A stretch of 64,000 nt of DNA, taken from an uncultured Fimbriimonadaceae bacterium (GTDB lineage Bacteria > Armatimonadota > UBA10988). The translations under genes and the position numbers were made by a program. The DNA lies in contig CAZHGD010000012.1 of the NCBI GenBank assembly GCA_964531735.1, positions 1 to 64,000 on the forward strand. Direction: 5' to 3'. Within the stretch, counting starts at the first letter, position 1, and each line of letters begins with the position of its first letter. The notes beneath the pieces are model-generated. The model worked only from the letters and a program-made list of their open reading frames with translations. It was not told where the DNA came from and made no database searches. This document shows, piece after piece, positions 1 to 64,000 of this stretch.

Positions 1-1283
1 GGATCGCCGAGCTGAGGGCGCAGATCGAGCCGCTGGACGCGGAACGCCTGGGTCTGGAGGCAGAGCTGAACCGGCTGACCTTTGAACAGGCGATCTCGCC
101 CACGGGCGACGGCCCGGTGGGGGAAGCGCTGGCGGCGGCGCGGGTGGTCATCGCGCGGCTGGAGAGCCGGCTGCACGCGGAGCGCGAGACCGCGCGCCGG
201 CGGCAGCAGGCGGAGCGCGAGGCTGCGGAGGAGCAGGGGCGCCTCGAACGCGCCATCGCGGTCTGGGAGCGCGAGTTGGGCGAGTTGGCCGAGTCGCTGA
301 GCGGTTGGCGCGCCGAGTGGACCGAGCGCCATGGCGCCCGCGAGGAGCGGCAGCAGGCGCTGACCGCGAAGCAAGCCATGCGGCAGGACGCCGCGCGCCT
401 GGTGGAGCAGTCGACCGCCGGCTCGCGTCAGGCCCGGCAGGCGCTGGCCGAGGCGCAGGAGGCCACCCACCGCGCCGAGCTGCGGCGCACGCAGGCCGAT
501 AGCGAACTGGGCCATCTGCAACAGGCCCTGGCCGACGATCATGACGGCCTGACCATCGAGCAGGCCCGGCAGCGGGCGGTCGAGCTGCCCAACCGGCAGG
601 AGGCCGCCGACGAGCTGGCGCGCCTACGCGCCGCCATCGATGAGCTTGGCGACGTCAACCTCGGCGCCGTCGAGGAGTTCGAGCGCGTCACCGAGCGGCT
701 GCTCTTCTACGAGAAGCAGCGAGCGGACCTGCAGCAGGCCCGACAGGACCTGCTGGAGGTGATCGCCGAGATTGACGAGCTGACGGTCGAGCGCCTGGAC
801 CAGGCGTTCACGGCGGTGAACCGCGAGTTCACCGCCATGTTCACGCGCGTGTTCGGCGGCGACGGCCACGCCGAGCTGCTCTGGACCGACCCCGACGACA
901 TTCTCAACAGCGGTCTCGAGGTGCTCGCCCGGCTGCCGGGCAAGCGCGCGCAGAACATCCTGCTGCTGTCCGGTGGCGAGCGCGCGATGACCACCATCAC
1001 GCTCCTGCTGGCCATGTTCAAGGTCAAACCGTCGCCATTCTGCTTGCTGGACGAGCTGGACGCGCCGCTGGACGAGGCCAACCTGCGCAAGTACGTGGAG
1101 CTGCTGCGCGAGTTCTCGGCGATCAGCCAGTTCATCGTCATCACGCACAACCCCGAGACCGCGCGCGCGGCGGATGCGCTCTACGGCATCACCATGCAGG
1201 AGCCGGGCGTGTCGCGAGTCTACTCCTACCGCTTGCCGGCCGACGAGCCGGAAGCGTATGACGAGGCCGAGGCCGCCGACTGA
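1..1283 (+). CDS. smc: Chromosome segregation protein SMC, C-terminal part; the 5' end lies upstream of the window
   Basis: Open frame from the window edge (codon phase 3, 6, ...). C-terminal ABC signature LSGGERAMTTITLLLAMFKVKPSPFCLLDELDAPLDEAN and D-loop/H-loop QFIVITHNPET. Long coiled-coil region rich in E/R/Q/A upstream. Confidence 0.9.
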   Translation, partial: IAELRAQIEPLDAERLGLEAELNRLTFEQAISPTGDGPVGEALAAARVVIARLESRLHAERETARRRQQAEREAAEEQGRLERAIAVWERELGELAESLSGWRAEWTERHGAREERQQALTAKQAMRQDAARLVEQSTAGSRQARQALAEAQEATHRAELRRTQADSELGHLQQALADDHDGLTIEQARQRAVELPNRQEAADELARLRAAIDELGDVNLGAVEEFERVTERLLFYEKQRADLQQARQDLLEVIAEIDELTVERLDQAFTAVNREFTAMFTRVFGGDGHAELLWTDPDDILNSGLEVLARLPGKRAQNILLLSGGERAMTTITLLLAMFKVKPSPFCLLDELDAPLDEANLRKYVELLREFSAISQFIVITHNPETARAADALYGITMQEPGVSRVYSYRLPADEPEAYDEAEAAD

Positions 1284-1293
1284 CCGGGCGGGG

Positions 1294-3462
1294 CTACCGC
1301 CAGCCGTTGGCCTCGAGGTCCAATCGGCCCAGCCGGCGCAGATCGTCGAGCGCCGCGGCGACCCCCGACAGATCCGCGGTGCCGGTGTCGGCCAGGCCCT
1401 GGTTGGCCAGCAGCACCAGTCGATGCCCCGGCGCCAGCTCGCAGCGCGGCTTGACGTTGTAGACGAAATGGCCGCTCAGGATCAGCGTCAGCGGGCCGTC
1501 GCCGCGAGTCACCAGCCGGGGCTCCTTCGGCTCGATGTAGAACTGGTTCGAGCCCAGGAACACCTGGCCGGTGTAGCCCTGACACTCCAGCAGCGGATGC
1601 TGGGTGAAGGTGTGCATCTTCGGCCCCTGAATGGTCACGCGCCCAGGTGGGTCGCCTGGGCTGCCGGCCAGCACCAGGTGGCGGTCCATCTGCTCGGTGT
1701 AGAAGTCGCTCATCACCAGCGAGTGGTTGTCGCGCACCTCCACGCTGGGCGAGACCACGGTGGCCAGGCGGAACAGGAAGCCCAGCAACCCGTCGCGGTC
1801 GGGCGCCCGGCCAGACACCGAGATGGTGCCTTCCAGGCTGTTGGCGAACAGGAACCGCGCGCGGCCGCAGTCCACGAACCGCAGGTTGCCCTGCACGTGC
1901 CGGCCGAGCACCAGGCTGTCCTTGGACAGTCGCTCGAACAGCAGGCCCTGCTGGCCCGGCCGCTTCTGGTACATGCCGTAGACGTACACGCCGTCGTAAG
2001 TGACGCGCGACGGTCCGCCGGTCGACGTCTGCCGGATGTCGGCCAGCGACTTCACCGGCCCGTCGTCGTGGTGGCCGATGCGGAACTGCTCCAGCGTGAT
2101 GTCCTGCGGGTCGGTTACCTCGATGGCCACGCCGTCGGCAGGCCCGCGCCAGAGCAGGCGCGTGAGGAACCCGCTGCCGCCGAACCGGTACCCGCCCCCG
2201 CTCAGCCGCAAGCTGCGCGTGAGCTTGTAAGCGCCCGCCGGCAGGTAGGCCAGCGCGCCGCGACCGGCGGCGCACGCCGCGTCGATGGTCTTCTGGATGG
2301 CCTGCGTGTCATCGGCCTGGCCGTCGCCACGGGCGCCGAAGTCGCGCTTGGCGTCCAGCACGCGGTAGCCGACGTCGACGCTGGAGCGCAGGAAGCTCTG
2401 GTCGGCGCCGCGCAAGGCGCCGCCGAGCTGGCCGGCCGGCAGCTCGACGACCTGCTGTCCGCCGCTCACCAGGTCGGCCGCGCGCGCCGGGGTGTTGCCG
2501 GCCAGCAGCAGCTTCTGCCCGCCCCCGGCCCGCACCGGTGGACCGGCGCCCGGCGGGTCACTGAACACGCAGTCGAACAGCAGTACCGGGGCACCGTTGA
2601 GGTGTACGGCGCCGGCCGCATCGCGCCAGCGCGACACGCGGCAGTCCTGGATGACCACCGGCGCAATGCCGCCGGTGCTGACGAAGCGCGGCGAGCCGAC
2701 CGACGTACACCGGCGCAGCGAGCTGCCGTGCTCGCTGGCAATCTGGCAGTCGACCTGGCGGCTGCCCTCGAAATGGCAGTTGCGCGCGTAGAAGTTGCCA
2801 TGGCTGTCGGTGATGCCGGACCCGCAATCGCGGAATTCACAGCCGTCGAAGCTGTTGTCGTAGTCGTTGAAGGTGCCAATGGCGACGCCCGTGCCGCAGC
2901 GCTCGAACAGGCAGTTCAGGTAGAGGATCTCGGCCGAGGCGACCTTCTGCTGGTGGCCGACGCGGATGCCGGCGGCCGTGAAGTTGGCGAACGCCTCGTG
3001 CTCGTGCCGCACCTCGGTCTCGAAGCGCTGGTCGGCGGCGTGGTCGAACCCCACCGCGGCCTTGCCGCGGCCGTCCCACGAGAGACCGACGTACCGGCTG
3101 TAGGCGACGCCGTTACTGCGGAACATGCGGCCGCCGGACTCGCCGTCCCAGACCAGCTTGGTGTCGCGCCCGGCGCCGACCAGCAAGATGCCATGCCGCG
3201 GTCCGTCCAACGAGAGGGTCCGGGTGAGGCGATAGGTGCCGGCCGGCAGCAACAGGCTGCTGCCATCGCGCATCGCCGACAGTTTGGCCTGCAAGGCCGC
3301 GGTATCATCGGCTACGCCGTCGCCGACCGCGTCGGGCCGGGCACTGACCCAGTCGCTCCGCGGGGCCCAGCTCAGCGCGGGCACGTTCGGCCCGGCCGTT
3401 ACCACCAACGACAGCAGCGCCCACATCGCCATGCTCAGCCTCCGACCGGCCACGCTCACCAC
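1294..3462 (-). CDS. Secreted two-domain right-handed beta-helix glycoside hydrolase, GH55-like (exo-beta-1,3-glucanase family)
   Basis: N-terminal signal peptide (MAMWALLSLVVTAGP). Two tandem Pectate_lyase_3-type motifs, DAVGDGVADDTAALQ and DFGARGDGQADDTQAIQKTIDAA, about 330 aa apart. About 720 aa, as expected for GH55. Confidence 0.7.
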   Translation of the reverse strand: MVSVAGRRLSMAMWALLSLVVTAGPNVPALSWAPRSDWVSARPDAVGDGVADDTAALQAKLSAMRDGSSLLLPAGTYRLTRTLSLDGPRHGILLVGAGRDTKLVWDGESGGRMFRSNGVAYSRYVGLSWDGRGKAAVGFDHAADQRFETEVRHEHEAFANFTAAGIRVGHQQKVASAEILYLNCLFERCGTGVAIGTFNDYDNSFDGCEFRDCGSGITDSHGNFYARNCHFEGSRQVDCQIASEHGSSLRRCTSVGSPRFVSTGGIAPVVIQDCRVSRWRDAAGAVHLNGAPVLLFDCVFSDPPGAGPPVRAGGGQKLLLAGNTPARAADLVSGGQQVVELPAGQLGGALRGADQSFLRSSVDVGYRVLDAKRDFGARGDGQADDTQAIQKTIDAACAAGRGALAYLPAGAYKLTRSLRLSGGGYRFGGSGFLTRLLWRGPADGVAIEVTDPQDITLEQFRIGHHDDGPVKSLADIRQTSTGGPSRVTYDGVYVYGMYQKRPGQQGLLFERLSKDSLVLGRHVQGNLRFVDCGRARFLFANSLEGTISVSGRAPDRDGLLGFLFRLATVVSPSVEVRDNHSLVMSDFYTEQMDRHLVLAGSPGDPPGRVTIQGPKMHTFTQHPLLECQGYTGQVFLGSNQFYIEPKEPRLVTRGDGPLTLILSGHFVYNVKPRCELAPGHRLVLLANQGLADTGTADLSGVAAALDDLRRLGRLDLEANGWR

Positions 3463-3708
3463 GCCGGGCTCGTCTCGGCCGCCGCCGGCGTGCGTCAGTA
3501 TAGCGTCACCGACCGGTTAAGGTGCCGGGCTGCGACGCCGATGCTCTTGCAGCACGATGGTCCAGAGGAAGGTGGCGACGCGCGAACGCCGTAACGGCTG
3601 GCGGCGTTGATCCAGGTAGCGCCCACCGTTAGCTGGCGGGCCTGTCACCGTGTGGCAACAACAGCCGTCCAGCATAGTGTGGTAGGACAACGTGTTCGGA
3701 GCTTCGTG

Positions 3709-4476
3709 ATGGCTTGCCAAGTCAGCTTTGGTCCTCGTTTCAGCCCGCGGTCGGCGCCGGTGACCTTTTGGTTGATCGTGAGTTCGGCCGTGCTGCTGCT
3801 GGCCATGTTCGCGGCCAGCGCCAACCGCGAGTGGGCTCTGCTGCTGGCAGCGCAATTCAGCTTCGATCCGTCGGCCGTCGCGGTGCGCCCGTGGACGGTG
3901 CTGACCTACCCGCTGATGAACTTCAGCAACCCCTTCTGGTTCTTGCTGATGGGCTACTGTCTGTGGTGGGTTGGGGCCGACCTCGAGCGCTGGTGGGGTT
4001 CACGGGTCCACGCTGGGTTCCTGTTGGCGGTGACCTGCCTGACCGCCTTGATGGTCTACTGCGCGACGCTGCTCGCGCCGCGCATGGGCCAGGCGGTGTT
4101 GGTGGGCGCCAGTCCGCTGCTGGCCGCCCTGATGACCGTCTGGGGTCTGCGCAATCCGCGCTCCACGGTGGTGCTGATCATCGTGCCCGTGACCGGGGCC
4201 GTGGTCGCTGTCCTGGCGGTGGCCTCCATCTGGTTCTCCTATGGGATCTACCACGGCCTGTTCGCCACGCTGGGCAGCGCCGGCCTGGGTGCCCTGTATT
4301 TCTACCAGGGCCACCACTTCCACCAGGTCGTGCGCAAGATCGGCCCCACGCCGGAAGAGCGCGCCGCCCGCGATCGCGACCGGCGGTTCCGCCGCATCAT
4401 GGAGCAGTCGGGGTTGTACCTGGTCGACGATGACGAGGAGCACCGCCGGCGGCACGGAGGATCCTCGAAGTCCTGA
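3709..4476 (+). CDS. Rhomboid-family intramembrane serine protease (putative)
   Basis: Multiple TM helices with GASP (Gly-x-Ser) and a downstream His (GIYHGLF) on separate TMs. GGAG RBS 8 nt before the ATG at 3709. The N-terminal extension in the ORF track (from 3607) is less likely. Confidence 0.65.
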   Translation: MACQVSFGPRFSPRSAPVTFWLIVSSAVLLLAMFAASANREWALLLAAQFSFDPSAVAVRPWTVLTYPLMNFSNPFWFLLMGYCLWWVGADLERWWGSRVHAGFLLAVTCLTALMVYCATLLAPRMGQAVLVGASPLLAALMTVWGLRNPRSTVVLIIVPVTGAVVAVLAVASIWFSYGIYHGLFATLGSAGLGALYFYQGHHFHQVVRKIGPTPEERAARDRDRRFRRIMEQSGLYLVDDDEEHRRRHGGSSKS

Positions 4477-4487
4477 CGCGAATCGAA

Positions 4488-4517
4488 TCCCGCCCGGCGG
4501 CTCCGGCCGCTGGGCGG
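4488..4517 (+). terminator. GC-rich imperfect inverted repeat downstream of the rhomboid gene (possible intrinsic terminator without U-tract)
   Basis: cccgcccggcgg...ccgctgggcggg, about 11 of 12 bp complementary. No T-run, so weak as a classic terminator. Confidence 0.25.
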
Positions 4518-4542
4518 GCCGGCTCGCGGTGCGAGCGGGGCG

Positions 4543-4571
4543 TTGTGATGCCCCGGCCATTGCGTCATAAT
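4543..4571 (+). promoter_or_regulatory. Candidate sigma70-like promoter TTGTGA-N17-CATAAT upstream of the 4622 gene
   Basis: AT-rich hexamers stand out against the 70% GC background. Correct spacing. About 50 nt upstream of the ATG at 4622. Confidence 0.35.
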
Positions 4572-4621
4572 GTGGGCAGGCGTGGCCGACAGGACTGGCC
4601 CGGTGGTTCGGGAGGCGCAAG

Positions 4622-5023
4622 ATGCCGGACAAGCTGCCCCATCTGGAAGCGGTCAGGCAACTGGTCGAAGAGGAACACCTCAAGTTGGAGCCGGGCGGCC
4701 TGGGCCAGCGGATACGCAGCGCCGTCTACTACGACCCGCAGCGTCCCGGCCGCGAGGGTGATGTCTTCCTGTTCGAGGTGATCAGCAACTTCGGCGAGGG
4801 CGTGTGCACGCTGCCGTTGTTTGAGATCCGCCACCAGTGGGACGACGCGGATCCGGGCACATCGCTGTGCATGGTCCTGTGCAGCCCTGAGGAGTTCGTG
4901 GCGGCCGTCAGGGCCGACATCGAGCAGATCCGCGAGCTCAGGCGGGCCATCGACCGGCAGGCCGCAGCCTTCATCCATGGGGGGAACCCGTTCGATGTCT
5001 TCGCTCCGCTTGCCGCCCAGTGA
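4622..5023 (+). CDS. Hypothetical protein (133 aa), first gene of a two-gene module
   Basis: GGGAGG RBS 7 nt upstream of ATG. Good codon periodicity. No recognisable family motif. Confidence 0.6.
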   Translation: MPDKLPHLEAVRQLVEEEHLKLEPGGLGQRIRSAVYYDPQRPGREGDVFLFEVISNFGEGVCTLPLFEIRHQWDDADPGTSLCMVLCSPEEFVAAVRADIEQIRELRRAIDRQAAAFIHGGNPFDVFAPLAAQ

Positions 5024-5552
5024 TCTGTGGCTGGACCAAGCCCGGTCGGACCTCGCGGTCCTGGCCCTGTTGGTCCGGAGTGACGGCGACGCGCTGGAGC
5101 CCCGGTTGCGCTGCCAGGCCATCGCCAAAGCCCAGCAAGTCGTCGAGAAGTCAGTGAAGGGGATGTACGGCATCCTGCTGGAGCATGGGGCGATCGCCGA
5201 ACTCGTGGCCGGCGTCGAGTGGTTCGACCACTACCCGGCCAAGATGATGGCAGCGCTGTTCATCAGCACGACGCGGCGGCGGTCCAGGCCACTTCTGGAG
5301 GCGGCGCAGGCGCTGCTCGGAGGCGCGGACTACGGATCGGCCACGGCGCTGTGTGGCCTCGCCCCATCGGGCGACCTGCGCCTCAATACGGAGTATCCTT
5401 ACCTGGCCCGCGGGGGCTGGGCGACGCCAGCGGACGAGGACGCTTTCGCGGCCACCGACGTCGAGCGCTATCGCCGGGTGGCCACCGAGTTCCTGTCCGC
5501 AGCGTCCAAGCTGAGGGACTCGGCCATCCTTGGCTTCGCGCGACGACGCTGA
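4995..5552 (+). CDS. HEPN-like domain protein (tentative), overlapping the upstream gene by 29 nt
   Basis: N-terminal helix pattern ARSDLAVLALL...CQAIAKAQQVVEKSVKGMYGIL resembles the HEPN A..DL..A..L...QQA.EK.LKA core. The canonical R-x4-6-H motif is not clearly seen. Confidence 0.45.
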   Translation: MSSLRLPPSDLWLDQARSDLAVLALLVRSDGDALEPRLRCQAIAKAQQVVEKSVKGMYGILLEHGAIAELVAGVEWFDHYPAKMMAALFISTTRRRSRPLLEAAQALLGGADYGSATALCGLAPSGDLRLNTEYPYLARGGWATPADEDAFAATDVERYRRVATEFLSAASKLRDSAILGFARRR

Positions 5553-5626
5553 CACTCGCCGCGTCGAACAGGCTGCCCGGCCCTCCGCTTGCTTGCTGCT
5601 GACCCGGGCCTCGGGTGGAGGTGATG

Positions 5627-8600
5627 ATGCGTTGGCAATGCCTATGGGTGGTGCTACTGGCCACCCGCCTCTCGGCCACCGAGTTCGTCGTGCCGTTGGC
5701 GGCCCAGCCGCCGACTCCGGACGGCCGCATCCAGCCGGGCGAATGGACCGGCGCCGCGTTCGACGGCTTCGCCTGGCAACATCGTCTGGAGCGCCGCCGC
5801 GGGCGCGGGTTCATCACCGCCACCGCCACCGATCTGTACGTGGCCTGCCGCACGCAACTGCCGGCCGAAGGCGGTCTGCTGGCCGCGGTGGACAAGGACA
5901 TCGAGAAGCTGGTCTTCGACGACAGCGCCGAGGTCTGGCTGGATCTGACGCCCGGCACCGCCGACGGCGCCACCTACCAGATGATCACCAACCCGCTGGG
6001 CCGCCGCTACTTCGCGCTGCATCCGCGCGGCTCGACCCAGCCCGATCCCGGCTGGCGTGGCGACTGGACGGTGGCCTGTAGCCAACACGACGGCTGGTGG
6101 GACCTGGAGTGCCGTGTCCCGCTGGCCACACTGGCACCCGGACGGCGCGCCACCGACGGTGCCTTCGGCCTCAACCTCTGCCGCAACTGGAAGCAGGAGT
6201 GGGCGTTCAGTTCACTCGGCGGTGGCGGCTACAAGCCTGACCGCGACGTCGTGGTCCGCTTCGTGGCCACCGGCGCACCGCAAGTGGCGCACGAACAACG
6301 GCGCGACCCGCTGGCTGCCGACGTCGAGAGTGCGCTGGTCGTCCGGTCCGACTCGCCGCTGCGCGTCAAGGCCCGGCAGCGCCTCGAGCGCGACACCATG
6401 CCGGAAGTGACCGTCGAGCAGACGCTCGATCTGGCGGCGGGGCGCCCAGCGGAGGTGGTGCTGCGCTGCGCGCCGGCCGGGAGCGTCAAGCAGCACCAGC
6501 TCAAGCTCGAGGTCACCTCGGAGGACGGGCAGACGGTCTACTACCGCCGCGCGGTGGCCTGGGTCGCCCAGCCGGGCGAGTGGGCCTGGAAGACCGCGCG
6601 GCAGGTCAAGCCGCCCATCGACGTGCAGTTCGCCTACTACCCATACCTCGACAAGCTCCGCCTGCTGGCCGACGTCAGTGGCCTGCCGCCCGAGGCCAAG
6701 CTCGCGCGCGTCGACGTGCAACTGCGCCGCAAGGGGCGGCCGGGCGAAGTGGTCAAGCGGCTGAGCCTGGACCACTTCGACGCCAACGGCCGCCAGGCGA
6801 TCGAGACGCCGCTCCCCGGCCTGGACGGTGAGTATGAGCTGGTGGCCACCGCGATGGGCGCCAACGTGCCGGCCGGCGAAGTGGTCAAGCCTTTGGTGCG
6901 CACGCGGTACGAGTGGGAGCGGAACCCGGCCGGCCGCCGGGCGGCGGTCTACGCGCCGTTCACCGCGCTGCGCTGGTCGGCCGCGGACCAGACGGTCAGC
7001 GCCGCGCTACGCACGCACCGGCTCAACGGCCTGGGCCTGTGGGACCAGGTCACGGCGCGCTCGGCGCACACCGGTGTGGAGCGCCCGCTGCTGGCCGCGC
7101 CGATGCGCTTCCGCGTGACCAGCGCTGCCGGGCAGGCCACGGTCACGCCGGCCACGCTCGGCGTGACCACTACCGGCGACGCCCAGCAGCAGTTCACCGG
7201 CGGCTTCAGCGCCGGGCCGCTGACCGCCCGGACCGCCTGCACGATGGAGGTGGATGGCCTGCAACGCGTGGCGCTGACGCTGCAACCCACCGGCGGGCAG
7301 ACGATCCACGAACTGACGCTCGAGATCCCGCTGCGAGCCGATCAGGCCACGCTGATGCACGCCATGGCCGAAGGCATCCGCAACTCGATCTGGTCGCAAG
7401 CCATCCCCGCCGGCCAGGGCGTCGTCTGGGACGCGGGCAAGTTGGCGGTCAGCGAGTTCCCGCGCAACTTCGGCACCTATCTGTTCTGCGGCAGTCCCGT
7501 TCGCGGTCTGTGCTGGTTCGCGGAGAACGACGCCGGCTGGAGCTGGGACGCCGCCAAGCCGAACCTGGAGCTCGTCCGCGAGGGCGAGACGGTGCTGATG
7601 CGCGTGCACCTGGTCAACAAGCCGGTGGTGCTCACCGCGCCGCGGACCATCACCTTCGGGCTGCAGGCCGCGCCGCTGAAGCCGCGCCTGGCGCCCTGGC
7701 GCTGGCGGTTCTGGCGTGACCGCTACTCCATCCTGGGCACCGACATCAACTGGCTCGCGCTCGGCGACTGCGGTTCGGTCTACCCGGCGGGCAAGGACCT
7801 CTACCTCTGGGACATGATCCGCCGCGGTAATCGCGAGAAGCTGACCGAGGCGGACCTGCAGGCGGTCATCGCGCACGGGCGCAAGTACTGGGAGCCGTAT
7901 GGGCCCCAGGCGGTGGAGAACTTCGTGCGGCACGCCCGCTACAACCTGACCGGCCGCTATGGCACGAAGATGGTCTTCTACTACAACCGCGCCAGCTACC
8001 AGGCCGCCGACGAGTTCCAGACCTTCGAGGACGAATGGTCGAAGAACGACTACCGCAGCATCGGTCCGGGCCGGGGCATCGGCGAGATACCGATCGTGCC
8101 GAGCGAGTCCTACACCGACCACGCGCTGTGGTGGTATGCCAAATCGTTCGACCTGGGCGGCAACCAGGCGGTCTACTGGGACAACTGGTTCATCCAGCCG
8201 TCGCAGAACACGGTCATGACCGACGCCTACCGCCGTGCCGACGGCGCGATCATGCCGGCGGCGGGCCTGTGGGGCCTGCGCGAGCTGTCGCGGCGGACGT
8301 TCAACCTGATGCACGAACGGCGGATGCTGCCGCTGACCATGCCGCACATGACCTCGACCAACATCCTGCCGCTCCACGGCTTCGCTACGGTGCAGTACGA
8401 CCTGGAATGGCGCTACAGCGAAGGCGACATGCAGGACCGCTTCACGCGCGAGTATCTGCTGCTGTGTACCACCGGCGAGCTCGCCGGCACCTGGCCGGTG
8501 CTGCTCGGCGATCAGGGCAACAAGAGCGAGGACGCCTGGATCCAGCGCACCTACGCGGCGGTCAGCATCGTGCATGAACTCGATCCCACGGCGCGGGCCT

Positions 8601-8968
8601 GGTCGAAGACCTGGCAGAGCGTCTGGAAGCCGCTGATGGACCCGATTCTGGCGCTGCTGGACGACCCCGGCCTGCAGGTCTGGCGCTATTGGGACGAGCG
8701 CCCGCAGCCGGCGACGACCGGGCACCCGGACCTGCCGACCATCGTCTATGCCGTACCGGGCAAGACCGCGGTGGTGGCCGTGGTCAGCTACGCGCGGCAG
8801 GATGAGGAGGTCACGCTGAAGGTGGATGCCAAGGCCTTGGGCTTCGGCGGCGCGGTGACGGTGAAGGACGCGGAGACGAGCGAGGCGCTGCCGGTGACTG
8901 ACGGCGCGGTGCGGTTCAGGCTGAAGAAGCACGATATCCGCGAGCTGCGGCTCCAGCCACAGGCGTAG
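5627..8968 (+). CDS. Large secreted protein (about 1110 aa) with an N-terminal carbohydrate-binding-like domain; probable glycan-active enzyme of unknown family
   Basis: Signal peptide MRWQCLWVVLLATRLSA after a GGAGG RBS. CBM9-like P..DG.I.PGEW motif. Consistent coding periodicity across 3.3 kb. The antisense 755-aa ORF is rejected. Confidence 0.75.
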   Translation: MRWQCLWVVLLATRLSATEFVVPLAAQPPTPDGRIQPGEWTGAAFDGFAWQHRLERRRGRGFITATATDLYVACRTQLPAEGGLLAAVDKDIEKLVFDDSAEVWLDLTPGTADGATYQMITNPLGRRYFALHPRGSTQPDPGWRGDWTVACSQHDGWWDLECRVPLATLAPGRRATDGAFGLNLCRNWKQEWAFSSLGGGGYKPDRDVVVRFVATGAPQVAHEQRRDPLAADVESALVVRSDSPLRVKARQRLERDTMPEVTVEQTLDLAAGRPAEVVLRCAPAGSVKQHQLKLEVTSEDGQTVYYRRAVAWVAQPGEWAWKTARQVKPPIDVQFAYYPYLDKLRLLADVSGLPPEAKLARVDVQLRRKGRPGEVVKRLSLDHFDANGRQAIETPLPGLDGEYELVATAMGANVPAGEVVKPLVRTRYEWERNPAGRRAAVYAPFTALRWSAADQTVSAALRTHRLNGLGLWDQVTARSAHTGVERPLLAAPMRFRVTSAAGQATVTPATLGVTTTGDAQQQFTGGFSAGPLTARTACTMEVDGLQRVALTLQPTGGQTIHELTLEIPLRADQATLMHAMAEGIRNSIWSQAIPAGQGVVWDAGKLAVSEFPRNFGTYLFCGSPVRGLCWFAENDAGWSWDAAKPNLELVREGETVLMRVHLVNKPVVLTAPRTITFGLQAAPLKPRLAPWRWRFWRDRYSILGTDINWLALGDCGSVYPAGKDLYLWDMIRRGNREKLTEADLQAVIAHGRKYWEPYGPQAVENFVRHARYNLTGRYGTKMVFYYNRASYQAADEFQTFEDEWSKNDYRSIGPGRGIGEIPIVPSESYTDHALWWYAKSFDLGGNQAVYWDNWFIQPSQNTVMTDAYRRADGAIMPAAGLWGLRELSRRTFNLMHERRMLPLTMPHMTSTNILPLHGFATVQYDLEWRYSEGDMQDRFTREYLLLCTTGELAGTWPVLLGDQGNKSEDAWIQRTYAAVSIVHELDPTARAWSKTWQSVWKPLMDPILALLDDPGLQVWRYWDERPQPATTGHPDLPTIVYAVPGKTAVVAVVSYARQDEEVTLKVDAKALGFGGAVTVKDAETSEALPVTDGAVRFRLKKHDIRELRLQPQA

Positions 8969-8974
8969 CGGCCG

Positions 8975-10321
8975 ATGTACCTCAGGATTCCCCGTCTCGG
9001 AGTCGATCCGCGCTGCGAGCTGGCCGGTAGCGAAGCCTTGCTGCTGGCCGTGTCGGGCGGGCCGGACAGCATGGCGATGCTGCACCTGCTGGCTGATGAT
9101 TCGCGATGGGAGGGCCGGCTGCACGTGGCCACGTTCGACCACCGCTGGTCGCCAAGCGGCGCGGTGACGGCCGAGCGGGTGCGTGACTACGCCGAACGGC
9201 TGGCCGTGCCATGCACGGTCGGCCGTGCTGAGCAGGCCGACTACTCCGAAGCCGGCGCACGGGCGCAGCGGCATGCCTTCCTACAGGCCACCGCCGATGC
9301 CGAAGGCCTCGACTACATCGCGGTTGCGCACACCGCCGACGACCGCGCCGAGACCTTGCTGCTGCACCTCCTGCGTGGCACCGGTACCACCGGCCTGGGT
9401 GCCATGGGCGCTCGTGACGGTCGCTATGTCCGCCCCCTGCTCCACCGCCGGCGTGCCGCTGTGCGCGAGTACGCGGTGTTCTACGACGTGCCATTCCACG
9501 ACGATCCGGCCAACCAGGACGCGAGCTACTTGCGCGCCCGCATCCGCACCGAAGTGCTGGGCGTGTTGGAGGCGCTGCGGCCCGGCGCGCTGGAGTCGCT
9601 GGTGCGTACCGCCCTGGTCTGCGAAGTTGAGCGCGACGTGCTGCTGGCGCTGGGACGGCAGCGCCTGGCCGAGCGGGTGCGCGTGTCGCCACCCACGCAC
9701 TACCTGTCTGGCCGGCGCCACCTGATGCTCGACCTCGCCGGCTTTCCTGAACTGCTCGAGGGCGAGCGCTGGCTGATCCTGCGCGCCGCCGTACGCGAGC
9801 TCCTCGGCGACCTGGCGGACCTCAGCCTGCGGGCCGTGCGGCGCCTCGATACGCTGGCCTGCGGGCCAACCGACCAGGGCGTCCTGACCGGTTGGCGGGT
9901 CACCGCCGACCGTTGTCGGGCCGGGCTGGTGCTGCTGGAGGCCTGCTACCCCGGCCCGGTGTGGGCGCCGCAGCCCCTACCGGTGCCAGGCGAGCTGGCC
10001 CTGCCGGACTGCGGGCTGGTGGCCATCTGCGGCCCCGCCGCCGAGGGGTCTGTCATGGTCTGCCACTTAGCGGCTGACTTGGCCCCGTTCGAAGTGCGTA
10101 TGCGCCGCGACGGCGACCGTCTCCGCCCGCTTGGCCGCGGCGGCTCGCGCAAGCTCTCCGACCTGCTCGCCGAGGCCGGCGTGCCGCAGGTGGTGCGCGA
10201 CCGCGTGCCGGTTATCTGCGCCGGCGGACAGCCCATCGCCGTGCCGGGCATCGCCGTGGACGAAGCCGCCGCCGGCGAACTGGCCGTGGGCGTGCGCTTC
10301 ACCGCCCCTTCGGGTAGCTGA
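8975..10321 (+). CDS. tilS: tRNA(Ile)-lysidine synthetase
   Basis: PP-loop SGGPDSMAML, HTADDRAETLLLHLLRG motif, and a C-terminal TilS substrate-binding region. Ends convergently, overlapping the next gene by 23 nt. Confidence 0.85.
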   Translation: MYLRIPRLGVDPRCELAGSEALLLAVSGGPDSMAMLHLLADDSRWEGRLHVATFDHRWSPSGAVTAERVRDYAERLAVPCTVGRAEQADYSEAGARAQRHAFLQATADAEGLDYIAVAHTADDRAETLLLHLLRGTGTTGLGAMGARDGRYVRPLLHRRRAAVREYAVFYDVPFHDDPANQDASYLRARIRTEVLGVLEALRPGALESLVRTALVCEVERDVLLALGRQRLAERVRVSPPTHYLSGRRHLMLDLAGFPELLEGERWLILRAAVRELLGDLADLSLRAVRRLDTLACGPTDQGVLTGWRVTADRCRAGLVLLEACYPGPVWAPQPLPVPGELALPDCGLVAICGPAAEGSVMVCHLAADLAPFEVRMRRDGDRLRPLGRGGSRKLSDLLAEAGVPQVVRDRVPVICAGGQPIAVPGIAVDEAAAGELAVGVRFTAPSGS

Positions 10322-12410
10322 CCTCCAGCACCAGATCGCGGCAGACCTGCCGCACGCCGCGCGCGCGGACGAGTGCCCAGATGGACTCGCCGGTGGTGGT
10401 GCTGCTCGAACTGCCGAAGTCCAGCTCGTTGGCGAAGCGGCCGCTCTTCAGCCGGCCGGTGCCGTCGAGGCGCAACTGGCCGTCGACATAGACCTTCACG
10501 TCGCGCCCGTGCAGCGCCATCCGGTAGGTGTGGAAGGCATCCGTGGTGTTCATCGCGTAGCGCAGGCGGCTGTCGCTCCACAGCTCGATGCGGTCGGGCC
10601 AGAGCGTCAGGCGCTCCGACTGCGTGGCGCTGCTGCAGATCAGGTTGCTCGAGCCGTCGACCACCTTGACCACCGCTTCGGCCGCGGTCGGCTGAGCGAA
10701 GTCGGCGCCCCAGGGGAAGCGGTAGTAGAGGTACTCGCCGGGCTGCTCACCGCGGTCGGCAATGCGCAGGCCGTCGGCGCCCGCCTTGGCCGTGGTCTTG
10801 GCGGAGCCACGGTCACGGCCCCAGCCGGGCCCGGGCAGGCCCTGGCCGTCGTAGAGCGTGTGCCATTGCTCGGCTCCGGCGGCACTGGTGCGCAAGGTCA
10901 CCTGGTTGCCGCCGCGCCGCAGTTGCGCCACCGGCACCGGCAGATCGAGCCAGCCCTTGGTCAACTTGCCGCCGCTGGTCGGCTGCCCGTTGACCGTCAC
11001 CTGCACCTGCTCGGGCGCGGTGACCAGCGGCAACTCCAGGTGCAGCGTGCAGGTCGGTGCCGTCGGCGCCTTGGCGAAGTCCTCGCCCACCATCAGCTCG
11101 ACCTCGGCGGCGCGGTCGGGCGGCAGGCTCAGCGGATGTGCCGGCGTCAGCACCGGCACCGTGCGGTAGCGCTGGCCGTCCGCGAGCCAGTCGTCGGGCC
11201 GGCCGTCGCGCGCGATGACGAAGTAGAGCTTGTCGAGCCCCGCCATCACCGCCGGATCGCCCACCTCGCGGAACTGCGGCGCCGCGGGGTTGAAGACATT
11301 GAACAGGTGGATGCCGTCGACGCCCGCCTGCCAGGCCACCATCGCCCGCCCGCGGTAGCCTGCCGCCGAGCCGCGCCGGAAGCGGGTCTCGCCGGTCACG
11401 CGCGAGTCGCTGAGGCAGGCGTAGAACGGCACCTGGTAGCGGTGCGCCAGGGCCACGCTGTACGCCCACGGGTTGAGCCGGAAGTAGCAGGTGGTGATCA
11501 GCAGGTCCACCAGCCCTTCGCGCAGCCACTGCTCGAGGTCGAGACCCAGATCGCGGCAGAAGTCGACCGAGTCGGGCACGCGGATCGAGACCAGCAGCGG
11601 CTTGCCGCGCGCCTGCCCGACGGTCTCGGTCATGGCCCGGACGCGGCGCATGAACTCGGTCATCAGCGCGCGCTCGCCGTCGCCGCAGCGCCCGCCGTTG
11701 GCCGAGGCCTTGAAGAAGCACAGATGCCGGTAGTAGTCGAGCTCCAGCCCGTCGACGTCGTAGCCCTGGGCCACCTCCTCCAGGTAGCGGAAGGCCAGCT
11801 CACGGATCTCCGGCCGGGCGTAGTCCACCGAGCTCCACCGCCCGTGTGCTGTGCGTTTGGCCACCTCGCCCACCAGCCAGTCGGAGTGCTGCTCCTTCAG
11901 CGGCGGGTAGAGCGCGTAGGGCTTGTCCGGCCGGTGCTCCACGTCGTGCGTGTCGTTCATCCGCATCGACCAGAACACCTCACGGCGCTGGCGTCGCGCG
12001 TCGGCGATCATGAGCTGCAAGCAGTCGGCGCCACTGTCGATCAGCTCCTTGGTGACGTTGCGGGCGTCCGGCAGGATGCCGTAATCGGCCATCTGCCGCG
12101 TGAGGACGGTGCCGGCCTTGGTGTGGTGGGTGAAGTGCGAGAAGCCCGAGCTGATGGAGCAATAGGCCAACGAGTCGACCTGATGCCCTTCGGGGAACGC
12201 GTTGCGCAGGGCCACGAACGCCGCGGGCGTCAGCGGCTGGTTGCGCGGGTAGTAGAGCACGTCACAGCCGTCGTTGTTGAAGATGATCCGCCGCGGCCGA
12301 TGGGCCAGTTCGCGGCGCTGCGCGCGATAGCGGTCGAGGGCTTCGTCGGCCCCGGCAGGCTGGAGCAGACCGGCCAGCAAGGCCAGACCGAGAGTGGCAG
12401 TCGCGTGCAT
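10299..12410 (-). CDS. Secreted TIM-barrel glycoside-hydrolase-like protein with a C-terminal LamG/concanavalin-like domain
   Basis: Start at ATG 12410 (GGAGAC RBS) gives the signal peptide MHATATLGLALLAGLLQPAGA. The upstream 63 codons of the ORF are unlikely to be coding. No family-defining catalytic motif recognised. Confidence 0.7.
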   Translation of the reverse strand: MHATATLGLALLAGLLQPAGADEALDRYRAQRRELAHRPRRIIFNNDGCDVLYYPRNQPLTPAAFVALRNAFPEGHQVDSLAYCSISSGFSHFTHHTKAGTVLTRQMADYGILPDARNVTKELIDSGADCLQLMIADARRQRREVFWSMRMNDTHDVEHRPDKPYALYPPLKEQHSDWLVGEVAKRTAHGRWSSVDYARPEIRELAFRYLEEVAQGYDVDGLELDYYRHLCFFKASANGGRCGDGERALMTEFMRRVRAMTETVGQARGKPLLVSIRVPDSVDFCRDLGLDLEQWLREGLVDLLITTCYFRLNPWAYSVALAHRYQVPFYACLSDSRVTGETRFRRGSAAGYRGRAMVAWQAGVDGIHLFNVFNPAAPQFREVGDPAVMAGLDKLYFVIARDGRPDDWLADGQRYRTVPVLTPAHPLSLPPDRAAEVELMVGEDFAKAPTAPTCTLHLELPLVTAPEQVQVTVNGQPTSGGKLTKGWLDLPVPVAQLRRGGNQVTLRTSAAGAEQWHTLYDGQGLPGPGWGRDRGSAKTTAKAGADGLRIADRGEQPGEYLYYRFPWGADFAQPTAAEAVVKVVDGSSNLICSSATQSERLTLWPDRIELWSDSRLRYAMNTTDAFHTYRMALHGRDVKVYVDGQLRLDGTGRLKSGRFANELDFGSSSSTTTGESIWALVRARGVRQVCRDLVLEVSYPKGR

Positions 12411-12537
12411 CAGCCGGTCTCCGCAGACGTCTCGCGGCGATCGATTCGGCCCAGCGACCCGCGCACCTTCGGCGGCCGTCAGCGGTCTGCGGTACAATGG
12501 TCGCGAGGGGCGCACCCTCATTGCCCGGAAGCTCGAC

Positions 12538-13164
12538 ATGGTCGCCGAACACGTGACCGACAACCCATCGGTGCGGTTGCTACCCGACCGCAAGCTCACC
12601 TATGAGGAGTACCTCGACTGGCTCGACGACCAGACGCATGCCGAATGGGTCGATGGGGAGGTGGTGTTGATGAGTCCGGTCACCAACGAGCACGATGCCG
12701 TGGTCGGCTTTCTGCGCGCCCTGCTTCAGCATTGGTGCGAGCAGCGCTCCGGCGGCGTGGTGCGAGGCGAACCGTTCCAGATGCGTCTCGGCCCTGGCCG
12801 TTCGGGTCGCGCGCCAGACGTGCTGGTGGTCGCCGCGGCCAACCATGAGCGCCTGAAGCGCACCTTCCTGGACGGGCCGGCCGACCTGGTGGTCGAGGTG
12901 GTCAGCGACGACAGTGTCGAGCGCGACTGGGTCACCAAGCGCCGCGAGTACGCCGAGGCCGGCGTACGCGAATACTGGATCGTCGATCCGCGCACCCGCC
13001 GCGCGGAGTTCGTGGCCCTCGGCGAGGCCGCTGAGTACGAGTCGCTCGCCACCGACGACGGCCGCCTGCACAGTCGCGTGCTCGATGGTCTGTGGCTGGA
13101 ACTGGCCTGGTTCTGGGACCGGCCGCAGTTGCTCGAGGTGCTGCGCGCGTGGGGGATCATCTGA
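12538..13164 (+). CDS. Uma2-family (DUF820) putative restriction-endonuclease-like protein
   Basis: Classic Uma2 pattern: EYLDWLDD..EWVDGEVVLMSP..H..., PDVLVV, PDLVVEVVSD, EYWIVDP. Confidence 0.85.
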   Translation: MVAEHVTDNPSVRLLPDRKLTYEEYLDWLDDQTHAEWVDGEVVLMSPVTNEHDAVVGFLRALLQHWCEQRSGGVVRGEPFQMRLGPGRSGRAPDVLVVAAANHERLKRTFLDGPADLVVEVVSDDSVERDWVTKRREYAEAGVREYWIVDPRTRRAEFVALGEAAEYESLATDDGRLHSRVLDGLWLELAWFWDRPQLLEVLRAWGII

Positions 13165-13200
13165 GCGCAAGGACTATGCGGCCCGAGCGCCAACCAACCG

Positions 13201-14631
13201 GTGCTTGGAGCGCCGGTCGTGTCCCACCCCGTGTTGGTCTGCATCTGGTACGACACCGAAGACTACCTCACGCCATCGAGTGATGACTCCGCGCTGCGCC
13301 TGGCGCAACTGCACAGCCGCCTGGGCGTGCCGTGTACGTTCAAGGTGGTCGGCGAGGTGGCCCGCCGCTGGCGCGAGCGGGGGCGCGGTGACGTGGTCGC
13401 CGCGGTGGCCGCACACCACCTGGGCTACCATACCGACCTGCACAGCGTCCATCCCACAGTGGCCGAGTACTGCGCGCCGGGCTCCTGGGACGACGGCGTG
13501 GCCTTGTTCGAGCACTACGAGCGCCGTGGCTTCGACGCGGTGCGCGAGGTGGTCGGCCGCGAGGTGACCACTTACGGGCAGGCCGGCAGTTCCTGGGCGC
13601 CGATGGCGCAGCACTGCACCCGCGAGTGGGGCGTGCCCACCTACGCCGACGAAGGCCCCTGGGTCGGCCACGACGGCGCGCCGTTCTGGTACCTCGGGCA
13701 GTTGCACATCACCCGTATGGCGCCGAACCACGTGCGGTTCGACCTGCGCGCCACTGACGGCGCCGAAGCCGGCATGCGGCGGTTCGACGAGGCCTGTGAG
13801 CGGCTGTCGAGCACCGGCGGCGTGATCAACATCGGCTTCCATCCGAACGAGTGGAACACCAACGAGTTCTGGGACGCGGTCAACTTCTCCCGCGGCGCCA
13901 ATCCGCCGCCCGAGCGCTGGCGGCCGGCCAGCGAGTGTTCGCCCGACGAGTGCGACCGGCGCTTCGCGGCCACCGAGCGCTACTTCGCGCACATTGCCCG
14001 CAGCGGCGCCGTGCCGGTGGGCTGCGGCGACATCGTCGGCCGGTATCTGGCCCCCGGCCGCGCGCTGCGCGCGGTCACTGCCGCCGAACTGGTCGCGGCC
14101 ACCGCGGGTTGGACCGACTCCGTCGGCTACGCCAACGTGACCGGCACCTGGCTGAGCGCGGCCGAAGTGCTGTCGGTGGCCGCCAGCCTGCTGTGTGGTC
14201 AGCCGGCGGCCGCACCGCTCGCCAGCGAGGGCCCGCGCGACGATCTGCCGCCGCTGGCCGCGCCACGCGCGGTCACGGTGGGCGAGTTGCGCCAAGCGGC
14301 GCAACTCGTGCTCGATCGCGTCTCGGCCCGCACCGCCAGCGGCTGGTCGGTCGCGCCGCTGCCCAGCGGCGTGCCAGTCGGCCCGGCCCTGGTGCGCCCG
14401 GAAGAGTTCCTCGACGCCGCGCTGGCGGCGCTGCGGGCCAAGTCCGAGCGCGGCGCCTGGCCCGCCGAGGTGGAGCTGCGCCCGGTGGGCTTCGCGCCGG
14501 CGCAACACGTCGTCGCGGGTCCGGGCTACTTCAACTGGGTCATCCACCCCGAGGGCTTCGACGCCCCGAAGCTGCTGGACCACGCGCGCCGCCAGGCCTG
14601 GACCTTCAAGCCGGTCACCTGGCTCGTCTGA
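13201..14631 (+). CDS. Hypothetical protein, possibly polysaccharide-deacetylase/CE4-like (weak)
   Basis: WYDTEDY and HHLGYHTDLHS motifs are reminiscent of NodB-type metal sites. Operon-like with the sulfatase. Confidence 0.6.
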   Translation: MLGAPVVSHPVLVCIWYDTEDYLTPSSDDSALRLAQLHSRLGVPCTFKVVGEVARRWRERGRGDVVAAVAAHHLGYHTDLHSVHPTVAEYCAPGSWDDGVALFEHYERRGFDAVREVVGREVTTYGQAGSSWAPMAQHCTREWGVPTYADEGPWVGHDGAPFWYLGQLHITRMAPNHVRFDLRATDGAEAGMRRFDEACERLSSTGGVINIGFHPNEWNTNEFWDAVNFSRGANPPPERWRPASECSPDECDRRFAATERYFAHIARSGAVPVGCGDIVGRYLAPGRALRAVTAAELVAATAGWTDSVGYANVTGTWLSAAEVLSVAASLLCGQPAAAPLASEGPRDDLPPLAAPRAVTVGELRQAAQLVLDRVSARTASGWSVAPLPSGVPVGPALVRPEEFLDAALAALRAKSERGAWPAEVELRPVGFAPAQHVVAGPGYFNWVIHPEGFDAPKLLDHARRQAWTFKPVTWLV

Positions 14632-14647
14632 CGAAAGGTCGTGCCCC

Positions 14648-16006
14648 GTGCGTCCCAACCTCCTGCTGATCCTGGTCGATTCGGCCCAAGCCGGTGCCTA
14701 CCGGCTGAACGGCGGCCAGGCCGAAGCCCCGGCGCTGGAGCGCTTGGCGGCCGAGGGTGTCAACTGCGCCCGCGCGTGGTCCACCACACCGATCTGCCAC
14801 CCGGCTCGCGCCGCGCTGATCACCGGCTGCTTCCCGCACACGCACGGCATGGCGACCAATGCCGAGTACGCCGGCGGCTGGCCATTCCGCGTGCGCGAGG
14901 AGACGCCGCCGCTGCCGGCGTTGCTGCAGCAGGCCGGCTACCGCACGGGCTACGCGGGGCAGCTCCATATCGACGTGCCCGGCTGGGACGCCGACCGCCA
15001 TGAATCCACCGTCGACTTCATGGCCTGGCTGCGCGCCCGCGGGCTCGAGGAAGCCTCGCCGCCCGAGCGCCGCGGCTGGATGTGCGGCCCGGTTGACTAC
15101 AGCGTCGACGAGACGCGCGAGGGCCGCTTCTGCGCTCAGGCGCTGTCGCTCCTCGACGAATTCACCGGCGACGACGCGCCGTGGTTCCTGCAGCTCGACT
15201 TCGACGGACCACACCCGCCGTGCTGGCTGCCGGAGCCGTATGCCAGCACCTACGACCCGCAGGCCATCGACCTGCCGCCGACCATCGCGGACGACCTGTC
15301 GGGGCGACCCGACTGGGTCCAGCGCGCCCGCCGACGGCAGGTCGCCACGCCACGTAGCGAAGCCGACTGGCGGCAGTTGCGGGCGCACTACTACGGCTCG
15401 ATCACCATGATCGACAGCCTGGTCGGGCGCGTCCTCGACCGCCTCGACCAGCACGGCCAGGCGGCCAACACCGTGGTGGTGTTCACCAGCGATCATGCCA
15501 CGCCGGTCGGCTACCACGGCTTCCCGATGCACGGCGGGCCGGCGCTCTACGAGGAGGTGCTCCGCGTGCCGTTCGTCTGCCGCTGGCCAGACGGTCTGCC
15601 GGCCGGCGCCACGCGGCAGCACGCGGTGCAGCAGGTGGACTATGCGCCGACCATGCTCGCGGCGGCCGGGCTGCCGGCGCCGCCGATGCACGGCCGCTCG
15701 GTGCTCGCCGGCCTGCGCGGCGAACCGGCCGACTGGCCCGATCAGAGCTTCCACTCCTATCACGGCACGGGCTCGACGCTCTTCTCCGTGCGCGCCTGGC
15801 GCGACGGCGACGCCAAGCTGATCTACACGCCGTACGCGGCGGCCGAGGTCTACGATCTGGCCGCCGATCCGCTCGAGACGGTCAACCTCTGCGGGCGGCC
15901 GGAGGCGGCCGAGTTGGAGCGCGGCTTGCGGCGCGGCCTGCTGGCCGAGATGGAGCGGGTTGGCGACCCACTCCGGCACCACGCGCGCGCGGATCTGGCC
16001 GTGTAG
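14648..16006 (+). CDS. Arylsulfatase-family sulfatase (formylglycine-dependent)
   Basis: GTG start after an AAAGG RBS gives MRPNLLLILVDS. Cys-type FGly motif TPICHPARAALITG (C-x-P-x-R). Conserved C-terminal sulfatase blocks, including VVFTSDH. Confidence 0.9.
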   Translation: MRPNLLLILVDSAQAGAYRLNGGQAEAPALERLAAEGVNCARAWSTTPICHPARAALITGCFPHTHGMATNAEYAGGWPFRVREETPPLPALLQQAGYRTGYAGQLHIDVPGWDADRHESTVDFMAWLRARGLEEASPPERRGWMCGPVDYSVDETREGRFCAQALSLLDEFTGDDAPWFLQLDFDGPHPPCWLPEPYASTYDPQAIDLPPTIADDLSGRPDWVQRARRRQVATPRSEADWRQLRAHYYGSITMIDSLVGRVLDRLDQHGQAANTVVVFTSDHATPVGYHGFPMHGGPALYEEVLRVPFVCRWPDGLPAGATRQHAVQQVDYAPTMLAAAGLPAPPMHGRSVLAGLRGEPADWPDQSFHSYHGTGSTLFSVRAWRDGDAKLIYTPYAAAEVYDLAADPLETVNLCGRPEAAELERGLRRGLLAEMERVGDPLRHHARADLAV

Positions 16007-16088
16007 CTTGATGTCGATTGACGCCAAGGGCCGTCCGGTGATACCTACTGCGGACGCCCGTCGCGCGGCGTCGGCCCAGGATGCAACC

Positions 16089-19000
16089 ATGACCGCTTTG
16101 CCCCGTCTGCTGATTCTGCTTGCCGTGCTCGCTCATGCCGCCCTGGCGGCCGAGCCCACCATGGTCGTCGACACCATGGAGGACCTGGCCACCTGGCGCA
16201 CCGGCGGGCAGAAGGAGGCGTCGCTCAAGTCCGAGCAGACGCTGGTCACCGAAGGGCGCCAGGCGCTGCGGTTCGAGGTGAAGATCGACCACCACGCCGA
16301 CGAGAGCATCGAGGGCCAGAAGTACCCGAAGGGCTGGCCGCGCGTCGAGCGCAATCCGAACCCGCCGCTCGACCTGTCCGCCGCCGGCGGCCTCGCGTTC
16401 GACATCTACACGCTGTCCACGCGCGCGGCGATGCCGGGCAGCTCGCTGCACATCATCCTGCGTGACCGCAGCGGCAAGGACTGGTCGGCCAACCTGGGCG
16501 AACTGCCGCTGAAGCAGTGGAAGCACTTCCGCCTGGACTTCCCTGACAGCTTCCAGCGCAGCGCCATCTACCATTGGCAGTTCTTCCTGTCCGAGTCGGA
16601 CTACAACCACGGCGACTGGGCCGCGTTCATCATCGACAACGTCCACGGCTATGCCGCGCAGCGCTCGCGGCAGTTGGTGCCGAAGCTGCAGGCGAAGCTG
16701 ACGACGCTGCGGTCGCTGGCGGCTGACGGCGAGGCCGCCGCCCTGGCCCGCGAGGTGCAGCAGGCCGAGGCCGATCTGGCGCGTCTGGAGCGACTGGACC
16801 TGGCCGGCAGCAACGCCCTGGACGCCCGCTGCGCCGCGCTGCGCGCTCGCCTCCAGACGGCGCTGATGACCGCCGGCGCCAAGCGGACCTCACCCGACGG
16901 CTCCTACTGCCTCGGCACCGAAACCAGCCTGCGCAAGATCCTCCGCGACGACGTCGACTTCCGGCCCGGGGCCGACCTGCGGCTGAGCGTGGCCGGCAAT
17001 GAGCGCGAGGCGGGGCAGATTCTGCTGCGGCCGGTGACGCGGGACATCACCCGCCTGAGCGCCGACTGGACCGATCTGGTCGGCCCCGGCGGCGCGCGCC
17101 TGGCCAAGGACCGCCTCAGCCTGGACGCCGTGGGCTATGTCGAGGTGCTCAAGGCCAACTACATCCGTGACCGCGACGGCTGGTGGCCCGATCCGCTGAT
17201 TCCGCTGGACTGGCCCGGCAGCGGCAAGGCCGGCTTGGGACCACTGGCCGACCGCCTGGCCAAAGTCGGCGAGACCCAGCCGCTCTGGCTGACCGTGCGC
17301 TGTCCCACGGGCCAGCGGCCCGGCACCTACACCGGCACCGTCACGCTCAAGCCGGCCGGTCTGCCCGAGAGCAAGGTGGCGCTGACGGTGCAGGTCCGTA
17401 GCTTCGACCTGCCGCTGCGGCCGCGGCTGAAGACGGCCTTCGCCTTCTTCGAGGGCGAGTGGCGCAACTACTACCAGCGCGCGATGACCGTCGCCGAGCG
17501 CCGGGCGGTCGAGGCGTTCCTGCTCGACCGCAAGCTCAACCCGATGAACCTCTACACGCCGTATGCCTGGCCGGCGTTGAGCGACCTGCCGTATATGCGT
17601 GAGCGCGGCCTGAACGCCTACTGCCTCGGCTACTGCCCCACCACCGTCGCCGGCCTCGGTGACCTGGTCTACTACCGTTACCTGCGCGACTACCGCGCCT
17701 ACCTGGCCAGCCAGGGCATGGATCGCGACGCCTGGCTGTACGGCTACGACGAGCCGCATTGCCAGCCGAACTGGGAGCAGCTCAAGGTCATCATCCGGCA
17801 GGTCTACCAACTGGTGGACGCCGTCGCACCGGGTCTGCCGAAGGCCTCGACCACGGCGGTTGTGCCCGAGCTGCACGGCGCGGTGAACCTGTGGATCCCG
17901 CAGACCATGCAGGTGGTGCGCCACGACACGCTGGCTCGCCAGCGGGCCGGCGACCAGGTCTGGACGTATGTCGCCTGCACGCCGCCGCACCCGTTTGCCA
18001 ACTACTTCGTCGAGTACCCGGCGCTCGATCAGCGCCTGCTCGGCTGGCAGACCTGGCAGGAGCAGTGTACCGGCTTCCTCTACTACGCCACCAACCTGTG
18101 GAAGCCGAACCACGAGGGCACCAAGGAGCGCTGGCCCAACCGGCCGTGGAATCCGCGGCCGGAGAAGGACTTCGCCTTCAACGGCGACGGCCTGCTCACC
18201 TACCCGCACCCGAACGGCTCCCTGCTGTCCTGCGTGCGGCTGGAGGCCATCTGCGACGGCTTCGAGGACTACGACGTGCTCTGCCTGCTGCGCGACGCCA
18301 CCGCGGCGCTCAAAGCCACCGGCGGCCAGCCGGCCCTGGTGAAGCAGGCCGAGGCGGCGCAAGTCGTGCCACCCGAGGTGTCGACCAGCCTGACCGTCTT
18401 CAACCAGGATCCCGCCGCGCTCCTGGCCCGGCGTGAGTTGGTGGCCGGTCTGCTCGAGCAGGTCAAGGCCGCCTTGCCCGCCGGTGCCTGGGCGAAGGTG
18501 CTGGGCACCGAGCCGCCGTTGGCGCCCGCGGCGCCGCCGCTCCAGGTGGCCGCGGCCGGCTTGCCCTACCAGTGCGACTTCGACGGCAGCGGCCAACCGC
18601 TCCAGCCGTTCGAGTCGGCCAAGCCGTCCACGGCCCGCATCGAGGCGGTCGCTGGTGGGCGCGGGCGCGCTGCGGTGTCGCAGGGCGCGGCCGGGGGGTG
18701 GTGCGACTGGGAGTCGCCCTACCTGAAGGTGACGCCGGGCCAGACGCTGGCCGTCCGCCTGACCGCCAAGGCCGAGTACAACCAGGGCCTGGTGCGGGTG
18801 TTCCTGGCCAAATACGGCGCCGGCGGCCTGCCGCTCGATCTGCCCGCGCGCGAGCAGAACGGCTTCGGTCCGGCGCTGCTGGCGACGCTGCCCAGCACCG
18901 GCACCTGGGACAAGCACCGCTACCTGGTGAAGGTGCCCGCCGGCGTCGAGACGGTTCGGCTGCACCTGCAGGTGTTCGGCGCCAACGGCGCGGTGGCCTG

Positions 19001-19511
19001 GGATGACATCGACATCCGGCCGCACGTCGTCGATCCCAATCAGGTGGACGACCTGGACGAGACCGCGCACTGGCGGCCCGGCTTCCCCGAATCGAGCGTC
19101 AGCCGCGAGACGAAGCTGGTCCGCCAGGGCGACGCGGCCCTGCGCTACACCGTCAAGGTGGACCACCAGGGCGGCGAGGCGAAGTACCCCATCGGCTGGC
19201 CGAGCCTGACCTGGACGCCGGCGCCGCCGCTGGACTTCACCGGCAAGCAGGCGCTGACGTTCTGGATCTACGCCACCAGTACCCGCGCGGAGCTGCCGCA
19301 GCGCGCCATCAACTTCAGCCTGCGCAGCCAGGGCGGCGACGCTGTCGCCGTCCCGTTGGCGCTCAAGCTCGGCCAATGGCAGCAGATCCGCATCCCGCTG
19401 GCGGGCAAACGCGTCAACGCGGTCAACTACCTGCACTTCTTCGTGGAAGAAGCCGTCTACCGGCACGGTGACGAGGTCAGCTTCGTGATCGACGACCTGC
19501 GCGTCGAATAG
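16089..19511 (+). CDS. Very large secreted protein (about 1140 aa), glycoside-hydrolase-like (DUF4091-like region), unknown specificity
   Basis: Signal peptide MTALPRLLILLAVLAHAALA at ATG 16089. Long consistent coding frame. The antisense 965-aa ORF is rejected. Confidence 0.75.
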   Translation: MTALPRLLILLAVLAHAALAAEPTMVVDTMEDLATWRTGGQKEASLKSEQTLVTEGRQALRFEVKIDHHADESIEGQKYPKGWPRVERNPNPPLDLSAAGGLAFDIYTLSTRAAMPGSSLHIILRDRSGKDWSANLGELPLKQWKHFRLDFPDSFQRSAIYHWQFFLSESDYNHGDWAAFIIDNVHGYAAQRSRQLVPKLQAKLTTLRSLAADGEAAALAREVQQAEADLARLERLDLAGSNALDARCAALRARLQTALMTAGAKRTSPDGSYCLGTETSLRKILRDDVDFRPGADLRLSVAGNEREAGQILLRPVTRDITRLSADWTDLVGPGGARLAKDRLSLDAVGYVEVLKANYIRDRDGWWPDPLIPLDWPGSGKAGLGPLADRLAKVGETQPLWLTVRCPTGQRPGTYTGTVTLKPAGLPESKVALTVQVRSFDLPLRPRLKTAFAFFEGEWRNYYQRAMTVAERRAVEAFLLDRKLNPMNLYTPYAWPALSDLPYMRERGLNAYCLGYCPTTVAGLGDLVYYRYLRDYRAYLASQGMDRDAWLYGYDEPHCQPNWEQLKVIIRQVYQLVDAVAPGLPKASTTAVVPELHGAVNLWIPQTMQVVRHDTLARQRAGDQVWTYVACTPPHPFANYFVEYPALDQRLLGWQTWQEQCTGFLYYATNLWKPNHEGTKERWPNRPWNPRPEKDFAFNGDGLLTYPHPNGSLLSCVRLEAICDGFEDYDVLCLLRDATAALKATGGQPALVKQAEAAQVVPPEVSTSLTVFNQDPAALLARRELVAGLLEQVKAALPAGAWAKVLGTEPPLAPAAPPLQVAAAGLPYQCDFDGSGQPLQPFESAKPSTARIEAVAGGRGRAAVSQGAAGGWCDWESPYLKVTPGQTLAVRLTAKAEYNQGLVRVFLAKYGAGGLPLDLPAREQNGFGPALLATLPSTGTWDKHRYLVKVPAGVETVRLHLQVFGANGAVAWDDIDIRPHVVDPNQVDDLDETAHWRPGFPESSVSRETKLVRQGDAALRYTVKVDHQGGEAKYPIGWPSLTWTPAPPLDFTGKQALTFWIYATSTRAELPQRAINFSLRSQGGDAVAVPLALKLGQWQQIRIPLAGKRVNAVNYLHFFVEEAVYRHGDEVSFVIDDLRVE

Positions 19512-19560
19512 CCGGGCGCGGCGCCATTGGCGTCGACGAGCAGCGGACGGTCTGGCGCCG

Positions 19561-19700
19561 CCATGACGCGCCCGTGGGACCGGCGTCCTCGCCGGTCGAT
19601 ACCATGACGCGCCCGTGGGACCGGCGTCCTCGCCGGTCGGTACGCGGCCTCCTCGGCGTGCGCCGTCGGCCCGTGGACCGCGGGCGTCTCGCCGGCCACC
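19561..19700. repeat. Tandem direct repeat, 41-nt unit, two exact copies plus a degenerate third, in a convergent intergenic region
   Basis: ccatgacgcgcccgtgggaccggcgtcctcgccggtcg occurs at 19561 and again at 19602. A diverged copy follows at about 19650. Confidence 0.6.
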
Positions 19701-19743
19701 AGCGGCCAGCGCCGAATTATGGGTGACGTCCCTGGTTTTGCGA

Positions 19744-21909
19744 CTACAGCGGCGTGCCGCGTACGGCCTGCCAGGGCGTGAAGGCACCGACGCCGTGGAG
19801 CTTGATGGTGCGCCGCCAGAGCCGGTCGCCAGAGAACGCGTAGAGCGTGTTCAGCTCCGGCCCGCCGAAGCTAAGGCCGGTCACCCGCAGATTGCCGGGC
19901 AGCGGCAGGATGACCTGCGTCGGTCCGTCATCGGCGCAGACCTGGATGCCGTAGCGCGTGGCCACCAGCAACTGGCCTTCGCGAGCGTAGCAGACCGACT
20001 CCGCGCCGGCGTCGTCTTCCCAATCCGGCACGTGCAGCCAGAAGTAGCGCTCCTTGTGGGCCAGTGTGCCATCCGGCTTGACCTGGTAGCTGTACAGCCA
20101 CTTCGACTGCCCGTCGGCCACGGCCAGCAGCCACTGGTCCGGCCGATAGGCCAAGCCCGTGGCCGTCTTCAGGCCGGTGTCGACCACCGTGGCGCGGCCG
20201 TCCTTGACCAGCCACACCGTCCCGCGGCCGTCGGCTCCCGCGCCGGTCGCGTACAGGCTGCCGTCGGGCCGGGCCAGCAGGTAGCGGCCAGGCACGCCCT
20301 CGGCCACCGGTTGCGCCGTGGCGCCATCATGGCGCAGGATTCGCCCGGTCCCAGCCGAGACCGAGTACAACTCGTCCTTCGGACCGACGGCCAAGCCGGT
20401 CGCTTGGGAGGCGTCGGCGAGGAACACCGCCGGCCGGCCATCGCCGGCGAGGCGCAGAATCTGGTTCTGCCGGCTGTCGAGGTAGTACACCTCGCCGCGT
20501 GAGTTGACCACCGGGCTGCGCGGCTCGCCCAGGCCCTCGGCGACCAGTGACCAGCGCCCGCCGGTGCCGATGACATCGCGCACGCGCGGGGCGCTCGGTC
20601 CGGCCCTGACCGGCTCGGGCCAGCCTCGCCACAGGAACCGCAGCGCCTCGCGCAGGTGCTCCATCCAGCCGGCCACGTGGGGGCCGTCAATCGCCCTGAA
20701 GACGTAGTCGTAACCGGCGAACTTCAGCGCCTTGTCCATCTCCAGGTCGATCAGGTACCAGTCGCCGGCGCAGTTCTCCATATCGCGGGTGCCCGTGGTC
20801 AGATACGCGCGGATCGGCTTGGCTTCGGTCTTGCGGATCAGCGTAGGGAACTCGTGCCCGCCGCGGAAGGCCACAAAGCTGCCGCTGTTGGCGTAGACGC
20901 GCGAGAACGCGTCGGGCCGGTGCCAGGCCGCAGTGAAGGCCGCGATGCCGCCGCTACTGCCGCCCGCGATACAGCGGTCGTTGCCGCTGGTCGACAGCTT
21001 CAGGTCGAAGGTTTTGGCCACGTACGGCAACAGCTCATCGACCAGGAAGCGCACGTAGTGGTCGCTGACGCCGTCGTACTCGAAGCAGCGGTTGCGCCGG
21101 CCCAGGGTGCCCGGCATCGGCGCCGGCAGGTCGCCGGGCCGGATGAACACGCCGACCATGACCGGGATCTCGCCCGCGGCGATCAGCGTTTCCAGCAAGC
21201 CCTTCTCCTGCGGGTTGTAGCCGTCCTGCCGCACGTAGACGCAAGCCGGCTGGCGGCCGTCGTACTGCGCCGGGATGAACACCGTGCCGCTCCGGCGCGT
21301 GCCGGGGAAGACGGCGCTGTCGGTGAAGGTGAAGTCCTTGGTGACGCCCTTGGGCGCCCGCGCCCGCAGCAGGTCACCGGCCGACGCCGGCCACTTGGCG
21401 CCGGGGAGCGGCTGGAGCAGCCACTGCAGGTGCTCGTCGGCCGGGTTGCAGGTCCACAGGTCCTGCCGCGCGCCGGGCACCTTGCCGCCGCCGAAGTCGT
21501 CCAGGCCCTGGCCGGGGGCGTGCTTCGGGATCAGGCTGAACGAGTCGTCGGGGTTGCGCTTGACCGCCCAGAGCTGCCACGGCGCGTCGGACGCGGTCTC
21601 CAGCACGATCGGCGTGCCGTTGGCCGTGCGACCGGCGGCCGCGGCCATGACCAGCGTCTCGCTGTGGGCCGGGCGTAGCTGGTGCCAGCCGCCACCGCGG
21701 TGGACCAGGCGCCACTGCTGGTGCGGCGCGCCAGCGGGCAGGCCGATGGAGACGACGGTGCCCGGCGTGCTGCCGGCGCCGACGGCTTCCAAGACCAGTT
21801 CGGGCGCACTGACCGGCACGATGGTGAACGCGCCGGACCACTCCTGCGCCCGGGCCGGCCCGGCGAAGGTGAGGCTGAGCAGAACCGCGGCACACCACAG
21901 ACGCTTCAT
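19744..21909 (-). CDS. Secreted multidomain protein: ricin-B lectin, esterase (GxSxG) and SMP-30/gluconolactonase-like beta-propeller
   Basis: Signal peptide MKRLWCAAVLLSLTFAGPARA. QxW repeats (QQWRL, WQLW). Esterase-D-like IAGGSSGGIAAF nucleophile elbow. C-terminal SGL-like repeats. Confidence 0.8.
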   Translation of the reverse strand: MKRLWCAAVLLSLTFAGPARAQEWSGAFTIVPVSAPELVLEAVGAGSTPGTVVSIGLPAGAPHQQWRLVHRGGGWHQLRPAHSETLVMAAAAGRTANGTPIVLETASDAPWQLWAVKRNPDDSFSLIPKHAPGQGLDDFGGGKVPGARQDLWTCNPADEHLQWLLQPLPGAKWPASAGDLLRARAPKGVTKDFTFTDSAVFPGTRRSGTVFIPAQYDGRQPACVYVRQDGYNPQEKGLLETLIAAGEIPVMVGVFIRPGDLPAPMPGTLGRRNRCFEYDGVSDHYVRFLVDELLPYVAKTFDLKLSTSGNDRCIAGGSSGGIAAFTAAWHRPDAFSRVYANSGSFVAFRGGHEFPTLIRKTEAKPIRAYLTTGTRDMENCAGDWYLIDLEMDKALKFAGYDYVFRAIDGPHVAGWMEHLREALRFLWRGWPEPVRAGPSAPRVRDVIGTGGRWSLVAEGLGEPRSPVVNSRGEVYYLDSRQNQILRLAGDGRPAVFLADASQATGLAVGPKDELYSVSAGTGRILRHDGATAQPVAEGVPGRYLLARPDGSLYATGAGADGRGTVWLVKDGRATVVDTGLKTATGLAYRPDQWLLAVADGQSKWLYSYQVKPDGTLAHKERYFWLHVPDWEDDAGAESVCYAREGQLLVATRYGIQVCADDGPTQVILPLPGNLRVTGLSFGGPELNTLYAFSGDRLWRRTIKLHGVGAFTPWQAVRGTPL

Positions 21910-21994
21910 GGCGGCGCACCCTCCGCGCCCAGGATAGCAGGTTGTGCGGGGGCCGGCGGTGCGAGGAGGGAGGGCGGGTGCCCTCCCCACTCGC

Positions 21995-23560
21995 TCACAG
22001 CCGGGCGAACTCGCTGATCACCTCGGGCGTGGTGGCATCGAAGCCGGCCACATCCATCATCAGCGGGTCCTCCGGGTCGGCGATGGAGCCGCCCGTGGCG
22101 GTCAGACCCACCACCGCCATCTTGGCCGCGATGCCCATCTGCCGCCGATAGTCGCGCAGCAGTTCCGCCGGATGGCCCGAAGGGCCCGCCCAGGTCTCGT
22201 TGTCCGTGAGGTTCACGAACACGTCGACCGGGACCTGCTGCTCGATGGCCCACTGCACCGGTAGCGCGCAGTTGGTGCCACCGCCGCAGCCGTCCAGCAC
22301 CTTGGTGACCTGGCCCAGGTTCATCTTGGGCGAGATCGCCAGCTCCCGGAGCCGCGTGTCGTAACCAACCAGGTGCCAGCGCGGTTCCACCCGCGCGGTC
22401 ACCAGCGCCAGGGCGGCCGCCACGGCGCCGCAGGTCAGTCGGGTGCCCGGCAGCGCGCCGAAGCTCATCGAGCCCGACGTGTCCACCGCCAGCAGCACCC
22501 GCTGCCCGATCGGCTCGACGTTGCCGAACGCGGCGTAGAACGCGGCGTCCAGCGCGTCGAGGATGGCCCGGTCGGCCGTCCAGCGCAGCGAACCGCGGTA
22601 GCCGCCGCCCGCCGCGTAGGTGCCGGCGGCCAGCAGCAGCGCGATCGGGTGGATACGCGACTTGCGGATCACCTCCGCGTTGCGCAGCCGCTCGGTAACC
22701 TGGCGCACCTCGTCGCTCAGCGGCGCCAGGACGCCGTTGGCGGTCAGCACGCCCAGGTTGCGCACCGTGGCCATCACGGGCAGGCGCGGCACCAGTTCGC
22801 GCCACACCGCCGGCGAGCGCTTCTCCGACGGGATCATCTCCCAGGAGACGTGCCCGCGCCGCACGATGTCGAGCACCTGGCCCTCGGTCAGTGTGCCGGC
22901 CAGCGCATCGACATCGCGCAGCACCTCGAGCGCGGGCTCTCCGCGGCGGCAGACCCAGTCGAACACGTTGGCGTGCTCGGCCGTCACCGCCGCCGGGTGC
23001 GCCAGGCGCAGCAGATCGCGGTGCGCCCAGCCATCCCGCTGCCGGTACTTGGCCACCTGGTACGCCAGGTCGGTCGCGCTCTGGCTGGTGTACCAGCGCG
23101 CCACGGCCTCGCGCAGCAGGCGGCCCCAGCCGCGGAACCCTTCGACGTACTCGGCGAAGTGGAACAGATGCGTGCCGATGCGCGCCACCTGTGGCAACGC
23201 CGCGGCCGCCGCGCGCCGCGCGGCCGGATGCGCCGTGGCCATGGCGAGCACGTACAGCGCCGGGTCGTTCGATGGCGCCCGCCCGGCGGTGGACACGGCC
23301 ACCACCTCGCGGACGACCCGCTCGGGATCCTCGTCGAGCAGCGCGCCGATGACCTGGACGTTGTCGAGCGTCAGCTCGCGGGCGCTGGTGTAGTAGGTAC
23401 CACCCAGCGTGCCGGTGACCAGGAACCGCCGCAGTTGCTGCCACGGATCGACCCGGAAGACGAAGCCGCCCGCCGCGTTCCGGACCATCGTCCGGCCGGC
23501 TATCGGCTCGCTCTGAGGCGTCCGGGTGTGACGGACGCGATGGATGTCGCTGTACCGCAT
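21995..23560 (-). CDS. rsr: Ro60 ortholog Rsr (TROVE domain plus vWA domain RNA-binding protein)
   Basis: The N-terminus (TPQSEPIAG...GGFVFRVDPWQQLRRFLVTGTLGGTYY) is typical of Ro60/Rsr. MIPSEKRSPAVW TROVE core. C-terminal vWA MIDAS motif DTSGSMS. Perfect AAGGAGG RBS 7 nt before the ATG at 23560. Confidence 0.9.
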   Translation of the reverse strand: MRYSDIHRVRHTRTPQSEPIAGRTMVRNAAGGFVFRVDPWQQLRRFLVTGTLGGTYYTSARELTLDNVQVIGALLDEDPERVVREVVAVSTAGRAPSNDPALYVLAMATAHPAARRAAAAALPQVARIGTHLFHFAEYVEGFRGWGRLLREAVARWYTSQSATDLAYQVAKYRQRDGWAHRDLLRLAHPAAVTAEHANVFDWVCRRGEPALEVLRDVDALAGTLTEGQVLDIVRRGHVSWEMIPSEKRSPAVWRELVPRLPVMATVRNLGVLTANGVLAPLSDEVRQVTERLRNAEVIRKSRIHPIALLLAAGTYAAGGGYRGSLRWTADRAILDALDAAFYAAFGNVEPIGQRVLLAVDTSGSMSFGALPGTRLTCGAVAAALALVTARVEPRWHLVGYDTRLRELAISPKMNLGQVTKVLDGCGGGTNCALPVQWAIEQQVPVDVFVNLTDNETWAGPSGHPAELLRDYRRQMGIAAKMAVVGLTATGGSIADPEDPLMMDVAGFDATTPEVISEFARL

Positions 23561-23728
23561 CGTTCGGCCCTCCTTCGTGGGCCTCGTCACGCGCCATCGC
23601 CCGGTGGGGGCGCACAAGGGAGCCGAGGGACATGGGAATCCAGCACGGATCACCGCTCCGCTTTGGAGCGGTTCAGGTGTCGAAACCTGACTTGCCACGA
23701 TAACCGTTCTGGTCCGGCCCACTCGGCC

Positions 23729-23859
23729 TGGTCTCCCGGGGCGGGTTCGAACCGCCGACCACCTTGGTCTGGTAGATAACCGTCACGGCAACGGCCCGGC
23801 ACGGGCATGGTGGTGCGCAACGGACTCTGAAGGTGCTCTACCGACTGAGCTACCGGGAG
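23729..23859 (-). ncRNA. tRNA-like non-coding RNA with an expanded anticodon arm; candidate Y RNA (YrlA-like tRNA mimic) associated with rsr
   Basis: The minus-strand sequence has these parts:
- 7-bp acceptor stem CTCCCGG/CCGGGAG
- U8 A9
- D arm GCTC-AGTCGGTA-GAGC
- a 72-nt insert in place of the 17-nt anticodon arm
- TGGTC variable region
- T arm GGCGG-TTCGAAC-CCGCC
- discriminator A
- encoded CCA
It lies 170 nt upstream of rsr on the same strand. Confidence 0.55.
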
Positions 23860-24178
23860 AGAGCGGGCAGGGCGTGTGTGCTTCCCAAGGGTGTTGGTTC
23901 CGCTTTCAGGATAACCTTGAGAATCCGGCCCTGCCCAAGTTCGCGAAGCGTCGAACCGGAGGTCACGACCGACCTGGGACCAGAGGTTGCTGGTGCCGGC
24001 TCGCCGCGCCACCGGACACACCGTGTCCGTGACTCGCGAGTCTTCGAGGCTGTCGTTTGGTCATATGCCTGCTCCACACCAGCATCCGTCCGCAGGACGG
24101 CTGAGAGTGTCGAACGGTATACCCGCTGTCGCTTATCGTCAAGCGCCGGAGTGTTGCGAAACGGTGTCGCGTCGGCGC

Positions 24179-26626
<2,448 letters not shown>

Positions 26627-26781
26627 CAGTCGGCCTCCAGGCCGAGGCGAACAGGTTTTCGCGATTATAGCGGCCGGTGGGGCAAAGGGCCAAGGCGATT
26701 GTCCGCGCGGCCGACGGCGCGCACGGCGTAATGCGCGGGGTGGGCGGCGCAACTCACCGGCACCGGGCGGGAGTGCCGCGC

Positions 26782-27603
26782 ATGGGTAGGCGACGGGTGG
26801 TCGCGCTGGGGTGCGGTCTGCTGGCGATCGGGCTGGCGCAACAGGTCTGCTATGGCAAGCTGACCGCGTTTTCGCCGGTGCTGCTGGGCTTCAGCCGGCA
26901 CGAGACCGCCCGCGCCGTGGTCTACCGGCAGGCCGGCGCCGGCTGGCCCGCGGACATCGACCTCGACGGCATGATCGCCGAGGTGGAGCGCTTCCATGAT
27001 CTGCGGTTCCGGCGCCGTCCGGAGTTGGTCGCGTTTGGCGACGTGGCCAGCTACCGCCGCCGGTCGCTGTCGCGCGCGCGGTTCTGCGCCTTCTCGAGCG
27101 GTCGCCTGCTGATCTCGCCCTGGGCGCTCCGCGAGGCGGCTGAAGGGCGCCTTTCGCTCGACATCTACCTGCGCCACGAGCTGTCACACGTGCTGATCTT
27201 CCAGCACCGCGGCTTCCTGGCCGAGCTCCGCTACCCGGCTTGGCTGCTGGAGGGCCTCGCCGTGTACAGCACGCAGCAGATGGGCACGACGTTCTACCCG
27301 AGCAAGGCCGACACCTACCGGCTGCTGCGGCAGGGCAACTACCTGCCGCCGCGCTGGTTCAAGACCCGCCGCGAGGACAGCGTGCCGTTGCGCGTGCCGT
27401 ACCGCCTCGGGTTCATCTACTCCGAGTTCGGCTGTCTCGTCGACTACCTGCAGGAGACCCACAGACCGGAGCGTCTGCTGGCCTATATGAAGCGGCTGCT
27501 CCGTGACAGCGACGAGGAGCGCGCCTTCCAGGCGGTCTACGGCTACTCGTTCGAGACCTGCCTGGAGCGGTTCCGGGCGCAGGCGGAGGTGGCTGAGCGC
27601 TGA
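26782..27603 (+). CDS. Hypothetical HExxH metallopeptidase-like membrane/secreted protein
   Basis: N-terminal hydrophobic segment (VVALGCGLLAIGLA). HELSHVLIFQH zinc-binding motif. Confidence 0.6.
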   Translation: MGRRRVVALGCGLLAIGLAQQVCYGKLTAFSPVLLGFSRHETARAVVYRQAGAGWPADIDLDGMIAEVERFHDLRFRRRPELVAFGDVASYRRRSLSRARFCAFSSGRLLISPWALREAAEGRLSLDIYLRHELSHVLIFQHRGFLAELRYPAWLLEGLAVYSTQQMGTTFYPSKADTYRLLRQGNYLPPRWFKTRREDSVPLRVPYRLGFIYSEFGCLVDYLQETHRPERLLAYMKRLLRDSDEERAFQAVYGYSFETCLERFRAQAEVAER

Positions 27604-27680
27604 ACGGGGCCGGACCCCGGGCGAGCTCACCGTTGCCCGCCAGGGGTCCGACCCAGCTCACACCACGGCGCCTGCCGGGC

Positions 27681-29567
27681 TCAGGCTTCGGCGTCCGGTG
27701 ACGGCGGGGCGTCCTCGGTGGCTTCGCCGTTGGTGGTCGGCTTCAGCTTGTTGCCGACCGCGTCGAAGACACCGTCGAGCAGGCCCTTCAGATCGTCCGG
27801 CAGCGCTTTGGCGACGCCTTGCAGCAGGCTGCCCATCGACTGGCCGCGGTGGAAGCCTTCGGCCATCTGGGTGACTGTGTCCGGGTCGCCCCAGATGGTC
27901 ATCTTGGCCTCGGAGAGCGCCAGGCCCATGGCTTCCGACTGCGCCTTGGCCATCTCCACCTGGCCCTGGATCAGGATGCGGAACTTCTCCAGTTCAACCG
28001 CCACGCCCTCGTGCTTGGAGCGCGCGGCCAGCTCGGATTCGAGCACCTCGACGCGCTTGCGTTCCACCTCGACGCGCTCGGCTTCCACTTCCACCGGCAC
28101 CATCTGCTTGGCCCGCTCGCCCGACGCCTCCATCTGCGCCGCCTCGGCGGCCGCTTTGGCCTGGGCCAGCCTGGCGGCGGCCTGCGCCTCGGCGGCCTTC
28201 TGCTCGCCTTCGGCCTGGGCCACCACGGCGAACGCGCGCACCCCGGCCTGCGTCTCCTCGCGGACGCGCTGCTCCTGCGCCGCTTTGGCAGTGGCGATGA
28301 ACTTCTTCTGCGCCTCGCGCTCGGCTTCAGCGGTCTGCTGCACCGTCAGCACCTTCTGCTCGGCTTCCTGCCGGGCCGCTTCGGCGGCCAGGGCCTCGGC
28401 CTCCGCCGTGGCGCGCGCGGCGTCGCGCTCGGCCACGGTGATCTGGCGGTCGCGCTCGGCCACCTCGACCGCGCGCTGCCGCTCCTGGGCCGCCACCTGG
28501 ATGGCCTGATCGCGCTCGATGCTGGCCTGCTCCACCGCGCGTTCCTGCTGCACCTGGGCGGTCTTCACCTCCTGGTCGCGATGCGCCTCGGCCAGCGCAA
28601 TCTGCTGTTGGCGCGCGATCTCGGCCTCCTGCACCTGCCGCGCCTGCTGGATCTGGAACTCCTTCATCTCGCGGTCGGCTTCCACCTGTGCGTTGGTCAC
28701 CTGTGTCCGCTGCAGCGCCTCGGCTTCGGCCTTGGCGCGCTCCAGTTCCAGGATCTGCTTGCGCGTCTCGACGTCCTGGCTCTGCTTGGCCCGCTCGGCC
28801 TCGCGCATCAGCGTGTTGCGCTGCACTTCGGCCGCCTGCTCAATCTGCGTCCGCTCGGTCAGCGCCGTCTGCGTGATCTCGGCGATGCGCCGCTTGCCCT
28901 GCGCGTCGAAGATGTTCAGGTCCGACAGCGAGCGCGGATCCGTCTGGTCGAGCATCGAGATGGTCACCGCTTCCAGCGTCAGCCCGTTGTGCTGCAGGTC
29001 GCCGCGCACCGCCTCGGAGACCGCCGTGGCGAACTTCTCGCGCTCGACGTGCAACTCGACGAGCTGCTTCTGCGCCGCCACCGAGCGGAGCGCCGAGACC
29101 AGCTTCTCGCCCACCAGTTGGGCGATGGAGTCCGCGTGGGTGCCTTTCTCGCCCAGTGAGCGCGCCGCGGCGAGGATGTCCGGCTCCTGCGGCGCCACCT
29201 TGATGTAGAACTCGGCCTCGACGTTGACCCGCAGGTTGTCGGCGGTGATCAACGCGTCGGGTCCGTTGCGCTGCACGCCCAGCTTCATCGTCTGCAGGCT
29301 GATGGGCACCACGTTGTGCAGGATCGGAATCACGATGGCGCCGCCGCCGAGGACGGCCTTCTCGCCGCCCTGACCGGTGCGGACGAAGGCCTCATGGGCC
29401 AACGTCTTGCGATAGAGCCGGATGGACGCCACCAGCGCGCCGGCACCGACCAGGCACGAACCGAACACCAGACCGGCGATGCGGTGCACCATGGTGGCGT
29501 CCGGAACCACGAACGGTGCGACGATGGCCGCCACACCCACGACCACGAGTACCAGGGCAGCAAACAT
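27681..29567 (-). CDS. yqiK: Flotillin-family SPFH/band-7 protein (YqiK-like)
   Basis: N-terminal TM. SPFH domain. Very long E/A/Q/R coiled-coil. Flotillin C-terminal tail. GGAG RBS. Confidence 0.85.
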   Translation of the reverse strand: MFAALVLVVVGVAAIVAPFVVPDATMVHRIAGLVFGSCLVGAGALVASIRLYRKTLAHEAFVRTGQGGEKAVLGGGAIVIPILHNVVPISLQTMKLGVQRNGPDALITADNLRVNVEAEFYIKVAPQEPDILAAARSLGEKGTHADSIAQLVGEKLVSALRSVAAQKQLVELHVEREKFATAVSEAVRGDLQHNGLTLEAVTISMLDQTDPRSLSDLNIFDAQGKRRIAEITQTALTERTQIEQAAEVQRNTLMREAERAKQSQDVETRKQILELERAKAEAEALQRTQVTNAQVEADREMKEFQIQQARQVQEAEIARQQQIALAEAHRDQEVKTAQVQQERAVEQASIERDQAIQVAAQERQRAVEVAERDRQITVAERDAARATAEAEALAAEAARQEAEQKVLTVQQTAEAEREAQKKFIATAKAAQEQRVREETQAGVRAFAVVAQAEGEQKAAEAQAAARLAQAKAAAEAAQMEASGERAKQMVPVEVEAERVEVERKRVEVLESELAARSKHEGVAVELEKFRILIQGQVEMAKAQSEAMGLALSEAKMTIWGDPDTVTQMAEGFHRGQSMGSLLQGVAKALPDDLKGLLDGVFDAVGNKLKPTTNGEATEDAPPSPDAEA

Positions 29568-29579
29568 GCTCAGCTCCGT

Positions 29580-30377
29580 TCAGTCCACGTCGTAGGGCGC
29601 CGCGAGGTAGACGCCCTGTGCGGGGTCCCAGTCGACCAGGACCGCCATACTCCCCCGTTCGAGCGGCTCCTCACCCACCAGCCGGCAGGGCACTTCCACA
29701 TAGCCGAGCTTTGGCCCTGAGGCCATGCCGGCGCCCTGTTCCCCGGTGATCCGGTGGGTCACTTCGACCACCTCGCCCCGGAGACCACCGGGGCGAATGG
29801 CGTTCGACTCGATGGCCGGCAGAATCGCCGACATCGTGCGCGCCGTGAACCGCGTCGACCACGAGGCACCCAATCCCGCCGCCAGCAGCGACGGCCCGAT
29901 GAACCACTCCGGCCGGTGGATGATCAGCGCCAGCAGCATGTTGGCGGTCAACCCGAACACCCCCCAGCCGACACAGAACAGCTCCACGACCAACACGAGC
30001 GACACCCGTCCGGCCCCGATGAAGCGCAGCCAGTCGCCGAGGAAGGCGAACACCGGCTGCTGCTCATCGGCCGGGTGCGCCGATGAATCGTGCCCGTCGC
30101 CATGCGTTCCGCCAGGCGCCTCGGCATGAGCGTCGGCGTGCACTTCATGGCCCCCCACGGCCACGTGGCCGTGGGCGTCGAAATGAGCGTCACCGTGCGC
30201 GTCGAGGTGAGCGTCACCGTGCGCGTCGGCGTGGCCGCCCAGGTCGACGTGCCCATGCGCGTCGAAGTGCTCGGCCAGACTGCCGGTGACCAGCATGATC
30301 AGCAGGTAGACCACCGCGACGAGGAACGGGATGACGTAGACCAGGTTCCACCACTGCCACAGATCGGCCCCGTTCAT
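29580..30377 (-). CDS. yqiJ: NfeD-like membrane protein (YqiJ-like) with a His/Asp-rich repeat insert
   Basis: TM helices plus a C-terminal NfeD OB-fold-like region (GEVVEVTHRITGEQGAGMASGPKLGYVEV). Immediately upstream of the flotillin gene, as in yqiJK operons. Repeats DAHGHVDLGGHADAHGDAHLDAHGDAHFDAHGH. Confidence 0.7.
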   Translation of the reverse strand: MNGADLWQWWNLVYVIPFLVAVVYLLIMLVTGSLAEHFDAHGHVDLGGHADAHGDAHLDAHGDAHFDAHGHVAVGGHEVHADAHAEAPGGTHGDGHDSSAHPADEQQPVFAFLGDWLRFIGAGRVSLVLVVELFCVGWGVFGLTANMLLALIIHRPEWFIGPSLLAAGLGASWSTRFTARTMSAILPAIESNAIRPGGLRGEVVEVTHRITGEQGAGMASGPKLGYVEVPCRLVGEEPLERGSMAVLVDWDPAQGVYLAAPYDVD

Positions 30378-30479
30378 CCGTGCCCTCCCGTCTGCCAGCG
30401 GCCGGGCGGCGTTGCTCGTTGGCTATAGCGATTCGACCCGCCCAATCGTTCCCGACCGGCCGGCGATTACCTGCGTGGG

Positions 30480-32180
30480 ATGAGGCTTACGCAGCTACTG
30501 GCCCTTGACTGGGAAGCCGTTCGGTCGTACAACACGGGTGCCATGCGATCATCTGTGCGCCAGACTGACCTTCCGGTCGTGCCGACGATCGGCGACCTGG
30601 TGGCGGCCTGCCGTCTGCTCGGCGCCGCCGAGACCGGCGGCCCGCTTTCCGCGGACGAGAAAGCGCTGCTGGCGCTGCCAGGCGCCTCGCCGTGGGCTCG
30701 CCAGGAGCTGGCGGAGCAGATCCAGGCAGGCGCCGACCCGCTGGGGGATGCGTTCTGTCTCGCGCGTGACGCGGTGTCGCGGCGCGAACGCGGCGCTTTC
30801 TACACCCCTGAGCCGATTGTCGCGGCCATGGTGGCCTGGCTCCTCGGAAGCCAGCCGGCCCGGGTCGTGGACGCGGGCTGTGGCAGCGGGCGTTTTGCTG
30901 TGGAGGTGGCGCGCCGACGGCCTGACGTGGCCGTGGTCGCCGCCGATCTGGACCCGGTGGCAACGCTGATGTGCCGGGCGGCGCTGGCGGCCGTGGGAGC
31001 GTCGCGGGCGGACGTGCGACACGCCGACTACACCACCGCCGAGTTGCCGCCGGTGTCTGGGCGCACCGCGTTCATCAGCAATCCCCCGTATGTGCGCCAC
31101 CATGGTCTGACCGCCGCCCAGAAGCGATGGGGCAAGGAGGCCGGCGAGCGGGTCGGCATCCGGGTGTCGGGGCTGGCTGGCCTGCACGTGTACTTCATGC
31201 TGGCGACGCTGCTCCAGGCCCGCCCGGGCGACACGGGCTGTTACATCACCAGTGCCGAGTGGCTTGACGTGGGCTATGGCAGCGCGCTGCGCGATGCCTT
31301 TGTGGACGGGCTGGGCGGGCTGTCTCTGCACTTGCTCGACCGGCGCTCCGAGACTTTTGGCGATGCCATGAGCACGGCCCTGGTCTCCTGCTTCCAGGTC
31401 GGCACCAAGACACCGAGCGTCACACTGGTGCCGACGGTCGGCGAACTGACACTGGCCGGCGAACCGCCGGAAACGGTTCGGCGTACTCGCGTCGAGTTGG
31501 CTCACGCCAAGCGCTGGAGCGGCTTGTTCTGGGCCGAACACCGCAGTTCGGATTGCCAACTCGTGCCCCTGGGTCAGGTGGTGAGAGTCAGCCGTGGTGC
31601 GGTGACTGGCGCCAATGAGTACTTCGTCATGGACCGGCCCACGGCTGCCGAGCGCGACCTCCTCGCCTGGACCAGGCCGGCTCTGACGCGCGCCACAGAG
31701 GTGCTAACGTCCGGTGGTGTCGTGCGGAACACGCCGGGTCGGATGCTGCTGCTCGATCCAGACCCTGAGACCGAGCTCGATGCGCCGCAATGCAGGGCAC
31801 TGCGGCGGTACCTGGAGGCAGGGGAGCAGCGTGCCATCAGCCAACGGTACGTCTGTAGCCACCGTTCGCCATGGTGGCGGGTGGCCGCCAAGGCGCCGCC
31901 GATCGTGGCCACGTACATGGCGCGCCAGGCGCCAGCCTTCGCGCTTAACGCAGACGGCCTGGCGACGGTCAACGTCATCCATGGGCTGTTCCCGCACCAG
32001 ATCCTCAGTCAGCAGCAACTGGCCGGACTGGTCGGCTACCTCAACCGCCACCGTGACAGCATGATGGGCGCCGGCCGCACCTACCAAGGCGGTCTGGTCA
32101 AGTTCGAACCAAGTGAGCTCGAAGCACTACGAGTGCCGCCACCCGACCAGTTGGCGGACCACGCAGGGGAGATCCCATGA
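30480..32180 (+). CDS. N6-adenine-specific DNA methyltransferase (gamma class) of a type II R-M system
   Basis: Motif X GAFYTPEPIV, motif I VVDAGCGSGRF, motif IV NPPY (FISNPPYVRHHG), and a C-terminal target-recognition region. The start could be the internal ATG at 30543. Confidence 0.85.
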   Translation: MRLTQLLALDWEAVRSYNTGAMRSSVRQTDLPVVPTIGDLVAACRLLGAAETGGPLSADEKALLALPGASPWARQELAEQIQAGADPLGDAFCLARDAVSRRERGAFYTPEPIVAAMVAWLLGSQPARVVDAGCGSGRFAVEVARRRPDVAVVAADLDPVATLMCRAALAAVGASRADVRHADYTTAELPPVSGRTAFISNPPYVRHHGLTAAQKRWGKEAGERVGIRVSGLAGLHVYFMLATLLQARPGDTGCYITSAEWLDVGYGSALRDAFVDGLGGLSLHLLDRRSETFGDAMSTALVSCFQVGTKTPSVTLVPTVGELTLAGEPPETVRRTRVELAHAKRWSGLFWAEHRSSDCQLVPLGQVVRVSRGAVTGANEYFVMDRPTAAERDLLAWTRPALTRATEVLTSGGVVRNTPGRMLLLDPDPETELDAPQCRALRRYLEAGEQRAISQRYVCSHRSPWWRVAAKAPPIVATYMARQAPAFALNADGLATVNVIHGLFPHQILSQQQLAGLVGYLNRHRDSMMGAGRTYQGGLVKFEPSELEALRVPPPDQLADHAGEIP

Positions 32181-33082
32181 GGGCGGAACGGCCGTTGCCC
32201 GCGGTCTGGTCGGCTGAGGAACTCGAGACCAGCAGTCGTCACGCGATCGAGCGGTTCATCGACGAGGCGGCCCAGTCGGCAGACTACGCGGCGGAGTTCG
32301 GTGCGCTGTTGCCGGTGGTGACTTCCTTGTTCACTGCCACGGGCGACCTGACTGTCTTCGATGCCCGCCTGTTTGCCGACCGGCCGGAGTTGGTCGAACC
32401 GGCCCGCTACCTGGCCGGTCCGCCACTGAGCGCCGATGACCTCGACACCTTTGTCGGTGGTCAGTCCAAGCGCAAGGGCATACCCATCCCGGTGTCCGAG
32501 CGGGTGGTGGGGGTGGTACGCCGGCTGCTCGATCCCTGTCGTTACCCGTGGCTCCAGCCTGAGCGGCCGCCCACCGACCTGGAGCGCGACGTGGCCATCC
32601 GCTGGACCACTGGCCTGCTGGCCGCCGAGCGTACGCGCACCGCCCGACGCAACCAGTCGAGTCGGCGCCAGGAGCAGGCTGTGGCCACGGCGCTGGCTGC
32701 CTGCGGCTTGCGCCGACTCGCGCCGAACCCGCGCGAGGTGGTGGCGCTCGACGAGCTGGAGCGCGGCTGCTTCTGCCGCGAAACCCAGATCGCCGGCACC
32801 AAGTGCGATGTGCCTGTCCGGTTGGGCGATGGTCGGCTGCTGGCCCTCGAGTGCAAGGTGTCGAACAGCGCCACGAACAGCGTCAAGCGCCTGCTCCGCG
32901 AGACCGGCGGCAAGGCCGAGAAGTGGCGGACCGAGTTCGGCAACCAGGTGATCACCGCCGCGGTGCTCGCCGGTGTGTTCCGTGTCGGCAGCTTGGTCGA
33001 CGCCCAGCGCGAGTTCGGTCTGGCCATCTTCTGGGAGCACGACCTGGCGCCGCTGACCACGTTCATCGGTGCCACCATGTGA
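32177..33082 (+). CDS. Type II restriction endonuclease, PD-(D/E)xK fold, XamI-like family (tentative)
   Basis: ATGA overlap with the methyltransferase stop. GGGGAG RBS. Catalytic-like D...ECK block (GTKCDVPVRLGDGRLLALECKVS). No other family signature. Confidence 0.65.
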   Translation: MRAERPLPAVWSAEELETSSRHAIERFIDEAAQSADYAAEFGALLPVVTSLFTATGDLTVFDARLFADRPELVEPARYLAGPPLSADDLDTFVGGQSKRKGIPIPVSERVVGVVRRLLDPCRYPWLQPERPPTDLERDVAIRWTTGLLAAERTRTARRNQSSRRQEQAVATALAACGLRRLAPNPREVVALDELERGCFCRETQIAGTKCDVPVRLGDGRLLALECKVSNSATNSVKRLLRETGGKAEKWRTEFGNQVITAAVLAGVFRVGSLVDAQREFGLAIFWEHDLAPLTTFIGATM

Positions 33083-33155
33083 CCGTCCTGGGCAGGACCC
33101 GCGCTCTCCCCGCCGAAGTCCACCCGGGTGTATCCTTCCAGGTGAGGAGAGACGT

Positions 33156-34202
33156 GTGAGCGGCAAACTGCGAATGGGCGTGATCGGGTTGGGCATGGGC
33201 AAGAACCATGCGCTGGGTTACCAGTCGCACCCGAAGGCCGAACTGGTGGCGCTGTGTGACGGCAACCCCGACCTGCTGGCGTCGGTGGCGTCCGAGTTGG
33301 GCGTCAAGAAGACCTACACCGACGCGGCGACCATGTTCAAAGAGGCCAAGCTCGACGCGGTGAGCGTGGCCACGCCGAACAAGTGGCACGCACCGCTGAC
33401 CATCGACGCGCTCAAGGCCGGGCTCCACGTGCTCTGTGAGAAGCCCATGGCGATGCGCGCCGACGAAGCCGTGGCCATGAACAAAGCCGCGGCCAAGGCC
33501 AAGCGCACGCTGATGATCAACTTCTCGTACCGGTTCAACGACATGAGCCGGGCGCTGAAGCATCAGGTGGAGAGCGGCCTCATCGGTGACATCTACTTCG
33601 GCCGCACGGTCTGGCACCGCCGTCGCGGCATTCCGCGGCTCGGCGGCTCGTTCACCAACATCGAGACCTCCGGCGGCGGGCCGCTGATCGACCTGGGCGT
33701 GCACCGGCTCGATCTGGCGCTGTGGCTGATGGGTTACCCCGAGCCGGTGGCGGTCAGTGGCTCGTGCTACGATCCCATCGCCCGCCAGATGGCCGATCCC
33801 ATCGGCGCCGTCTACACCGTCGAGGACCTCGCCTGCGGCATGGTCAAGTTCGCCAACGGTGCCACGCTGATGGTCGAGACGAGCTGGGCGGTCAACCTGC
33901 CCGAGCGCGAGCACATGCAGACCATGCTCTGCGGCACCAAGGGCGGCCTGGTGCAGAAGAACGTCAACGGCACCTACCAGTGGACCGCCGAGATCTACAC
34001 CGACGAAGGCGGCCACCAGTACACCAAGACGCTCGACTTCAGCACCGTTACCTGCGGCACGGCCTACCACGAGTTCATCAACAGCATCGTGGAGAAGCGT
34101 CCGCCGCTGGGTAACGGCGAGGACGGTCTCAAGGTGCAGAAGATCCTCGACGGCATCTACGACAGCGCCCGCACCGGCCGCGAAGTGCGCTACGACGGCT
34201 GA
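33156..34202 (+). CDS. Gfo/Idh/MocA-family NAD(P)-dependent oxidoreductase
   Basis: Rossmann motif MGVIGLGMGKNH, EKP motif LCEKPMA, and a C-terminal GFO_IDH_MocA_C region. GTG start after a GAGGAGAG RBS. Confidence 0.85.
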   Translation: MSGKLRMGVIGLGMGKNHALGYQSHPKAELVALCDGNPDLLASVASELGVKKTYTDAATMFKEAKLDAVSVATPNKWHAPLTIDALKAGLHVLCEKPMAMRADEAVAMNKAAAKAKRTLMINFSYRFNDMSRALKHQVESGLIGDIYFGRTVWHRRRGIPRLGGSFTNIETSGGGPLIDLGVHRLDLALWLMGYPEPVAVSGSCYDPIARQMADPIGAVYTVEDLACGMVKFANGATLMVETSWAVNLPEREHMQTMLCGTKGGLVQKNVNGTYQWTAEIYTDEGGHQYTKTLDFSTVTCGTAYHEFINSIVEKRPPLGNGEDGLKVQKILDGIYDSARTGREVRYDG

Positions 34203-34214
34203 ACCGAGGTGAGT

Positions 34215-35225
34215 ATGCAAGCGAAGGCCCTGGTCTGCACGGCGCAGCAGGAGTTCTCCCTGGCCACGGTGACGCTGGCCGAGCCGGAGCCGACCGACAT
34301 CGTCGTGCGCTGCCTGTGCTCGGGGGTCAGCATCGGCACCGAGTTCGCGCTCATTCGCAACAAGATCTCCTGGGGCCCGTACCCGCTGTGTACGGGCTAC
34401 CAGGCGGTCGGTGTCGTCGAGCAGGTGGGTGCCGAGGTGAGCGGCTTCGCCGTCGGCGATACCGTCTACTACCGCAACCAGCGCGGACCGCTGCTCTGGG
34501 ACGGCCAGGAAGTGACGCCGGTCACTGGCACGCACTGCTCGCACGCGGTGATCGACGCCACCAACAAGTCCCACGGCCCGGCGTTGCTGCCGGCCGGCGT
34601 CGATCCCGAGGTCGGCTCCAGCTTCGTCATGCCCGCGGTGGGCTTCTACGGCGTCGACCTGGCCGGCGTCAAGCTGGGCGAGCTGGTGGCGGTGCAAGGC
34701 GCGGGCCTGATCGGCCTGGGCGTGGTGGCTGCGGCGAAGCTGCGCGGCGCGGTGGTGGTCGCCATCGATCTGGACGACCGCAAGCTGCAAGTGGCCAAGC
34801 AACTCGGCGCCGACCACCTGATCAACGCCAGGGAGACCGACCCGCTCGAGGCGCTGACGGCCATCTCGCCGAACCTGGCCGACGTGGTCTTCGAGGCCAC
34901 GGGCGTACCGGCGCTGCTGGACCACGCCTTCCCGCTCTGCCGCACGCTGGGCAAGTTCGTGTTCCAAGGCAACTACGGCGCGGAGCCGATCTCGTTCAAG
35001 TTCCTGGTGCCGCACGGTAAGCGGGTCACGGCCTACTTCCCGTGTGATGACGGCCAGGTGCCCTGCCGCCGCGCGGTGCTGCACCTGATCGGCAGTGGCG
35101 CGCTGAACTGGGGCGCCACCTTCACGCACAAGGTGGCCTGCGACGAGGCGCCGGCGCTGTACCAGCACATCAACGAGGGCGGCAACGCCAGCGACGTGCT
35201 GGGTGCGGTGATCCGCTGGTCCTGA
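34215..35225 (+). CDS. Zinc-binding alcohol dehydrogenase/MDR-family oxidoreductase
   Basis: GroES-like N-terminal domain (CLCSGVSIGTE). Rossmann motif VQGAGLIGLGVVAAAKLRGA. GAGGTGA RBS. Confidence 0.8.
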   Translation: MQAKALVCTAQQEFSLATVTLAEPEPTDIVVRCLCSGVSIGTEFALIRNKISWGPYPLCTGYQAVGVVEQVGAEVSGFAVGDTVYYRNQRGPLLWDGQEVTPVTGTHCSHAVIDATNKSHGPALLPAGVDPEVGSSFVMPAVGFYGVDLAGVKLGELVAVQGAGLIGLGVVAAAKLRGAVVVAIDLDDRKLQVAKQLGADHLINARETDPLEALTAISPNLADVVFEATGVPALLDHAFPLCRTLGKFVFQGNYGAEPISFKFLVPHGKRVTAYFPCDDGQVPCRRAVLHLIGSGALNWGATFTHKVACDEAPALYQHINEGGNASDVLGAVIRWS

Positions 35226-35310
35226 GGTCAGCGACGCACCTCGCGGGTGGGCCGGCGCCCGCGCGCGGGGTGCGTCGCTTTGCTTGGCGTGGATGGTGGC
35301 CGAGGCCGGC

Positions 35311-37092
35311 ATGGGACGAAGGCTGGCGATAGGGATTGTACTCATGGCAGCAGTGAGCGGCGCCGCAGCGCCGGTGGAGCTGATCTACACGTACAGTGAC
35401 CAGCGCGAGGAGCGCCAGTTGGTCCTGGTGGAGCCCGACGCGGCGGGCGTGTTACGGCTGACGCTCAAGCGGAGCGAACTGCCCGCGGGCGTGGTGGCGG
35501 TGGAAGTGCTGCCCGAGTTCGCGCGGGCCACTCGCGGCGAGCCGGGCTACTACGTCACGCCCGACGGCTTCCTCGGCACGTTCCGCCTGGCAGAGGGCTC
35601 ATGTACGGTCAACGTGGGCCGCAACTACCTGCCGATCTACGGGATGCAGAACCCGCGGGCCACGTTTGTGGGCATCGTGGTGACGCAACGCTTCGAGTAT
35701 GACCTGCGCATCCGCGCGCACCAGGGCGTCTACACCATCGCCCCACGGTTCAACCTGGCCGGATACGTTTCGTCCGACGACCTCACCGTGGAGTGGCACC
35801 TGCTGGCGGGCCGCGACGCCAACTACGCCGGCATGGCACGAACCTACCGGCGCTATCAGTTGGCGCGCGGCGAGGTGCAGCCCATCAAGGAGCGGATGCA
35901 GCACCAACCCGAGCTGGCCGCGGCGGCGAACAGCCTGGAGATCCGCATTCGGCAAGGCTGGAAGCCCGCGCCGAGCCCCGTGCTGGAGCAGACGCTCGAG
36001 ACCGAGCCGCCGATGAAGGCCGTGGTCAGCTTCGACCGCGTCGGCGACATCATCGACGCCCTGAAGGCCGCCGGTGTGGACCGCGCCGAGCTGTGCCTGG
36101 TGGGCTGGAACCAGAAGGGCCACGACGGCCGCTGGCCGCAGATCTTCCCCGTCGAGGAGGGCCTGGGCGGCGAGGAGCGGTTGCGACCGCTGATCCAGAA
36201 GGCGCGGCGGCTGGGCTTCCAGATCGTCGGGCACACCAACAGCTCCGACGGCTACCACATCGCCGACTGCTGGGACCCGGACTTGGCCGCCAAGCGCGCC
36301 GACGGCACGCCGTTCACCAACGCGGTGTGGAGCGGCGGGCAGATGTACGCGCTGTGCCCGCAGCGGGTGTGGGAGCGGTTCTACCCGCGCGACATCGAGC
36401 AGGTGGCCGAGCTCGGCTTCCGCGGGCTGCACTACATCGATGTGATCTCCATCCTGCCGCCGCCGGTCTGCCACGATCCGCGGCATCCGCTGACCCGCAA
36501 GGAGAGCGCGGCCTGGTTCGACCGCATTCTGGCCGCGTGCAAGGACCACCTCGGCGGTGTGGCGTCCGAAGGGCCGTTCGACTTTGCCGCGGGCAATCTG
36601 GACTATGTGCTCTATGTCTACTTCGGCAGCCTGTCCGGCCAGCACAACCCGCTGCACGACCGGCTGATCCCCATCTGGCAGTTGGTCTACAACGGGATCA
36701 TCCTGAACAACCCCTTCACCGAATCGGTGAACCCGTCGACCAAGGACCGCACCACGCAACTCAAGCTGGTGGAGTTCGGCGGCCGGCCCATCTACTACTT
36801 CTACTCGCAGTTCCGCGAGGACAACAGCCACTGGATGGGCAAGACCGACCTGCGCTGCGGCACCGCCGACGAACTGGCCCAGGCCGTGGCCGCCATCAAG
36901 GCGGGCTATGACGAGTTCGAGCCGCTGCGGCGCCTCCAGTTCGAGTTCATGGACGAACACGACCAGCTCGCACCGGAGGTGTTCCGCACCGGCTACGCCG
37001 ACGGCACGGCGGTGATCACCAACTACGGTGAGACCGACTACGACTACCAAGGGCACACGGTGCCGGCCCGGTCGTACCGGGTAGTGCGTTAG
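35311..37092 (+). CDS. Secreted hypothetical protein (about 590 aa), TIM-barrel glycoside-hydrolase-like
   Basis: Signal peptide MGRRLAIGIVLMAAVSGAAAP. Consistent coding frame. The antisense 485-aa ORF is rejected. Confidence 0.7.
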   Translation: MGRRLAIGIVLMAAVSGAAAPVELIYTYSDQREERQLVLVEPDAAGVLRLTLKRSELPAGVVAVEVLPEFARATRGEPGYYVTPDGFLGTFRLAEGSCTVNVGRNYLPIYGMQNPRATFVGIVVTQRFEYDLRIRAHQGVYTIAPRFNLAGYVSSDDLTVEWHLLAGRDANYAGMARTYRRYQLARGEVQPIKERMQHQPELAAAANSLEIRIRQGWKPAPSPVLEQTLETEPPMKAVVSFDRVGDIIDALKAAGVDRAELCLVGWNQKGHDGRWPQIFPVEEGLGGEERLRPLIQKARRLGFQIVGHTNSSDGYHIADCWDPDLAAKRADGTPFTNAVWSGGQMYALCPQRVWERFYPRDIEQVAELGFRGLHYIDVISILPPPVCHDPRHPLTRKESAAWFDRILAACKDHLGGVASEGPFDFAAGNLDYVLYVYFGSLSGQHNPLHDRLIPIWQLVYNGIILNNPFTESVNPSTKDRTTQLKLVEFGGRPIYYFYSQFREDNSHWMGKTDLRCGTADELAQAVAAIKAGYDEFEPLRRLQFEFMDEHDQLAPEVFRTGYADGTAVITNYGETDYDYQGHTVPARSYRVVR

Positions 37093-37101
37093 GAGCCAAC
37101 C

Positions 37102-38259
37102 ATGCCTTGGTGCTACTCGTCCGCTCTGGCGCTGGCCACCTGCCTGGTTGGCGCCGCCGATGCGCCGGCTGCGCCGCAGCCGTCGAACCAGGAACTGCTC
37201 GAGCAGCTCGAGCGCTCGTGGGACACGGTGGTCGCCACGTTCTGGTCACCGCGCACCAGTCTGTTCTACGTCACCCCGCCGGCGCAGGTGCCCAGCGCGG
37301 CGCAGTATGCCCGCCGCGAGCCGAACATCCACGCCGGCGGCACCGGCGGTGAAGACTGCGCCATGTTCGGCGGCATCCTGCTCTCGGCCATGTGCGACCG
37401 CTTCGAGGTGACCGGCGACCCGGCCACCGGTGACCGGGCGCGCCAGGTCTACCAGGGCTTGCGGCTGCTGGCCACGGTCCACGGCGAACCGGGCTTCATC
37501 GCCCGCGGCGTTTGCGTGGAGGATGGCAAGTCGGTCTATCCGGGCTCCTCGCGCGACCAGTTCACCAACGTGGTCCACGGGTTATGGCGCTACCACCGCA
37601 GTGCCATGAGCACCGCGGCCGAGCGGCAGGAGATCCGCGACATCCTGGGCGCGGTGGCCGACAAGATGGCGCGCGAAGTGACGGCCGAGAACGACTTCAG
37701 CTTCAGGTTCCTCGGCGGCGTGCCCGACAACCGGCGCGTGTCCAAGATGTGGCACGTCTATGTGCATGAAGCGGCCCGCCTGCCCATGTTCTACGCCGCG
37801 GCCTGGGACGCCGGACGGCGCGAGGAGCACCGGCAGCACTGGCGCGAGTACGCCGCGCCGGCGGTGAAGCAATCGCTCACCTTCGCCACCACGCCACCCG
37901 ACCTGCTCCGGCGCTGGGTGCCGGCCTACTCGGTGATCCAGATGCAGGTCTCGCTCGAGGTGCTCCTGGCGCTGGAGCCCGAAGCGGCCCTGGCCGGCGA
38001 GGTCCGCCGAGCGATGCGCGAGGTGGCCGAGATCGCCGAGCACAGCCCCGTCTACGATCTGGCCAAGCGCAGTGGGCGCGAGCGCGCCGAGGTGATCGAG
38101 GGGCAGTTGCTGAGCCCTGACTACACGCTCAGCGCAAAGCACGAGGGCTACTTGCGCCAGTCCATCGCGCGGCTGGACGCGAGCCGCGATCCCGGGGCGG
38201 TCTACACGCTGCTCGGCGCCTACTGGCGCGCGCGGCGCGCGGGGCAGCTCAAGCCATAG
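37102..38259 (+). CDS. Secreted hypothetical protein (385 aa)
   Basis: AGGAG RBS. Signal peptide MPWCYSSALALATCLVGAADAPA. Confidence 0.65.
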   Translation: MPWCYSSALALATCLVGAADAPAAPQPSNQELLEQLERSWDTVVATFWSPRTSLFYVTPPAQVPSAAQYARREPNIHAGGTGGEDCAMFGGILLSAMCDRFEVTGDPATGDRARQVYQGLRLLATVHGEPGFIARGVCVEDGKSVYPGSSRDQFTNVVHGLWRYHRSAMSTAAERQEIRDILGAVADKMAREVTAENDFSFRFLGGVPDNRRVSKMWHVYVHEAARLPMFYAAAWDAGRREEHRQHWREYAAPAVKQSLTFATTPPDLLRRWVPAYSVIQMQVSLEVLLALEPEAALAGEVRRAMREVAEIAEHSPVYDLAKRSGRERAEVIEGQLLSPDYTLSAKHEGYLRQSIARLDASRDPGAVYTLLGAYWRARRAGQLKP

Positions 38260-38507
38260 GGCGGCGCGGCGACGCCTGCGCCCCTTCCGACACGAGGACT
38301 CTTGCGGGGGGCGACGGCCTACGACCAGCCCATCCACGAAGGCGCGAACGCCGAGGACCGGATCCGAGCGGCGATGTGGGCCTGAGTGGACAGCCTGCCA
38401 GCCAAGGGCGCGGACCGAGGACGGTCCGCGCCCTTGTGTGTGGTTGCAGTGCGTGCGGCATCGGCGCGCTCTCAAAGGATGGTCATACGACACTGTGCCG
38501 TCTTCCA

Positions 38508-38536
38508 TTGACATAAGCATCCATCATGCCATAATG
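38508..38536 (+). promoter_or_regulatory. Near-consensus sigma70-like promoter TTGACA-N16/17-CATAAT(G)
   Basis: A perfect -35 hexamer and a 5-of-6 -10 hexamer in a locally AT-richer stretch of the 700-nt intergenic region. About 100 nt upstream of the small ORF at 38637. Confidence 0.4.
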
Positions 38537-38636
38537 CCCGCGCATGCCGAACGGCCAGGATCGGCGTCGGGCGAACTGGCTGGGGGCATGACCTTGAGCA
38601 ACACAGACAGTCTGGCGTCGGCATCCTGGGTGGATC

Positions 38637-38876
38637 ATGTGCACAGTGGCAGATCTGGTTGACGAACTGCTGGGGCTCAGCGATGAGCAACTCGGTGCGC
38701 GCTACACCATTGTGGGCGAGGGGGCACGGGCGCGCCTGAGAGCGCTGCATTGGGTCCTTCACGCCGACGAGGTGGCGCTGGTGCCCGACGGAGAGGAAGC
38801 CCCGCTCGCGCCAGCCGCACCGGTGGCCGCAGGGACGCTGGTCGTCTACATCGAAGGCACACCGCTCTCGTTCTGA
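38637..38876 (+). CDS. Small hypothetical acidic protein (79 aa)
   Basis: GGTGGA RBS-like element before the ATG. Protein-like composition. Sits between a strong promoter and the downstream fusion gene. Unsupported by homology. Confidence 0.35.
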   Translation: MCTVADLVDELLGLSDEQLGARYTIVGEGARARLRALHWVLHADEVALVPDGEEAPLAPAAPVAAGTLVVYIEGTPLSF

Positions 38877-38956
38877 CTAGTGCCCCGACGATCCGCTCAT
38901 GGGCATTGCCGCGGCGGATTCCTGACAGTGCGAACCAGCGCGGTAGGAGGCGGGCC

Positions 38957-41362
38957 ATGCAGACGGTACATCCGCTACTCGTCAACCGTGAACCACACAG
39001 CAGTCAGGGGCTGCGGTGGCAGAAATTGGTGGAGCCCACGCTCGCGTGCATCCAGCCGGCATACGACGGCGAGTTGTTCATCGGCGACTGCCGCTTGGCG
39101 CCGTCGGAATGGTACCGCACCGAGGAGTTGGTCACGCGCGAAGAGAAGAACCGCTTCACCGTGCGTGGCTTCGTCTTCGAGCGCACCGGCGTCGACGGTG
39201 ATCGCCCGATTGGCTGGGTGCAAGTACGCCACGATGTGTCGGCCAAGCTCTGCCATGGCAGCCTTTGTGAGGCCCTGCTGGCGCCACCCAGACGGCTGAC
39301 CAGCCGGCTCTTCCGCCTCCAGACTTCCGAACTGGCCGCGGTGTATGGCGTGGCCGGACTGGATGTCGCCAGCTACGTCAAGCCACTACCCAATGCGGGC
39401 GCCTTCCTAGAGGCGGCGGTGTACATGGCCCTGATGGCTGCCGTGCGTTTTGGTGGGCGCCCGCTCGGCCCTATTGAGCTGGCCGTTGCCCAACGCCGGT
39501 TCCTGGCTCGTCGCGGCAGGCATCTCGAGGATGACGAGATCCGCTGCGGCCAGCTTCGCCCTCGTGACCTCGTGACGCTGCTCAGTGATGCCAGCCTAAC
39601 CGGGTGCAGCGCCATCCACCACGTCGCCAGGCTGGACGCCGGTGACCCGGCGGCCGACCGCGCCTGGATCGTCGAACTCACCTGGTATGTCAGCGCAGGC
39701 TTGCCGGTTCTGTGTCTCGTAGACCCGGCGCGCCTGCATCACACCGAGGGTGACGGAGCCGAGTCGGCCCACGCCATCGTGATCGTCGGCCATGGCCGCG
39801 ACGACCTTCGGCGCCAGACCCTGGTGTACATGGATCCAGGCGAGCTTTCTGGGCCTTATATGCAGTGCACCATTCATGACCTGATGGATGCCGCGAAGGG
39901 CTTCGCGATGCACAACGGCGGCACCATGCAGGCGGTCGTACTGGCGCCGCTGGGCGCGGTCGGCCCGCTCATCTGCGACGATGTCGGCCGGCTGCTGGGT
40001 ACAGACCCACGCCCGCTGGGCATGCAGGTGGAGTTGCTGGCGCGGAAAGAGATCGCGCCTCGCCTCGCGCACATGGCTTTCGAAATGAACCTACAGGCCA
40101 AGGATCAGTGGCCGCGCAACCAACGTGGGGCAGTGTCGGCCTGCGCTGAGGCGGTACGCGCCCGCCAACAGCCTGAGCCGGCCTACGCCTGGCTACTCAC
40201 CCGAATGATGCCACGCGAACTGCGTCGGGACCTCGCCGGAAACCAGGCTCTGGGTCTGGTTCTTGACGCCACCGACCCGGTGCAGTCTAGGCCGCTCTGG
40301 CGTCTGGCCTGGAATGCGGTCGGCGAAAGCGGCGGCGGTCTGGCGCTTGACCCGCTACGGCCTACCGGGGCCGCGGGCAGCATCAGTCCAGGTGAGCCGC
40401 CACAGCCCTGGCAGGGCTCGCCAGACCACACCCGGCGGAAGAAGACCACACCAGCCGTCATCACGTCATGCTTTGCGCTCGGCCTCGACGAGTGTTTCGG
40501 CACTCTCCGGGAGCTGGGTGTCCAGGCGGTGGACATCTACCTGCCATCCGAAACCGACGGCCCGCTCTATGGGCAAGCCTGGGACGCGACGCACCGGTCC
40601 ATGCGGCACGACTTCGTCCCACCCCTGGCCAAACAGATCGGCGAACTGCTGCGCCATCACCGCCTAAAAGTGGTGGCCATCACCACCTCATTCAATGACG
40701 TCGCGGAGCCGGTGATCCGAGACGAGCAGCAGAACGCTGTCAGTTCTCTGGTGGCCGCCTTGAGGCTGGCCGACGAGCTCAAAGTCGCGACCGTCGAGGC
40801 GCGGGCCGGGCTGTGTGTCTACCATGACACCCAGGACCGTCTCGTCTATGACGACGACGAAGGCGGCATCAAGCGCTTGCTGGCATCGCTGACCCAAGTG
40901 GCGAAGAAGCGGGCCGAGCTAGGCATCAGCGCGGTGCTGGCACTGGAACCAGAGCCTGGCGAGCTGTTTGTGCTGCGCTCCATCGCGCAACTACGCTCGC
41001 TCGCCCGTGCAGTCAACGAGAGCGACGTACTGGCCGGCGTGGTCGGGCTGAATCTTGACATCGGTCACCTGCGCATCTGGAACAACGGCGGAACCATCCG
41101 TCCTGACGATCTACTGGACGACAACCAGCAGCCACTCCTGCCCATCTACGGTTGTCACGTATCTGACCATATCCTCAGGCACTGGGCGGATCTTCCGCTG
41201 GGCACGTTCCACCGTACCGAATCACTAAAGGAGTGGCTGGACTTCTACCAGACATTCTGCCGGGCCAGCCGTCCACACGTTTCGGTCGAACTGGAACGTG
41301 GCGGTCCCATTCACACCGTCGGGCGAAGCTATCGGGCGCTCAGACACGCGCTCGACAGGTAG
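38957..41362 (+). CDS. Fusion protein (801 aa): N-terminal domain of unknown function (possible papain-like Cys/His fold) plus C-terminal xylose-isomerase-like TIM barrel (sugar phosphate isomerase/epimerase family)
   Basis: TAGGAGG RBS 7 nt before the ATG at 38957. C-terminal motifs ALEPEPGE and LNLDIGH are typical of the AP-endonuclease-2/xylose-isomerase-like TIM barrel. The N-terminal region carries conserved Cys and HAIVIVGHG-type His blocks. Confidence 0.75.
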   Translation: MQTVHPLLVNREPHSSQGLRWQKLVEPTLACIQPAYDGELFIGDCRLAPSEWYRTEELVTREEKNRFTVRGFVFERTGVDGDRPIGWVQVRHDVSAKLCHGSLCEALLAPPRRLTSRLFRLQTSELAAVYGVAGLDVASYVKPLPNAGAFLEAAVYMALMAAVRFGGRPLGPIELAVAQRRFLARRGRHLEDDEIRCGQLRPRDLVTLLSDASLTGCSAIHHVARLDAGDPAADRAWIVELTWYVSAGLPVLCLVDPARLHHTEGDGAESAHAIVIVGHGRDDLRRQTLVYMDPGELSGPYMQCTIHDLMDAAKGFAMHNGGTMQAVVLAPLGAVGPLICDDVGRLLGTDPRPLGMQVELLARKEIAPRLAHMAFEMNLQAKDQWPRNQRGAVSACAEAVRARQQPEPAYAWLLTRMMPRELRRDLAGNQALGLVLDATDPVQSRPLWRLAWNAVGESGGGLALDPLRPTGAAGSISPGEPPQPWQGSPDHTRRKKTTPAVITSCFALGLDECFGTLRELGVQAVDIYLPSETDGPLYGQAWDATHRSMRHDFVPPLAKQIGELLRHHRLKVVAITTSFNDVAEPVIRDEQQNAVSSLVAALRLADELKVATVEARAGLCVYHDTQDRLVYDDDEGGIKRLLASLTQVAKKRAELGISAVLALEPEPGELFVLRSIAQLRSLARAVNESDVLAGVVGLNLDIGHLRIWNNGGTIRPDDLLDDNQQPLLPIYGCHVSDHILRHWADLPLGTFHRTESLKEWLDFYQTFCRASRPHVSVELERGGPIHTVGRSYRALRHALDR

Positions 41363-41394
41363 ACTGCCTGACGCGGGCGAGGCGCCATCCGCTC

Positions 41395-43920
41395 CTACCT
41401 CGCCTCCAGGTCGAACAGGCCCTGCTCGCGGCGCTTCAGGTCACCGGGGCCCATCGGCCCGCCGGGCAGCACTTCGCGGGGCTTGCTGCCACGGCCGGGA
41501 CCGACGATGCCCAGTTGGTGCATCTGGTCCATGATGCGGCCCGCGCGGTTGAAACCGATGCCGTGGGTGCGTTGGAGACGCGACGTCGACGCGATGCCCT
41601 CGCGGCGGACGAAGTCGACGCACTCCCAGAACCGCTCGTCCAGGTCCATGTCCTCGACGCGGTCGTCTTCGGGTCCCTCGTCGTCGGCGGCAATCGGCTG
41701 AATGATGCTCTCGGCGTACTTCACGCGCAGCGTCGACGGCATCGCCTGCAGGTACTCCACCAGCCGGTGGACTTGGTGCTCATCTACGAACGCGCCCTGC
41801 ATCCGCTCGGGCTTGCTGCCGTCGATCGGGTTGTAGAGCATGTCGCCGCGGCCGATCAGGCGCTCGGCGCCGACTTGGTCGAGGATGACGCGGCTGTCCA
41901 CCTGCTGCGCCACGCTGAACGCCACGCGGGTACCGATGTTGGCCTTGATCTGGCCGGTGACCACGTTCACCGCCGGGCGCTGCGTGGCCACCACCAGGTG
42001 GATGCCGGTGGCGCGCGCGAGCTGGGCCAGGCGGCAGATGCTGGCCTCGACCGCCGCGCGGGCGAGCATCATCAGCTCGGCGAGCTCGTCGATGATGATC
42101 ACCAGATAGGGCATGCGCTCTTCTTCGTCCACCTGCTGGTTGTAGCTGGCGACGTTGCGCACGCCGAGGTCGTGCATGCGGTCGTAGCGGGCCATCATCT
42201 CGTGGACCGCGCCGCGCAACAGGTCGGCGGCGTCCTCGGGGTCGGTCACCACCGGCCGGTCGAGGTGCGGAATGCCGTCGTAGAGCGTCAGCTCCACGCG
42301 CTTCGGGTCGATCATCAGGAACCGCAGGTCGCGTGGCGACAGCCGGTAGATCAGCGAGATGATCAGGCAGTTGAGACAGACCGACTTGCCCGAGTTGGTG
42401 GTGCCGGCCACCAGTACGTGCGGCATGCGCGTCAGTTCGGCAATGCGGATGCCGCCGGCGATGTCCTTGCCCAGGACGAACGGCAGCGGACCCGGGGCGT
42501 TGCGGAACTCCTTCGACAGCAGCAGCGGGTGCAGGTGTACGGTCTCGCGGTTCTGGTTGGGCACTTCGATGCCGATGACGCCTTTGCCGGGCACCGGGGC
42601 CTCGATGCGGATACCGGTGGAGGCCAGTGCCATGGCGATGTCGTCGGCCAGCACGGCGACCTTGCTGACGCGGATGCCGGGCGCCAGTTCCATCTCGTAG
42701 CGGGTGACCGTCGGGCCGACCTCGGTGTTGACCACCTTGGCCTGGATGCGGAAGCTGTCGAGCGTGGCTTCCAGGCGCTGGCTGTTGGCCAGGATCTCGC
42801 CGGTCCGGTCGGGCGGTGGCGCAGCGCGCGGCGGCTCCACGAGTTGCAGCGGCGGGAGCTTGTAGGTGGTCGGCTCGCCGTCGGTGTACCAGGCCGCCTC
42901 GACCTCCGAGCGCTCCGGCGGCTCGGGCATGCCTGGCAGCGTGAGCTGGCGCGGATGGCCCTCGGGGTCCAACGGCACCGGCGGACGGACAATCCGTTCG
43001 GTTGGGTGCCAGCCGCTGGGCGTCTCGGCGGCGGTCTCCACCGGCTCGCCGACCGGCGGCGGAGCGGGGTTGAGCAGCGGCTCCGGCTCCGTGGCGGCAG
43101 GCAGCTCCGGGGCCGCCGTCGCGGCCATGGCCGGCGCCGTCGGCTCGGGCTCGGGCGCCACGGTCAGCGGGCGCGTGTCGCTGTCGTCGTAGTCGATCGG
43201 CTCGGCCGGATCGTCGCGCAGATAGAGCGGAATGGGCAGATCCGGCGGTGGTGGCGGCAACTCGGCCGGCGGTGCGTCGGCGATGGTGGCCCTGGTGCGG
43301 CGTGGCGCGCGCGCCGCGGGCGGCGCGGCGGCGCGGGCCGTCTCGGCGCGGCGTAGCGCGGCCTGGCGCAGCCATTCGCCCATGGCGTACCACAGGTCGC
43401 GAATCGGCCGCTCACTGCTCAGCACCAGTCCGGCGAGCAGCATCATGCCGAGCACGATGTCGCAGCCGACCGGCCCCATCAGCCGGCGGCAGACCAGCAC
43501 CAGCAGCAGGCCGACCCAGCCGCCGTGCTCCTGCACCGGCCAGAGCAGGGCCTGGCCGTTCTCGGCCATGGTCAGCTCTTCGTGCAGCGGCACGCGGTTG
43601 TGCCAGAGACCGGCGAGGGCCAACGCCGCCAGGGCCAGGCCGACACCGGAGACCGGCGCGGGCGGCGCGCCGCCGCGGAACAGCCACAGCGTGCCCGCGA
43701 AGAACAGCAGGAACGGCACGGCGTTGGTCAGCCGGCCGAGAATGAGCCGCAGCAGCTCCACCGTACCGGCCAGCAACGGCCCGGCGTCGGCCGTGTGCAA
43801 GCCGGCCAGGAGCAGCGCGCCGAGGGTCAACAGGCCCAGCCCGACCAGGTCGCCGCCGCGGCGCGACGGGCCGGGCGAGTCGGGACGATCCGTGCGTGGT
43901 TTGCGGTTCACAGAAGCCAT
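41395..43920 (-). CDS. ftsK: DNA translocase FtsK/SpoIIIE
   Basis: N-terminal TM segments. Pro-rich linker. Walker A GTTNSGKS, Walker B IIIDELAEL, and a C-terminal gamma winged-helix domain. The antisense 707-aa ORF is rejected. Confidence 0.9.
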   Translation of the reverse strand: MASVNRKPRTDRPDSPGPSRRGGDLVGLGLLTLGALLLAGLHTADAGPLLAGTVELLRLILGRLTNAVPFLLFFAGTLWLFRGGAPPAPVSGVGLALAALALAGLWHNRVPLHEELTMAENGQALLWPVQEHGGWVGLLLVLVCRRLMGPVGCDIVLGMMLLAGLVLSSERPIRDLWYAMGEWLRQAALRRAETARAAAPPAARAPRRTRATIADAPPAELPPPPPDLPIPLYLRDDPAEPIDYDDSDTRPLTVAPEPEPTAPAMAATAAPELPAATEPEPLLNPAPPPVGEPVETAAETPSGWHPTERIVRPPVPLDPEGHPRQLTLPGMPEPPERSEVEAAWYTDGEPTTYKLPPLQLVEPPRAAPPPDRTGEILANSQRLEATLDSFRIQAKVVNTEVGPTVTRYEMELAPGIRVSKVAVLADDIAMALASTGIRIEAPVPGKGVIGIEVPNQNRETVHLHPLLLSKEFRNAPGPLPFVLGKDIAGGIRIAELTRMPHVLVAGTTNSGKSVCLNCLIISLIYRLSPRDLRFLMIDPKRVELTLYDGIPHLDRPVVTDPEDAADLLRGAVHEMMARYDRMHDLGVRNVASYNQQVDEEERMPYLVIIIDELAELMMLARAAVEASICRLAQLARATGIHLVVATQRPAVNVVTGQIKANIGTRVAFSVAQQVDSRVILDQVGAERLIGRGDMLYNPIDGSKPERMQGAFVDEHQVHRLVEYLQAMPSTLRVKYAESIIQPIAADDEGPEDDRVEDMDLDERFWECVDFVRREGIASTSRLQRTHGIGFNRAGRIMDQMHQLGIVGPGRGSKPREVLPGGPMGPGDLKRREQGLFDLEAR

Positions 43921-44090
43921 GGGATACTCGCGGTGATTCGACAGCGACCGGGCTGGGAGGTTCCTCGGCGAGGCCGGCGAACGACCCGTCAGACACCGAT
44001 GAGCAGGGAGCACAGACCGCGCCTCGACGCCGGTTGACGCTCGCCGGCCGGGCTGCCTCCGGCCGCCATGTGGAACCAGGACAGAGCACC

Positions 44091-45548
44091 ATGGGCATCC
44101 AGTTTGAACTCGACTACCGCTACCTCATGACCGACCATGTCGGCGCGGCACACGGCCTGCGCGCCGATGACATCACGGCGCTGCAGCCGCTGTTCAACCG
44201 CATCCATCAGCAGATCGGCGCCGACGTCACGCCGGGCGGCAAGCACCGCGAGCTGGGCTTCTTCGACCTGCCGGACACGCAGGTCTCCGTGGCCGACGAG
44301 CTGGTGAAGACGGCCGCCGAGTTCAGCGGCCTGGCGGACGCGCATGTCGTGCTGGGCATCGGCGGCTCCTACCTGGGCGCCCGGATGCTGTTCGAGGCGC
44401 TCTGCCACAAGTTCCACAACGAGTTGCCGGCCGACCGCCGCAAGGCGCCGCGCATCTACTTCGAAGGCAACAGCGTCGACAACGACGCGTTTGTCGACCT
44501 GCTCGACCTGCTCGAGGGCCAACCGGTCACCGCGCACGTGGTGTCCAAGTCGGGCGGCACGCTCGAGACCGGCATGGCGTTCCGCCTGCTGCGCCAGCGG
44601 CTGGGCGACCGCGTCGCCGCCTGGGCGGTGACCACCGGGCACAAGACGCGACTCGACCGGTTTGTCGCGCAGCGGCAACTCCAAGGGCTGCGTGTGTTCG
44701 ACTTGCCGGACAACGTGGGCGGCCGGTTCTCGGTGCTCTGCCCGGTCGGCCTGTTCCCGGCGGCGATGATGGGCCTCGACGTCCACGCCATCCTCGACGG
44801 CGCCCGCGCCATGCGCGACCGCTGTGCGGCGACGGCCGACGTGCTGGACAACCCGGCCTACCTCTACGCCGCGCTGCAGTACCTGTCGCTGCTGCGAGGC
44901 CGCAACATCTCGGTGCTGTCGGTCTGGTCCAAGTGCCTCGAGTCCTTCGGGCTCTGGCTCGACCAGCTCTCGGCCGAAAGCCTCGGCAAGGATGGCCTGG
45001 GCCGGACGCCGCTGACCGCCGTGTGCACGCGCGAGCTGCACTCGCGCGGGCAGCAGCACCAGGAAGGCACGCGCGACAAGGTCGTGTGCAACCTGGTCGC
45101 CCAACGGCCGGGCCGCGAGCCGCTGGCGGCCGCCGCCGAGCCGGGCGACGATGAAGAGCGCGCCATCTACGCGTCCGGCCGCAAGCCGACCAAGGAAGAG
45201 GCGTCGGCGACCGACGGCTACTTCTACGCGGTGGGCCGCTCGCTGCCGGAGATCAACGATCTGGCCTACCAGGCCACCGACACCGCGTACGTCAAGGCGC
45301 AGCGGCCGGGCATGACCATGCGCATCGGCGCCATCGACGAGGCGCACCTCGGCGCGCTGATCTTCCTGTTCGAGCTGGCCACGCTGGTGGAGGGCCGCCT
45401 GATGGGCGTCAATCCGCTCAACCAGCCGGGCGTCCAGGACTACAAAGACTACCTGACGGGTTTGCTCGATGCGCCCGGTGGTGAGCGCTACGGCGCCGAA
45501 TGCCGCGCGCTGCGCTCGGGTGACAACCCGTTCGTGGTGCGCGCGTAG
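44091..45548 (+). CDS. pgi: Glucose-6-phosphate isomerase
   Basis: Phosphoglucose isomerase signatures LGIGGSYLGARM and HVVSKSGGTLET, and a C-terminal PGI block. Start at ATG 44091. Confidence 0.88.
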   Translation: MGIQFELDYRYLMTDHVGAAHGLRADDITALQPLFNRIHQQIGADVTPGGKHRELGFFDLPDTQVSVADELVKTAAEFSGLADAHVVLGIGGSYLGARMLFEALCHKFHNELPADRRKAPRIYFEGNSVDNDAFVDLLDLLEGQPVTAHVVSKSGGTLETGMAFRLLRQRLGDRVAAWAVTTGHKTRLDRFVAQRQLQGLRVFDLPDNVGGRFSVLCPVGLFPAAMMGLDVHAILDGARAMRDRCAATADVLDNPAYLYAALQYLSLLRGRNISVLSVWSKCLESFGLWLDQLSAESLGKDGLGRTPLTAVCTRELHSRGQQHQEGTRDKVVCNLVAQRPGREPLAAAAEPGDDEERAIYASGRKPTKEEASATDGYFYAVGRSLPEINDLAYQATDTAYVKAQRPGMTMRIGAIDEAHLGALIFLFELATLVEGRLMGVNPLNQPGVQDYKDYLTGLLDAPGGERYGAECRALRSGDNPFVVRA

Positions 45549-45596
45549 GCCGGCCGAAGTCGCACCAGCCTGGGGTGGCGCGAGCCCGCCCCAGGC

Positions 45597-45890
45597 TCAG
45601 GCGCGGCTGGCCGCCCACGCGCGCAGCGCCTCGCGGACGGTCACGTAGGCCGGTGGCGGCGGCACCTCGAAGCTCATCGGGCGGCCGTCGCGCGGATGCA
45701 CGAAGCGGATGCGCACCGCGTGCAGCGCTTGGCCGGGCAGTTGCGCCACCGCTGCGGCCACCGGTTCGGGTAACGGGCCATAGGCGGCGCGCCGTTTGGT
45801 GCCGTAGACCTTGTCGCCCAGCAGGGGATGGCCCAGGTAGTTGCAGTGGACGCGCACCTGGTGGGTGCGGCCGCTGTGCAAGCGGCACAG
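45597..45890 (-). pseudogene. Duplicated 3' fragment of rluD (about 98 codons), not attached to an N-terminal half
   Basis: Encodes LCRLHSGRTHQVRVHCNYLGHPLLGDKVYGTKRRAAYGPLPEPVAAAVAQLPGQAL..., matching the C-terminus of the full-length rluD at 47082-48107. Positions 45720-45890 are identical to 47211-47381. Upstream ORF sequence is unrelated. Confidence 0.65.
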
Positions 45891-45991
45891 TGGGCGGTGG
45901 CGCGGTGGGCCTGGCTTCACAAGCGCGGAGCGCCAGCGGCTGGGGCCGCAGACAAGTGCACTGTCACCAGAACTCAGCCCGTCATCGGCAG

Positions 45992-46426
45992 TCAGCCAAG
46001 AAGCGCGCCATCGCGATCGGTGGACTTGCCGCGAATCACGATCGGGCCGTCCCGTCGTATGGCGTTGTCGATGCACTCGTGACACCACATCATGTGCATG
46101 TCCGCGGGCGCCCCAGGAACGTCGTCACTGACGTCCAGGATCGCCGCATAGTCGTCCGTAGTGTCGAGCACCAGGCCGCATCTGCCACAACGCTCGAAGA
46201 AGCGGCCAGACATCTCGTCCTTCCACCTCAGCTTCAATGTTGCACCCTTTCGGGGTGTCAAAGCTGGGGATGGTCTCGCGCTACGGGCCGCATCAGGGAC
46301 CCGCACCTTCTCGCCGCAGCGGCACTTACCGATGACACCGGCCTTGTCGTCCGGGACGGAGTGTGTAGCACCACAGCCGGGGCACTTGAACTCGATCGGC
46401 ATCGGAAGGTCTCCCGCTTGTCCCAT
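45992..46426 (-). CDS. Hypothetical double zinc-ribbon protein
   Basis: CPGCG...CRCG and CGRCG...CHEC cysteine pairs. Start chosen at MGQAGDLPMPIEFKCPGCG. Lower local GC. Confidence 0.5.
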   Translation of the reverse strand: MGQAGDLPMPIEFKCPGCGATHSVPDDKAGVIGKCRCGEKVRVPDAARSARPSPALTPRKGATLKLRWKDEMSGRFFERCGRCGLVLDTTDDYAAILDVSDDVPGAPADMHMMWCHECIDNAIRRDGPIVIRGKSTDRDGALLG

Positions 46427-46490
46427 GTCCCCCCCGGCACGGGCTTCACCGGCCCGTCGTTTTGCCCTCTCCGGCTTCGCCAGGGCTGGC

Positions 46491-46955
46491 CTACATCGTG
46501 CCGCCATGGGCTTTGAGCAGGGCGATTACCGCGGCGTGTTGCGTGTAACCTGTCTCCACCGCCCATTGGAGTGCAGTCCAGCCGTCGTCAGTGTGTGACG
46601 AGGATCTGGCATTCACCTCAGCCCCTCTGTCCAGTAGTAGCTTTGCCACCTTTGTGTGGCCGAATGTGGCGGCTGCAATCAGGGCGGTGCGGCCACCCGT
46701 AACGTAGTTGGCATCACCACCCCGGTCCAAGAGCAGCCGAACCACCTCGGTGTGGCCGCTGGCGGCGGCTGCGTCCAATGGGCCATAGGCATGCGGGGTC
46801 GGCGGGGCATTGACGTCGGCCCCCCTCTCCAGGAGTTGCTTGACCTCTTTGATGTGGCCTTCGGCAGCAGCCTCCTGCAGCAATTTGGAGAGCTGTTCTG
46901 CGCTGCAGTCCGACTTGTCATTGGAGGCGAACGCCCGGCGCATCCACTCGAGCAT
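46491..46955 (-). CDS. Ankyrin-repeat protein (about 155 aa, at least 3 repeats)
   Basis: Ankyrin repeats: GHIKEVKQLLERGADVNA, GHTEVVRLLLDRGGDAN, TALIAAATFGHTKVAKLLLDRGAEVNA. GGAG RBS before the ATG at 46955. Lower GC than its surroundings. Confidence 0.7.
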   Translation of the reverse strand: MLEWMRRAFASNDKSDCSAEQLSKLLQEAAAEGHIKEVKQLLERGADVNAPPTPHAYGPLDAAAASGHTEVVRLLLDRGGDANYVTGGRTALIAAATFGHTKVAKLLLDRGAEVNARSSSHTDDGWTALQWAVETGYTQHAAVIALLKAHGGTM

Positions 46956-47081
46956 GGTGATCTCCGCCACGGCGGTTCGCCGAACCGGTGGCCTCTTCCT
47001 CCTGCGCAGCGCGCAGGGCAGACTGTTGCCCACCATCAAGGAGTTCGACGTTACTCGTGGCGTGGCGGGCACTAGCCCGCC

Positions 47082-48107
47082 CTACTGCTGCTGCGCCCCG
47101 CACGACATCTCCCGCAACGCCGCCCGCACCGCCTCGAACTCCGCTGGCGGCGACACTTCGAAGGTCATCTCGCGCCCGTCGCTGGGGTGCAGAAAGCGTA
47201 TCCGCCAGGCGTGCAGCGCTTGGCCGGGCAGTTGCGCCACCGCTGCGGCCACCGGTTCGGGTAACGGGCCATAGGCGGCGCGCCGTTTGGTGCCGTAGAC
47301 CTTGTCGCCCAGCAGGGGATGGCCCAGGTAGTTGCAGTGGACGCGCACCTGGTGGGTGCGGCCGCTGTGCAAGCGGCACAGCAGCTCGGCGGCCAGGCCG
47401 TAGCGGGCTTGGCAGAACAGCGTGGTACGGGCGGGTTTGCCGTCTTCGCGGACCGCGATCTTCTCTTTCTGCGTCGGGTGGCGTCCGAGCGCCGCGTCGA
47501 TCGTGGTTTCGTCGAACGCCGGGTCGCCATGGACCAGCGCCAGGTACTCGCGCCCGGCGGTGCGTTCGCGCAGTTGCGCCTGCAGGCCCTGGTGGGCCTC
47601 GTCGTGCTTGGCCACCACCAGCAGGCCGGTGGTGTCTTTGTCCAGGCGGTGGACGATGCCCGGCCGGATGGCGCCGCCAATGCCCGACAGATCGTCACAA
47701 TGGGCCAGTAGCGCGTGCACGAGCGTGCCCGACCAGTGCCCGCGCGAAGGGTGGGTGACCATGCCGGCAGCCTTGTTGACCACCAGCAGGTCGGCGTCCT
47801 CGTAGACGATGTCGAGCGGGATCGGCTCGGGCTCGAGGGTCAGCGGCACCGGCGCCGGTATGGCCACCTCGATGACCTGGCCGGCTTTGGGCTGGAGGGC
47901 CGGCTTGCCCGGCTCGCCGTCGACTTGCACGTCGCCCGATTCGATCAGGCGCTTGCCCTGCGAGCGGGTGAGCTGCGGGCAGACCTCGGTGACCAGCAGG
48001 TCGAGACGCCGGCCGGCCTGGTCGTCGGTCACCGTCCAGACACAGGACTCAGGCAGGTCGGGCGTCGGATTGCTCGCGGCTGTCTTGGAGGTCACACCAC
48101 AGCACAT
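47082..48107 (-). CDS. rluD: 23S rRNA pseudouridine synthase, RluA/RluD family
   Basis: S4 domain at the N-terminus. Catalytic HRLDKDTTGLLVVAK motif. C-terminal RluD blocks. The start is uncertain: the ATG at 48107 overlaps lspA by 56 nt, and a GTG at 48095 or further downstream is possible. Confidence 0.85.
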   Translation of the reverse strand: MCCGVTSKTAASNPTPDLPESCVWTVTDDQAGRRLDLLVTEVCPQLTRSQGKRLIESGDVQVDGEPGKPALQPKAGQVIEVAIPAPVPLTLEPEPIPLDIVYEDADLLVVNKAAGMVTHPSRGHWSGTLVHALLAHCDDLSGIGGAIRPGIVHRLDKDTTGLLVVAKHDEAHQGLQAQLRERTAGREYLALVHGDPAFDETTIDAALGRHPTQKEKIAVREDGKPARTTLFCQARYGLAAELLCRLHSGRTHQVRVHCNYLGHPLLGDKVYGTKRRAAYGPLPEPVAAAVAQLPGQALHAWRIRFLHPSDGREMTFEVSPPAEFEAVRAALREMSCGAQQQ

Positions 48108-48534
48108 AGCACACGTAGACGGTCATCCCGCAGGTCACGCCGATGTCGGCAACGTTGAAGTCGGGCCAGACGAAGCCGATGCGGGCGATATGGAAATGGA
48201 TGAAGTCGACCACCTGGCCACCGCGCAGGACGCGGTCGACCAAGTTGCCCGCGGCCCCAGCAGCCACGAGGGCCAGGGCGTAGCACGGCAGCACCGGCAG
48301 GGCCAGCACCTGCCGCCGGAAGTAGACCACCGCGCCCAGCGCGCCGAGGCCAATCAGCACGAACAGCCAGCGCGCGCCGTTGAGAATGCCGAAGGCGGCG
48401 CCGCTGTTACTGGTCAGGGTCAGGTCAAGCCAACCGGGCACCACGGTGACGTGGTGCCCGGGCACACGGAACAGATGCACGACCAGCAGTTTGGTGGCCT
48501 GGTCCAGCAGGAGCCAGGCCACGGCCACGCCCAC
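48049..48534 (-). CDS. lspA: Lipoprotein signal peptidase II
   Basis: NSGAAFG, VVDFI and FNVADIGVT signature blocks. Start ambiguous: GTG at 48534, or ATG at 48609 overlapping the upstream gene. Confidence 0.85.
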   Translation of the reverse strand: MGVAVAWLLLDQATKLLVVHLFRVPGHHVTVVPGWLDLTLTSNSGAAFGILNGARWLFVLIGLGALGAVVYFRRQVLALPVLPCYALALVAAGAAGNLVDRVLRGGQVVDFIHFHIARIGFVWPDFNVADIGVTCGMTVYVCYVLWCDLQDSREQSDARPA

Positions 48535-48560
48535 GAACCGACTGGCTCGTACCGTGGGCG

Positions 48561-48947
48561 TCAGCCCTCTTCCAGCATCCGCTGGCAATCCACACACGTC
48601 GCCGCCCATGGGATCCGATCCAAGCGCGCTTCCGGTATCTCACAACCGCACATCTCACAGATACCGAAGCTACCGTCGTCGATGCGCTCAAAGGCCAACT
48701 CGATCTGGGCCAGATTCTGATGGACCGTCTGGCCCAGAATCTGGTCTTTCTCGCGTTCGGAGGCTTGGGCCGCAATGTCGGCCGGCACGTCGTCGCTGTC
48801 GGAGAAGCTCTCCAGCGAATCCTTGGCCTGGCGGGAGCTCTCCGCCAACTCGCGCTCGACCCGCAGGAGCCGCTCGCGCTCCGCCGTCAGCAGCTCCGTG
48901 AAATGCTCCAGATCCAGATCCGGGCGCATCACCGCAGGGTCACTCAT
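48561..48947 (-). CDS. DksA/TraR-family C4-type zinc-finger regulator (YteA/general stress protein 16O-like)
   Basis: Acidic coiled-coil N-terminus. CEMCGCEIPEARL...ATCVDCQ four-Cys zinc finger. Confidence 0.85.
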   Translation of the reverse strand: MSDPAVMRPDLDLEHFTELLTAERERLLRVERELAESSRQAKDSLESFSDSDDVPADIAAQASEREKDQILGQTVHQNLAQIELAFERIDDGSFGICEMCGCEIPEARLDRIPWAATCVDCQRMLEEG

Positions 48948-48972
48948 CGACCTCCTCCTCAGGCCTCATCGG

Positions 48973-49836
48973 TCAGGTGGCCGGCACCACGCCCACTTGC
49001 CGCCAGTGCTCCTCGACCGCCTCTTCGACGGGCCGCAGCGGGGGCAGGCCGGCAGCCGCCCAACGTTGCCCGTCCAGAACAGAAAAAGCCGGCCGCCAGG
49101 CCGGCGCACCCCACGCTTCGGTGGTCACCGGCTCCACCCCCACCGTCGGGTCGAGCCGTTGCGCCAACCACTTCGCGAAGCTATACCACGTTCCTCCACC
49201 GAGGTTGGTTACATGATAGGTCCCGAACTCGGCCGCGGACGACACCAGTGTCAGTATCGCCGCCGCCAGGTCATGACTGTAGGTCCGATTGCAGGTTTGG
49301 TCACAAACCACTCGCACCGGCTCGCCGCGCAACAGACGCTGGCCGACCGCGTCCACGAAGTTGCGTCCGCCGTCGCCAAACAGGCCCGCCGTGCGCACGA
49401 TCCAGTGCCGCGGCTGCCGCTGCCGCACCCACACCTCACCAAGCAGCTTGCTGCAACCATAGACGCTGTGCGGCCCGGTGCGGTCATCTTCCTGGTACGG
49501 CGCACTCGCGCTGCCGTCGAAGACATGGTCGGTGCTCACCTGCACCAGCACCATCTGGCGCCGCGCGGTCTCTTCGGCCAGCACCGCCGGGCCGAGCACG
49601 TTGGCCCGCATCGCCGCGGCGATGTTCGTCTCGGCCCCGTCGACATTGGTGTAGGCCGCCGCGTTGATGACCACCGCCGGCTCATACCGGGCGAGGGCGG
49701 CGGCCACCGCCGCGGACTCGGCGATGTCCAGCTCGGTTCGCGTCAGGGCGACCAGCTCCAGATGCTGTCCGGCACGCTGCAGCGCCTGGCCCAGCAGACC
49801 GCCGGCGCCCGTGACCAGTATCCGTCGGCTGCCCAT
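48973..49836 (-). CDS. rfbD: dTDP-4-dehydrorhamnose reductase
   Basis: ILVTGAGGLLG Rossmann motif. NAAAYTNVD. STDHVFDG. YGCSKLLGE catalytic YxxxK. Confidence 0.85.
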   Translation of the reverse strand: MGSRRILVTGAGGLLGQALQRAGQHLELVALTRTELDIAESAAVAAALARYEPAVVINAAAYTNVDGAETNIAAAMRANVLGPAVLAEETARRQMVLVQVSTDHVFDGSASAPYQEDDRTGPHSVYGCSKLLGEVWVRQRQPRHWIVRTAGLFGDGGRNFVDAVGQRLLRGEPVRVVCDQTCNRTYSHDLAAAILTLVSSAAEFGTYHVTNLGGGTWYSFAKWLAQRLDPTVGVEPVTTEAWGAPAWRPAFSVLDGQRWAAAGLPPLRPVEEAVEEHWRQVGVVPAT

Positions 49837-49946
49837 CGCCTGACCTCGTCCTGCGTATCCGATGCCTAACGCCCGTCGTGGCGCCGAAGTTCCAGCGCCA
49901 CCGGCCAGGATGTGTTAGCCTGCCGGTGGCAACGGAGACCCGCAGC

Positions 49947-50984
49947 ATGGCGCAACGCTACCTTCGCGGGGCCGACGGCGCACTGGCCCAGTTCCGTGCG
50001 ACCCGCCGGCCATTTCACTTCGCCGGCACCTGTCCCAGCGACCACGCGGCCTGGCGCCGCGCGTTCGAGCAGGAACTGCTCGCCTGTCTCGGGCCGACAC
50101 CCGAGCCGGTCGCGCTGGCCGCCGAGGTGACCAGCCGCACCGACTGCGGCGCCTACGTGCGTGAACGAGTCCTGTTCGACAGCGAAGCCTATGCCACGGT
50201 TTCGGCCTGGGTGCTGATTCCGAAGCGCGCCACGCCGGAGCAACCGGCGCCGGCCGTGATGGGTCTGCACGGGCACGGCCCCGAAGGCAAGGACGCGCTC
50301 GTCGGGGTCAATGCGGCGGGCGAGCCGGTCGACACCGGCGCCTACCACGGCATCGGCCAGAAGCTGGCCGAAGCCGGCTACGTGGTGATCTGTCCCGACT
50401 GGCGCGGCTTCGGCGAGCGCCAGGACACCGACGAGTGGGTCCGCCGGCCGACTCGCGACGGCTGCAACGTGCTCTACCTGGCCACCGGCTATCTCGGCTA
50501 CCACTCGCTGGCGCTGCAGATCCACGATGGTCGCCGCACGCTCGACTACCTGCTGACGCGCCCCGAAGTGCGGCCGGACCGCGTCGGCGCCATCGGTCTC
50601 AGCTTCGGTGGCACTATGACCACCTATCTGTCGGCGCTGGACACGCGCATCGGCTGCGCGGTGATCGGCTGCTATCTGAGCGGGCTCGATGACGCGCTGG
50701 TGCGCGCCAACTTCTGCGGTGCGCAGTACCTGCCCGGACTGGGCCTGCTGGCCGACATCCCCGACGTCGCCGGCCTGATCGCGCCGCGCCCGATGCTGGC
50801 GCAGATCGGCGAGCGCGACCTGTGCTTCACCGTGGACGACGCCATGGCGGCCTACGACCATGTCGCGCGCATCTACGCCGCCGCCGGCGTGCCGGAGCGC
50901 TGCGCGGTGGACCGGCATCCGGATGGCCATGAGCTGAACCCGACCACCGCCCTGGCCTGGTTCGAAAGGTGGCTCGGCGCATGA
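49947..50984 (+). CDS. Alpha/beta-hydrolase (dienelactone hydrolase/acetyl-xylan-esterase-like)
   Basis: GGAGAC RBS. Nucleophile elbow GLSFGG. HG oxyanion motif MGLHGHG. Stop overlaps the next start (ATGA). Confidence 0.8.
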   Translation: MAQRYLRGADGALAQFRATRRPFHFAGTCPSDHAAWRRAFEQELLACLGPTPEPVALAAEVTSRTDCGAYVRERVLFDSEAYATVSAWVLIPKRATPEQPAPAVMGLHGHGPEGKDALVGVNAAGEPVDTGAYHGIGQKLAEAGYVVICPDWRGFGERQDTDEWVRRPTRDGCNVLYLATGYLGYHSLALQIHDGRRTLDYLLTRPEVRPDRVGAIGLSFGGTMTTYLSALDTRIGCAVIGCYLSGLDDALVRANFCGAQYLPGLGLLADIPDVAGLIAPRPMLAQIGERDLCFTVDDAMAAYDHVARIYAAAGVPERCAVDRHPDGHELNPTTALAWFERWLGA

Positions 50985-53266
50985 CCACCGCGTCGCTCCT
51001 GGCGGTCTGGTTGCTGCTGGCCACACCGGTGGCGCGCGTCGAGTGCGACGCGACCGGCTGGCGGCTGACCGCCGAGTCCGGCGGGCGGCACCGCGTCCTC
51101 GTCCAAACGGCCGGTTACCAGGCCGCGGACGCGGCCAACGCACCGGTGTTCGCCACCTCGGGTGCGCCGGCCGGGTCGTCGCCCGCGCGCGTCGCCTACC
51201 GGCTCACCGGTGCCGGAGCGCCCGCGGCCGAGGTGGCGGCGCACTGCCAGCCGCTGCCCAACGGGGTGACGGTGGACTGGCGCCTGACCTGGCGTGGCGG
51301 CCAGCGCACGTGGAGCGGCTGGACCAGTGGCCTGGTGCATCAGTGGGGCGAAGCGCCCACCGGGGCCACCACTCAGGCGCTGGTCGACTGGCGGCGCCCC
51401 GATGGTACTCGTGCGGGCGAAGTCGCCGGCGACACGCCCTATCCGGTGCCGGGCGGCCAGATTCGCCGGGTCGTCTTCGGCGATCTCGCCCTGGTCATGG
51501 TCACGCCGACCTACGACCCGGACTGGATCTACAAGCGCGAGCTGGGCCGGGTCCGCCTGGTCCGCTGGCAGCCGGTCGACGGTGAAGTCCGCTACCGGGT
51601 CACCTACCTGGTGGTGCCGGCTGGCTCGGACCAGCCGGCCGACTGGGCGGCCACCGCGGCCGGGCGGCCGCTCGCGCTGTCGCTGACCACCGGCCGCGCC
51701 GCACCGCTGTTCGTGCCCGGCGAGCCACTGCGCGTGCAGGCGCGGCTGGCCAATGTCACCGCGGCGGCGCAGTCGAGCACCTTGCGGCTCACCGCGTACA
51801 CGTACCGGGGCCAACCCCTGCTGAACCGCGAGGAGCCCATCGCGCTGGCCGCCGGAGCCGACCGTCTGCTGGACCTGACTCTGCCGCCGGCCGAGCGGGG
51901 CGTGGTGTTCGTCACCGCGCGCTTGAACTGGCCCGGCGGCGAGTGGACCGAGCGGCTCAACCTGGGCATCTTGCCCGAGCGCCGCGCCGACGGCGTACGC
52001 GAGGCCTCGCCGTTCGGGCTCGCGGCGGTAACGGCGAACCCCGCGCACTACCCGGACCAAGCCGCGCTGGAGACGGTTCTGCCGCTGGTCGAGCGGGTCG
52101 GTTGCCGGCGCATCCGTGGCGGCTGGTACCCGGTCGATCCGGAGGCCACCGATGCCACCGTGGCCGCGGTGCGCGCCCAGTTGGCGCAGTTGCGGCGCCA
52201 TGGCGTGCTGCCCTATGTGCAGTTGCCGGGCGAGCCGTGCCAGGCCGGTGGTGAGGCCGCCCTGACCGCGCGCTACCGCGGCGCCATCGGCCGGTTCGCC
52301 TGGGCCAGCGACTATGTCGAGGTGGGCAACGAGCTGAACCTGGGCGGGCTGAAGGCGCACGACTACGTCGCGCGCCTGTTGCGGCCGGTGGCCGCCGCCA
52401 CGCGCCAGGCTGCGCCGCACGCCAAGGTGCTCAGCATGGGTTTTGGCGGCGTGTTACCGGACTGGCTGAACGAGTTCGTCGCCGCGGGCGGTCTCGATCT
52501 CGTGGACATCCTGTCCATCCATCCGGGTTGCCAACCGCGCTCGCCCGAGTTCTGGCAGGGCTGGCGCGGCTGGGTCTTTCGCCCACAAGTGCTGGATGCC
52601 TTGCGCGCGGCCAGGGCCAAGGGGAAGGCCGTCTGGATCACCGAGGCCTATGCGCCCACAGTGCCCGGCCGGGCCGGCCTGGACCACCGCACCGCCGCCG
52701 ACTACCTCGTGCGCAGCTATGTCTGCGCGCTGGCCGCCGGTGTGCAGCACATCGCCTGGTACCAGTTCCAGGACGGTGTCTGGCACAGCCGGCGACCCGA
52801 TGCCGACGATGGCGAGTACAACTACGGCATCGTCTACACCGACTTGTCACCGAAGCCGGCCTACGTCGCCTATGGCGCCATGACCGAGCAACTCGAAGGG
52901 GCGACCTATGTCGGCCGGCTCGAGCTGGGCGCCGACGACCTGTACGGCGTGCGCTTCCGGCGCGGCGACGGCGTGGTCGATGTGCTGTGGAGCTGCCGCG
53001 AGAAGCACGAGACCGATGTGGCCTGGTGGCCGCCGGAGCAGTTCAGGCACCTCTCGCGGCGGGCGGGCGAGCCGTGGCAGACCCGCTGGCGCCAGGCGGT
53101 CACCGTCCCGCTGCCCGCGGCGGGCTCGGTGACCGTCACCGACCTGATGGGCAACCCGCGCACCCTCACGTCCCGCGCGGGGCGCGTCGAGCTGCTGCTG
53201 GACGGCTCGCCGCAGTATGCCACCGGCTTGGGGGCTCTCCCGCTGAAGCCGGTGTTCTGGGAGTGA
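50981..53266 (+). CDS. Secreted clan GH-A glycoside hydrolase (GH5/GH39-like TIM barrel) with N-terminal beta-sandwich region
   Basis: Signal peptide MTTASLLAVWLLLATPVARV. Acid/base motif EVGNELN. Nucleophile motif VWITEAY. Confidence 0.8.
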   Translation: MTTASLLAVWLLLATPVARVECDATGWRLTAESGGRHRVLVQTAGYQAADAANAPVFATSGAPAGSSPARVAYRLTGAGAPAAEVAAHCQPLPNGVTVDWRLTWRGGQRTWSGWTSGLVHQWGEAPTGATTQALVDWRRPDGTRAGEVAGDTPYPVPGGQIRRVVFGDLALVMVTPTYDPDWIYKRELGRVRLVRWQPVDGEVRYRVTYLVVPAGSDQPADWAATAAGRPLALSLTTGRAAPLFVPGEPLRVQARLANVTAAAQSSTLRLTAYTYRGQPLLNREEPIALAAGADRLLDLTLPPAERGVVFVTARLNWPGGEWTERLNLGILPERRADGVREASPFGLAAVTANPAHYPDQAALETVLPLVERVGCRRIRGGWYPVDPEATDATVAAVRAQLAQLRRHGVLPYVQLPGEPCQAGGEAALTARYRGAIGRFAWASDYVEVGNELNLGGLKAHDYVARLLRPVAAATRQAAPHAKVLSMGFGGVLPDWLNEFVAAGGLDLVDILSIHPGCQPRSPEFWQGWRGWVFRPQVLDALRAARAKGKAVWITEAYAPTVPGRAGLDHRTAADYLVRSYVCALAAGVQHIAWYQFQDGVWHSRRPDADDGEYNYGIVYTDLSPKPAYVAYGAMTEQLEGATYVGRLELGADDLYGVRFRRGDGVVDVLWSCREKHETDVAWWPPEQFRHLSRRAGEPWQTRWRQAVTVPLPAAGSVTVTDLMGNPRTLTSRAGRVELLLDGSPQYATGLGALPLKPVFWE

Positions 53267-53366
53267 CACGGCTCGCGCCGAACGGCCTCGCGAGGCGGCA
53301 GGAACAGCCTGACGGATGGCCAACGGCGGGCCTGCCACGCGTCCACGGCGCGTGCGAGAGGTGGCC

Positions 53367-54617
53367 ATGGCTGACCAGCACGACATTCGGGTACTTCGCG
53401 ACCTCGTCCAGCGCTATGCCGACGTCGCCGCGCTGCCGGTGCAGGACGAGCGCCGCGCCCTGTGGCGCGAGCACCACTCGCTGCGCCCGACCCGGCCGCT
53501 GATCATGGCCACCTTCGGCATGTGGAACGTCTGGTGCCGCGAGGTGTTCGGCAATCAGCAGATGCAGTGCCAGGACCCGTTCTACCGCGAGCACGAGCGC
53601 GGCCTGCGGATGCACCTGTTCGCCCACGACATCGGCGACGACGTGATCCAGGAGCCGTGGCTCACCCAGCGCGCCGCAGTGCGCTATGGCTGGGACGACA
53701 TGTGGGGCCTGCCAATCAAGCGGGTCCCGTCGTCGGTCGAGGGCGGCGCCTGGGGCTTCGACGCGGTGCTCCGCGAGTGGTCCGACGTCGACCGGCTGGT
53801 GGCGCCGCGCCACGTTGTCGATGAGGCGGCCACCGACCGCGCCGTCGCGAAGCTCCACGAGGCCGTCGGCGACCTGCTGCCGATCAACGTCGACCGCTCG
53901 CCGATCTGCAAGGGGTTCGGCGCCGACATCTCGACCATGCTGGCGCGGCTCCGCGGGTTCGAGCAGATCATGTACGACATGTACGAGGCGCCGAACGAGC
54001 TGCACCGCCTGCTGGCCTTCATGCGCGATGGCACGCTGGCCAACCAGGCTGAGGCGGTCACCGCCGGCGACTGGTCGCGCACCAGTGGCGAGTGCCAGGG
54101 CATGACCTACTGCCACGAACTGCCGCCGCCGGCGGCGAACGTCTTTGGTCAGTCGCTGGACAGCCTGTACGCGTTCAGCGCCAGCCAGGAGTTCACGCTC
54201 ATTTCGCCGGCGCAGCACGAGGAGTTCATGCTCCAGTACCAGCGGCCGATCATGGAGCAGTTCGGCCTGAGCGCCTACGGCTGCTGTGAGAACCTGACCG
54301 AGAAGATCGACCTTCTGCGCTCCGTGCGGAACCTGCGGCAGATCGCCGTGGCGCCGACCGCCGAGGTGGCCAAGTGCGCCGAGCGCATCGGTGCCGACTA
54401 CGTCTTCTCGTGGCGGCCGAACCCGACCGACATGGTCTGCTGCGGCTGGGACGAGGACCGCATCCGCCGCATCATCGGCGACGGCCTGCGCGCGGCGCGC
54501 GGCTGTCGCGTGCACCTGCACCTCAAGGACATCGAGACGGTGGAGGGCGACCCGACCCGCCTGGCGCGCTGGGTCGGCATCGTGCGCGAGGTGGCCGACG
54601 AGGTCTGGGCCAACTGA
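53367..54617 (+). CDS. Hypothetical protein (416 aa)
   Basis: GAGAGGTGG RBS before the ATG at 53367. Consistent periodicity. No confident family assignment. Confidence 0.6.
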   Translation: MADQHDIRVLRDLVQRYADVAALPVQDERRALWREHHSLRPTRPLIMATFGMWNVWCREVFGNQQMQCQDPFYREHERGLRMHLFAHDIGDDVIQEPWLTQRAAVRYGWDDMWGLPIKRVPSSVEGGAWGFDAVLREWSDVDRLVAPRHVVDEAATDRAVAKLHEAVGDLLPINVDRSPICKGFGADISTMLARLRGFEQIMYDMYEAPNELHRLLAFMRDGTLANQAEAVTAGDWSRTSGECQGMTYCHELPPPAANVFGQSLDSLYAFSASQEFTLISPAQHEEFMLQYQRPIMEQFGLSAYGCCENLTEKIDLLRSVRNLRQIAVAPTAEVAKCAERIGADYVFSWRPNPTDMVCCGWDEDRIRRIIGDGLRAARGCRVHLHLKDIETVEGDPTRLARWVGIVREVADEVWAN

Positions 54618-54744
54618 CGCGCACGAGTCTTGCGCTGCCGTTGCGCGGCGACGAGCCGGGCCAATCTGCACATGGGACAATGGCGCCGAGGGGGGCAGGC
54701 AGCCACTTCACTGGCCGCGTCGGCGGCCGGAAAGGGCAGGTCCC

Positions 54745-55329
54745 ATGCACAGACTGCGGGTCGGGGCGCTCGTCCTGGCGCTGCTCATCGCGCCGAACGC
54801 CCTGGCCACCTACACGTCCAACGGCAGCGCCGCCGATCAGGCGGCCCTCGTCTCGATGCTCACCAGCGCCTGCAACCAGAGCGCCGACTTCAAGAGCGAG
54901 TACGACACCATCGCGGCCGACAGCACCCACAGCATCCGCTACGACGTCGGGCGCAGTCAGAGCGGCGTGCTGATCGACGCCTACAGCTCCAACGCGGTCG
55001 ACCTGGATGACCTCAGTGCCCTGCCGGTCACTCCGCCGGCCGGCCATCCCAACGCGATGACGCAGTCGCAGGCGCTCAAGCACGTCATGGCCGAGCGCTG
55101 GTACAAGGCGACGCTGCCATGTGCCGAGTACCTGGAGTGCCACGAGAAGGGCGGCATGGTCGGTGAGAACGCCCTGCGTAGCGAGGCCGGACAGTCGCCG
55201 GTCGTCAAGCACTCCGGTACGCCGATCCCGGGTGGCGGCCTGACCGTGACCATCACCTATGGGAACGGCGGCAGCGAGTCCTGGACCATCAACTCGGCGG
55301 GCAACATCACCGCCATCGCCTACCACTGA
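54745..55329 (+). CDS. Secreted hypothetical protein (194 aa)
   Basis: AAAGGGCAGG RBS-like element. Signal peptide MHRLRVGALVLALLIAPNALA. Confidence 0.6.
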   Translation: MHRLRVGALVLALLIAPNALATYTSNGSAADQAALVSMLTSACNQSADFKSEYDTIAADSTHSIRYDVGRSQSGVLIDAYSSNAVDLDDLSALPVTPPAGHPNAMTQSQALKHVMAERWYKATLPCAEYLECHEKGGMVGENALRSEAGQSPVVKHSGTPIPGGGLTVTITYGNGGSESWTINSAGNITAIAYH

Positions 55330-55341
55330 GGAGACCACACC

Positions 55342-55866
55342 ATGAGCATTCGCAGCCTGTTCGCGTACGGTCTCGCGGTGGTGATGTTCGTCGGCCTGGT
55401 CAGTTGCGGCGGCGGCGGTGGCGGCACTGGGTCGAGCAACACCACGACGGCCCAGTTCGACGACGCCAACCTGACCGCCAACCAAAGCACGATCCAGGCG
55501 GCGGCGCAGCGGGCCACGCTGATCGTCGTGGCCACCATCCAGTCGATCGGCACGCCGCCCGACTGCTGGAGCGGCTTTGTGGCCACCCGACAGACGGTCA
55601 CCTACGCCGTGTCGCCCACCATCCCGGCGGTCAAGGGCAGCTACAGCGGCTCGACGCTGACGGTCAACCACGTGCTGGTGCGCTACTCGCGCCACGCGCG
55701 CTCGGATGGCCAGGTGGGCCTGTCCACCACGCTCTTCGCCACTGGCAATCAGGTCATCCTGATCGTCGGCCCGCCCAGCGGCAGCGAGGCGGACGACGTC
55801 AGCGAGAACTGCAGCACCTTGCCCTACAGCGCGAACAACCTGGCAGCGCTACAGGCGCTGTTGTAG
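55342..55866 (+). CDS. Hypothetical lipoprotein (174 aa)
   Basis: GGAGACC RBS. Signal peptide with LVSC lipobox followed by a Gly-rich linker. Confidence 0.65.
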   Translation: MSIRSLFAYGLAVVMFVGLVSCGGGGGGTGSSNTTTAQFDDANLTANQSTIQAAAQRATLIVVATIQSIGTPPDCWSGFVATRQTVTYAVSPTIPAVKGSYSGSTLTVNHVLVRYSRHARSDGQVGLSTTLFATGNQVILIVGPPSGSEADDVSENCSTLPYSANNLAALQALL

Positions 55867-55954
55867 GTCGAGACGGCGCGCGCGGTCGCGCCCGCTTGCC
55901 CCTGACGCACCGATCGCCTATGCTCGCAGGCGCGATGACGAGAGGATGCGCCCG

Positions 55955-58864
55955 ATGGGCAAGCGTGCGAGTGGACTGCGTCTGGCCTGGCTGTTCGGCT
56001 GCCTCAGTGTGGGCCGGTTGGTGGCCGCGCCGGCGGTGTTCTGGGCCAGCGACCCGGTGCGGCCCGGCGAGACCGTGCTCGCGCTGGGCGCCGAGTTGGG
56101 CACGCAGCCGACAGTGGTCGTCGAGCGGCTGATGGACGGCGTGGTCAGCCAGCCACCGGCCGCCGCACCGGCCATCAACGTCATCGGGCCTTCGGCCACG
56201 GTGCGGCAGGCGGATGGGCGGTCGGTCAAGTTCACCATGCCCACTGGCGTGCCCGGCGTCTATGCCTGGCGGCTGCAGTCGCCCGCCGGCACAGTGCAGG
56301 GCCTGCTCAACCGGCCGGCGGTCTGGTGGGCGCTCGGCGACGGCGGCACGCACGCGGTGCCGGGCGGCTCGTTGCGCCTGTATGGCAAGAACCTGTGTGC
56401 GCCCGGCAGCGAGCAGGGCAAGGCGACCGTGCTGCTCCGTGGCCCGCGCACCGTGCGGCTGACCGCCGAAGCCGACTGCTACGCCGCCAAGACCACGCTC
56501 CCTCGCGACTTGCCCGTCGGCGACTACCAGTTGGCCGTCCACAGCGGCGCCGGTGGCGACGCGGCCTGGAGCGAGGCGGTGCCGCTGCGCGTCGAGAACC
56601 CGCGGCCGTGGCCGACCACCGTGTACAACGTGAAGGACTTCGGCGCCGAGGGCAGTGGCACGCGCGACGACACCACGGCCGTGCAGGCGGCGCTGGCCGC
56701 GGCCGACCAGCGCGGCGGCGGCGTGGTCTACTTCCCGCGCGGCCGCTACCAGTTGAGCGCGCCGCTCGATCTGCCGCGCTTCACCGTGCTGCGCGGCGAG
56801 CGCGCCGAATGGGTCAACCTGTTCTGGCCCGACTTTGCCACCCCGCCGCCGGTGCTGTTGCGTGGCCGCAACTCGTTCGGCCTGCAGGAACTGACCCTCT
56901 ACTGTTCCAACTACCGGACCTTCCTGGCCGCCGACACCAAGGGGCCCGACGCCGGTGACGTGTTCCTGCGCCGGTTGCGCGTGCGCGCGGTGATCTACCG
57001 CGGGCACCTCCAGCCCGAAGAGATCGACCAGCGCTACCGCCAGGGCCTGGGCGGCTTCGGCGGCGGCTACTGGCTGGCCGCGCTCGGTGGTCGGAACGTC
57101 GAGGTCAGCGACTGCGACCTGGTGTCGTCGGGCTGCACCATCAGCCTGACCAACGCCCGCGGCGCGCGGTTGGAGCGCAACCTGTTCAGCCTGGGCCGGC
57201 TCGGCGGCTGCGGCGTGTTCGAGGGCGACGGCGTGCTGATGGCCGACAACCAGTTCGCCGGTGCCGACCTGACCTCGGCCTGCGGCGCCGGCGGCCTCGG
57301 CTATGGCAACCTGTCGCACGTGGTGCTGCAGCGCAACAAGTTCACCGCGCACTACGGCATGAACGGTGAGGCGATCACCTCCGATGCGCCGGGCGGTCTC
57401 TACCATGGCCGTCTGGCCGGCGCCGACGCCACCAGCGTCACCTTGCCCGATGCGCACCATGGCGCGGGTCGGCGAGCGGTGGGCGCCGCGGTGTTCGTGG
57501 CCGACGGCCCGGGCGTCGGGCAATGGCGACGCGTCACCGCGGCGGAAGGGCGCAAGCTGACCGTCGACCGGCCGTGGCAGGTCAGCCCCAGTGACGCATC
57601 GACGGTGATGGTGGCGTGGTTGCAGCACCACTGGCTGGTGCTGGACAACGAATTCGCCGATGTCGGCATCGCGGTGCAGTTCTACGGCAGCTCGGCCGAG
57701 CACATCGCCGCGCGGAACCGTTGCGCACGCTCCGCCGGCTTCCACAACTTCGGCATGAACTACCATGGCGTGCAGCCGAGCTGGTGCGTGCAGTGGCTCG
57801 ACAACGAGATCACCGAGGGCAACATCTACCGCGCCGACCACGACCAGATTCGGCTGACCGGCGACTCGCATCTCGGCGCTTACGGCCTGATCGGCAACGA
57901 ATGGCGCCTGCCCATCACCGTGGCCACCATCATGCGGCGCAATCGCCTGCTGAACAACGCCAGCATCGTGCTGGGCAGCGAGGTGCGCGGCATCAAGCCG
58001 GCGCCGCTCGGCCGGCCGGACCCGCTGGTCACCGACGTGGTGGTGGAGCACAACACCATCGAGAACGCCGAGTACGGTCTGATTGTCCACGGCACCACGC
58101 GCGGGGTCTGGGCCGCGGGCAACCGGCTGCGGAACGTTCGCCTGGAGCAGTGGGACGAGGCCGCGGCGGTGGCGGCCGACGCCGAACGGCGGCGGCGGTT
58201 CGAGACCAGCCGCGAGCCGTTGGCCGTGTGGGACTTCCGCCGGGCCGTCGTGACGCCCGCGGGCCTGGTGCAGACGGTGCCCGACGCCACCGGGCACGGC
58301 TTCGACGCCGCGGCGGTGGCGGTCCGTGTGGCCACCGACGCGTTCAAGGGCCAGGTCGGCCGGTTCGACGGCGACGGCTACCTGAGCGTCGCCGATCCGG
58401 CCATGTTCAACCTGCAGAACGTCACCTTCGCGCTGTGGGTGAAGCCCGACACGGTGACCGGCCGCCACGGTCTGCTGAGCAAGCGGTTCATGGCCACCGG
58501 CGCGCCCTACATGCTCTCGCTGTGGGACAGCGGCCTCGAGTTCGAGGGCAACGACGAGGATGGCAAGTGGAGCTTCATCTTCCGCTCACCGGCGGACATC
58601 AAGCCGGCTGAATGGGTCCATCTGGCCGCGGTCTGTGAGCTGGGCAAGGGCGTGACGGTCTACTGCCGCGGCAAGGCCGTCGGCCGCAAGGACAACCCGG
58701 CGCGGCACTGCGCCAATGGCGAGCCGCTGATCATCGGCCGCGAAGCCTGGTCCGGCTTGCCGAACCAGCAGGACCCGCCGGCCTACTACAAAGGCCAGAT
58801 GGGCACGGTGAAGCTCTGGGCACGGGCACTCAGCGAGCTGGAAGTGTGGTCGGAGTCGCGGTGA
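55955..58864 (+). CDS. Secreted right-handed beta-helix protein (Pectate_lyase_3-type) with C-terminal LamG/concanavalin-like domain
   Basis: Signal peptide. DFGAEGSGTRDDTTAVQAALAAA motif. Parallel beta-helix repeats. C-terminal LamG-like block FALWVKPD...LLSK. Confidence 0.8.
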   Translation: MGKRASGLRLAWLFGCLSVGRLVAAPAVFWASDPVRPGETVLALGAELGTQPTVVVERLMDGVVSQPPAAAPAINVIGPSATVRQADGRSVKFTMPTGVPGVYAWRLQSPAGTVQGLLNRPAVWWALGDGGTHAVPGGSLRLYGKNLCAPGSEQGKATVLLRGPRTVRLTAEADCYAAKTTLPRDLPVGDYQLAVHSGAGGDAAWSEAVPLRVENPRPWPTTVYNVKDFGAEGSGTRDDTTAVQAALAAADQRGGGVVYFPRGRYQLSAPLDLPRFTVLRGERAEWVNLFWPDFATPPPVLLRGRNSFGLQELTLYCSNYRTFLAADTKGPDAGDVFLRRLRVRAVIYRGHLQPEEIDQRYRQGLGGFGGGYWLAALGGRNVEVSDCDLVSSGCTISLTNARGARLERNLFSLGRLGGCGVFEGDGVLMADNQFAGADLTSACGAGGLGYGNLSHVVLQRNKFTAHYGMNGEAITSDAPGGLYHGRLAGADATSVTLPDAHHGAGRRAVGAAVFVADGPGVGQWRRVTAAEGRKLTVDRPWQVSPSDASTVMVAWLQHHWLVLDNEFADVGIAVQFYGSSAEHIAARNRCARSAGFHNFGMNYHGVQPSWCVQWLDNEITEGNIYRADHDQIRLTGDSHLGAYGLIGNEWRLPITVATIMRRNRLLNNASIVLGSEVRGIKPAPLGRPDPLVTDVVVEHNTIENAEYGLIVHGTTRGVWAAGNRLRNVRLEQWDEAAAVAADAERRRRFETSREPLAVWDFRRAVVTPAGLVQTVPDATGHGFDAAAVAVRVATDAFKGQVGRFDGDGYLSVADPAMFNLQNVTFALWVKPDTVTGRHGLLSKRFMATGAPYMLSLWDSGLEFEGNDEDGKWSFIFRSPADIKPAEWVHLAAVCELGKGVTVYCRGKAVGRKDNPARHCANGEPLIIGREAWSGLPNQQDPPAYYKGQMGTVKLWARALSELEVWSESR

Positions 58865-60252
58865 CCGCCGACCAACCGCCCGGCAACGACCTGACTCGCG
58901 CTGACCTGCCGTGGCGCCTGGCCCAGCAGGTGGCAGTGGTGTTCGCCGTCAGCCGGCTGTTGGCCTGGTCGCTCGGCGTCCGGTTCGATGCCGCGCCGTT
59001 GGGCTACTACGTGCAGTACGCCGACCCGGTGCTGCTGCAGCATGACCTCTGGCGCACGTTGGCCGTGCTGCACAGCCAGCCGCCGCTGTTCAACCTGTTC
59101 CTCGGCGTCGTGCTGCAGGTCGCCGGACCCGCGGCACCCGTGGTGTTCTGGGCCTGCTTCCTGCTCTGCGGCCTGCTGCTGACCGAGACCATCGCGCTGG
59201 CCCTGGCCGCCCTGGGCCTGGACCGCCGTCGCGTGCTGCTGCTCACAGCGCTGTGGTGCGCATACCCGTCGGCCATCGTCTACGAACACTGGCTGTTCTA
59301 CACGCTACCGGTCACCGCCGCGCTGACCGGTCTCGTCTGGAGCCTCTACCTGCTCGCCCGCGACGGCCGGCGGCGCCACGCGGTTGCCGTGGGCCTGCTG
59401 CTGGTGGTCGTGCCGCTCACCCGCAGCCTGTTCCACCTGGCCTGGCTGCTGGGTGTGGCCGGGCTGGCCTGCTGGCAGTTGCCCGATCGGCGCCGGCGGC
59501 TGGTCCCGGCGGTCGCCGTGGCGGTGCTGGTCGTCGGCGGCTGGTACGCCAAGAACCTGGTCTGGTTCGGCACCTTCGGCGCCAGCAGTTGGGCCCCGTT
59601 CAGTCTGGCCAAACTCACCACCACGCAGCTCGAGCCCGCCGTGCGCGCCGCGGCCCAGCAGACCGGTGAGCTGTCGCCACTCGCCGAGGTCCCGCCGCTG
59701 GCACCGCCCACCTGGTATCCCGCGGAGCTGCGCGCCACACCGCTCACCGGCTGGCCGGAGCTCGACCAGGTGAGCAAGAGCACCGGCGACTTCAACCTGA
59801 ACCACGCGGTCTACCTGCGCCTGGCTCCGGTCTATGCCCGCGACGCGCGCTGGGTGCTGCGGCATCGGCCCGCCGGCTACCTGCGTGCGGTCGGCCACGC
59901 TTGGCTGTCCTTCTTCGCCACGGGTGCCGGCTACCCGCTGACCCGCGGCAACCTACAGCGCCTCGGTCCGCTCGGCGAGACGGTGCGCCTGGTGCCCCTG
60001 GTGGCGCCACTGGTCTATCTGGTTCTGCTGCCGGCGCTGGTGCGGGCCGCCTGGCGCCGGCCCGCCGACACGCCCGCCGCCCGAGCCGAGCGGCTGCTGC
60101 TACTGACCGTGACGCTCAACGTCGTCTGGGTCGCCGTGGTCGGCAACGCCCTCGAGTTGGGCGAGAACTTCCGCTTCCGGTTCAACTGCGACCCGGGCGC
60201 ACTGCTCGCCGTCGGCATCTGGTGGCTGCGCCGAACCGCGCCAGACCGCTGA
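58846..60252 (+). CDS. Polytopic membrane protein, glycosyltransferase-39/ArnT-like fold (putative)
   Basis: At least 10 predicted TM helices. GTG start overlaps the upstream stop. No catalytic motif confirmed. Confidence 0.65.
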   Translation: MVGVAVTADQPPGNDLTRADLPWRLAQQVAVVFAVSRLLAWSLGVRFDAAPLGYYVQYADPVLLQHDLWRTLAVLHSQPPLFNLFLGVVLQVAGPAAPVVFWACFLLCGLLLTETIALALAALGLDRRRVLLLTALWCAYPSAIVYEHWLFYTLPVTAALTGLVWSLYLLARDGRRRHAVAVGLLLVVVPLTRSLFHLAWLLGVAGLACWQLPDRRRRLVPAVAVAVLVVGGWYAKNLVWFGTFGASSWAPFSLAKLTTTQLEPAVRAAAQQTGELSPLAEVPPLAPPTWYPAELRATPLTGWPELDQVSKSTGDFNLNHAVYLRLAPVYARDARWVLRHRPAGYLRAVGHAWLSFFATGAGYPLTRGNLQRLGPLGETVRLVPLVAPLVYLVLLPALVRAAWRRPADTPAARAERLLLLTVTLNVVWVAVVGNALELGENFRFRFNCDPGALLAVGIWWLRRTAPDR

Positions 60253-60302
60253 TCGGGCCGTCGCTGTTGCATCTGGCGCCAACCTCGGCTAGGTTGTGTC
60301 GT

Positions 60303-60308
60303 TATAAT
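60303..60308 (+). promoter_or_regulatory. TATAAT -10-like hexamer upstream of the symporter operon
   Basis: A perfect TATAAT in 70% GC DNA, 110 nt upstream of the small-subunit ATG. No convincing -35. Confidence 0.25.
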
Positions 60309-60417
60309 CACCCTTGCGGATCCATTAGTCGAAAAACCGTTGCTACGGCGGCGGGGGTTGTGCTAGCGTACGGCGACTCGGGCTCATGTGGCGCGGGTTG
60401 GACGCGGGAGGATGTCC

Positions 60418-60585
60418 ATGCTTGGTTTCGCCGACGGATGGGTGGCGGCGGCCTACCTGTTGTGCCTGGGTAGCACGCTCCTGTGTGTCGTCTACGGCCT
60501 GCTCTACTGGAACGAAGCGGACGACGAGCCGGCCCCGCCGCCGCCGAGCGCCGAGGACCTCGAGTTGGAGGACGCCGCTGTCTAG
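60418..60585 (+). CDS. Small membrane protein (55 aa), putative solute:sodium symporter accessory subunit (DUF4212-like)
   Basis: GGGAGG RBS. One TM helix followed by an acidic tail. Immediately precedes the symporter gene. Confidence 0.55.
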   Translation: MLGFADGWVAAAYLLCLGSTLLCVVYGLLYWNEADDEPAPPPPSAEDLELEDAAV

Positions 60586-60606
60586 GCTGGGGAGGCCTGA
60601 GCCCGC

Positions 60607-62208
60607 ATGAACTACGAGATTCTGGCGATTGTCGTCGGGGCGTACGCGCTGGCTATCGGCTACCTCGGGTGGCTGGGCTACCGGCGCACCAAGAGCGCGG
60701 CGGACTACTTGGTCGGCGGCCGGGAGATCCACCCGGTGCTGATGGCGTTGGCCTACGGCAGCACGTTCATCAGCACGTCGGCGATTGTGGGCTTCGGCGG
60801 CGCCGCCGGCATGTTCGGCATGGGCCTGCTGTGGCTGACCTTCCTGAACATCCTGTTCGGCATCTTCGTGGCCTTCGTCATCTTCGGCAAGCGCACTCGC
60901 GCCATCGGGGCCCGGCTGGACGCGCACACCTTTCCGGAGCTGCTCGGCCGGCGCTTCGACTCGCTCTTCATCCAGGGCTTCTGCGGCGCAGTGATCGCGC
61001 TGCTGATGCCGCTCTATGCGGCTGCGGTGATGATCGGCGGCGCGCGCTTCCTCGAAGTGCAGCTCCAACTACCGTTCGAGGCCGCGCTGTTCATCTTCGC
61101 GCTGTTCGTCGTCGGCTACGTGTTCTACGGCGGCCTCAAGGGTGTGGTCTACACCGATGCCCTGCAGGGCGTGCTGATGGTGGTCGGCATGACCATCCTG
61201 CTCTTCGCCACCTACGCCAACGTCGGTGGCCTGGCCGGCCACCGCGCCCTGACCGAGTTGGCCTCGAAGGTGCCGCCGCCGCTGGTGGCACAGGGCCACC
61301 GCGGCTGGACGTCGATGCCGGCCTTCGGCTCGCCGATGTGGTGGACGCTGGTCTCCACCATCGTGCTCGGCGTGGGCGTCGGCGTGCTGGCGCAACCGCA
61401 GTTGGCGGTCCGCTTCATGACGGTGAAGAGCGGCCGTGAGCTGAACCGCGCGCTGCTGCCCGGCGGGGTGTTCATCCTGCTGATGACCGGTGTGGCCTTT
61501 GTCGTCGGTGCCCTGACCAACGCCTACTTCTTCCAGAAGTACGGCAAGATCTCCATCGCCATGGTGATCGACCCGGCCACCGGCAAGCCGAACATCGACA
61601 AGATCATCCCGACCTACCTGACCGACGCCATGCCGCAGTGGTTCGGCTACCTGTTCATGGTCACGCTGTTGGCCGCGGCCATGTCCACGCTGAGCGGCCT
61701 GTTCCACGCCATCGGCACCTCCGTCGGCCGTGACATCTACCAGCAGGCCATCTCCAAGGGCAAGCACCAGGAGCGCACGGTGATGCTGGCCAAGGCCGGC
61801 ATCTTCTTCGCCTTCGTGGTGACCATCATCCTCGGTTACAGCCTGGGCACCGGCGTGATCGCGGTGGCCACGGCGCTGTTCTTCGGCATGTGCGGTGCCG
61901 TCTTCCTGCCGGCGTACCTTTCGGCGCTGTTCTGGCCGCGGGCCACGCGCACCGGTGTCATCGCCGGCATGTTGAGCGGCCTGACCACTTGGGGGCTGTG
62001 GGTCCTGTTCGTCCATGAGAAGGAGGCGGCGGTACTGCTGCTCTGCCAGGCCCTGTTCGGCACCACTTCGCTGGCCAAGGGCGGCACGCTGGCGGTGGTC
62101 GACCCGCTGGTCATCGGCCTGCCGGTGGCGTTGCTGGTCACGGTGGTGGTTTCGCTGCTGACGCCGAGGATGCCCGAGGAGCACACCGCGCGCTGCTTCG
62201 GCCAGTGA
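60607..62208 (+). CDS. Sodium:solute symporter family (SSS) transporter
   Basis: 13-TM topology. SSS signature region GGREIHPVLMALAYGSTFISTSAIVGFGGAA. Confidence 0.9.
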   Translation: MNYEILAIVVGAYALAIGYLGWLGYRRTKSAADYLVGGREIHPVLMALAYGSTFISTSAIVGFGGAAGMFGMGLLWLTFLNILFGIFVAFVIFGKRTRAIGARLDAHTFPELLGRRFDSLFIQGFCGAVIALLMPLYAAAVMIGGARFLEVQLQLPFEAALFIFALFVVGYVFYGGLKGVVYTDALQGVLMVVGMTILLFATYANVGGLAGHRALTELASKVPPPLVAQGHRGWTSMPAFGSPMWWTLVSTIVLGVGVGVLAQPQLAVRFMTVKSGRELNRALLPGGVFILLMTGVAFVVGALTNAYFFQKYGKISIAMVIDPATGKPNIDKIIPTYLTDAMPQWFGYLFMVTLLAAAMSTLSGLFHAIGTSVGRDIYQQAISKGKHQERTVMLAKAGIFFAFVVTIILGYSLGTGVIAVATALFFGMCGAVFLPAYLSALFWPRATRTGVIAGMLSGLTTWGLWVLFVHEKEAAVLLLCQALFGTTSLAKGGTLAVVDPLVIGLPVALLVTVVVSLLTPRMPEEHTARCFGQ

Positions 62209-62473
62209 GGTCCGCGCCGCAACGCCACCTGGCTCTGGGCCGCGCGGGCCGGGGCGGCATGGTGGCGCGCCGCGGGTCCACCCGACCGCCCTGGGGCCAC
62301 GCACAGAGCGGCCTGCGAATGACGTTGGCCCAGCCCTGGGGCGAAGCGTCTGCTGAGGGCAGCAGCAGCAGATGTGGTAGAATCGCGTACGAAAGACGGA
62401 AGCTCTCCAGGTCGTCTGCAGGGGCAAGCAGAGCGGCGATCAGCCGGTCGTGCACCGGCTCGAGGAGAGACAG

Positions 62474-63121
62474 ATGCTTCGTTCGTTCGGGTATGGCCGC
62501 CGTGGCCAGGCCGGTTTCACCCTGATTGAGCTGCTGGTGGTCATCGCCATCATCGCGATTCTGGCGGCGATCCTGTTCCCCGTGTTCGCCAAGGCGCGCG
62601 AGAAAGCGCGGCAGTCGAGCTGCTCCAGCAACCTGAAGCAGTTGGCCTTGGCGTCTTTGCAGTACATGCAGGACTACGACGAGACGACGCACGGTCGGCG
62701 CATGAACGCCGCGGCAGCCACGCAGGACTGGTGGCCGGTGTTGGTTCAGCCCTACATCAAGAACAACCAGGTCTACGTCTGCCCGTCGCACACCACGCCG
62801 GACACCGGCCACCGCATCCCGACCTCCTACGGCTGGGACTGCCTGGCCGGCGGGGCAGATACGCCATACGCACTGGCGACTTTCACCAAGCCGTCTGAGA
62901 CGATCATGTTCATTGATCACCTCAACGCCTGTGCCAAGGCGGTCTTCAACTGCGGCTGCGGCTGCGGCGGGGTGGCCAACCTGGTGACACGCTTCACGCA
63001 GGCCTCGCGGCACAACGAGGGCGCCAACTGCAGCTTCTTCGACGGCCACGTCAAGTGGCTGAAGACCGACAAGGTGCTGCCGGCCGTGAACGGCGCGCAG
63101 AACCCGTACTACCAGCGTTAG
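62474..63121 (+). CDS. Prepilin-type N-terminal cleavage/methylation domain protein, DUF1559 (H-X9-DG) family
   Basis: [58 protein letters not shown] is the Planctomycetota-type pseudopilin leader. C-terminal H...DG motif (FFDGHV). Confidence 0.85.
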
Positions 63122-63297
63122 GCAGCCGTTCGGAGATCCTGTCCGGTCGGCGCGGGCCTGGTGCCCGCCCTGTCGTTGGCCGGTAGGTGCTTGGTGGCCC
63201 GCAGCTGGGCGACCCAAGGGTCGCCCCTACGGGACAACGTCACCGGCCGGCTGCTTGGGCAGCCGGCAGCGGGACCACGCGCCCGCCGCCGCTTCGT

Positions 63298-64000
63298 CTA
63301 GCTGCCGCCGGCAGTGTCGCACGGCGCGTGATTGCGCCCGAACTGGCCGCGCCAGAACGGCCGGCCCAGATGCCGCAGGACATAGCGCAGGCGGCCCTGC
63401 TCGTGTTCGGGCGGCCGGCGGCGCAACCGTGCGGCCAGCAGCTTGGCGCCGGCGCTAAGCAGCCACCACAGCAGCACCCCTCGCGCCAGCCACGGGCCAT
63501 GGGCCTGCGCCAGGTAGCGGAAGTAGCCGTCGTGCCGCCGCATCGTGCTGAGGTCGCTGGCCACCTGCCGGCCGCTACGGTCACCCAGGTGGATCGCCTG
63601 GTGCTCGGTCAGCAAGCCGAGGTCCCAGCCGGCACGGAATAGCCGGTAGCCGAAGTCGATGTCCTCGCCGTAGAGGAAGTACCCGGCATCGAAGCCGCCG
63701 ATCGCGGCCATGGCCTCGCGGCGGATCAGCAGGCAAGCGCCCATCACCCAGTGAGCTCGGCGCACTTCACCCCACGGGCCCGATGGCACCGGCAGCAGCG
63801 CGCCGTGCGGTCGCTCACGCGTGGCCCGGTCCAGCCGTAACGTCGGCGCCGGAAACGGCCGGGCGTTGTCGGTGGCCTCGCCGTCTTCGGCCAGCAGCAC
63901 CGGTGCGCAGGCCCCCAGCGTCGGGCACGCCGCCAGCGCCCCCAGCATCGCCGCCAGGGCCGGCTCGTCCAACAGCGCGTCGGGGTTGAGCAGCAGGCAG
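63298..64000 (-). CDS. Family-2 glycosyltransferase, C-terminal part; the 5' end lies beyond the window
   Basis: GT2 block GACLLIRREAMAAIGGFDAGYFLYGEDIDFGYRLFRAGWD. The ORF continues to the window edge. Confidence 0.7.
   Translation of the reverse strand, partial: CLLLNPDALLDEPALAAMLGALAACPTLGACAPVLLAEDGEATDNARPFPAPTLRLDRATRERPHGALLPVPSGPWGEVRRAHWVMGACLLIRREAMAAIGGFDAGYFLYGEDIDFGYRLFRAGWDLGLLTEHQAIHLGDRSGRQVASDLSTMRRHDGYFRYLAQAHGPWLARGVLLWWLLSAGAKLLAARLRRRPPEHEQGRLRYVLRHLGRPFWRGQFGRNHAPCDTAGGS

Follow-up and report, generated by a model that had tools for sequence, protein, structure and literature searches.

What is the tRNA-shaped RNA that appears to be encoded just ahead of rsr in an uncultured Fimbriimonadaceae bacterium, and is it a partner of the Rsr protein? 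The question was raised by a first-pass annotation of a 64,000-nucleotide stretch of contig CAZHGD010000012.1 (hereafter the window), which proposed that a Ro60/Rsr gene is preceded by a cloverleaf-like RNA with a long rod in place of its anticodon arm, and that this RNA is a candidate Y RNA of undescribed architecture. Our analysis indicates that the 131-nt element is probably a Y RNA gene, a partner of Rsr, that belongs to the YrlA lineage and is laid out in the ordinary order of a tRNA. The candidate Y RNA reading draws its support from linkage to rsr, from covariation, from a Ro60-binding signature followed by UUAYC, and from the relation by rotation between the element and YrlA.

Results

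The rsr gene and the tRNA frame upstream of it

The gene itself was correctly named. Besides its TROVE and vWA_Ro60 domains, the product matches the PDB crystal structures of Ro60/Rsr with E ~1e-100 to 1e-104, and its nearest homologues, out of 3262, come from Armatimonadota, with lengths of 521-522 aa and 69-73% identity. The element ends 168 nt upstream of the rsr start on the same strand, which preserves the proposed strand and slightly shortens the proposed gap of about 170 nt. Each of the claimed cloverleaf parts (acceptor, U8/A9, D arm, T arm, variable loop, A73 and CCA) is found on the minus strand (Table 1), and the elbow-type nucleotides U8, A14, G15, G18 G19, C48, G53, U54 U55 C56 and A58 are all in place, with A9 next to U8. 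The encoded CCA is present in the window copy as proposed but is not conserved, the closest relatives having it in 2 of their 8 copies; family-wide it occurs in 6 of 62 members, a rate equal to that of the neighbouring ordinary tRNA genes (5 of 48).

Table 1. Features of rsr and its leader, in window coordinates; parts are listed under the module to which they belong
Feature	Position	Strand	Description
Promoter-like block	24114..24142	-	-35 TTGACG 24142-24137; -10-like TATACCGT 24121-24114
Module 0, structured 5' leader	23989..24100	-	conserved in 5 loci
Module 0 hairpin	24100-24086	-	CCGUCC-UGC-GGACGG
Module 0 long-range pairing	24083-24077 with 23995-23989	-	GCUGGUG with CACCAGC
Module 1, simple stem-loop Y RNA candidate	23864..23937	-	5' GGGCAGGGCCGGA...AAGGUUAUC, 3' ...CACACGCCCUGCCC
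tRNA-shaped Y RNA candidate, un-permuted	23729..23859	-	131 nt; Rfam tRNA model and family model R1
Acceptor stem	23859-23853 with 23739-23733	-	CUCCCGG with CCGGGAG, 7 bp
D arm	23850-23835	-	GCUC-AGUCGGUA-GAGC
Base stem	23833-23830 with 23765-23762	-	CCUU with AAGG
Rod inside tRNA frame	23780..23823	-	predicted Rsr-binding site
Rod lower stem	23823-23816 with 23787-23780	-	CCGUUGCG with CGUGACGG, one bulged C in the pairing
Bulged helix	23809-23802, 23801-23799, 23798-23789	-	CAUGCCCG, loop UGC, CGGGCCGUUG; putative Ro60-binding motif
UUAUC and following segment	23779-23775, 23774-23766	-	UUAUC (YUAY element of YrlA), then UACCAGACC (degenerate hairpin remnant)
Variable loop	23761-23757	-	UGGUC, 5 nt
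T arm	23756-23740	-	GGCGG-UUCGAAC-CCGCC
Discriminator and CCA	23732, 23731-23729	-	A (A73), then CCA
Module 3, second simple Y RNA candidate	23621..23728	-	5' GGCCGAGUGGGCCGGA...ACGGUUAUC, 3' ...CAUGUCCCUCGGCU
Hairpin overlapping the Shine-Dalgarno	23561..23583	-	GGCCC 23583-23579, loop ACGAAGGA, GGGCC 23570-23566, GAACG, then AUG 23560
rsr, Ro60 orthologue	21995..23560	-	521 aa, ATG at 23560; TROVE and vWA_Ro60 domains

The Rfam tRNA model (RF00005) scores the element at 46.5 bits, above its gathering score of 29 (E = 1.3e-8), a match that surfaced only in E-value mode on a 900-nt region, and its alignment places a 66-nt insertion in the anticodon region. A covariance model that we built from homologues (R1) gives 92 bits and E = 1e-25, and in a scan of the 64 kb the element is the sole real match. 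The Rfam scan of the whole window in gathering mode missed it, and ARAGORN, as had been predicted for a tRNA caller, finds no tRNA in the window and does not call the element.

Where a tRNA has a 5-bp anticodon stem and a 7-nt loop, the window copy lacks both and has instead exactly 72 nt between A26 and U44, the length that had been proposed. The statement that the anticodon arm is replaced is correct in that respect, but the anticodon stem keeps its top pairs: the anatomy is a full tRNA frame in which a rod of some 45 nt breaks into the anticodon stem after these first pairs. The MFE fold recovers the acceptor, D and T stems and the proposed rod around GCCCG-UGC-CGGGC. The energy z-score of the element is only -1.5, so that folding energy by itself is not significant; z-scores of the leader modules are in general weak (-1.5 to -2.4) and we give them no evidential weight.

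A family tied to rsr and supported by covariation

All five Armatimonadota loci with Rsr proteins 69-73% identical carry a leader of 600-1100 nt with the element, sometimes as two tandem units, and their neighbour genes differ; the same-strand linkage to rsr that was noted in the window thus recurs where the flanking genes are others. By regular-expression search, 41 of the 80 most similar rsr loci, from the phyla Chloroflexota, Armatimonadota, Gemmatimonadota, Myxococcota and Planctomycetota, contain non-permuted elements with a rod, and no such element lies on the opposite strand; the covariance model gives long matches in 53 loci. Their position is mostly upstream of rsr (64 of 68 elements, median ~640 nt), with 4 of 68 downstream. 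The permuted form occurs in 17 loci, against 41 for the normal-order form, so near the Rsr proteins most similar to that of the window the normal-order class is the commoner tRNA-like Y RNA form. In metagenome and viral contigs, a motif-pattern search with a permuted/non-permuted classifier that used a widened D-arm pattern left 97 elements unclassified, and 19 of the 20 assessable non-permuted ones adjoin rsr on the same strand. Because the loci and the pattern scans were picked via rsr or the motif, all of these linkage statistics are only partly independent.

An unguided MAFFT alignment of 63 elements has 88% of cells paired, as compared with 36-49% when the pairing partners are slid, and a covariation score of 0.50 against 0.09-0.14. 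Compensatory changes are seen at 7/7 pairs of the acceptor, 4/5 of the T stem, 2/2 of the base stem, 9/10 of the lower rod and 5/7 of the bulged helix; the D stem is invariant and is the sole helix without covariation. Two further covariation analyses gave a concordant result. Covariation in rsr-linked homologues was the test set in advance, and it supports the rod as well as the tRNA frame. Moreover, when the acceptor is not required in the search, all 7 of its pairs still close in 48 of 58 core matches, with shifted controls peaking at 3-5 pairs.

The rod carries a predicted Ro60-binding site

The family consensus of the bulged helix is YUUGCCC/GGGC(C)GAAGG (the GGGCCGAAGG strand) with a bulged C, 90-92% paired and followed by GGUUAYC. 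GGGCCG stands in 54 of 62 family inserts, and GGTTAYC is nearly invariant across the family. The helix resembles the motif contacted by Ro60, GGUCCGA / GNCGAA (PMC4201824); Chen et al. assigned GNCGAAN0-1G, which is like GGUCCGA, to Rsr recognition, together with a YUAY element (PMC4201824). Judged by its sequence, then, the family insert motif YUUGCCC/GGGCCGAAGG with UUAYC is the Ro60-binding signature of Y RNAs in a loop-capped form, and Rsr is predicted to bind at the rod helix.

The family consensus GGGCCGAAGG fits GNCGAAN0-1G, which is spelled strictly by 12 of the 62 members. In the window the bulged helix is followed by GGUUAUC, and it has CAUG in place of CUUG and GGGCCGUU in place of GGGCCGAA; its strand reads GCCGUUG and then UUAU, with UU for the AA of GNCGAAN0-1G and with YUAY intact, so that by this departure from the consensus the window copy lies outside the strict form of the motif. 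The pattern GGCCG-N7-15-GTTAYC has three matches in the 64-kb window, all in the rsr leader, where 0.4 are expected, and across rsr loci the Ro60-binding motif is found 280 times on the rsr strand against 4 on the opposite strand.

Beside the rod, 44 of 78 rod-bearing elements have an anticodon-loop-like hairpin (a 3-bp stem and 7-nt loop in the geometry of a tRNA anticodon arm, scored by a fixed-geometry test); the consensus of their loops is C U N N N R A. This hairpin is absent from the window copy, in which the pairs that the family model assigns to it do not form.

The leader contains further candidate modules

The rsr leader contains three motif-bearing RNA modules, and the element is the second of them. 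Modules 1 and 3, on either side of it, each hold one of the three motif matches in the window. The two strands of module 1 are such that the RNA would begin and end within the helix bearing the Ro60-binding motif; its stem is closed in the MFE fold (z = -2.4), it is kept in 8 of 8 units of Armatimonadota relatives, and it stops ~5 nt 5' of the tRNA-like element. Module 3 begins at the first base past the CCA, its fold closes positions 1-108 (z = -2.1), and its termini and motif are kept in relatives (GGCCGCGGGCCGGA...AUGCCCGCGGCC). The 7-bp hairpin that had been described as a separate structure between the element and rsr turns out to be internal to module 3 and to have a 5-nt loop (CCGCUCC-AAAGC-GGAGCGG, 23671-23653). 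Of the 172 simple motif sites that could be scored in 80 rsr loci, 84 are closed by a stem in which 5 or 6 of the 6 pairs form; the control gives 23.

Right after the helicase gene upstream, past its stop codon, lies a promoter-like block, whose TTGAC and TA..C.T core is invariant and equally spaced in five Armatimonadota rsr loci with differing upstream genes. This conservation is the sole basis on which we suggest a promoter function, and a consensus promoter/terminator scan called no promoter and no terminator, the interval between the modules and rsr included. In module 0, GCUGGUG/CACCAGC is paired in the consensus fold for 4 of 5 sequences, with slight covariation. We rejected a small ORF in this region (ATG ~24063 after GGAG), because relatives do not conserve its peptides and the conserved long-range pairing forms there instead.

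At the other end of the leader, the Shine-Dalgarno lies in the loop and 3' strand of a hairpin whose GCCGAACG fits the YrlA motif GNCGAAN0-1G. GAAAGGAGGGCCGAACGATG is kept in 5 of 5 relatives, with GAUGCCC as the 5' strand in two, and in other phyla, for example at loci L014, L045 and L072, loop-capped GGGCCGAAAGGAG-type helices adjoin the Shine-Dalgarno. Speculatively, this hairpin is a candidate site at which Rsr could control its own translation.

The element is a circular permutation of YrlA

Published descriptions of YrlA give a permuted order only, 5'-Ro motif-V-T-AS-D-3' (Chen 2014, PMC4201824); its structure is given by Wang et al. 2018 (bioRxiv 10.1101/312249). Like YrlA (RF02553), the element is adjacent to rsr on the same strand, and has tRNA-like D and T arms with the same elbow nucleotides; at the level of its class, it also has a 5'-strand motif GGGCCGAAG (near GNCGAAN0-1G), YUAY next, and the same hairpin preceding the T arm. 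The linear orders differ. In the element the parts follow one another as acceptor 5' - D - rod - T - acceptor 3', and the acceptor ends are open; the order in YrlA is 5'-Ro strand - V - T - closed acceptor hairpin - D - Ro strand-3'; accordingly the Ro60-motif helix is loop-capped in the element and built from both RNA ends in YrlA. The circular order of the modules is identical.

We ran a sequence profile of the non-permuted class against 99 canonical YrlA sequences, in native order and rotated in silico. The median score rose from 29 bits (63 profile positions) in native order to 58 bits over 116 positions, almost the entire profile, once the sequences were rotated, and rotation raised the score in 98 of 99. 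The normal-order class is a circular permutation of YrlA, and the non-permuted architecture proposed for the element, with termini in the acceptor stem, stands, YrlA being colinear with it only once rotated. The suggested search with Rfam covariance models found nothing: neither YrlA (RF02553) nor Y_RNA matches at 23400-24300 with E up to 10, and modules 1 and 3 go without a Y_RNA match too, though their ends lie in the helix. As a positive control, RF02553 scored the canonical permuted elements L329 and L087 at 36 bits, which is under its gathering score of 69.

Discussion

How might such an RNA be made and used? What we infer about its transcription, processing, binding by Rsr and downstream role is the following. 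The conserved, putative promoter past the helicase gene would transcribe the entire leader together with rsr. RNase P would cut at the 5' end of the acceptor and tRNA 3' processing would trim to A73-CCA, the CCA being encoded in the window copy; these cuts would free the tRNA-shaped RNA together with the rsr mRNA and the candidate stem-loop Y RNA on each side. Rsr would then bind the bulged helix on each released RNA, and the tRNA-shaped body could be a stable module that contacts an effector. By analogy with other Y RNAs, this body may tether Rsr to another factor or gate the Rsr ring.

One could instead suppose that the Ro60-motif helices of the leader act purely in cis, with Rsr controlling the stability or translation of its own mRNA and no small RNA acting in trans. 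Every module does lie within the rsr 5' leader, no terminator-like site separates the modules from rsr, and a further helix of this motif extends over the Shine-Dalgarno and start codon, both in the window and in other phyla. But an operator needs no full tRNA frame with elbow nucleotides and a covarying 7-bp acceptor, such a frame is the recognition target of RNase P and of the 3'-processing enzymes, and 4 of 68 elements are downstream of rsr; moreover, the Y RNAs upstream of rsr in M. smegmatis are excised from a common precursor and bound by Rsr (PMC4201824). We therefore regard an exclusively cis-acting leader as unlikely. Cis regulation and a released Y RNA are in themselves compatible roles.

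A still less probable supposition is that the tRNA frame is mere punctuation, marking where RNase P and RNase Z cut the leader, and that the rod has no partner of its own. Since modules 1 and 3 abut the ends of the element, ~5 nt before the acceptor and right past the CCA, cuts at the tRNA ends would set their termini. For this purpose a bare tRNA would suffice, yet no part of the insert is conserved more specifically than the rod, which also covaries and carries the motif of the flanking candidates and of YrlA; these facts make the punctuation account quite implausible.

It is extremely improbable that the element is an ordinary tRNA gene, decayed or interrupted by an intron or insertion whose removal would yield a working tRNA. 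The Rfam tRNA family is the sole one in the library that matches, many members keep the anticodon-loop-like hairpin, where ARAGORN calls partial tRNAs, tRNA arrays adjoin rsr in some loci, and phage contigs hold other tRNA frames with long inserts. Against this, the window copy has no anticodon stem-loop, the insertion breaks the anticodon stem in its 5' strand, outside the loop, and the 66-72 nt insert matched no intron family. Group I introns of bacterial tRNA genes are far longer, ~200 nt or more, and sit in the anticodon loop. An insert that is conserved across phyla, covaries, holds a Ro60 motif and is tied to rsr is not expected of a decaying pseudogene. Viral contigs did yield 85 closed tRNA frames with other long inserts, 43 of the 85 having at least 3 kb of downstream flank; none of the 85 has the motif or an rsr in the fetched locus, and blastn of the element against annotated phage genomes gave no match. 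Cross-phylum conservation, covariation and linkage to rsr also led us to reject a chance cloverleaf along with the pseudogene and the intron-containing tRNA.

Supposing that the element is indeed a YrlA-lineage Y RNA, where did the two orders come from? Both permuted and normal-order kinds are seen in tandem arrays in the loci studied. The ancestral form may have been a tRNA gene that gained a Ro60-binding helix in its anticodon stem, and permuted YrlA may have been derived from tandem copies of the normal-order form. The normal-order class would be the counterpart that has been missing from the proposed tRNA origin of YrlA, and tandem copies offer a simple route between the two forms.

The free acceptor ends imply that members may be substrates of RNase P, the CCA-adding enzyme and aminoacyl-tRNA synthetases. 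G3:U70 with A73, the alanine identity set, is kept in 13 of 62 members while the rest of the acceptor covaries; together with the anticodon-like loop counted above, this is our reason for thinking that members may be substrates of tRNA enzymes. If so, such RNAs would join Rsr directly to the tRNA and translation machinery, or serve as decoys for anticodon nucleases. Rsr may in addition repress its own translation through the same-motif helix that overlaps the Shine-Dalgarno. The joint reading, in which the normal-order form is ancestral to YrlA, its members are substrates of tRNA enzymes and Rsr represses itself, is a tentative one that we consider possible and, taken whole, rather doubtful.

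The class provides a natural single-piece RNA with an open tRNA-like acceptor end and a predicted Ro60-binding helix. It makes testable which tRNA-binding factors the tRNA-like domain of a Y RNA engages, and whether it is CCA-tailed or even charged. For annotation, it means that such genes are missed (by ARAGORN and by Rfam in gathering mode) or partly miscalled as tRNAs.

Comparison with known systems

In metazoan Y RNAs and Yrn1, the helix has the 5' strand GG(U/G)CCGA and the 3' strand UUG(A/C)C(U/C). Metazoan Y RNAs and D. radiodurans Yrn1 have a bulged helix bound by Ro60/Rsr, and the element has a helix of this type. A metazoan Y RNA (RF00019) or Yrn1 ends in the Ro60 helix, a layout shared by modules 1 and 3, whereas the element ends in the acceptor stem and its helix is capped by UGC. 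A tRNA-like domain is not evident in metazoan Y RNAs (PMC4201824).

With tRNA (RF00005) the element shares the acceptor, U8, a D arm with G18 G19, C48, a T arm with UUCGA, the discriminator and CCA. It differs by its 72-nt insert with a predicted protein-binding helix and by being linked to rsr and not to translation genes.

A further relative to consider is b7a-tRNA, a Band-7-associated tRNA-like RNA of RtcB loci that is reported to be adjacent to rsr on occasion; as described by Wang et al. 2018, it closely resembles authentic tRNA, is non-permuted and belongs to RNA-repair neighbourhoods. Going by that second-hand description, b7a-tRNA is tRNA-sized, whereas the element has 131 nt. A Pfam search of eight neighbouring ORFs, the immediate flanks of rsr included, found no Band-7 or RtcB domain, four of the eight having no match. 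To our knowledge, b7a-tRNA has not been reported to contain a Ro60-binding rod.

[quoted passage not shown] The processed RNA has a CCA tail and an acceptor stem of 7 bp that RNase P cleavage has left open, and it is co-transcribed with a second Y RNA; the element would share these traits. Its gene is permuted and its mature form is in two pieces of 82 + 65 nt, whereas the normal-order element would be expected to be a single continuous RNA with an open acceptor end and a closed Ro60-binding helix. Within the literature that could be searched we found no description of a normal-order tRNA-shaped Y RNA.

More generally, permuted forms are known elsewhere, in two-piece tmRNA and in tRNA genes of red algae and archaea (as cited in Wang et al. 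2018). These share with the present case one fold in two circular orders in separate lineages. They are other RNAs with other functions, and for the YrlA lineage it was the permuted form that was described first.

Results

The element upstream of rsr is a complete tRNA frame, read directly from the sequence, and every part of the cloverleaf that the first-pass annotation had listed is present. The Rfam tRNA model scores it at 46.5 bits (gathering score 29, E = 1.3e-8) when 23400-24300 only is scanned with laxer filters, the alignment matching 71/71 model positions and placing a 66-nt insertion at the anticodon region. The expectation that a tRNA finder would pass the element over was borne out, since ARAGORN called no tRNA anywhere in the 64-kb window, and there is no match to the YrlA model RF02553, but the tRNA model itself lies well above threshold. 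This match at 23729-23859, 17 bits over threshold, surfaced only in the short-region scan; Rfam at gathering thresholds over the whole window returned no match, window element included.

In the minimum-free-energy fold the acceptor, D and T stems all form, and the rod that had been proposed for the insert is reproduced, with CCGUUGCG paired with CGUGACGG around GCCCG-UGC-CGGGC; the folding energy is not unusual (z = -1.5). As proposed, the base stem CCUU/AAGG is 4 bp in this copy. R1, a covariance model built from 63 normal-order elements (un-permuted tRNA frames carrying a Ro60-binding rod in the anticodon stem), gives the window element 92 bits, its only real match in 64 kb. The window helix departs from the family consensus by CAUG for CUUG and GUU for GAA.

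Features of the window element, the shared insert design and related elements (window coordinates, or those of a fetched locus where an L-number precedes them)
Feature	Position	Strand	Sequence or description
Window element	23859-23729	-	complete tRNA frame
Acceptor stem		-	CUCCCGG/CCGGGAG
After acceptor 5' strand		-	U8 and A9
D arm		-	GCUC-AGUCGGUA-GAGC, then A26
Insert		-	72 nt
Variable loop		-	UGGUC
T arm		-	GGCGG-UUCGAAC-CCGCC
3' end		-	A73, then CCA
Module 1	23937-23864	-	GGGCAGGGCCGGA...GGUUAUC...CACACGCCCUGCCC; both RNA ends lie in motif-bearing helix
Module 3	23728-23621	-	GGCCGAGUGGGCCGGA...GGUUAUC...CAUGUCCCUCGGCU; both RNA ends lie in motif-bearing helix
Conserved box	24165-24152		ACCGTTTCGCAACA, upstream of -35 element
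Structured leader	24100-23989		hairpin CCGUCC-UGC-GGACGG; long-range pairing GCUGGUG/CACCAGC
Start-codon helix	23583-23561		GGCCC-ACGAAGGA-GGGCCGAACG-AUG
Start-codon helix, L014			ACUUGCCCC-UUU-GGGGCCGAAAGGAG
Helicase gene	24179-26752	-	upstream of rsr
ORFs ahead of helicase	26665-27177, 27681-29567, 29580-30377	-	no Pfam match
Shared insert, part 1			lower stem, then internal loop
Shared insert, part 2			helix YUUGCCC...GGGCCGNNGG, loop of 3-20 nt closing
Shared insert, part 3			GGUUAYC, usually then small hairpin
Shared insert, part 4			RGGUC, then T arm
Tandem units	L002 2090-2440 and 2470-3000; L004 2270-2620 and 2650-3000; L005 likewise		whole unit duplicated
Mini tRNA-like element	L002 2815-2870; L005 2812-2867		acceptor stem GCUCCCGG/UCGGGAGC, one hairpin, T arm
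Post-rod hairpin, examples	L020 2030-2050; L048 4400-4425		3-bp stem, 7-nt loop
G3:U70 elements	L014 1850-1958; L023 1751-1859; L024 1612-1739; L025 1749-1860; L045 1876-1986; L049 1519-1646; L062 1738-1873; L067 1629-1753; L071 1631-1762; L078 1496-1615		among others
Ordinary tRNA arrays	L012 148-2118; L048 1465-6431	rsr strand	also L009, L011, L017, L033, L035, L050, L055, L078
Permuted YrlA, Gordonia phage BearBQ	L327 ~2215-2382		just upstream of 'Ro-like RNA binding protein' gene
Permuted YrlA, Mycobacterium phage SrishMeg2525	L329 ~2150-2323		just upstream of 'Ro-like RNA binding protein' gene
Viral long-insert frames	L344 7312; L335 557; L331 3971		examples from L330-L449

A true Ro60 orthologue, as had been claimed, starts 168 nt downstream: its product has TROVE and vWA_Ro60 domains and matches the structures of human and Xenopus Ro60 and D. 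radiodurans Rsr with E from 1e-100 to 1e-104. A longer start at GTG 23722 (575 aa, 21995-23722 (-), overlapping module 3) is disfavoured, homologues and a conserved Shine-Dalgarno backing ATG 23560. A gene caller picking the long form would conceal the RNA, as in the case of M. smegmatis YrlA (PMC4201824). The gene on the other side encodes a DEAD-box helicase that carries HRQ1-type winged-helix and MrfA zinc-binding domains, and is not kept beside rsr in Armatimonadota relatives.

The Rsr proteins most similar to the window's (69-73% identity) are found in Armatimonadota metagenome assemblies, where the genes flanking rsr differ on both sides, yet all have a 600-1100 nt non-coding stretch upstream that contains the same insert-bearing tRNA frame, in two tandem units in 3/4 distinct loci. 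The duplicated unit comprises a stem-loop Y RNA candidate, the tRNA-shaped candidate, a second stem-loop and a ribosome-binding-site-like GAAAGGAGGGCCG block, which in the first tandem copy has no rsr after it. Two of these loci also hold a mini tRNA-like element, without D arm or rod, directly 5' of the last stem-loop candidate.

An Rsr-alignment scan taking one genome per species gave 80 loci with identities of 44-73%, the phyla represented including Chloroflexota, Armatimonadota, Gemmatimonadota, Myxococcota, Cyanobacteria and Planctomycetota. A simple pattern scan of these found 68 closed tRNA frames in which D and T arms are 45-100 nt apart, 66 of them with one common insert design. By a stricter count, 41/80 loci have one or more rod-bearing normal-order elements on the strand of rsr, and the opposite strand has none; of 68 elements, 64 precede rsr, the median separation being ~640 nt. 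R1 finds long rod-bearing matches in 53 loci. Arrays of 11-27 ordinary tRNA genes for many amino acids also adjoin rsr on its strand at several loci from Chloroflexota and other phyla, with Y RNA candidates interleaved.

Covariation supports the proposed structure. RNAalifold, run unaided on an unguided MAFFT alignment, recovers the three tRNA stems (acceptor, D and T) together with the GCCC/GGGC helix core. On the same alignment the full structure pairs 88% of cells, against 36-49% with partners slid 1-3 columns, and has a covariation score of 0.50 against 0.09-0.14; the model-fitted alignment is 91% paired. Compensatory changes occur in the acceptor (7/7 pairs), T stem (4/5), short base stem (2/2), lower rod (9/10) and bulged helix (5/7). 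The first collection had demanded a paired acceptor stem; rerun on D arm, motif and T arm only, the search gave 58 matches, all on the rsr strand, with 7/7 acceptor pairs in 48 and 6/7 in 3, while shifting the acceptor 3' strand by 1-3 nt gave a mode of 3-5 pairs.

In tRNA numbering the base stem is 27:43 plus 28:42, so that the rod is inserted within the anticodon stem's 5' strand; the 72-nt insert had been correctly noted, but the arm is not replaced as a whole. After the rod, 44/78 elements tested form a small hairpin at exactly the distance of a tRNA anticodon arm from the T arm. Its loop consensus C-U-N-N-N-R-A is the anticodon-loop signature C32 U33 NNN R37 A38, with a varying middle triplet (CAU, AUU, GUC, GAU, others), and in family members ARAGORN calls partial 'tRNAs' from it. 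By the family model this hairpin is not formed in the window copy (23774-23766).

Encoded CCA, though present in the window copy as annotated, is not a conserved feature: it occurs in 2/8 copies in nearest relatives and in 6/62 family-wide, a rate no different from that of ordinary tRNA-sized frames at these loci (5/48). Its presence would fit tRNA-like maturation. In tRNA-Ala and tmRNA, G3:U70 and A73 together form the alanine identity set. A G3:U70 wobble occurs in 14/62 rod-bearing elements (13 with discriminator A73), against 2/48 tRNA-sized frames; G1-C72, G2-C71 and G3-U70 are fixed and positions 4-7 change with compensation. The set is absent from the window copy.

The family consensus 5' strand GGGCCGAAGG contains the Ro60-binding motif GNCGAAN0-1G, and the opposite strand YUUGCCC completes the helix with one bulged C. 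The insert's UUAYC is the YUAY element of YrlA, located ahead of the pre-T-arm hairpin (PMC4201824). Counts of G[GA]G[CT]CG-N7-15-[GA]TTAYC in rsr loci are 280 for the rsr strand against 4 for the opposite one, and in the 64-kb window GGCCG-N7-15-GTTAYC has 3 matches, all at 23699-23930 (-), against 0.4 expected. For motif-pattern elements classed as normal-order, a same-strand rsr lies no more than 2.5 kb away in 19/20 cases with enough flank. As a motif-free control we took tRNA frames with 55-85 nt between D arm and T loop in viral contigs: among 85 closed frames the motif was found in 0/85 and rsr in 0/85 fetched loci, 43 of which extend 3 kb or more downstream of the frame. Long-insert tRNA frames as such are thus not rsr-specific, whereas the insert with a Ro60-binding helix is peculiar to rsr loci. 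Three kinds stand out among the viral frames: those with ~40 nt inserted directly after a UAU anticodon, those whose inserts share ACAGCAA, and those with a T arm and D arm nested within the anticodon region.

Modules 1 and 3, simple stem-loop Y RNA candidates flanking the window element, are both closed in the minimum-free-energy fold and kept in every unit of Armatimonadota relatives. The hairpin annotated as separate, between element and rsr, turns out to lie within module 3. Across the 80 loci the motif stands without a T arm at 178 sites; 172 of these could be scored, and 84 have a closing stem of at least 5/6 pairs, against 23 in a shuffled control. Module 1 ends ~5 nt before acceptor +1 and module 3 starts at the base after CCA, so that cuts at the tRNA ends would set the ends of all three RNAs.

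Further upstream, a TTGACG + TA..C.T core at promoter spacing is invariant in five loci, and a conserved structured leader follows this promoter-like block. Leader ORFs of 21-38 codons opened by GGAG-N7-AUG were considered and rejected, their peptides not being conserved among relatives. A fourth motif helix, just before the rsr start, encloses the Shine-Dalgarno and could let Rsr repress its own translation; similar helices lie just upstream of rsr starts in other phyla (L014, L045, L072).

Discussion

How might such an RNA be made and used? Building on the observed anatomy, conservation, covariation, linkage to rsr and permutation relationship to YrlA, we propose that the leader is co-transcribed with rsr from the promoter-like block. 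By analogy with M. smegmatis YrlA, the window element would be freed by RNase P and tRNA 3'-end processing; RNase P cleaves that YrlA, which also gains a CCA in vivo and shares a precursor with YrlB upstream of rsr (PMC4201824). Rsr would then bind the bulged helix, and the tRNA-shaped body may serve as a stable effector-contacting module, as proposed for YrlA.

In the literature searched we found only the permuted form described, though an earlier mention of the normal-order form may exist. Chen et al. discarded matches overlapping annotated tandem tRNA genes (PMC4201824), which would tend to hide the normal-order class. A tRNA look-alike sometimes near rsr, b7a-tRNA, has been described (Burroughs & Aravind 2016, as cited in Wang et al. 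2018, bioRxiv 10.1101/312249).

The published YrlA order is 5'-Ro strand-V-T-closed acceptor hairpin-D-Ro strand-3' (PMC4201824). With a motif and T loop pattern we recovered many canonical permuted elements in contigs of metagenomic and viral origin, frequently as tandem arrays, and also, unannotated, in actinophage genomes beside 'Ro-like' genes; the SrishMeg2525 GenBank record annotates the region as small hypothetical proteins. Actinophage YrlA has the same small hairpin as the normal-order class. Canonical elements get 36 bits from the RF02553 model, short of its gathering score, whereas normal-order elements, the window's included, match only the tRNA model in Rfam. When 99 canonical elements were cut in the acceptor loop and their ends joined, 98 improved against the normal-order sequence profile, from about half covered (median 29 bits, 63 profile positions) to nearly full coverage (58 bits, 116 positions). 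Rotation thus makes YrlA colinear with the normal-order profile, in keeping with the earlier claim that the window element is non-permuted: both forms share one set of parts and one circular order, the difference lying in the choice of loop-closed helix. We rate the window element as a candidate Y RNA that belongs to the YrlA lineage but is ordered as in a normal tRNA.

Follow-up and report, generated by a model that had tools for sequence, protein, structure and literature searches.

The rluD locus and its duplicated 3' end

Within the window (the whole 64-kb stretch of DNA that was analyzed, from an uncultured member of the Armatimonadota), rluD occupies positions 47082 to 48107 of the minus strand, where it closes a conserved rmlD-dksA-lspA-rluD operon. 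The same operon order was observed in three relatives, whose RluD proteins are 57 to 59% identical to this one, and an identical protein is encoded on an NCBI MAG contig of 81,828 bp. The gene stays intact, with an open reading frame of 341 amino acids, both Pfam domains (S4 and PseudoU_synth_2; PF00849, E = 2.6e-28, and PF01479) and all invariant C-terminal residues. The left flank is formed by the convergent pgi gene (44091 to 45548, plus strand, 485 amino acids, Pfam PGI), which lies outside the insert described below and has a CAI of 0.69, typical of host genes.

Part of rluD is present twice at this locus, as an exact direct repeat (R) of 173 nt with an offset of 1,491 nt. One copy, R2 (47209 to 47381, minus strand), lies inside the intact gene, where it covers codons 243 to 300 and encodes LCRLHSGRTHQVRVH...PGQALH; the other, R1 (45718 to 45890, minus strand), lies in a displaced rluD 3' fragment. 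A preliminary description of this DNA had reported the repeat as 171 nt (45720 to 45890 and 47211 to 47381); it was right that the repeat is exact, but two bases had been missed at one end. Repeat searching extended R to 269 nt at 90% identity (45622 to 45890 and 47113 to 47381), and in a gapped alignment the homology reached approximately 317 nt in total, running past both stop codons into a common GGGCGGGCT.G.GCC hairpin core. Beyond R there are, accordingly, about 145 nt of further homology at ∼70% identity that reach both terminator hairpins. The transition at 45717/45718 is abrupt, from 173/173 to 76/108 identical positions, and the first 36 tail codons align without indels. These 32 differences in the first 108 nt after R (70.4% identity) bear out the earlier estimate of ∼70% for the distal coding part, and the peptides quoted for the two rluD ends were correct as well. 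Since no other repeat of at least 35 nt with comparable identity was found in the 64-kb window, chance can be excluded as the origin of R.

The two copies of R continue into different ends of rluD. The tail of the intact gene, referred to here as the new tail (47082 to 47208 with its stop codon, minus strand), ends in AWRIRFLHPSDGREMTFEVSPPAEFEAVRAALREMSCGAQQQ, has 70% nucleotide identity to its counterpart and is physically contiguous with the genes of the insert. It is directly followed by a terminator-like GC hairpin (47064 to 47081, minus strand; −21.7 kcal/mol, z = −2.1), the core of which is homologous to the hairpin behind the other tail. That other, old tail (45597 to 45717 with its own stop codon, minus strand) ends in AVRIRFVHPRDGRPMSFEVPPPPAYVTVREALRAWAASRA; it is in frame with R1 and forms a pseudogene fragment abutting pgi. 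Where the old tail and pgi converge, a strong hairpin (45567 to 45597, minus strand; −37.9 kcal/mol, z = −2.8) is probably a bidirectional terminator.

The 1,318 nt between the R copies (45891 to 47208) are compactly filled by the new tail and its stop codon, an ankyrin-repeat gene, a zinc-ribbon gene and noncoding stretches of 126 and 101 nt, that is, by two intact genes and 227 noncoding nt besides the rluD end. The 101-nt spacer (45891 to 45991, minus strand) is unrelated to rluD and separates the zinc-ribbon gene from the displaced fragment; its junction with R at 45890/45891 marks one end of the insert. No stable structure was found in this spacer (z = +1.1), no Rfam family matched between 44500 and 48500, and a promoter scan detected no sigma-70-like promoter in the segment, promoter and terminator consensus scans being uninformative here. 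The integration-like structure previously noted at rluD is real, and its anatomy is that of an integration into the rluD 3' end by DNA carrying an rluD 3' end of its own.

Cargo genes and the two rluD tails

The ankyrin-repeat gene (46491 to 46955, minus strand) encodes 154 amino acids in the NCBI call and 193 in the Logan call, the latter corresponding to an alternative GTG start at 47072. Its Pfam Ank_2 match (E = 2.7e-36) scored 124 bits against a cutoff of 27.3, three further Ank models were above their cutoffs, and a direct-repeat family (D2) at 46618 to 46874 represents the ankyrin repeats at the DNA level. The nearest homologues of the protein are generic ankyrin proteins with no more than 52% identity. 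The second gene (45992 to 46402, minus strand; called with the same length of 136 amino acids in Logan unitig L001) encodes a protein with a zinc-ribbon module at its N terminus and another pair of CxxC motifs. The gene had been described as a double zinc-ribbon gene; the CxxC pairs are present, and in a single-sequence AlphaFold model the N-terminal ∼35 residues model as a zinc ribbon (pLDDT of 82 to 84 at residues 1 to 35), but the remainder of the model is of low confidence. A word-seeded search of 5.8 billion proteins returned only the zinc-ribbon protein itself, and a full HMMER scan of 1.84 billion representatives yielded no full-length relatives, the matches being confined to residues 1 to about 50.

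As had been suggested from visual inspection, the GC content of the cargo is lower than that of its flanks (0.63 versus ∼0.70), and codon usage marks both genes as foreign. Their CAI values of 0.41 (ankyrin gene; quantile of 0.0004 among host windows) and 0.43 (zinc-ribbon gene) are below those of every host gene in the window (0.46 to 0.79), and their GC3 is 0.73 to 0.74, compared to 0.83 to 0.93 in most host genes. With a GC3 of 0.905 the new tail differs from the adjoining cargo, so that the incoming DNA is itself compositionally mosaic, as expected of an element that mimics the end of its target gene. The cargo DNA matched nothing among plasmids and phages. In IMG/VR, the zinc-ribbon protein had no match, the ankyrin protein gave only generic matches at 36 to 39% identity, and the new tail had no exact match. 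PADLOC and PHROGs returned for the cargo only generic ankyrin-repeat matches and one weak zinc-ribbon match, and exact-protein look-ups of full RluD and of a 171-aa version of the zinc-ribbon ORF found nothing.

Both tails look like the ends of working rluD genes. They differ mostly at synonymous and variable positions (dN of ∼0.2 to 0.3 and dS of ∼0.75 to 0.8), and all nine invariant or near-invariant RluD columns within the tail are kept in each of them (9/9), a pattern indicative of two alleles that each diverged while selected as coding sequence. The old tail, with a GC3 of 0.925, has a CAI of 0.88 (96th percentile of host windows) versus 0.58 for the new tail, and it is slightly nearer to Armatimonadota RluD proteins (mean score of 93 versus 87). 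On the basis of these 37 to 38 codons per tail and of position, the old tail is probably the original host 3' end of rluD, now a pseudogene fragment, and the new tail is probably an incoming replacement.

Coding constraint on both tails also bears on an origin of the locus without any foreign allele, in which the rluD 3' end was duplicated locally when the cargo arrived, the nonfunctional copy then diverged by drift to 70% identity, and repeated gene conversion preserved identity in R alone. Gene conversion is common between direct repeats 1.3 kb apart, and the dN/dS ratio of 0.25 to 0.43, which has a wide error because it comes from 20 to 36 codons, is lower than, but still fairly near, the ∼0.5 that neutral drift of one copy would produce. 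However, the displaced tail shows neither an indel nor a premature stop in 36 aligned codons, and the retention of all nine constrained residues, together with its high GC3 and CAI, would be unexpected after ∼15% neutral change. Such a history would further require that a useless fragment persisted for long and that the conversion tract always ended at the same base, and we regard it as very unlikely.

Three further ideas about the tails were rejected. An origin of the displaced fragment from a paralogous RluA-family gene was discarded, as R matches rluD exactly and the terminators are homologous. So was a programmed alternation between two C termini, since recombination between direct repeats gives an irreversible deletion. 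A codon bias shared between the 3' half of R and the cargo (7 of 26 codons ending in A or T) was not significant (empirical P of 0.03 to 0.06), and similar windows occur elsewhere in rluD.

Support from independent reads and searches among relatives

The concern that the repeat might reflect misassembly was addressed at the k-mer level, where Logan unitigs of runs SRR9860463 and SRR9878565 reproduce all four repeat arms with 100% identity. On every arm the unitigs end exactly 30 nt inside R, which shows that the repeat is present in the reads: L085 ends at 47352, L098 and L099 start at 45747, and L001 starts at 45861. Both the 485-aa pgi call and the old tail are found on L098.

The links in this unitig graph (old tail to R, R to cargo, cargo to R, and R to the rluD body) would equally fit a 1,491-bp circle together with an empty site. 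The assembly would in that case have threaded a separate circle, or the unit of another strain, through the 173-nt repeat into an uninterrupted rluD ending in the old tail. Against such an artefact of assembly resolution, a repeat of 173 nt is shorter than normal paired-end inserts and is reliably resolved by assemblers, and a 1.5-kb circle without a replication gene is implausible as a stable replicon. Moreover, the same set of unitigs was recovered in at least two runs and the cargo unitig in four samples, no full-length rluD with the old tail was present in a 15-billion-protein collection, and the RluD cluster consists of a single member. We consider this explanation very unlikely; even if it were true, the circle would represent this very element after its excision.

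No empty site, and no polymorphism between occupied and unoccupied loci, turned up among relatives, as no genome close enough to this one is assembled. The nearest RluD among 5.8 billion proteins is 59% identical, and a search of assembled genome contigs with RluD was saturated by conserved motifs, with best matches of 48 to 50% identity and no close relative. Contigs of relatives with ∼90% nucleotide identity (lineages in SRR36158023 and SRR6476074) end in lspA, before rluD. These sister lineages were rejected as donors, because their identity never fell below 77% in any 120-nt window and the tails are at 70%. In family-level relatives pgi is not found downstream of rluD, so the pgi-rluD junction is not demonstrably ancestral. 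Among metagenome contigs, an exact 32-mer of R gave no match, and the best match to the peptide of R and the old tail was 68% identical over 40 amino acids. In cluster look-ups, a relative at 90% identity or more was lacking for most host proteins as well as for the cargo proteins, and the missing cargo homologues consequently say nothing about empty sites.

No recombinase or transposase domain was detected by Pfam in the inserted segment, in agreement with the preliminary description, which had noted no mobility gene there, and none was found in 37 further ORFs across the window (taken from a GC3-filtered list, a few members of which fell outside the scan). Recombination, conjugation and mobilization genes are absent from the insert, where the ankyrin and zinc-ribbon genes are the only ones present; neither an integrase or excisionase nor a pseudogene of either was found, and the insert is too compact to hold such a remnant. 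Inspection of 92 other rluD loci revealed no second same-strand 3' copy of the gene (0/92). An integrase-bearing element using rluD was likewise not found in the 92 loci, plasmids, phages and IMG/VR, this clade being almost unsampled, and the literature searched contained nothing relevant on rluD as an attB site.

Proposed history and relation to known elements

The preliminary description had read the mosaic as the expected product of a single crossover in which a circular element with a foreign rluD 3' allele recombined with resident rluD. A uniformly foreign allele would, however, have left copies that are ∼70% identical throughout, and no 173-nt block of full identity with a drop to 70% beyond it. 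To explain the mosaic, either the donor must have matched the host over R beforehand, or the copies must have undergone gene conversion later, or a single event must have duplicated the R segment of the host.

We tentatively favor an integration by DNA with its own rluD 3' end. A 1,491-bp unit, consisting of R, the alternative tail with its terminator, the ankyrin gene, the zinc-ribbon gene and the 101-nt spacer, would have been inserted by recombination into the last third of rluD. As the incoming DNA would have brought its own rluD 3' end, the gene would have remained intact, with the 5' part from the host and the tail from the newcomer, and the original 3' end (R, old tail and terminator) would have been pushed beside pgi as a dead fragment. 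The likeliest vehicle would be a site-specific integrative element whose attachment site contained the 3' end of the target gene, as for e14 and phage 21 in icd of E. coli, and the present islet would be its integrase-less remnant. The perfect identity over 173 nt would have arisen later, when RecA mediated an exchange between the copy on the element and that of the host, either through gene conversion or through excision and reintegration via the homologous segment.

The likeness to e14 and phage 21 lies in the site of integration, within the 3' end of a protein-coding housekeeping gene. There, too, the element brings a replacement 3' end that leaves the gene intact, and the displaced original end (icdC) persists as a pseudogene fragment at the far end of the element. 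In E. coli K-12 (NC_000913), icd and icdC at the ends of e14 are identical at 153 of 165 positions, and as at rluD the homology does not end at the stop codon but reaches into the terminator, and its 5' boundary is abrupt. Excision of e14 recombines icd with the icdC fragment (PMC13626634). In contrast to the 1.3-kb insert described here, which has no recombinase, e14 measures 15.2 kb and carries intE and xisE; its repeat is uniformly ∼93% identical, whereas the repeat at rluD is 100% identical over 173 nt and 70% identical thereafter, and both the target gene and the phylum (Armatimonadota) differ.

The integrase-less state of the islet has a counterpart in CIMEs (cis-mobilizable elements), decayed ICE or IME remnants of 1.2 to 13 kb that carry cargo, lack an integrase and are flanked by att repeats at gene 3' ends, such as those of fda, rpsI and rpmG in streptococci (PMC7563491). 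The rluD islet resembles them in having a few cargo genes and no integrase or transfer genes, in a size within that range, and in direct repeats at the 3' end of a conserved gene. Unlike CIMEs, which are defined by the att sites of a known ICE or IME family, it belongs to a gene for which no such family is known, and it stands alone rather than in tandem with an active element. CIME repeats are tens of bases long, unlike the 173 nt plus 145 nt of diverged coding homology at rluD. Another parallel is offered by the SCC and pseudo-SCC elements of staphylococci, which are inserted at the 3' end of rlmH (orfX), a 23S rRNA modification gene, without disrupting it; some of these cassettes lack recombinase genes and are bounded by direct repeats. 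They differ in using ∼15-bp core sites for Ccr serine recombinases, in not being known to replace ∼300 nt of a gene end, and in an unrelated host and target gene.

One point against the site-specific model is its need for a second event, the conversion, to account for the 173-nt identity, which some one-step models based on RecA or template switching yield directly.

A one-step, integrase-independent capture of a chromosomal fragment (rluD 3' end, ankyrin gene and zinc-ribbon gene) from a related member of the Armatimonadota is possible, though we find it rather doubtful. rluD would then have served as a one-sided homology anchor, and the other end would have become attached where R begins, through illegitimate joining or a replication template switch, duplicating the R segment of the host. 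The routes considered are RecA-dependent Campbell insertion of a circularized fragment, homology-facilitated illegitimate recombination (HFIR) and MMBIR-type switching. A single event would explain both the identical R, each copy being host sequence, and the 70% identical tail; 173 nt of exact identity is within the range that can serve as a RecA anchor, and no recombinase gene is present. The compact insert also resembles a slice of a gene neighborhood, and the terminator homology indicates that the donated rluD end was truly orthologous and came from a related lineage. HFIR events have been documented for several bacteria that are naturally transformable (PMC6382021), and HFIR or Campbell insertion resembles the present case in joining a single stretch of homology, here the 3' part of rluD, to unrelated DNA without requiring an element-encoded recombinase (PMC6382021). 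The documented events, however, come from laboratory transformation. HFIR normally replaces or deletes recipient DNA and does not duplicate it, and a simple Campbell crossover with a diverged allele gives no identical repeats. Furthermore, the composite donor, with a GC3 of 0.905 in the tail and 0.73 to 0.74 in the cargo, suits a mobile element better than a native chromosome, and no donor neighborhood was found in any collection.

We consider it unlikely that the unit is a self-sufficient, recombinase-free cassette, namely a small 1,491-bp circle that relies for its mobility solely on a homology arm taken from the conserved 3' end of a housekeeping gene. Such a natural knock-in cassette would use host RecA for entry and exit, would keep its target intact by means of the spare tail, would be expressed by read-through, and could spread among related lineages by transformation.

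Returning to our preferred reading, the cargo, which appears from its sequence to be promoter-less, would probably be expressed when transcription of the rmlD-dksA-lspA-rluD operon reads through into it. If the R copies recombined with each other, the unit would be lost as a circle and rluD would regain the old tail. This excision constitutes a testable prediction: a 1,491-bp circle should appear together with rluD ending in the other tail.

Taken together, the locus represents a real but fairly ordinary integration footprint in a known class. It is a small and clean case of the footprint left by gene-end replacement in the Armatimonadota, a phylum in which mobile elements have barely been described, and it suggests that integration may occur there at the 3' end of rluD. 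The abrupt change from 100% to 70% identity is useful as a sign that incoming and resident copies of a gene end have recombined. If the cassette truly moves without any recombinase, it would illustrate an underappreciated route of gene gain; otherwise, it would be an ordinary decayed islet with two cargo genes.

Organization of the rluD locus

On the reverse strand, rmlD (48973-49836), a dksA/traR-type gene (48561-48947) and lspA (48049-48609) are followed by an intact rluD (47082-48107) with S4 and PseudoU_synth_2 domains. Beyond the 3' end of rluD (47082-47208; referred to here as the new tail) lie a predicted GC hairpin (47064-47081, same strand) and two cargo genes on this strand: an ankyrin-repeat gene (46491-46955) encoding 154 aa in the NCBI call, or 193 aa from a GTG at 47072 in the Logan call, and a zinc-ribbon gene (45992-46402, Logan call) encoding 136 aa with two pairs of CxxC motifs. 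A 101-nt spacer then leads to a displaced rluD fragment, which consists of an exact copy of part of rluD (45718-45890) and, in the same frame, a different 3' end with its own stop codon (the old tail; 45597-45717). A strong predicted hairpin (45567-45597) lies between the old tail and pgi (44091-45548), which is convergent with the rluD side.

The exact direct repeat reported in the preliminary description is real, but its coordinates were two bases short: 173 nt are identical between 45718-45890 and 47209-47381, at an offset of 1491 nt. A repeat search of the window placed this block within a longer pair of 269 nt at 90% identity, and in a gapped alignment the homology of the two rluD ends runs past both stop codons into a common hairpin core, over ∼317 nt in total. 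Since nothing of comparable kind was found elsewhere within the 64-kb window, the repeat is not due to chance. Separately, a 41-nt unit occurs in two tandem copies (98% identical) at 19561-19642, just 3' of a GH123-like glycoside hydrolase gene (15960-19511).

As initially described, the insert carries no mobility gene; Pfam found no recombinase, transposase or phage domain there or in 37 further ORFs, taken from a GC3-filtered list of window ORFs with a few omitted. ARAGORN found no tRNA gene, and the insert region gave no Rfam match. Elsewhere, a 128-nt tRNA-like RNA (23732-23859, reverse strand) escaped both ARAGORN and a scan of the complete window at gathering thresholds. It aligns over the full length of the Rfam tRNA model (46.5 bits, E = 1e-8), with 66 nt inserted in place of the anticodon loop. 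It lies directly upstream of a Ro60/TROVE-vWA gene (21995-23722, reverse strand), the same layout as in bacteria whose YrlA-type Y RNAs adjoin rsr.

Logan unitigs (k = 31) provided an independent check of the assembly. One unitig (L001, SRR9860463; present in four samples) corresponds to 45861-47238 and contains 1318 unique nt plus exactly 30 nt of the repeat on each side. Another (L085, SRR9878565) matches 47352-56243 at 100% identity and ends 30 nt into the repeat, while L098 and L099, from both runs, begin 30 nt into the repeat at 45747 and hold the old tail and pgi. These unitig ends place all four repeat arms in the reads of two runs. Misassembly, named at the outset as a way in which the locus could mislead, is thereby addressed for the arms themselves, but the unitig graph fits the integrated form and a 1,491-bp circle with an empty site alike. 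We consider it improbable that such a circle, or an assembly error, accounts for the locus.

Probable native and incoming sequence

Codon adaptation index (CAI) values, calculated against a reference set of 36 window ORFs, were 0.41 for the ankyrin gene and 0.43 for the zinc-ribbon gene, below every host gene (0.46-0.79, median 0.69) and at quantiles of 0.0004 and 0.003, respectively, among host windows of equal length. Their GC3 (0.73-0.74) compares with 0.83-0.93 for most host genes, so that codon usage bears out the compositional distinctness first noted for the cargo. Among the host genes, the lowest CAI (0.46) and GC3 (0.75) belong to a gene for an 870-aa xylose-isomerase-like TIM-barrel protein (38750-41362, forward strand), which is possibly a further acquisition. 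At 30480-33082 on the forward strand, genes for an N6 DNA methylase-like protein and a XamI-family endonuclease (CAI 0.52 and 0.62, under the host median) form a probable type II restriction-modification pair.

The ankyrin protein has generic relatives only, at ≤52% identity. No full-length relative of the zinc-ribbon protein was found; matches are limited to its first ∼50 residues, which correspond to a zinc-ribbon module that is widespread at protein N termini, and its protein model is confident at residues 1 to 35 only. Searches for a cargo source in plasmids, phages and IMG/VR were negative.

The old and new tails differ at 32 of their first 108 nt, without indels (dN, ∼0.2-0.3; dS, ∼0.75-0.8), and at every invariant and near-invariant RluD column of the region both retain the conserved residue; they thus look as if each had terminated a functional rluD gene in a lineage of its own. 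Divergence in situ of a duplicated rluD end, combined with gene conversion, we regard as a poor prospect. Since the 57 repeat codons directly adjoining the diverged tails show zero differences, a breakpoint of recombination lies at 45717/45718. Codon usage in the old tail is host-optimal (CAI 0.88, 96th percentile), and the nearest Armatimonadota RluDs are marginally closer to it than to the new tail. The latter adjoins the cargo directly, and its CAI is 0.58 (15th percentile). On the basis of these 37-38 codons per tail and of position, we regard the old tail as the native one and assign the new tail to the incoming DNA. A cargo-like codon bias in the 3' half of the repeat was a hint that did not reach significance.

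The locus in relatives

Proteins identical to RluD and to the ankyrin and zinc-ribbon products share one NCBI MAG contig (81,828 bp); the next-nearest RluD, from Armatimonadetes MAGs, is 59% identical. Three Armatimonadota relatives (L082, L100 and L102; RluD ∼57-59% identical) keep the order rmlD-dksA-lspA-rluD. Beyond rluD they carry an S24 peptidase gene and prfB, which in L082 and L100 are separated by an AP-endonuclease gene. Neither pgi nor the cargo comes next. The rluD 3' end is thus a synteny break in the clade, and the pgi-rluD junction is not demonstrably ancestral. No close relative appeared in two metagenome scans and a genome scan, and none of 92 other rluD loci has a second same-strand rluD 3' copy. 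Two sister lineages at ∼90-92% nucleotide identity, whose DksA-like protein is identical, are represented by contigs corresponding to 48152-51726 (L086, SRR36158023; 89.5%) and 48448-50975 (L087, SRR6476074; 92%). Both contigs end in lspA, short of rluD, and these lineages are the best material in which to look for an empty site.

Models for the insertion

The anatomy of the locus is that of the cryptic prophage e14 in Escherichia coli K-12, which integrates in icd/icdC (PMC13626634): an incoming 3' end keeps the gene intact, the original 3' end is displaced, homology continues through the terminator, and the 5' edge is abrupt. Sequence comparison of icd with icdC gave 153 of 165 identical positions, with homology on into the terminator. 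By analogy, the incoming end would have kept rluD intact while its original end moved to the far side of the insert, which would be an integrase-less remnant of an e14-type element with a few cargo genes. Unlike e14-type elements, the rluD insert lacks an integrase, the feature that defines the class. It resembles cis-mobilizable elements (CIMEs), integrase-less remnants of such elements with a few cargo genes that span 1.2-13 kb (PMC7563491), although no cognate element is known for rluD and the searched literature held no report of rluD as attB. In its workings the locus is akin to a gene-end replacement of the e14 type, and in its appearance to a CIME. Each repeat copy contains a short inverted repeat, GCCGCT-TGCAC-AGCGGC (reverse strand; 47361-47377 and 45870-45886), at 5-21 nt from its 5' edge, where an e14-like model would expect site-specific crossover; it is only a lead, since such palindromes are frequent by chance in 70% GC DNA.

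The single crossover with a foreign rluD allele proposed in the preliminary description would, for a uniformly foreign allele, leave repeats ∼70% identical throughout rather than 173 nt at 100%, so that a further step is needed. This could be gene conversion between the repeat copies, or RecA could have excised and re-integrated the element, giving it a host-identical repeat. Alternatively, recombinase-free capture of a related chromosomal fragment, by a single arm or by template switching, could have duplicated the host repeat in one step; homology-facilitated illegitimate recombination is experimentally documented (PMC6382021). However, the incoming tail has a high GC3 (0.905) and the attached cargo does not, so that the donor DNA was itself composite, which speaks for an element rather than for ordinary chromosomal DNA. 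We rank an element remnant first, as a tentative choice at somewhat under even odds, and chromosomal capture second, as the distinctly less probable course. It seems unlikely that the unit is a recombinase-free "homology-arm" cassette, entering and leaving rluD by means of host RecA. With its two cargo genes, to which no role is assigned, the locus represents a real and tidy footprint of integration in a phylum of which few genomes have been sampled.
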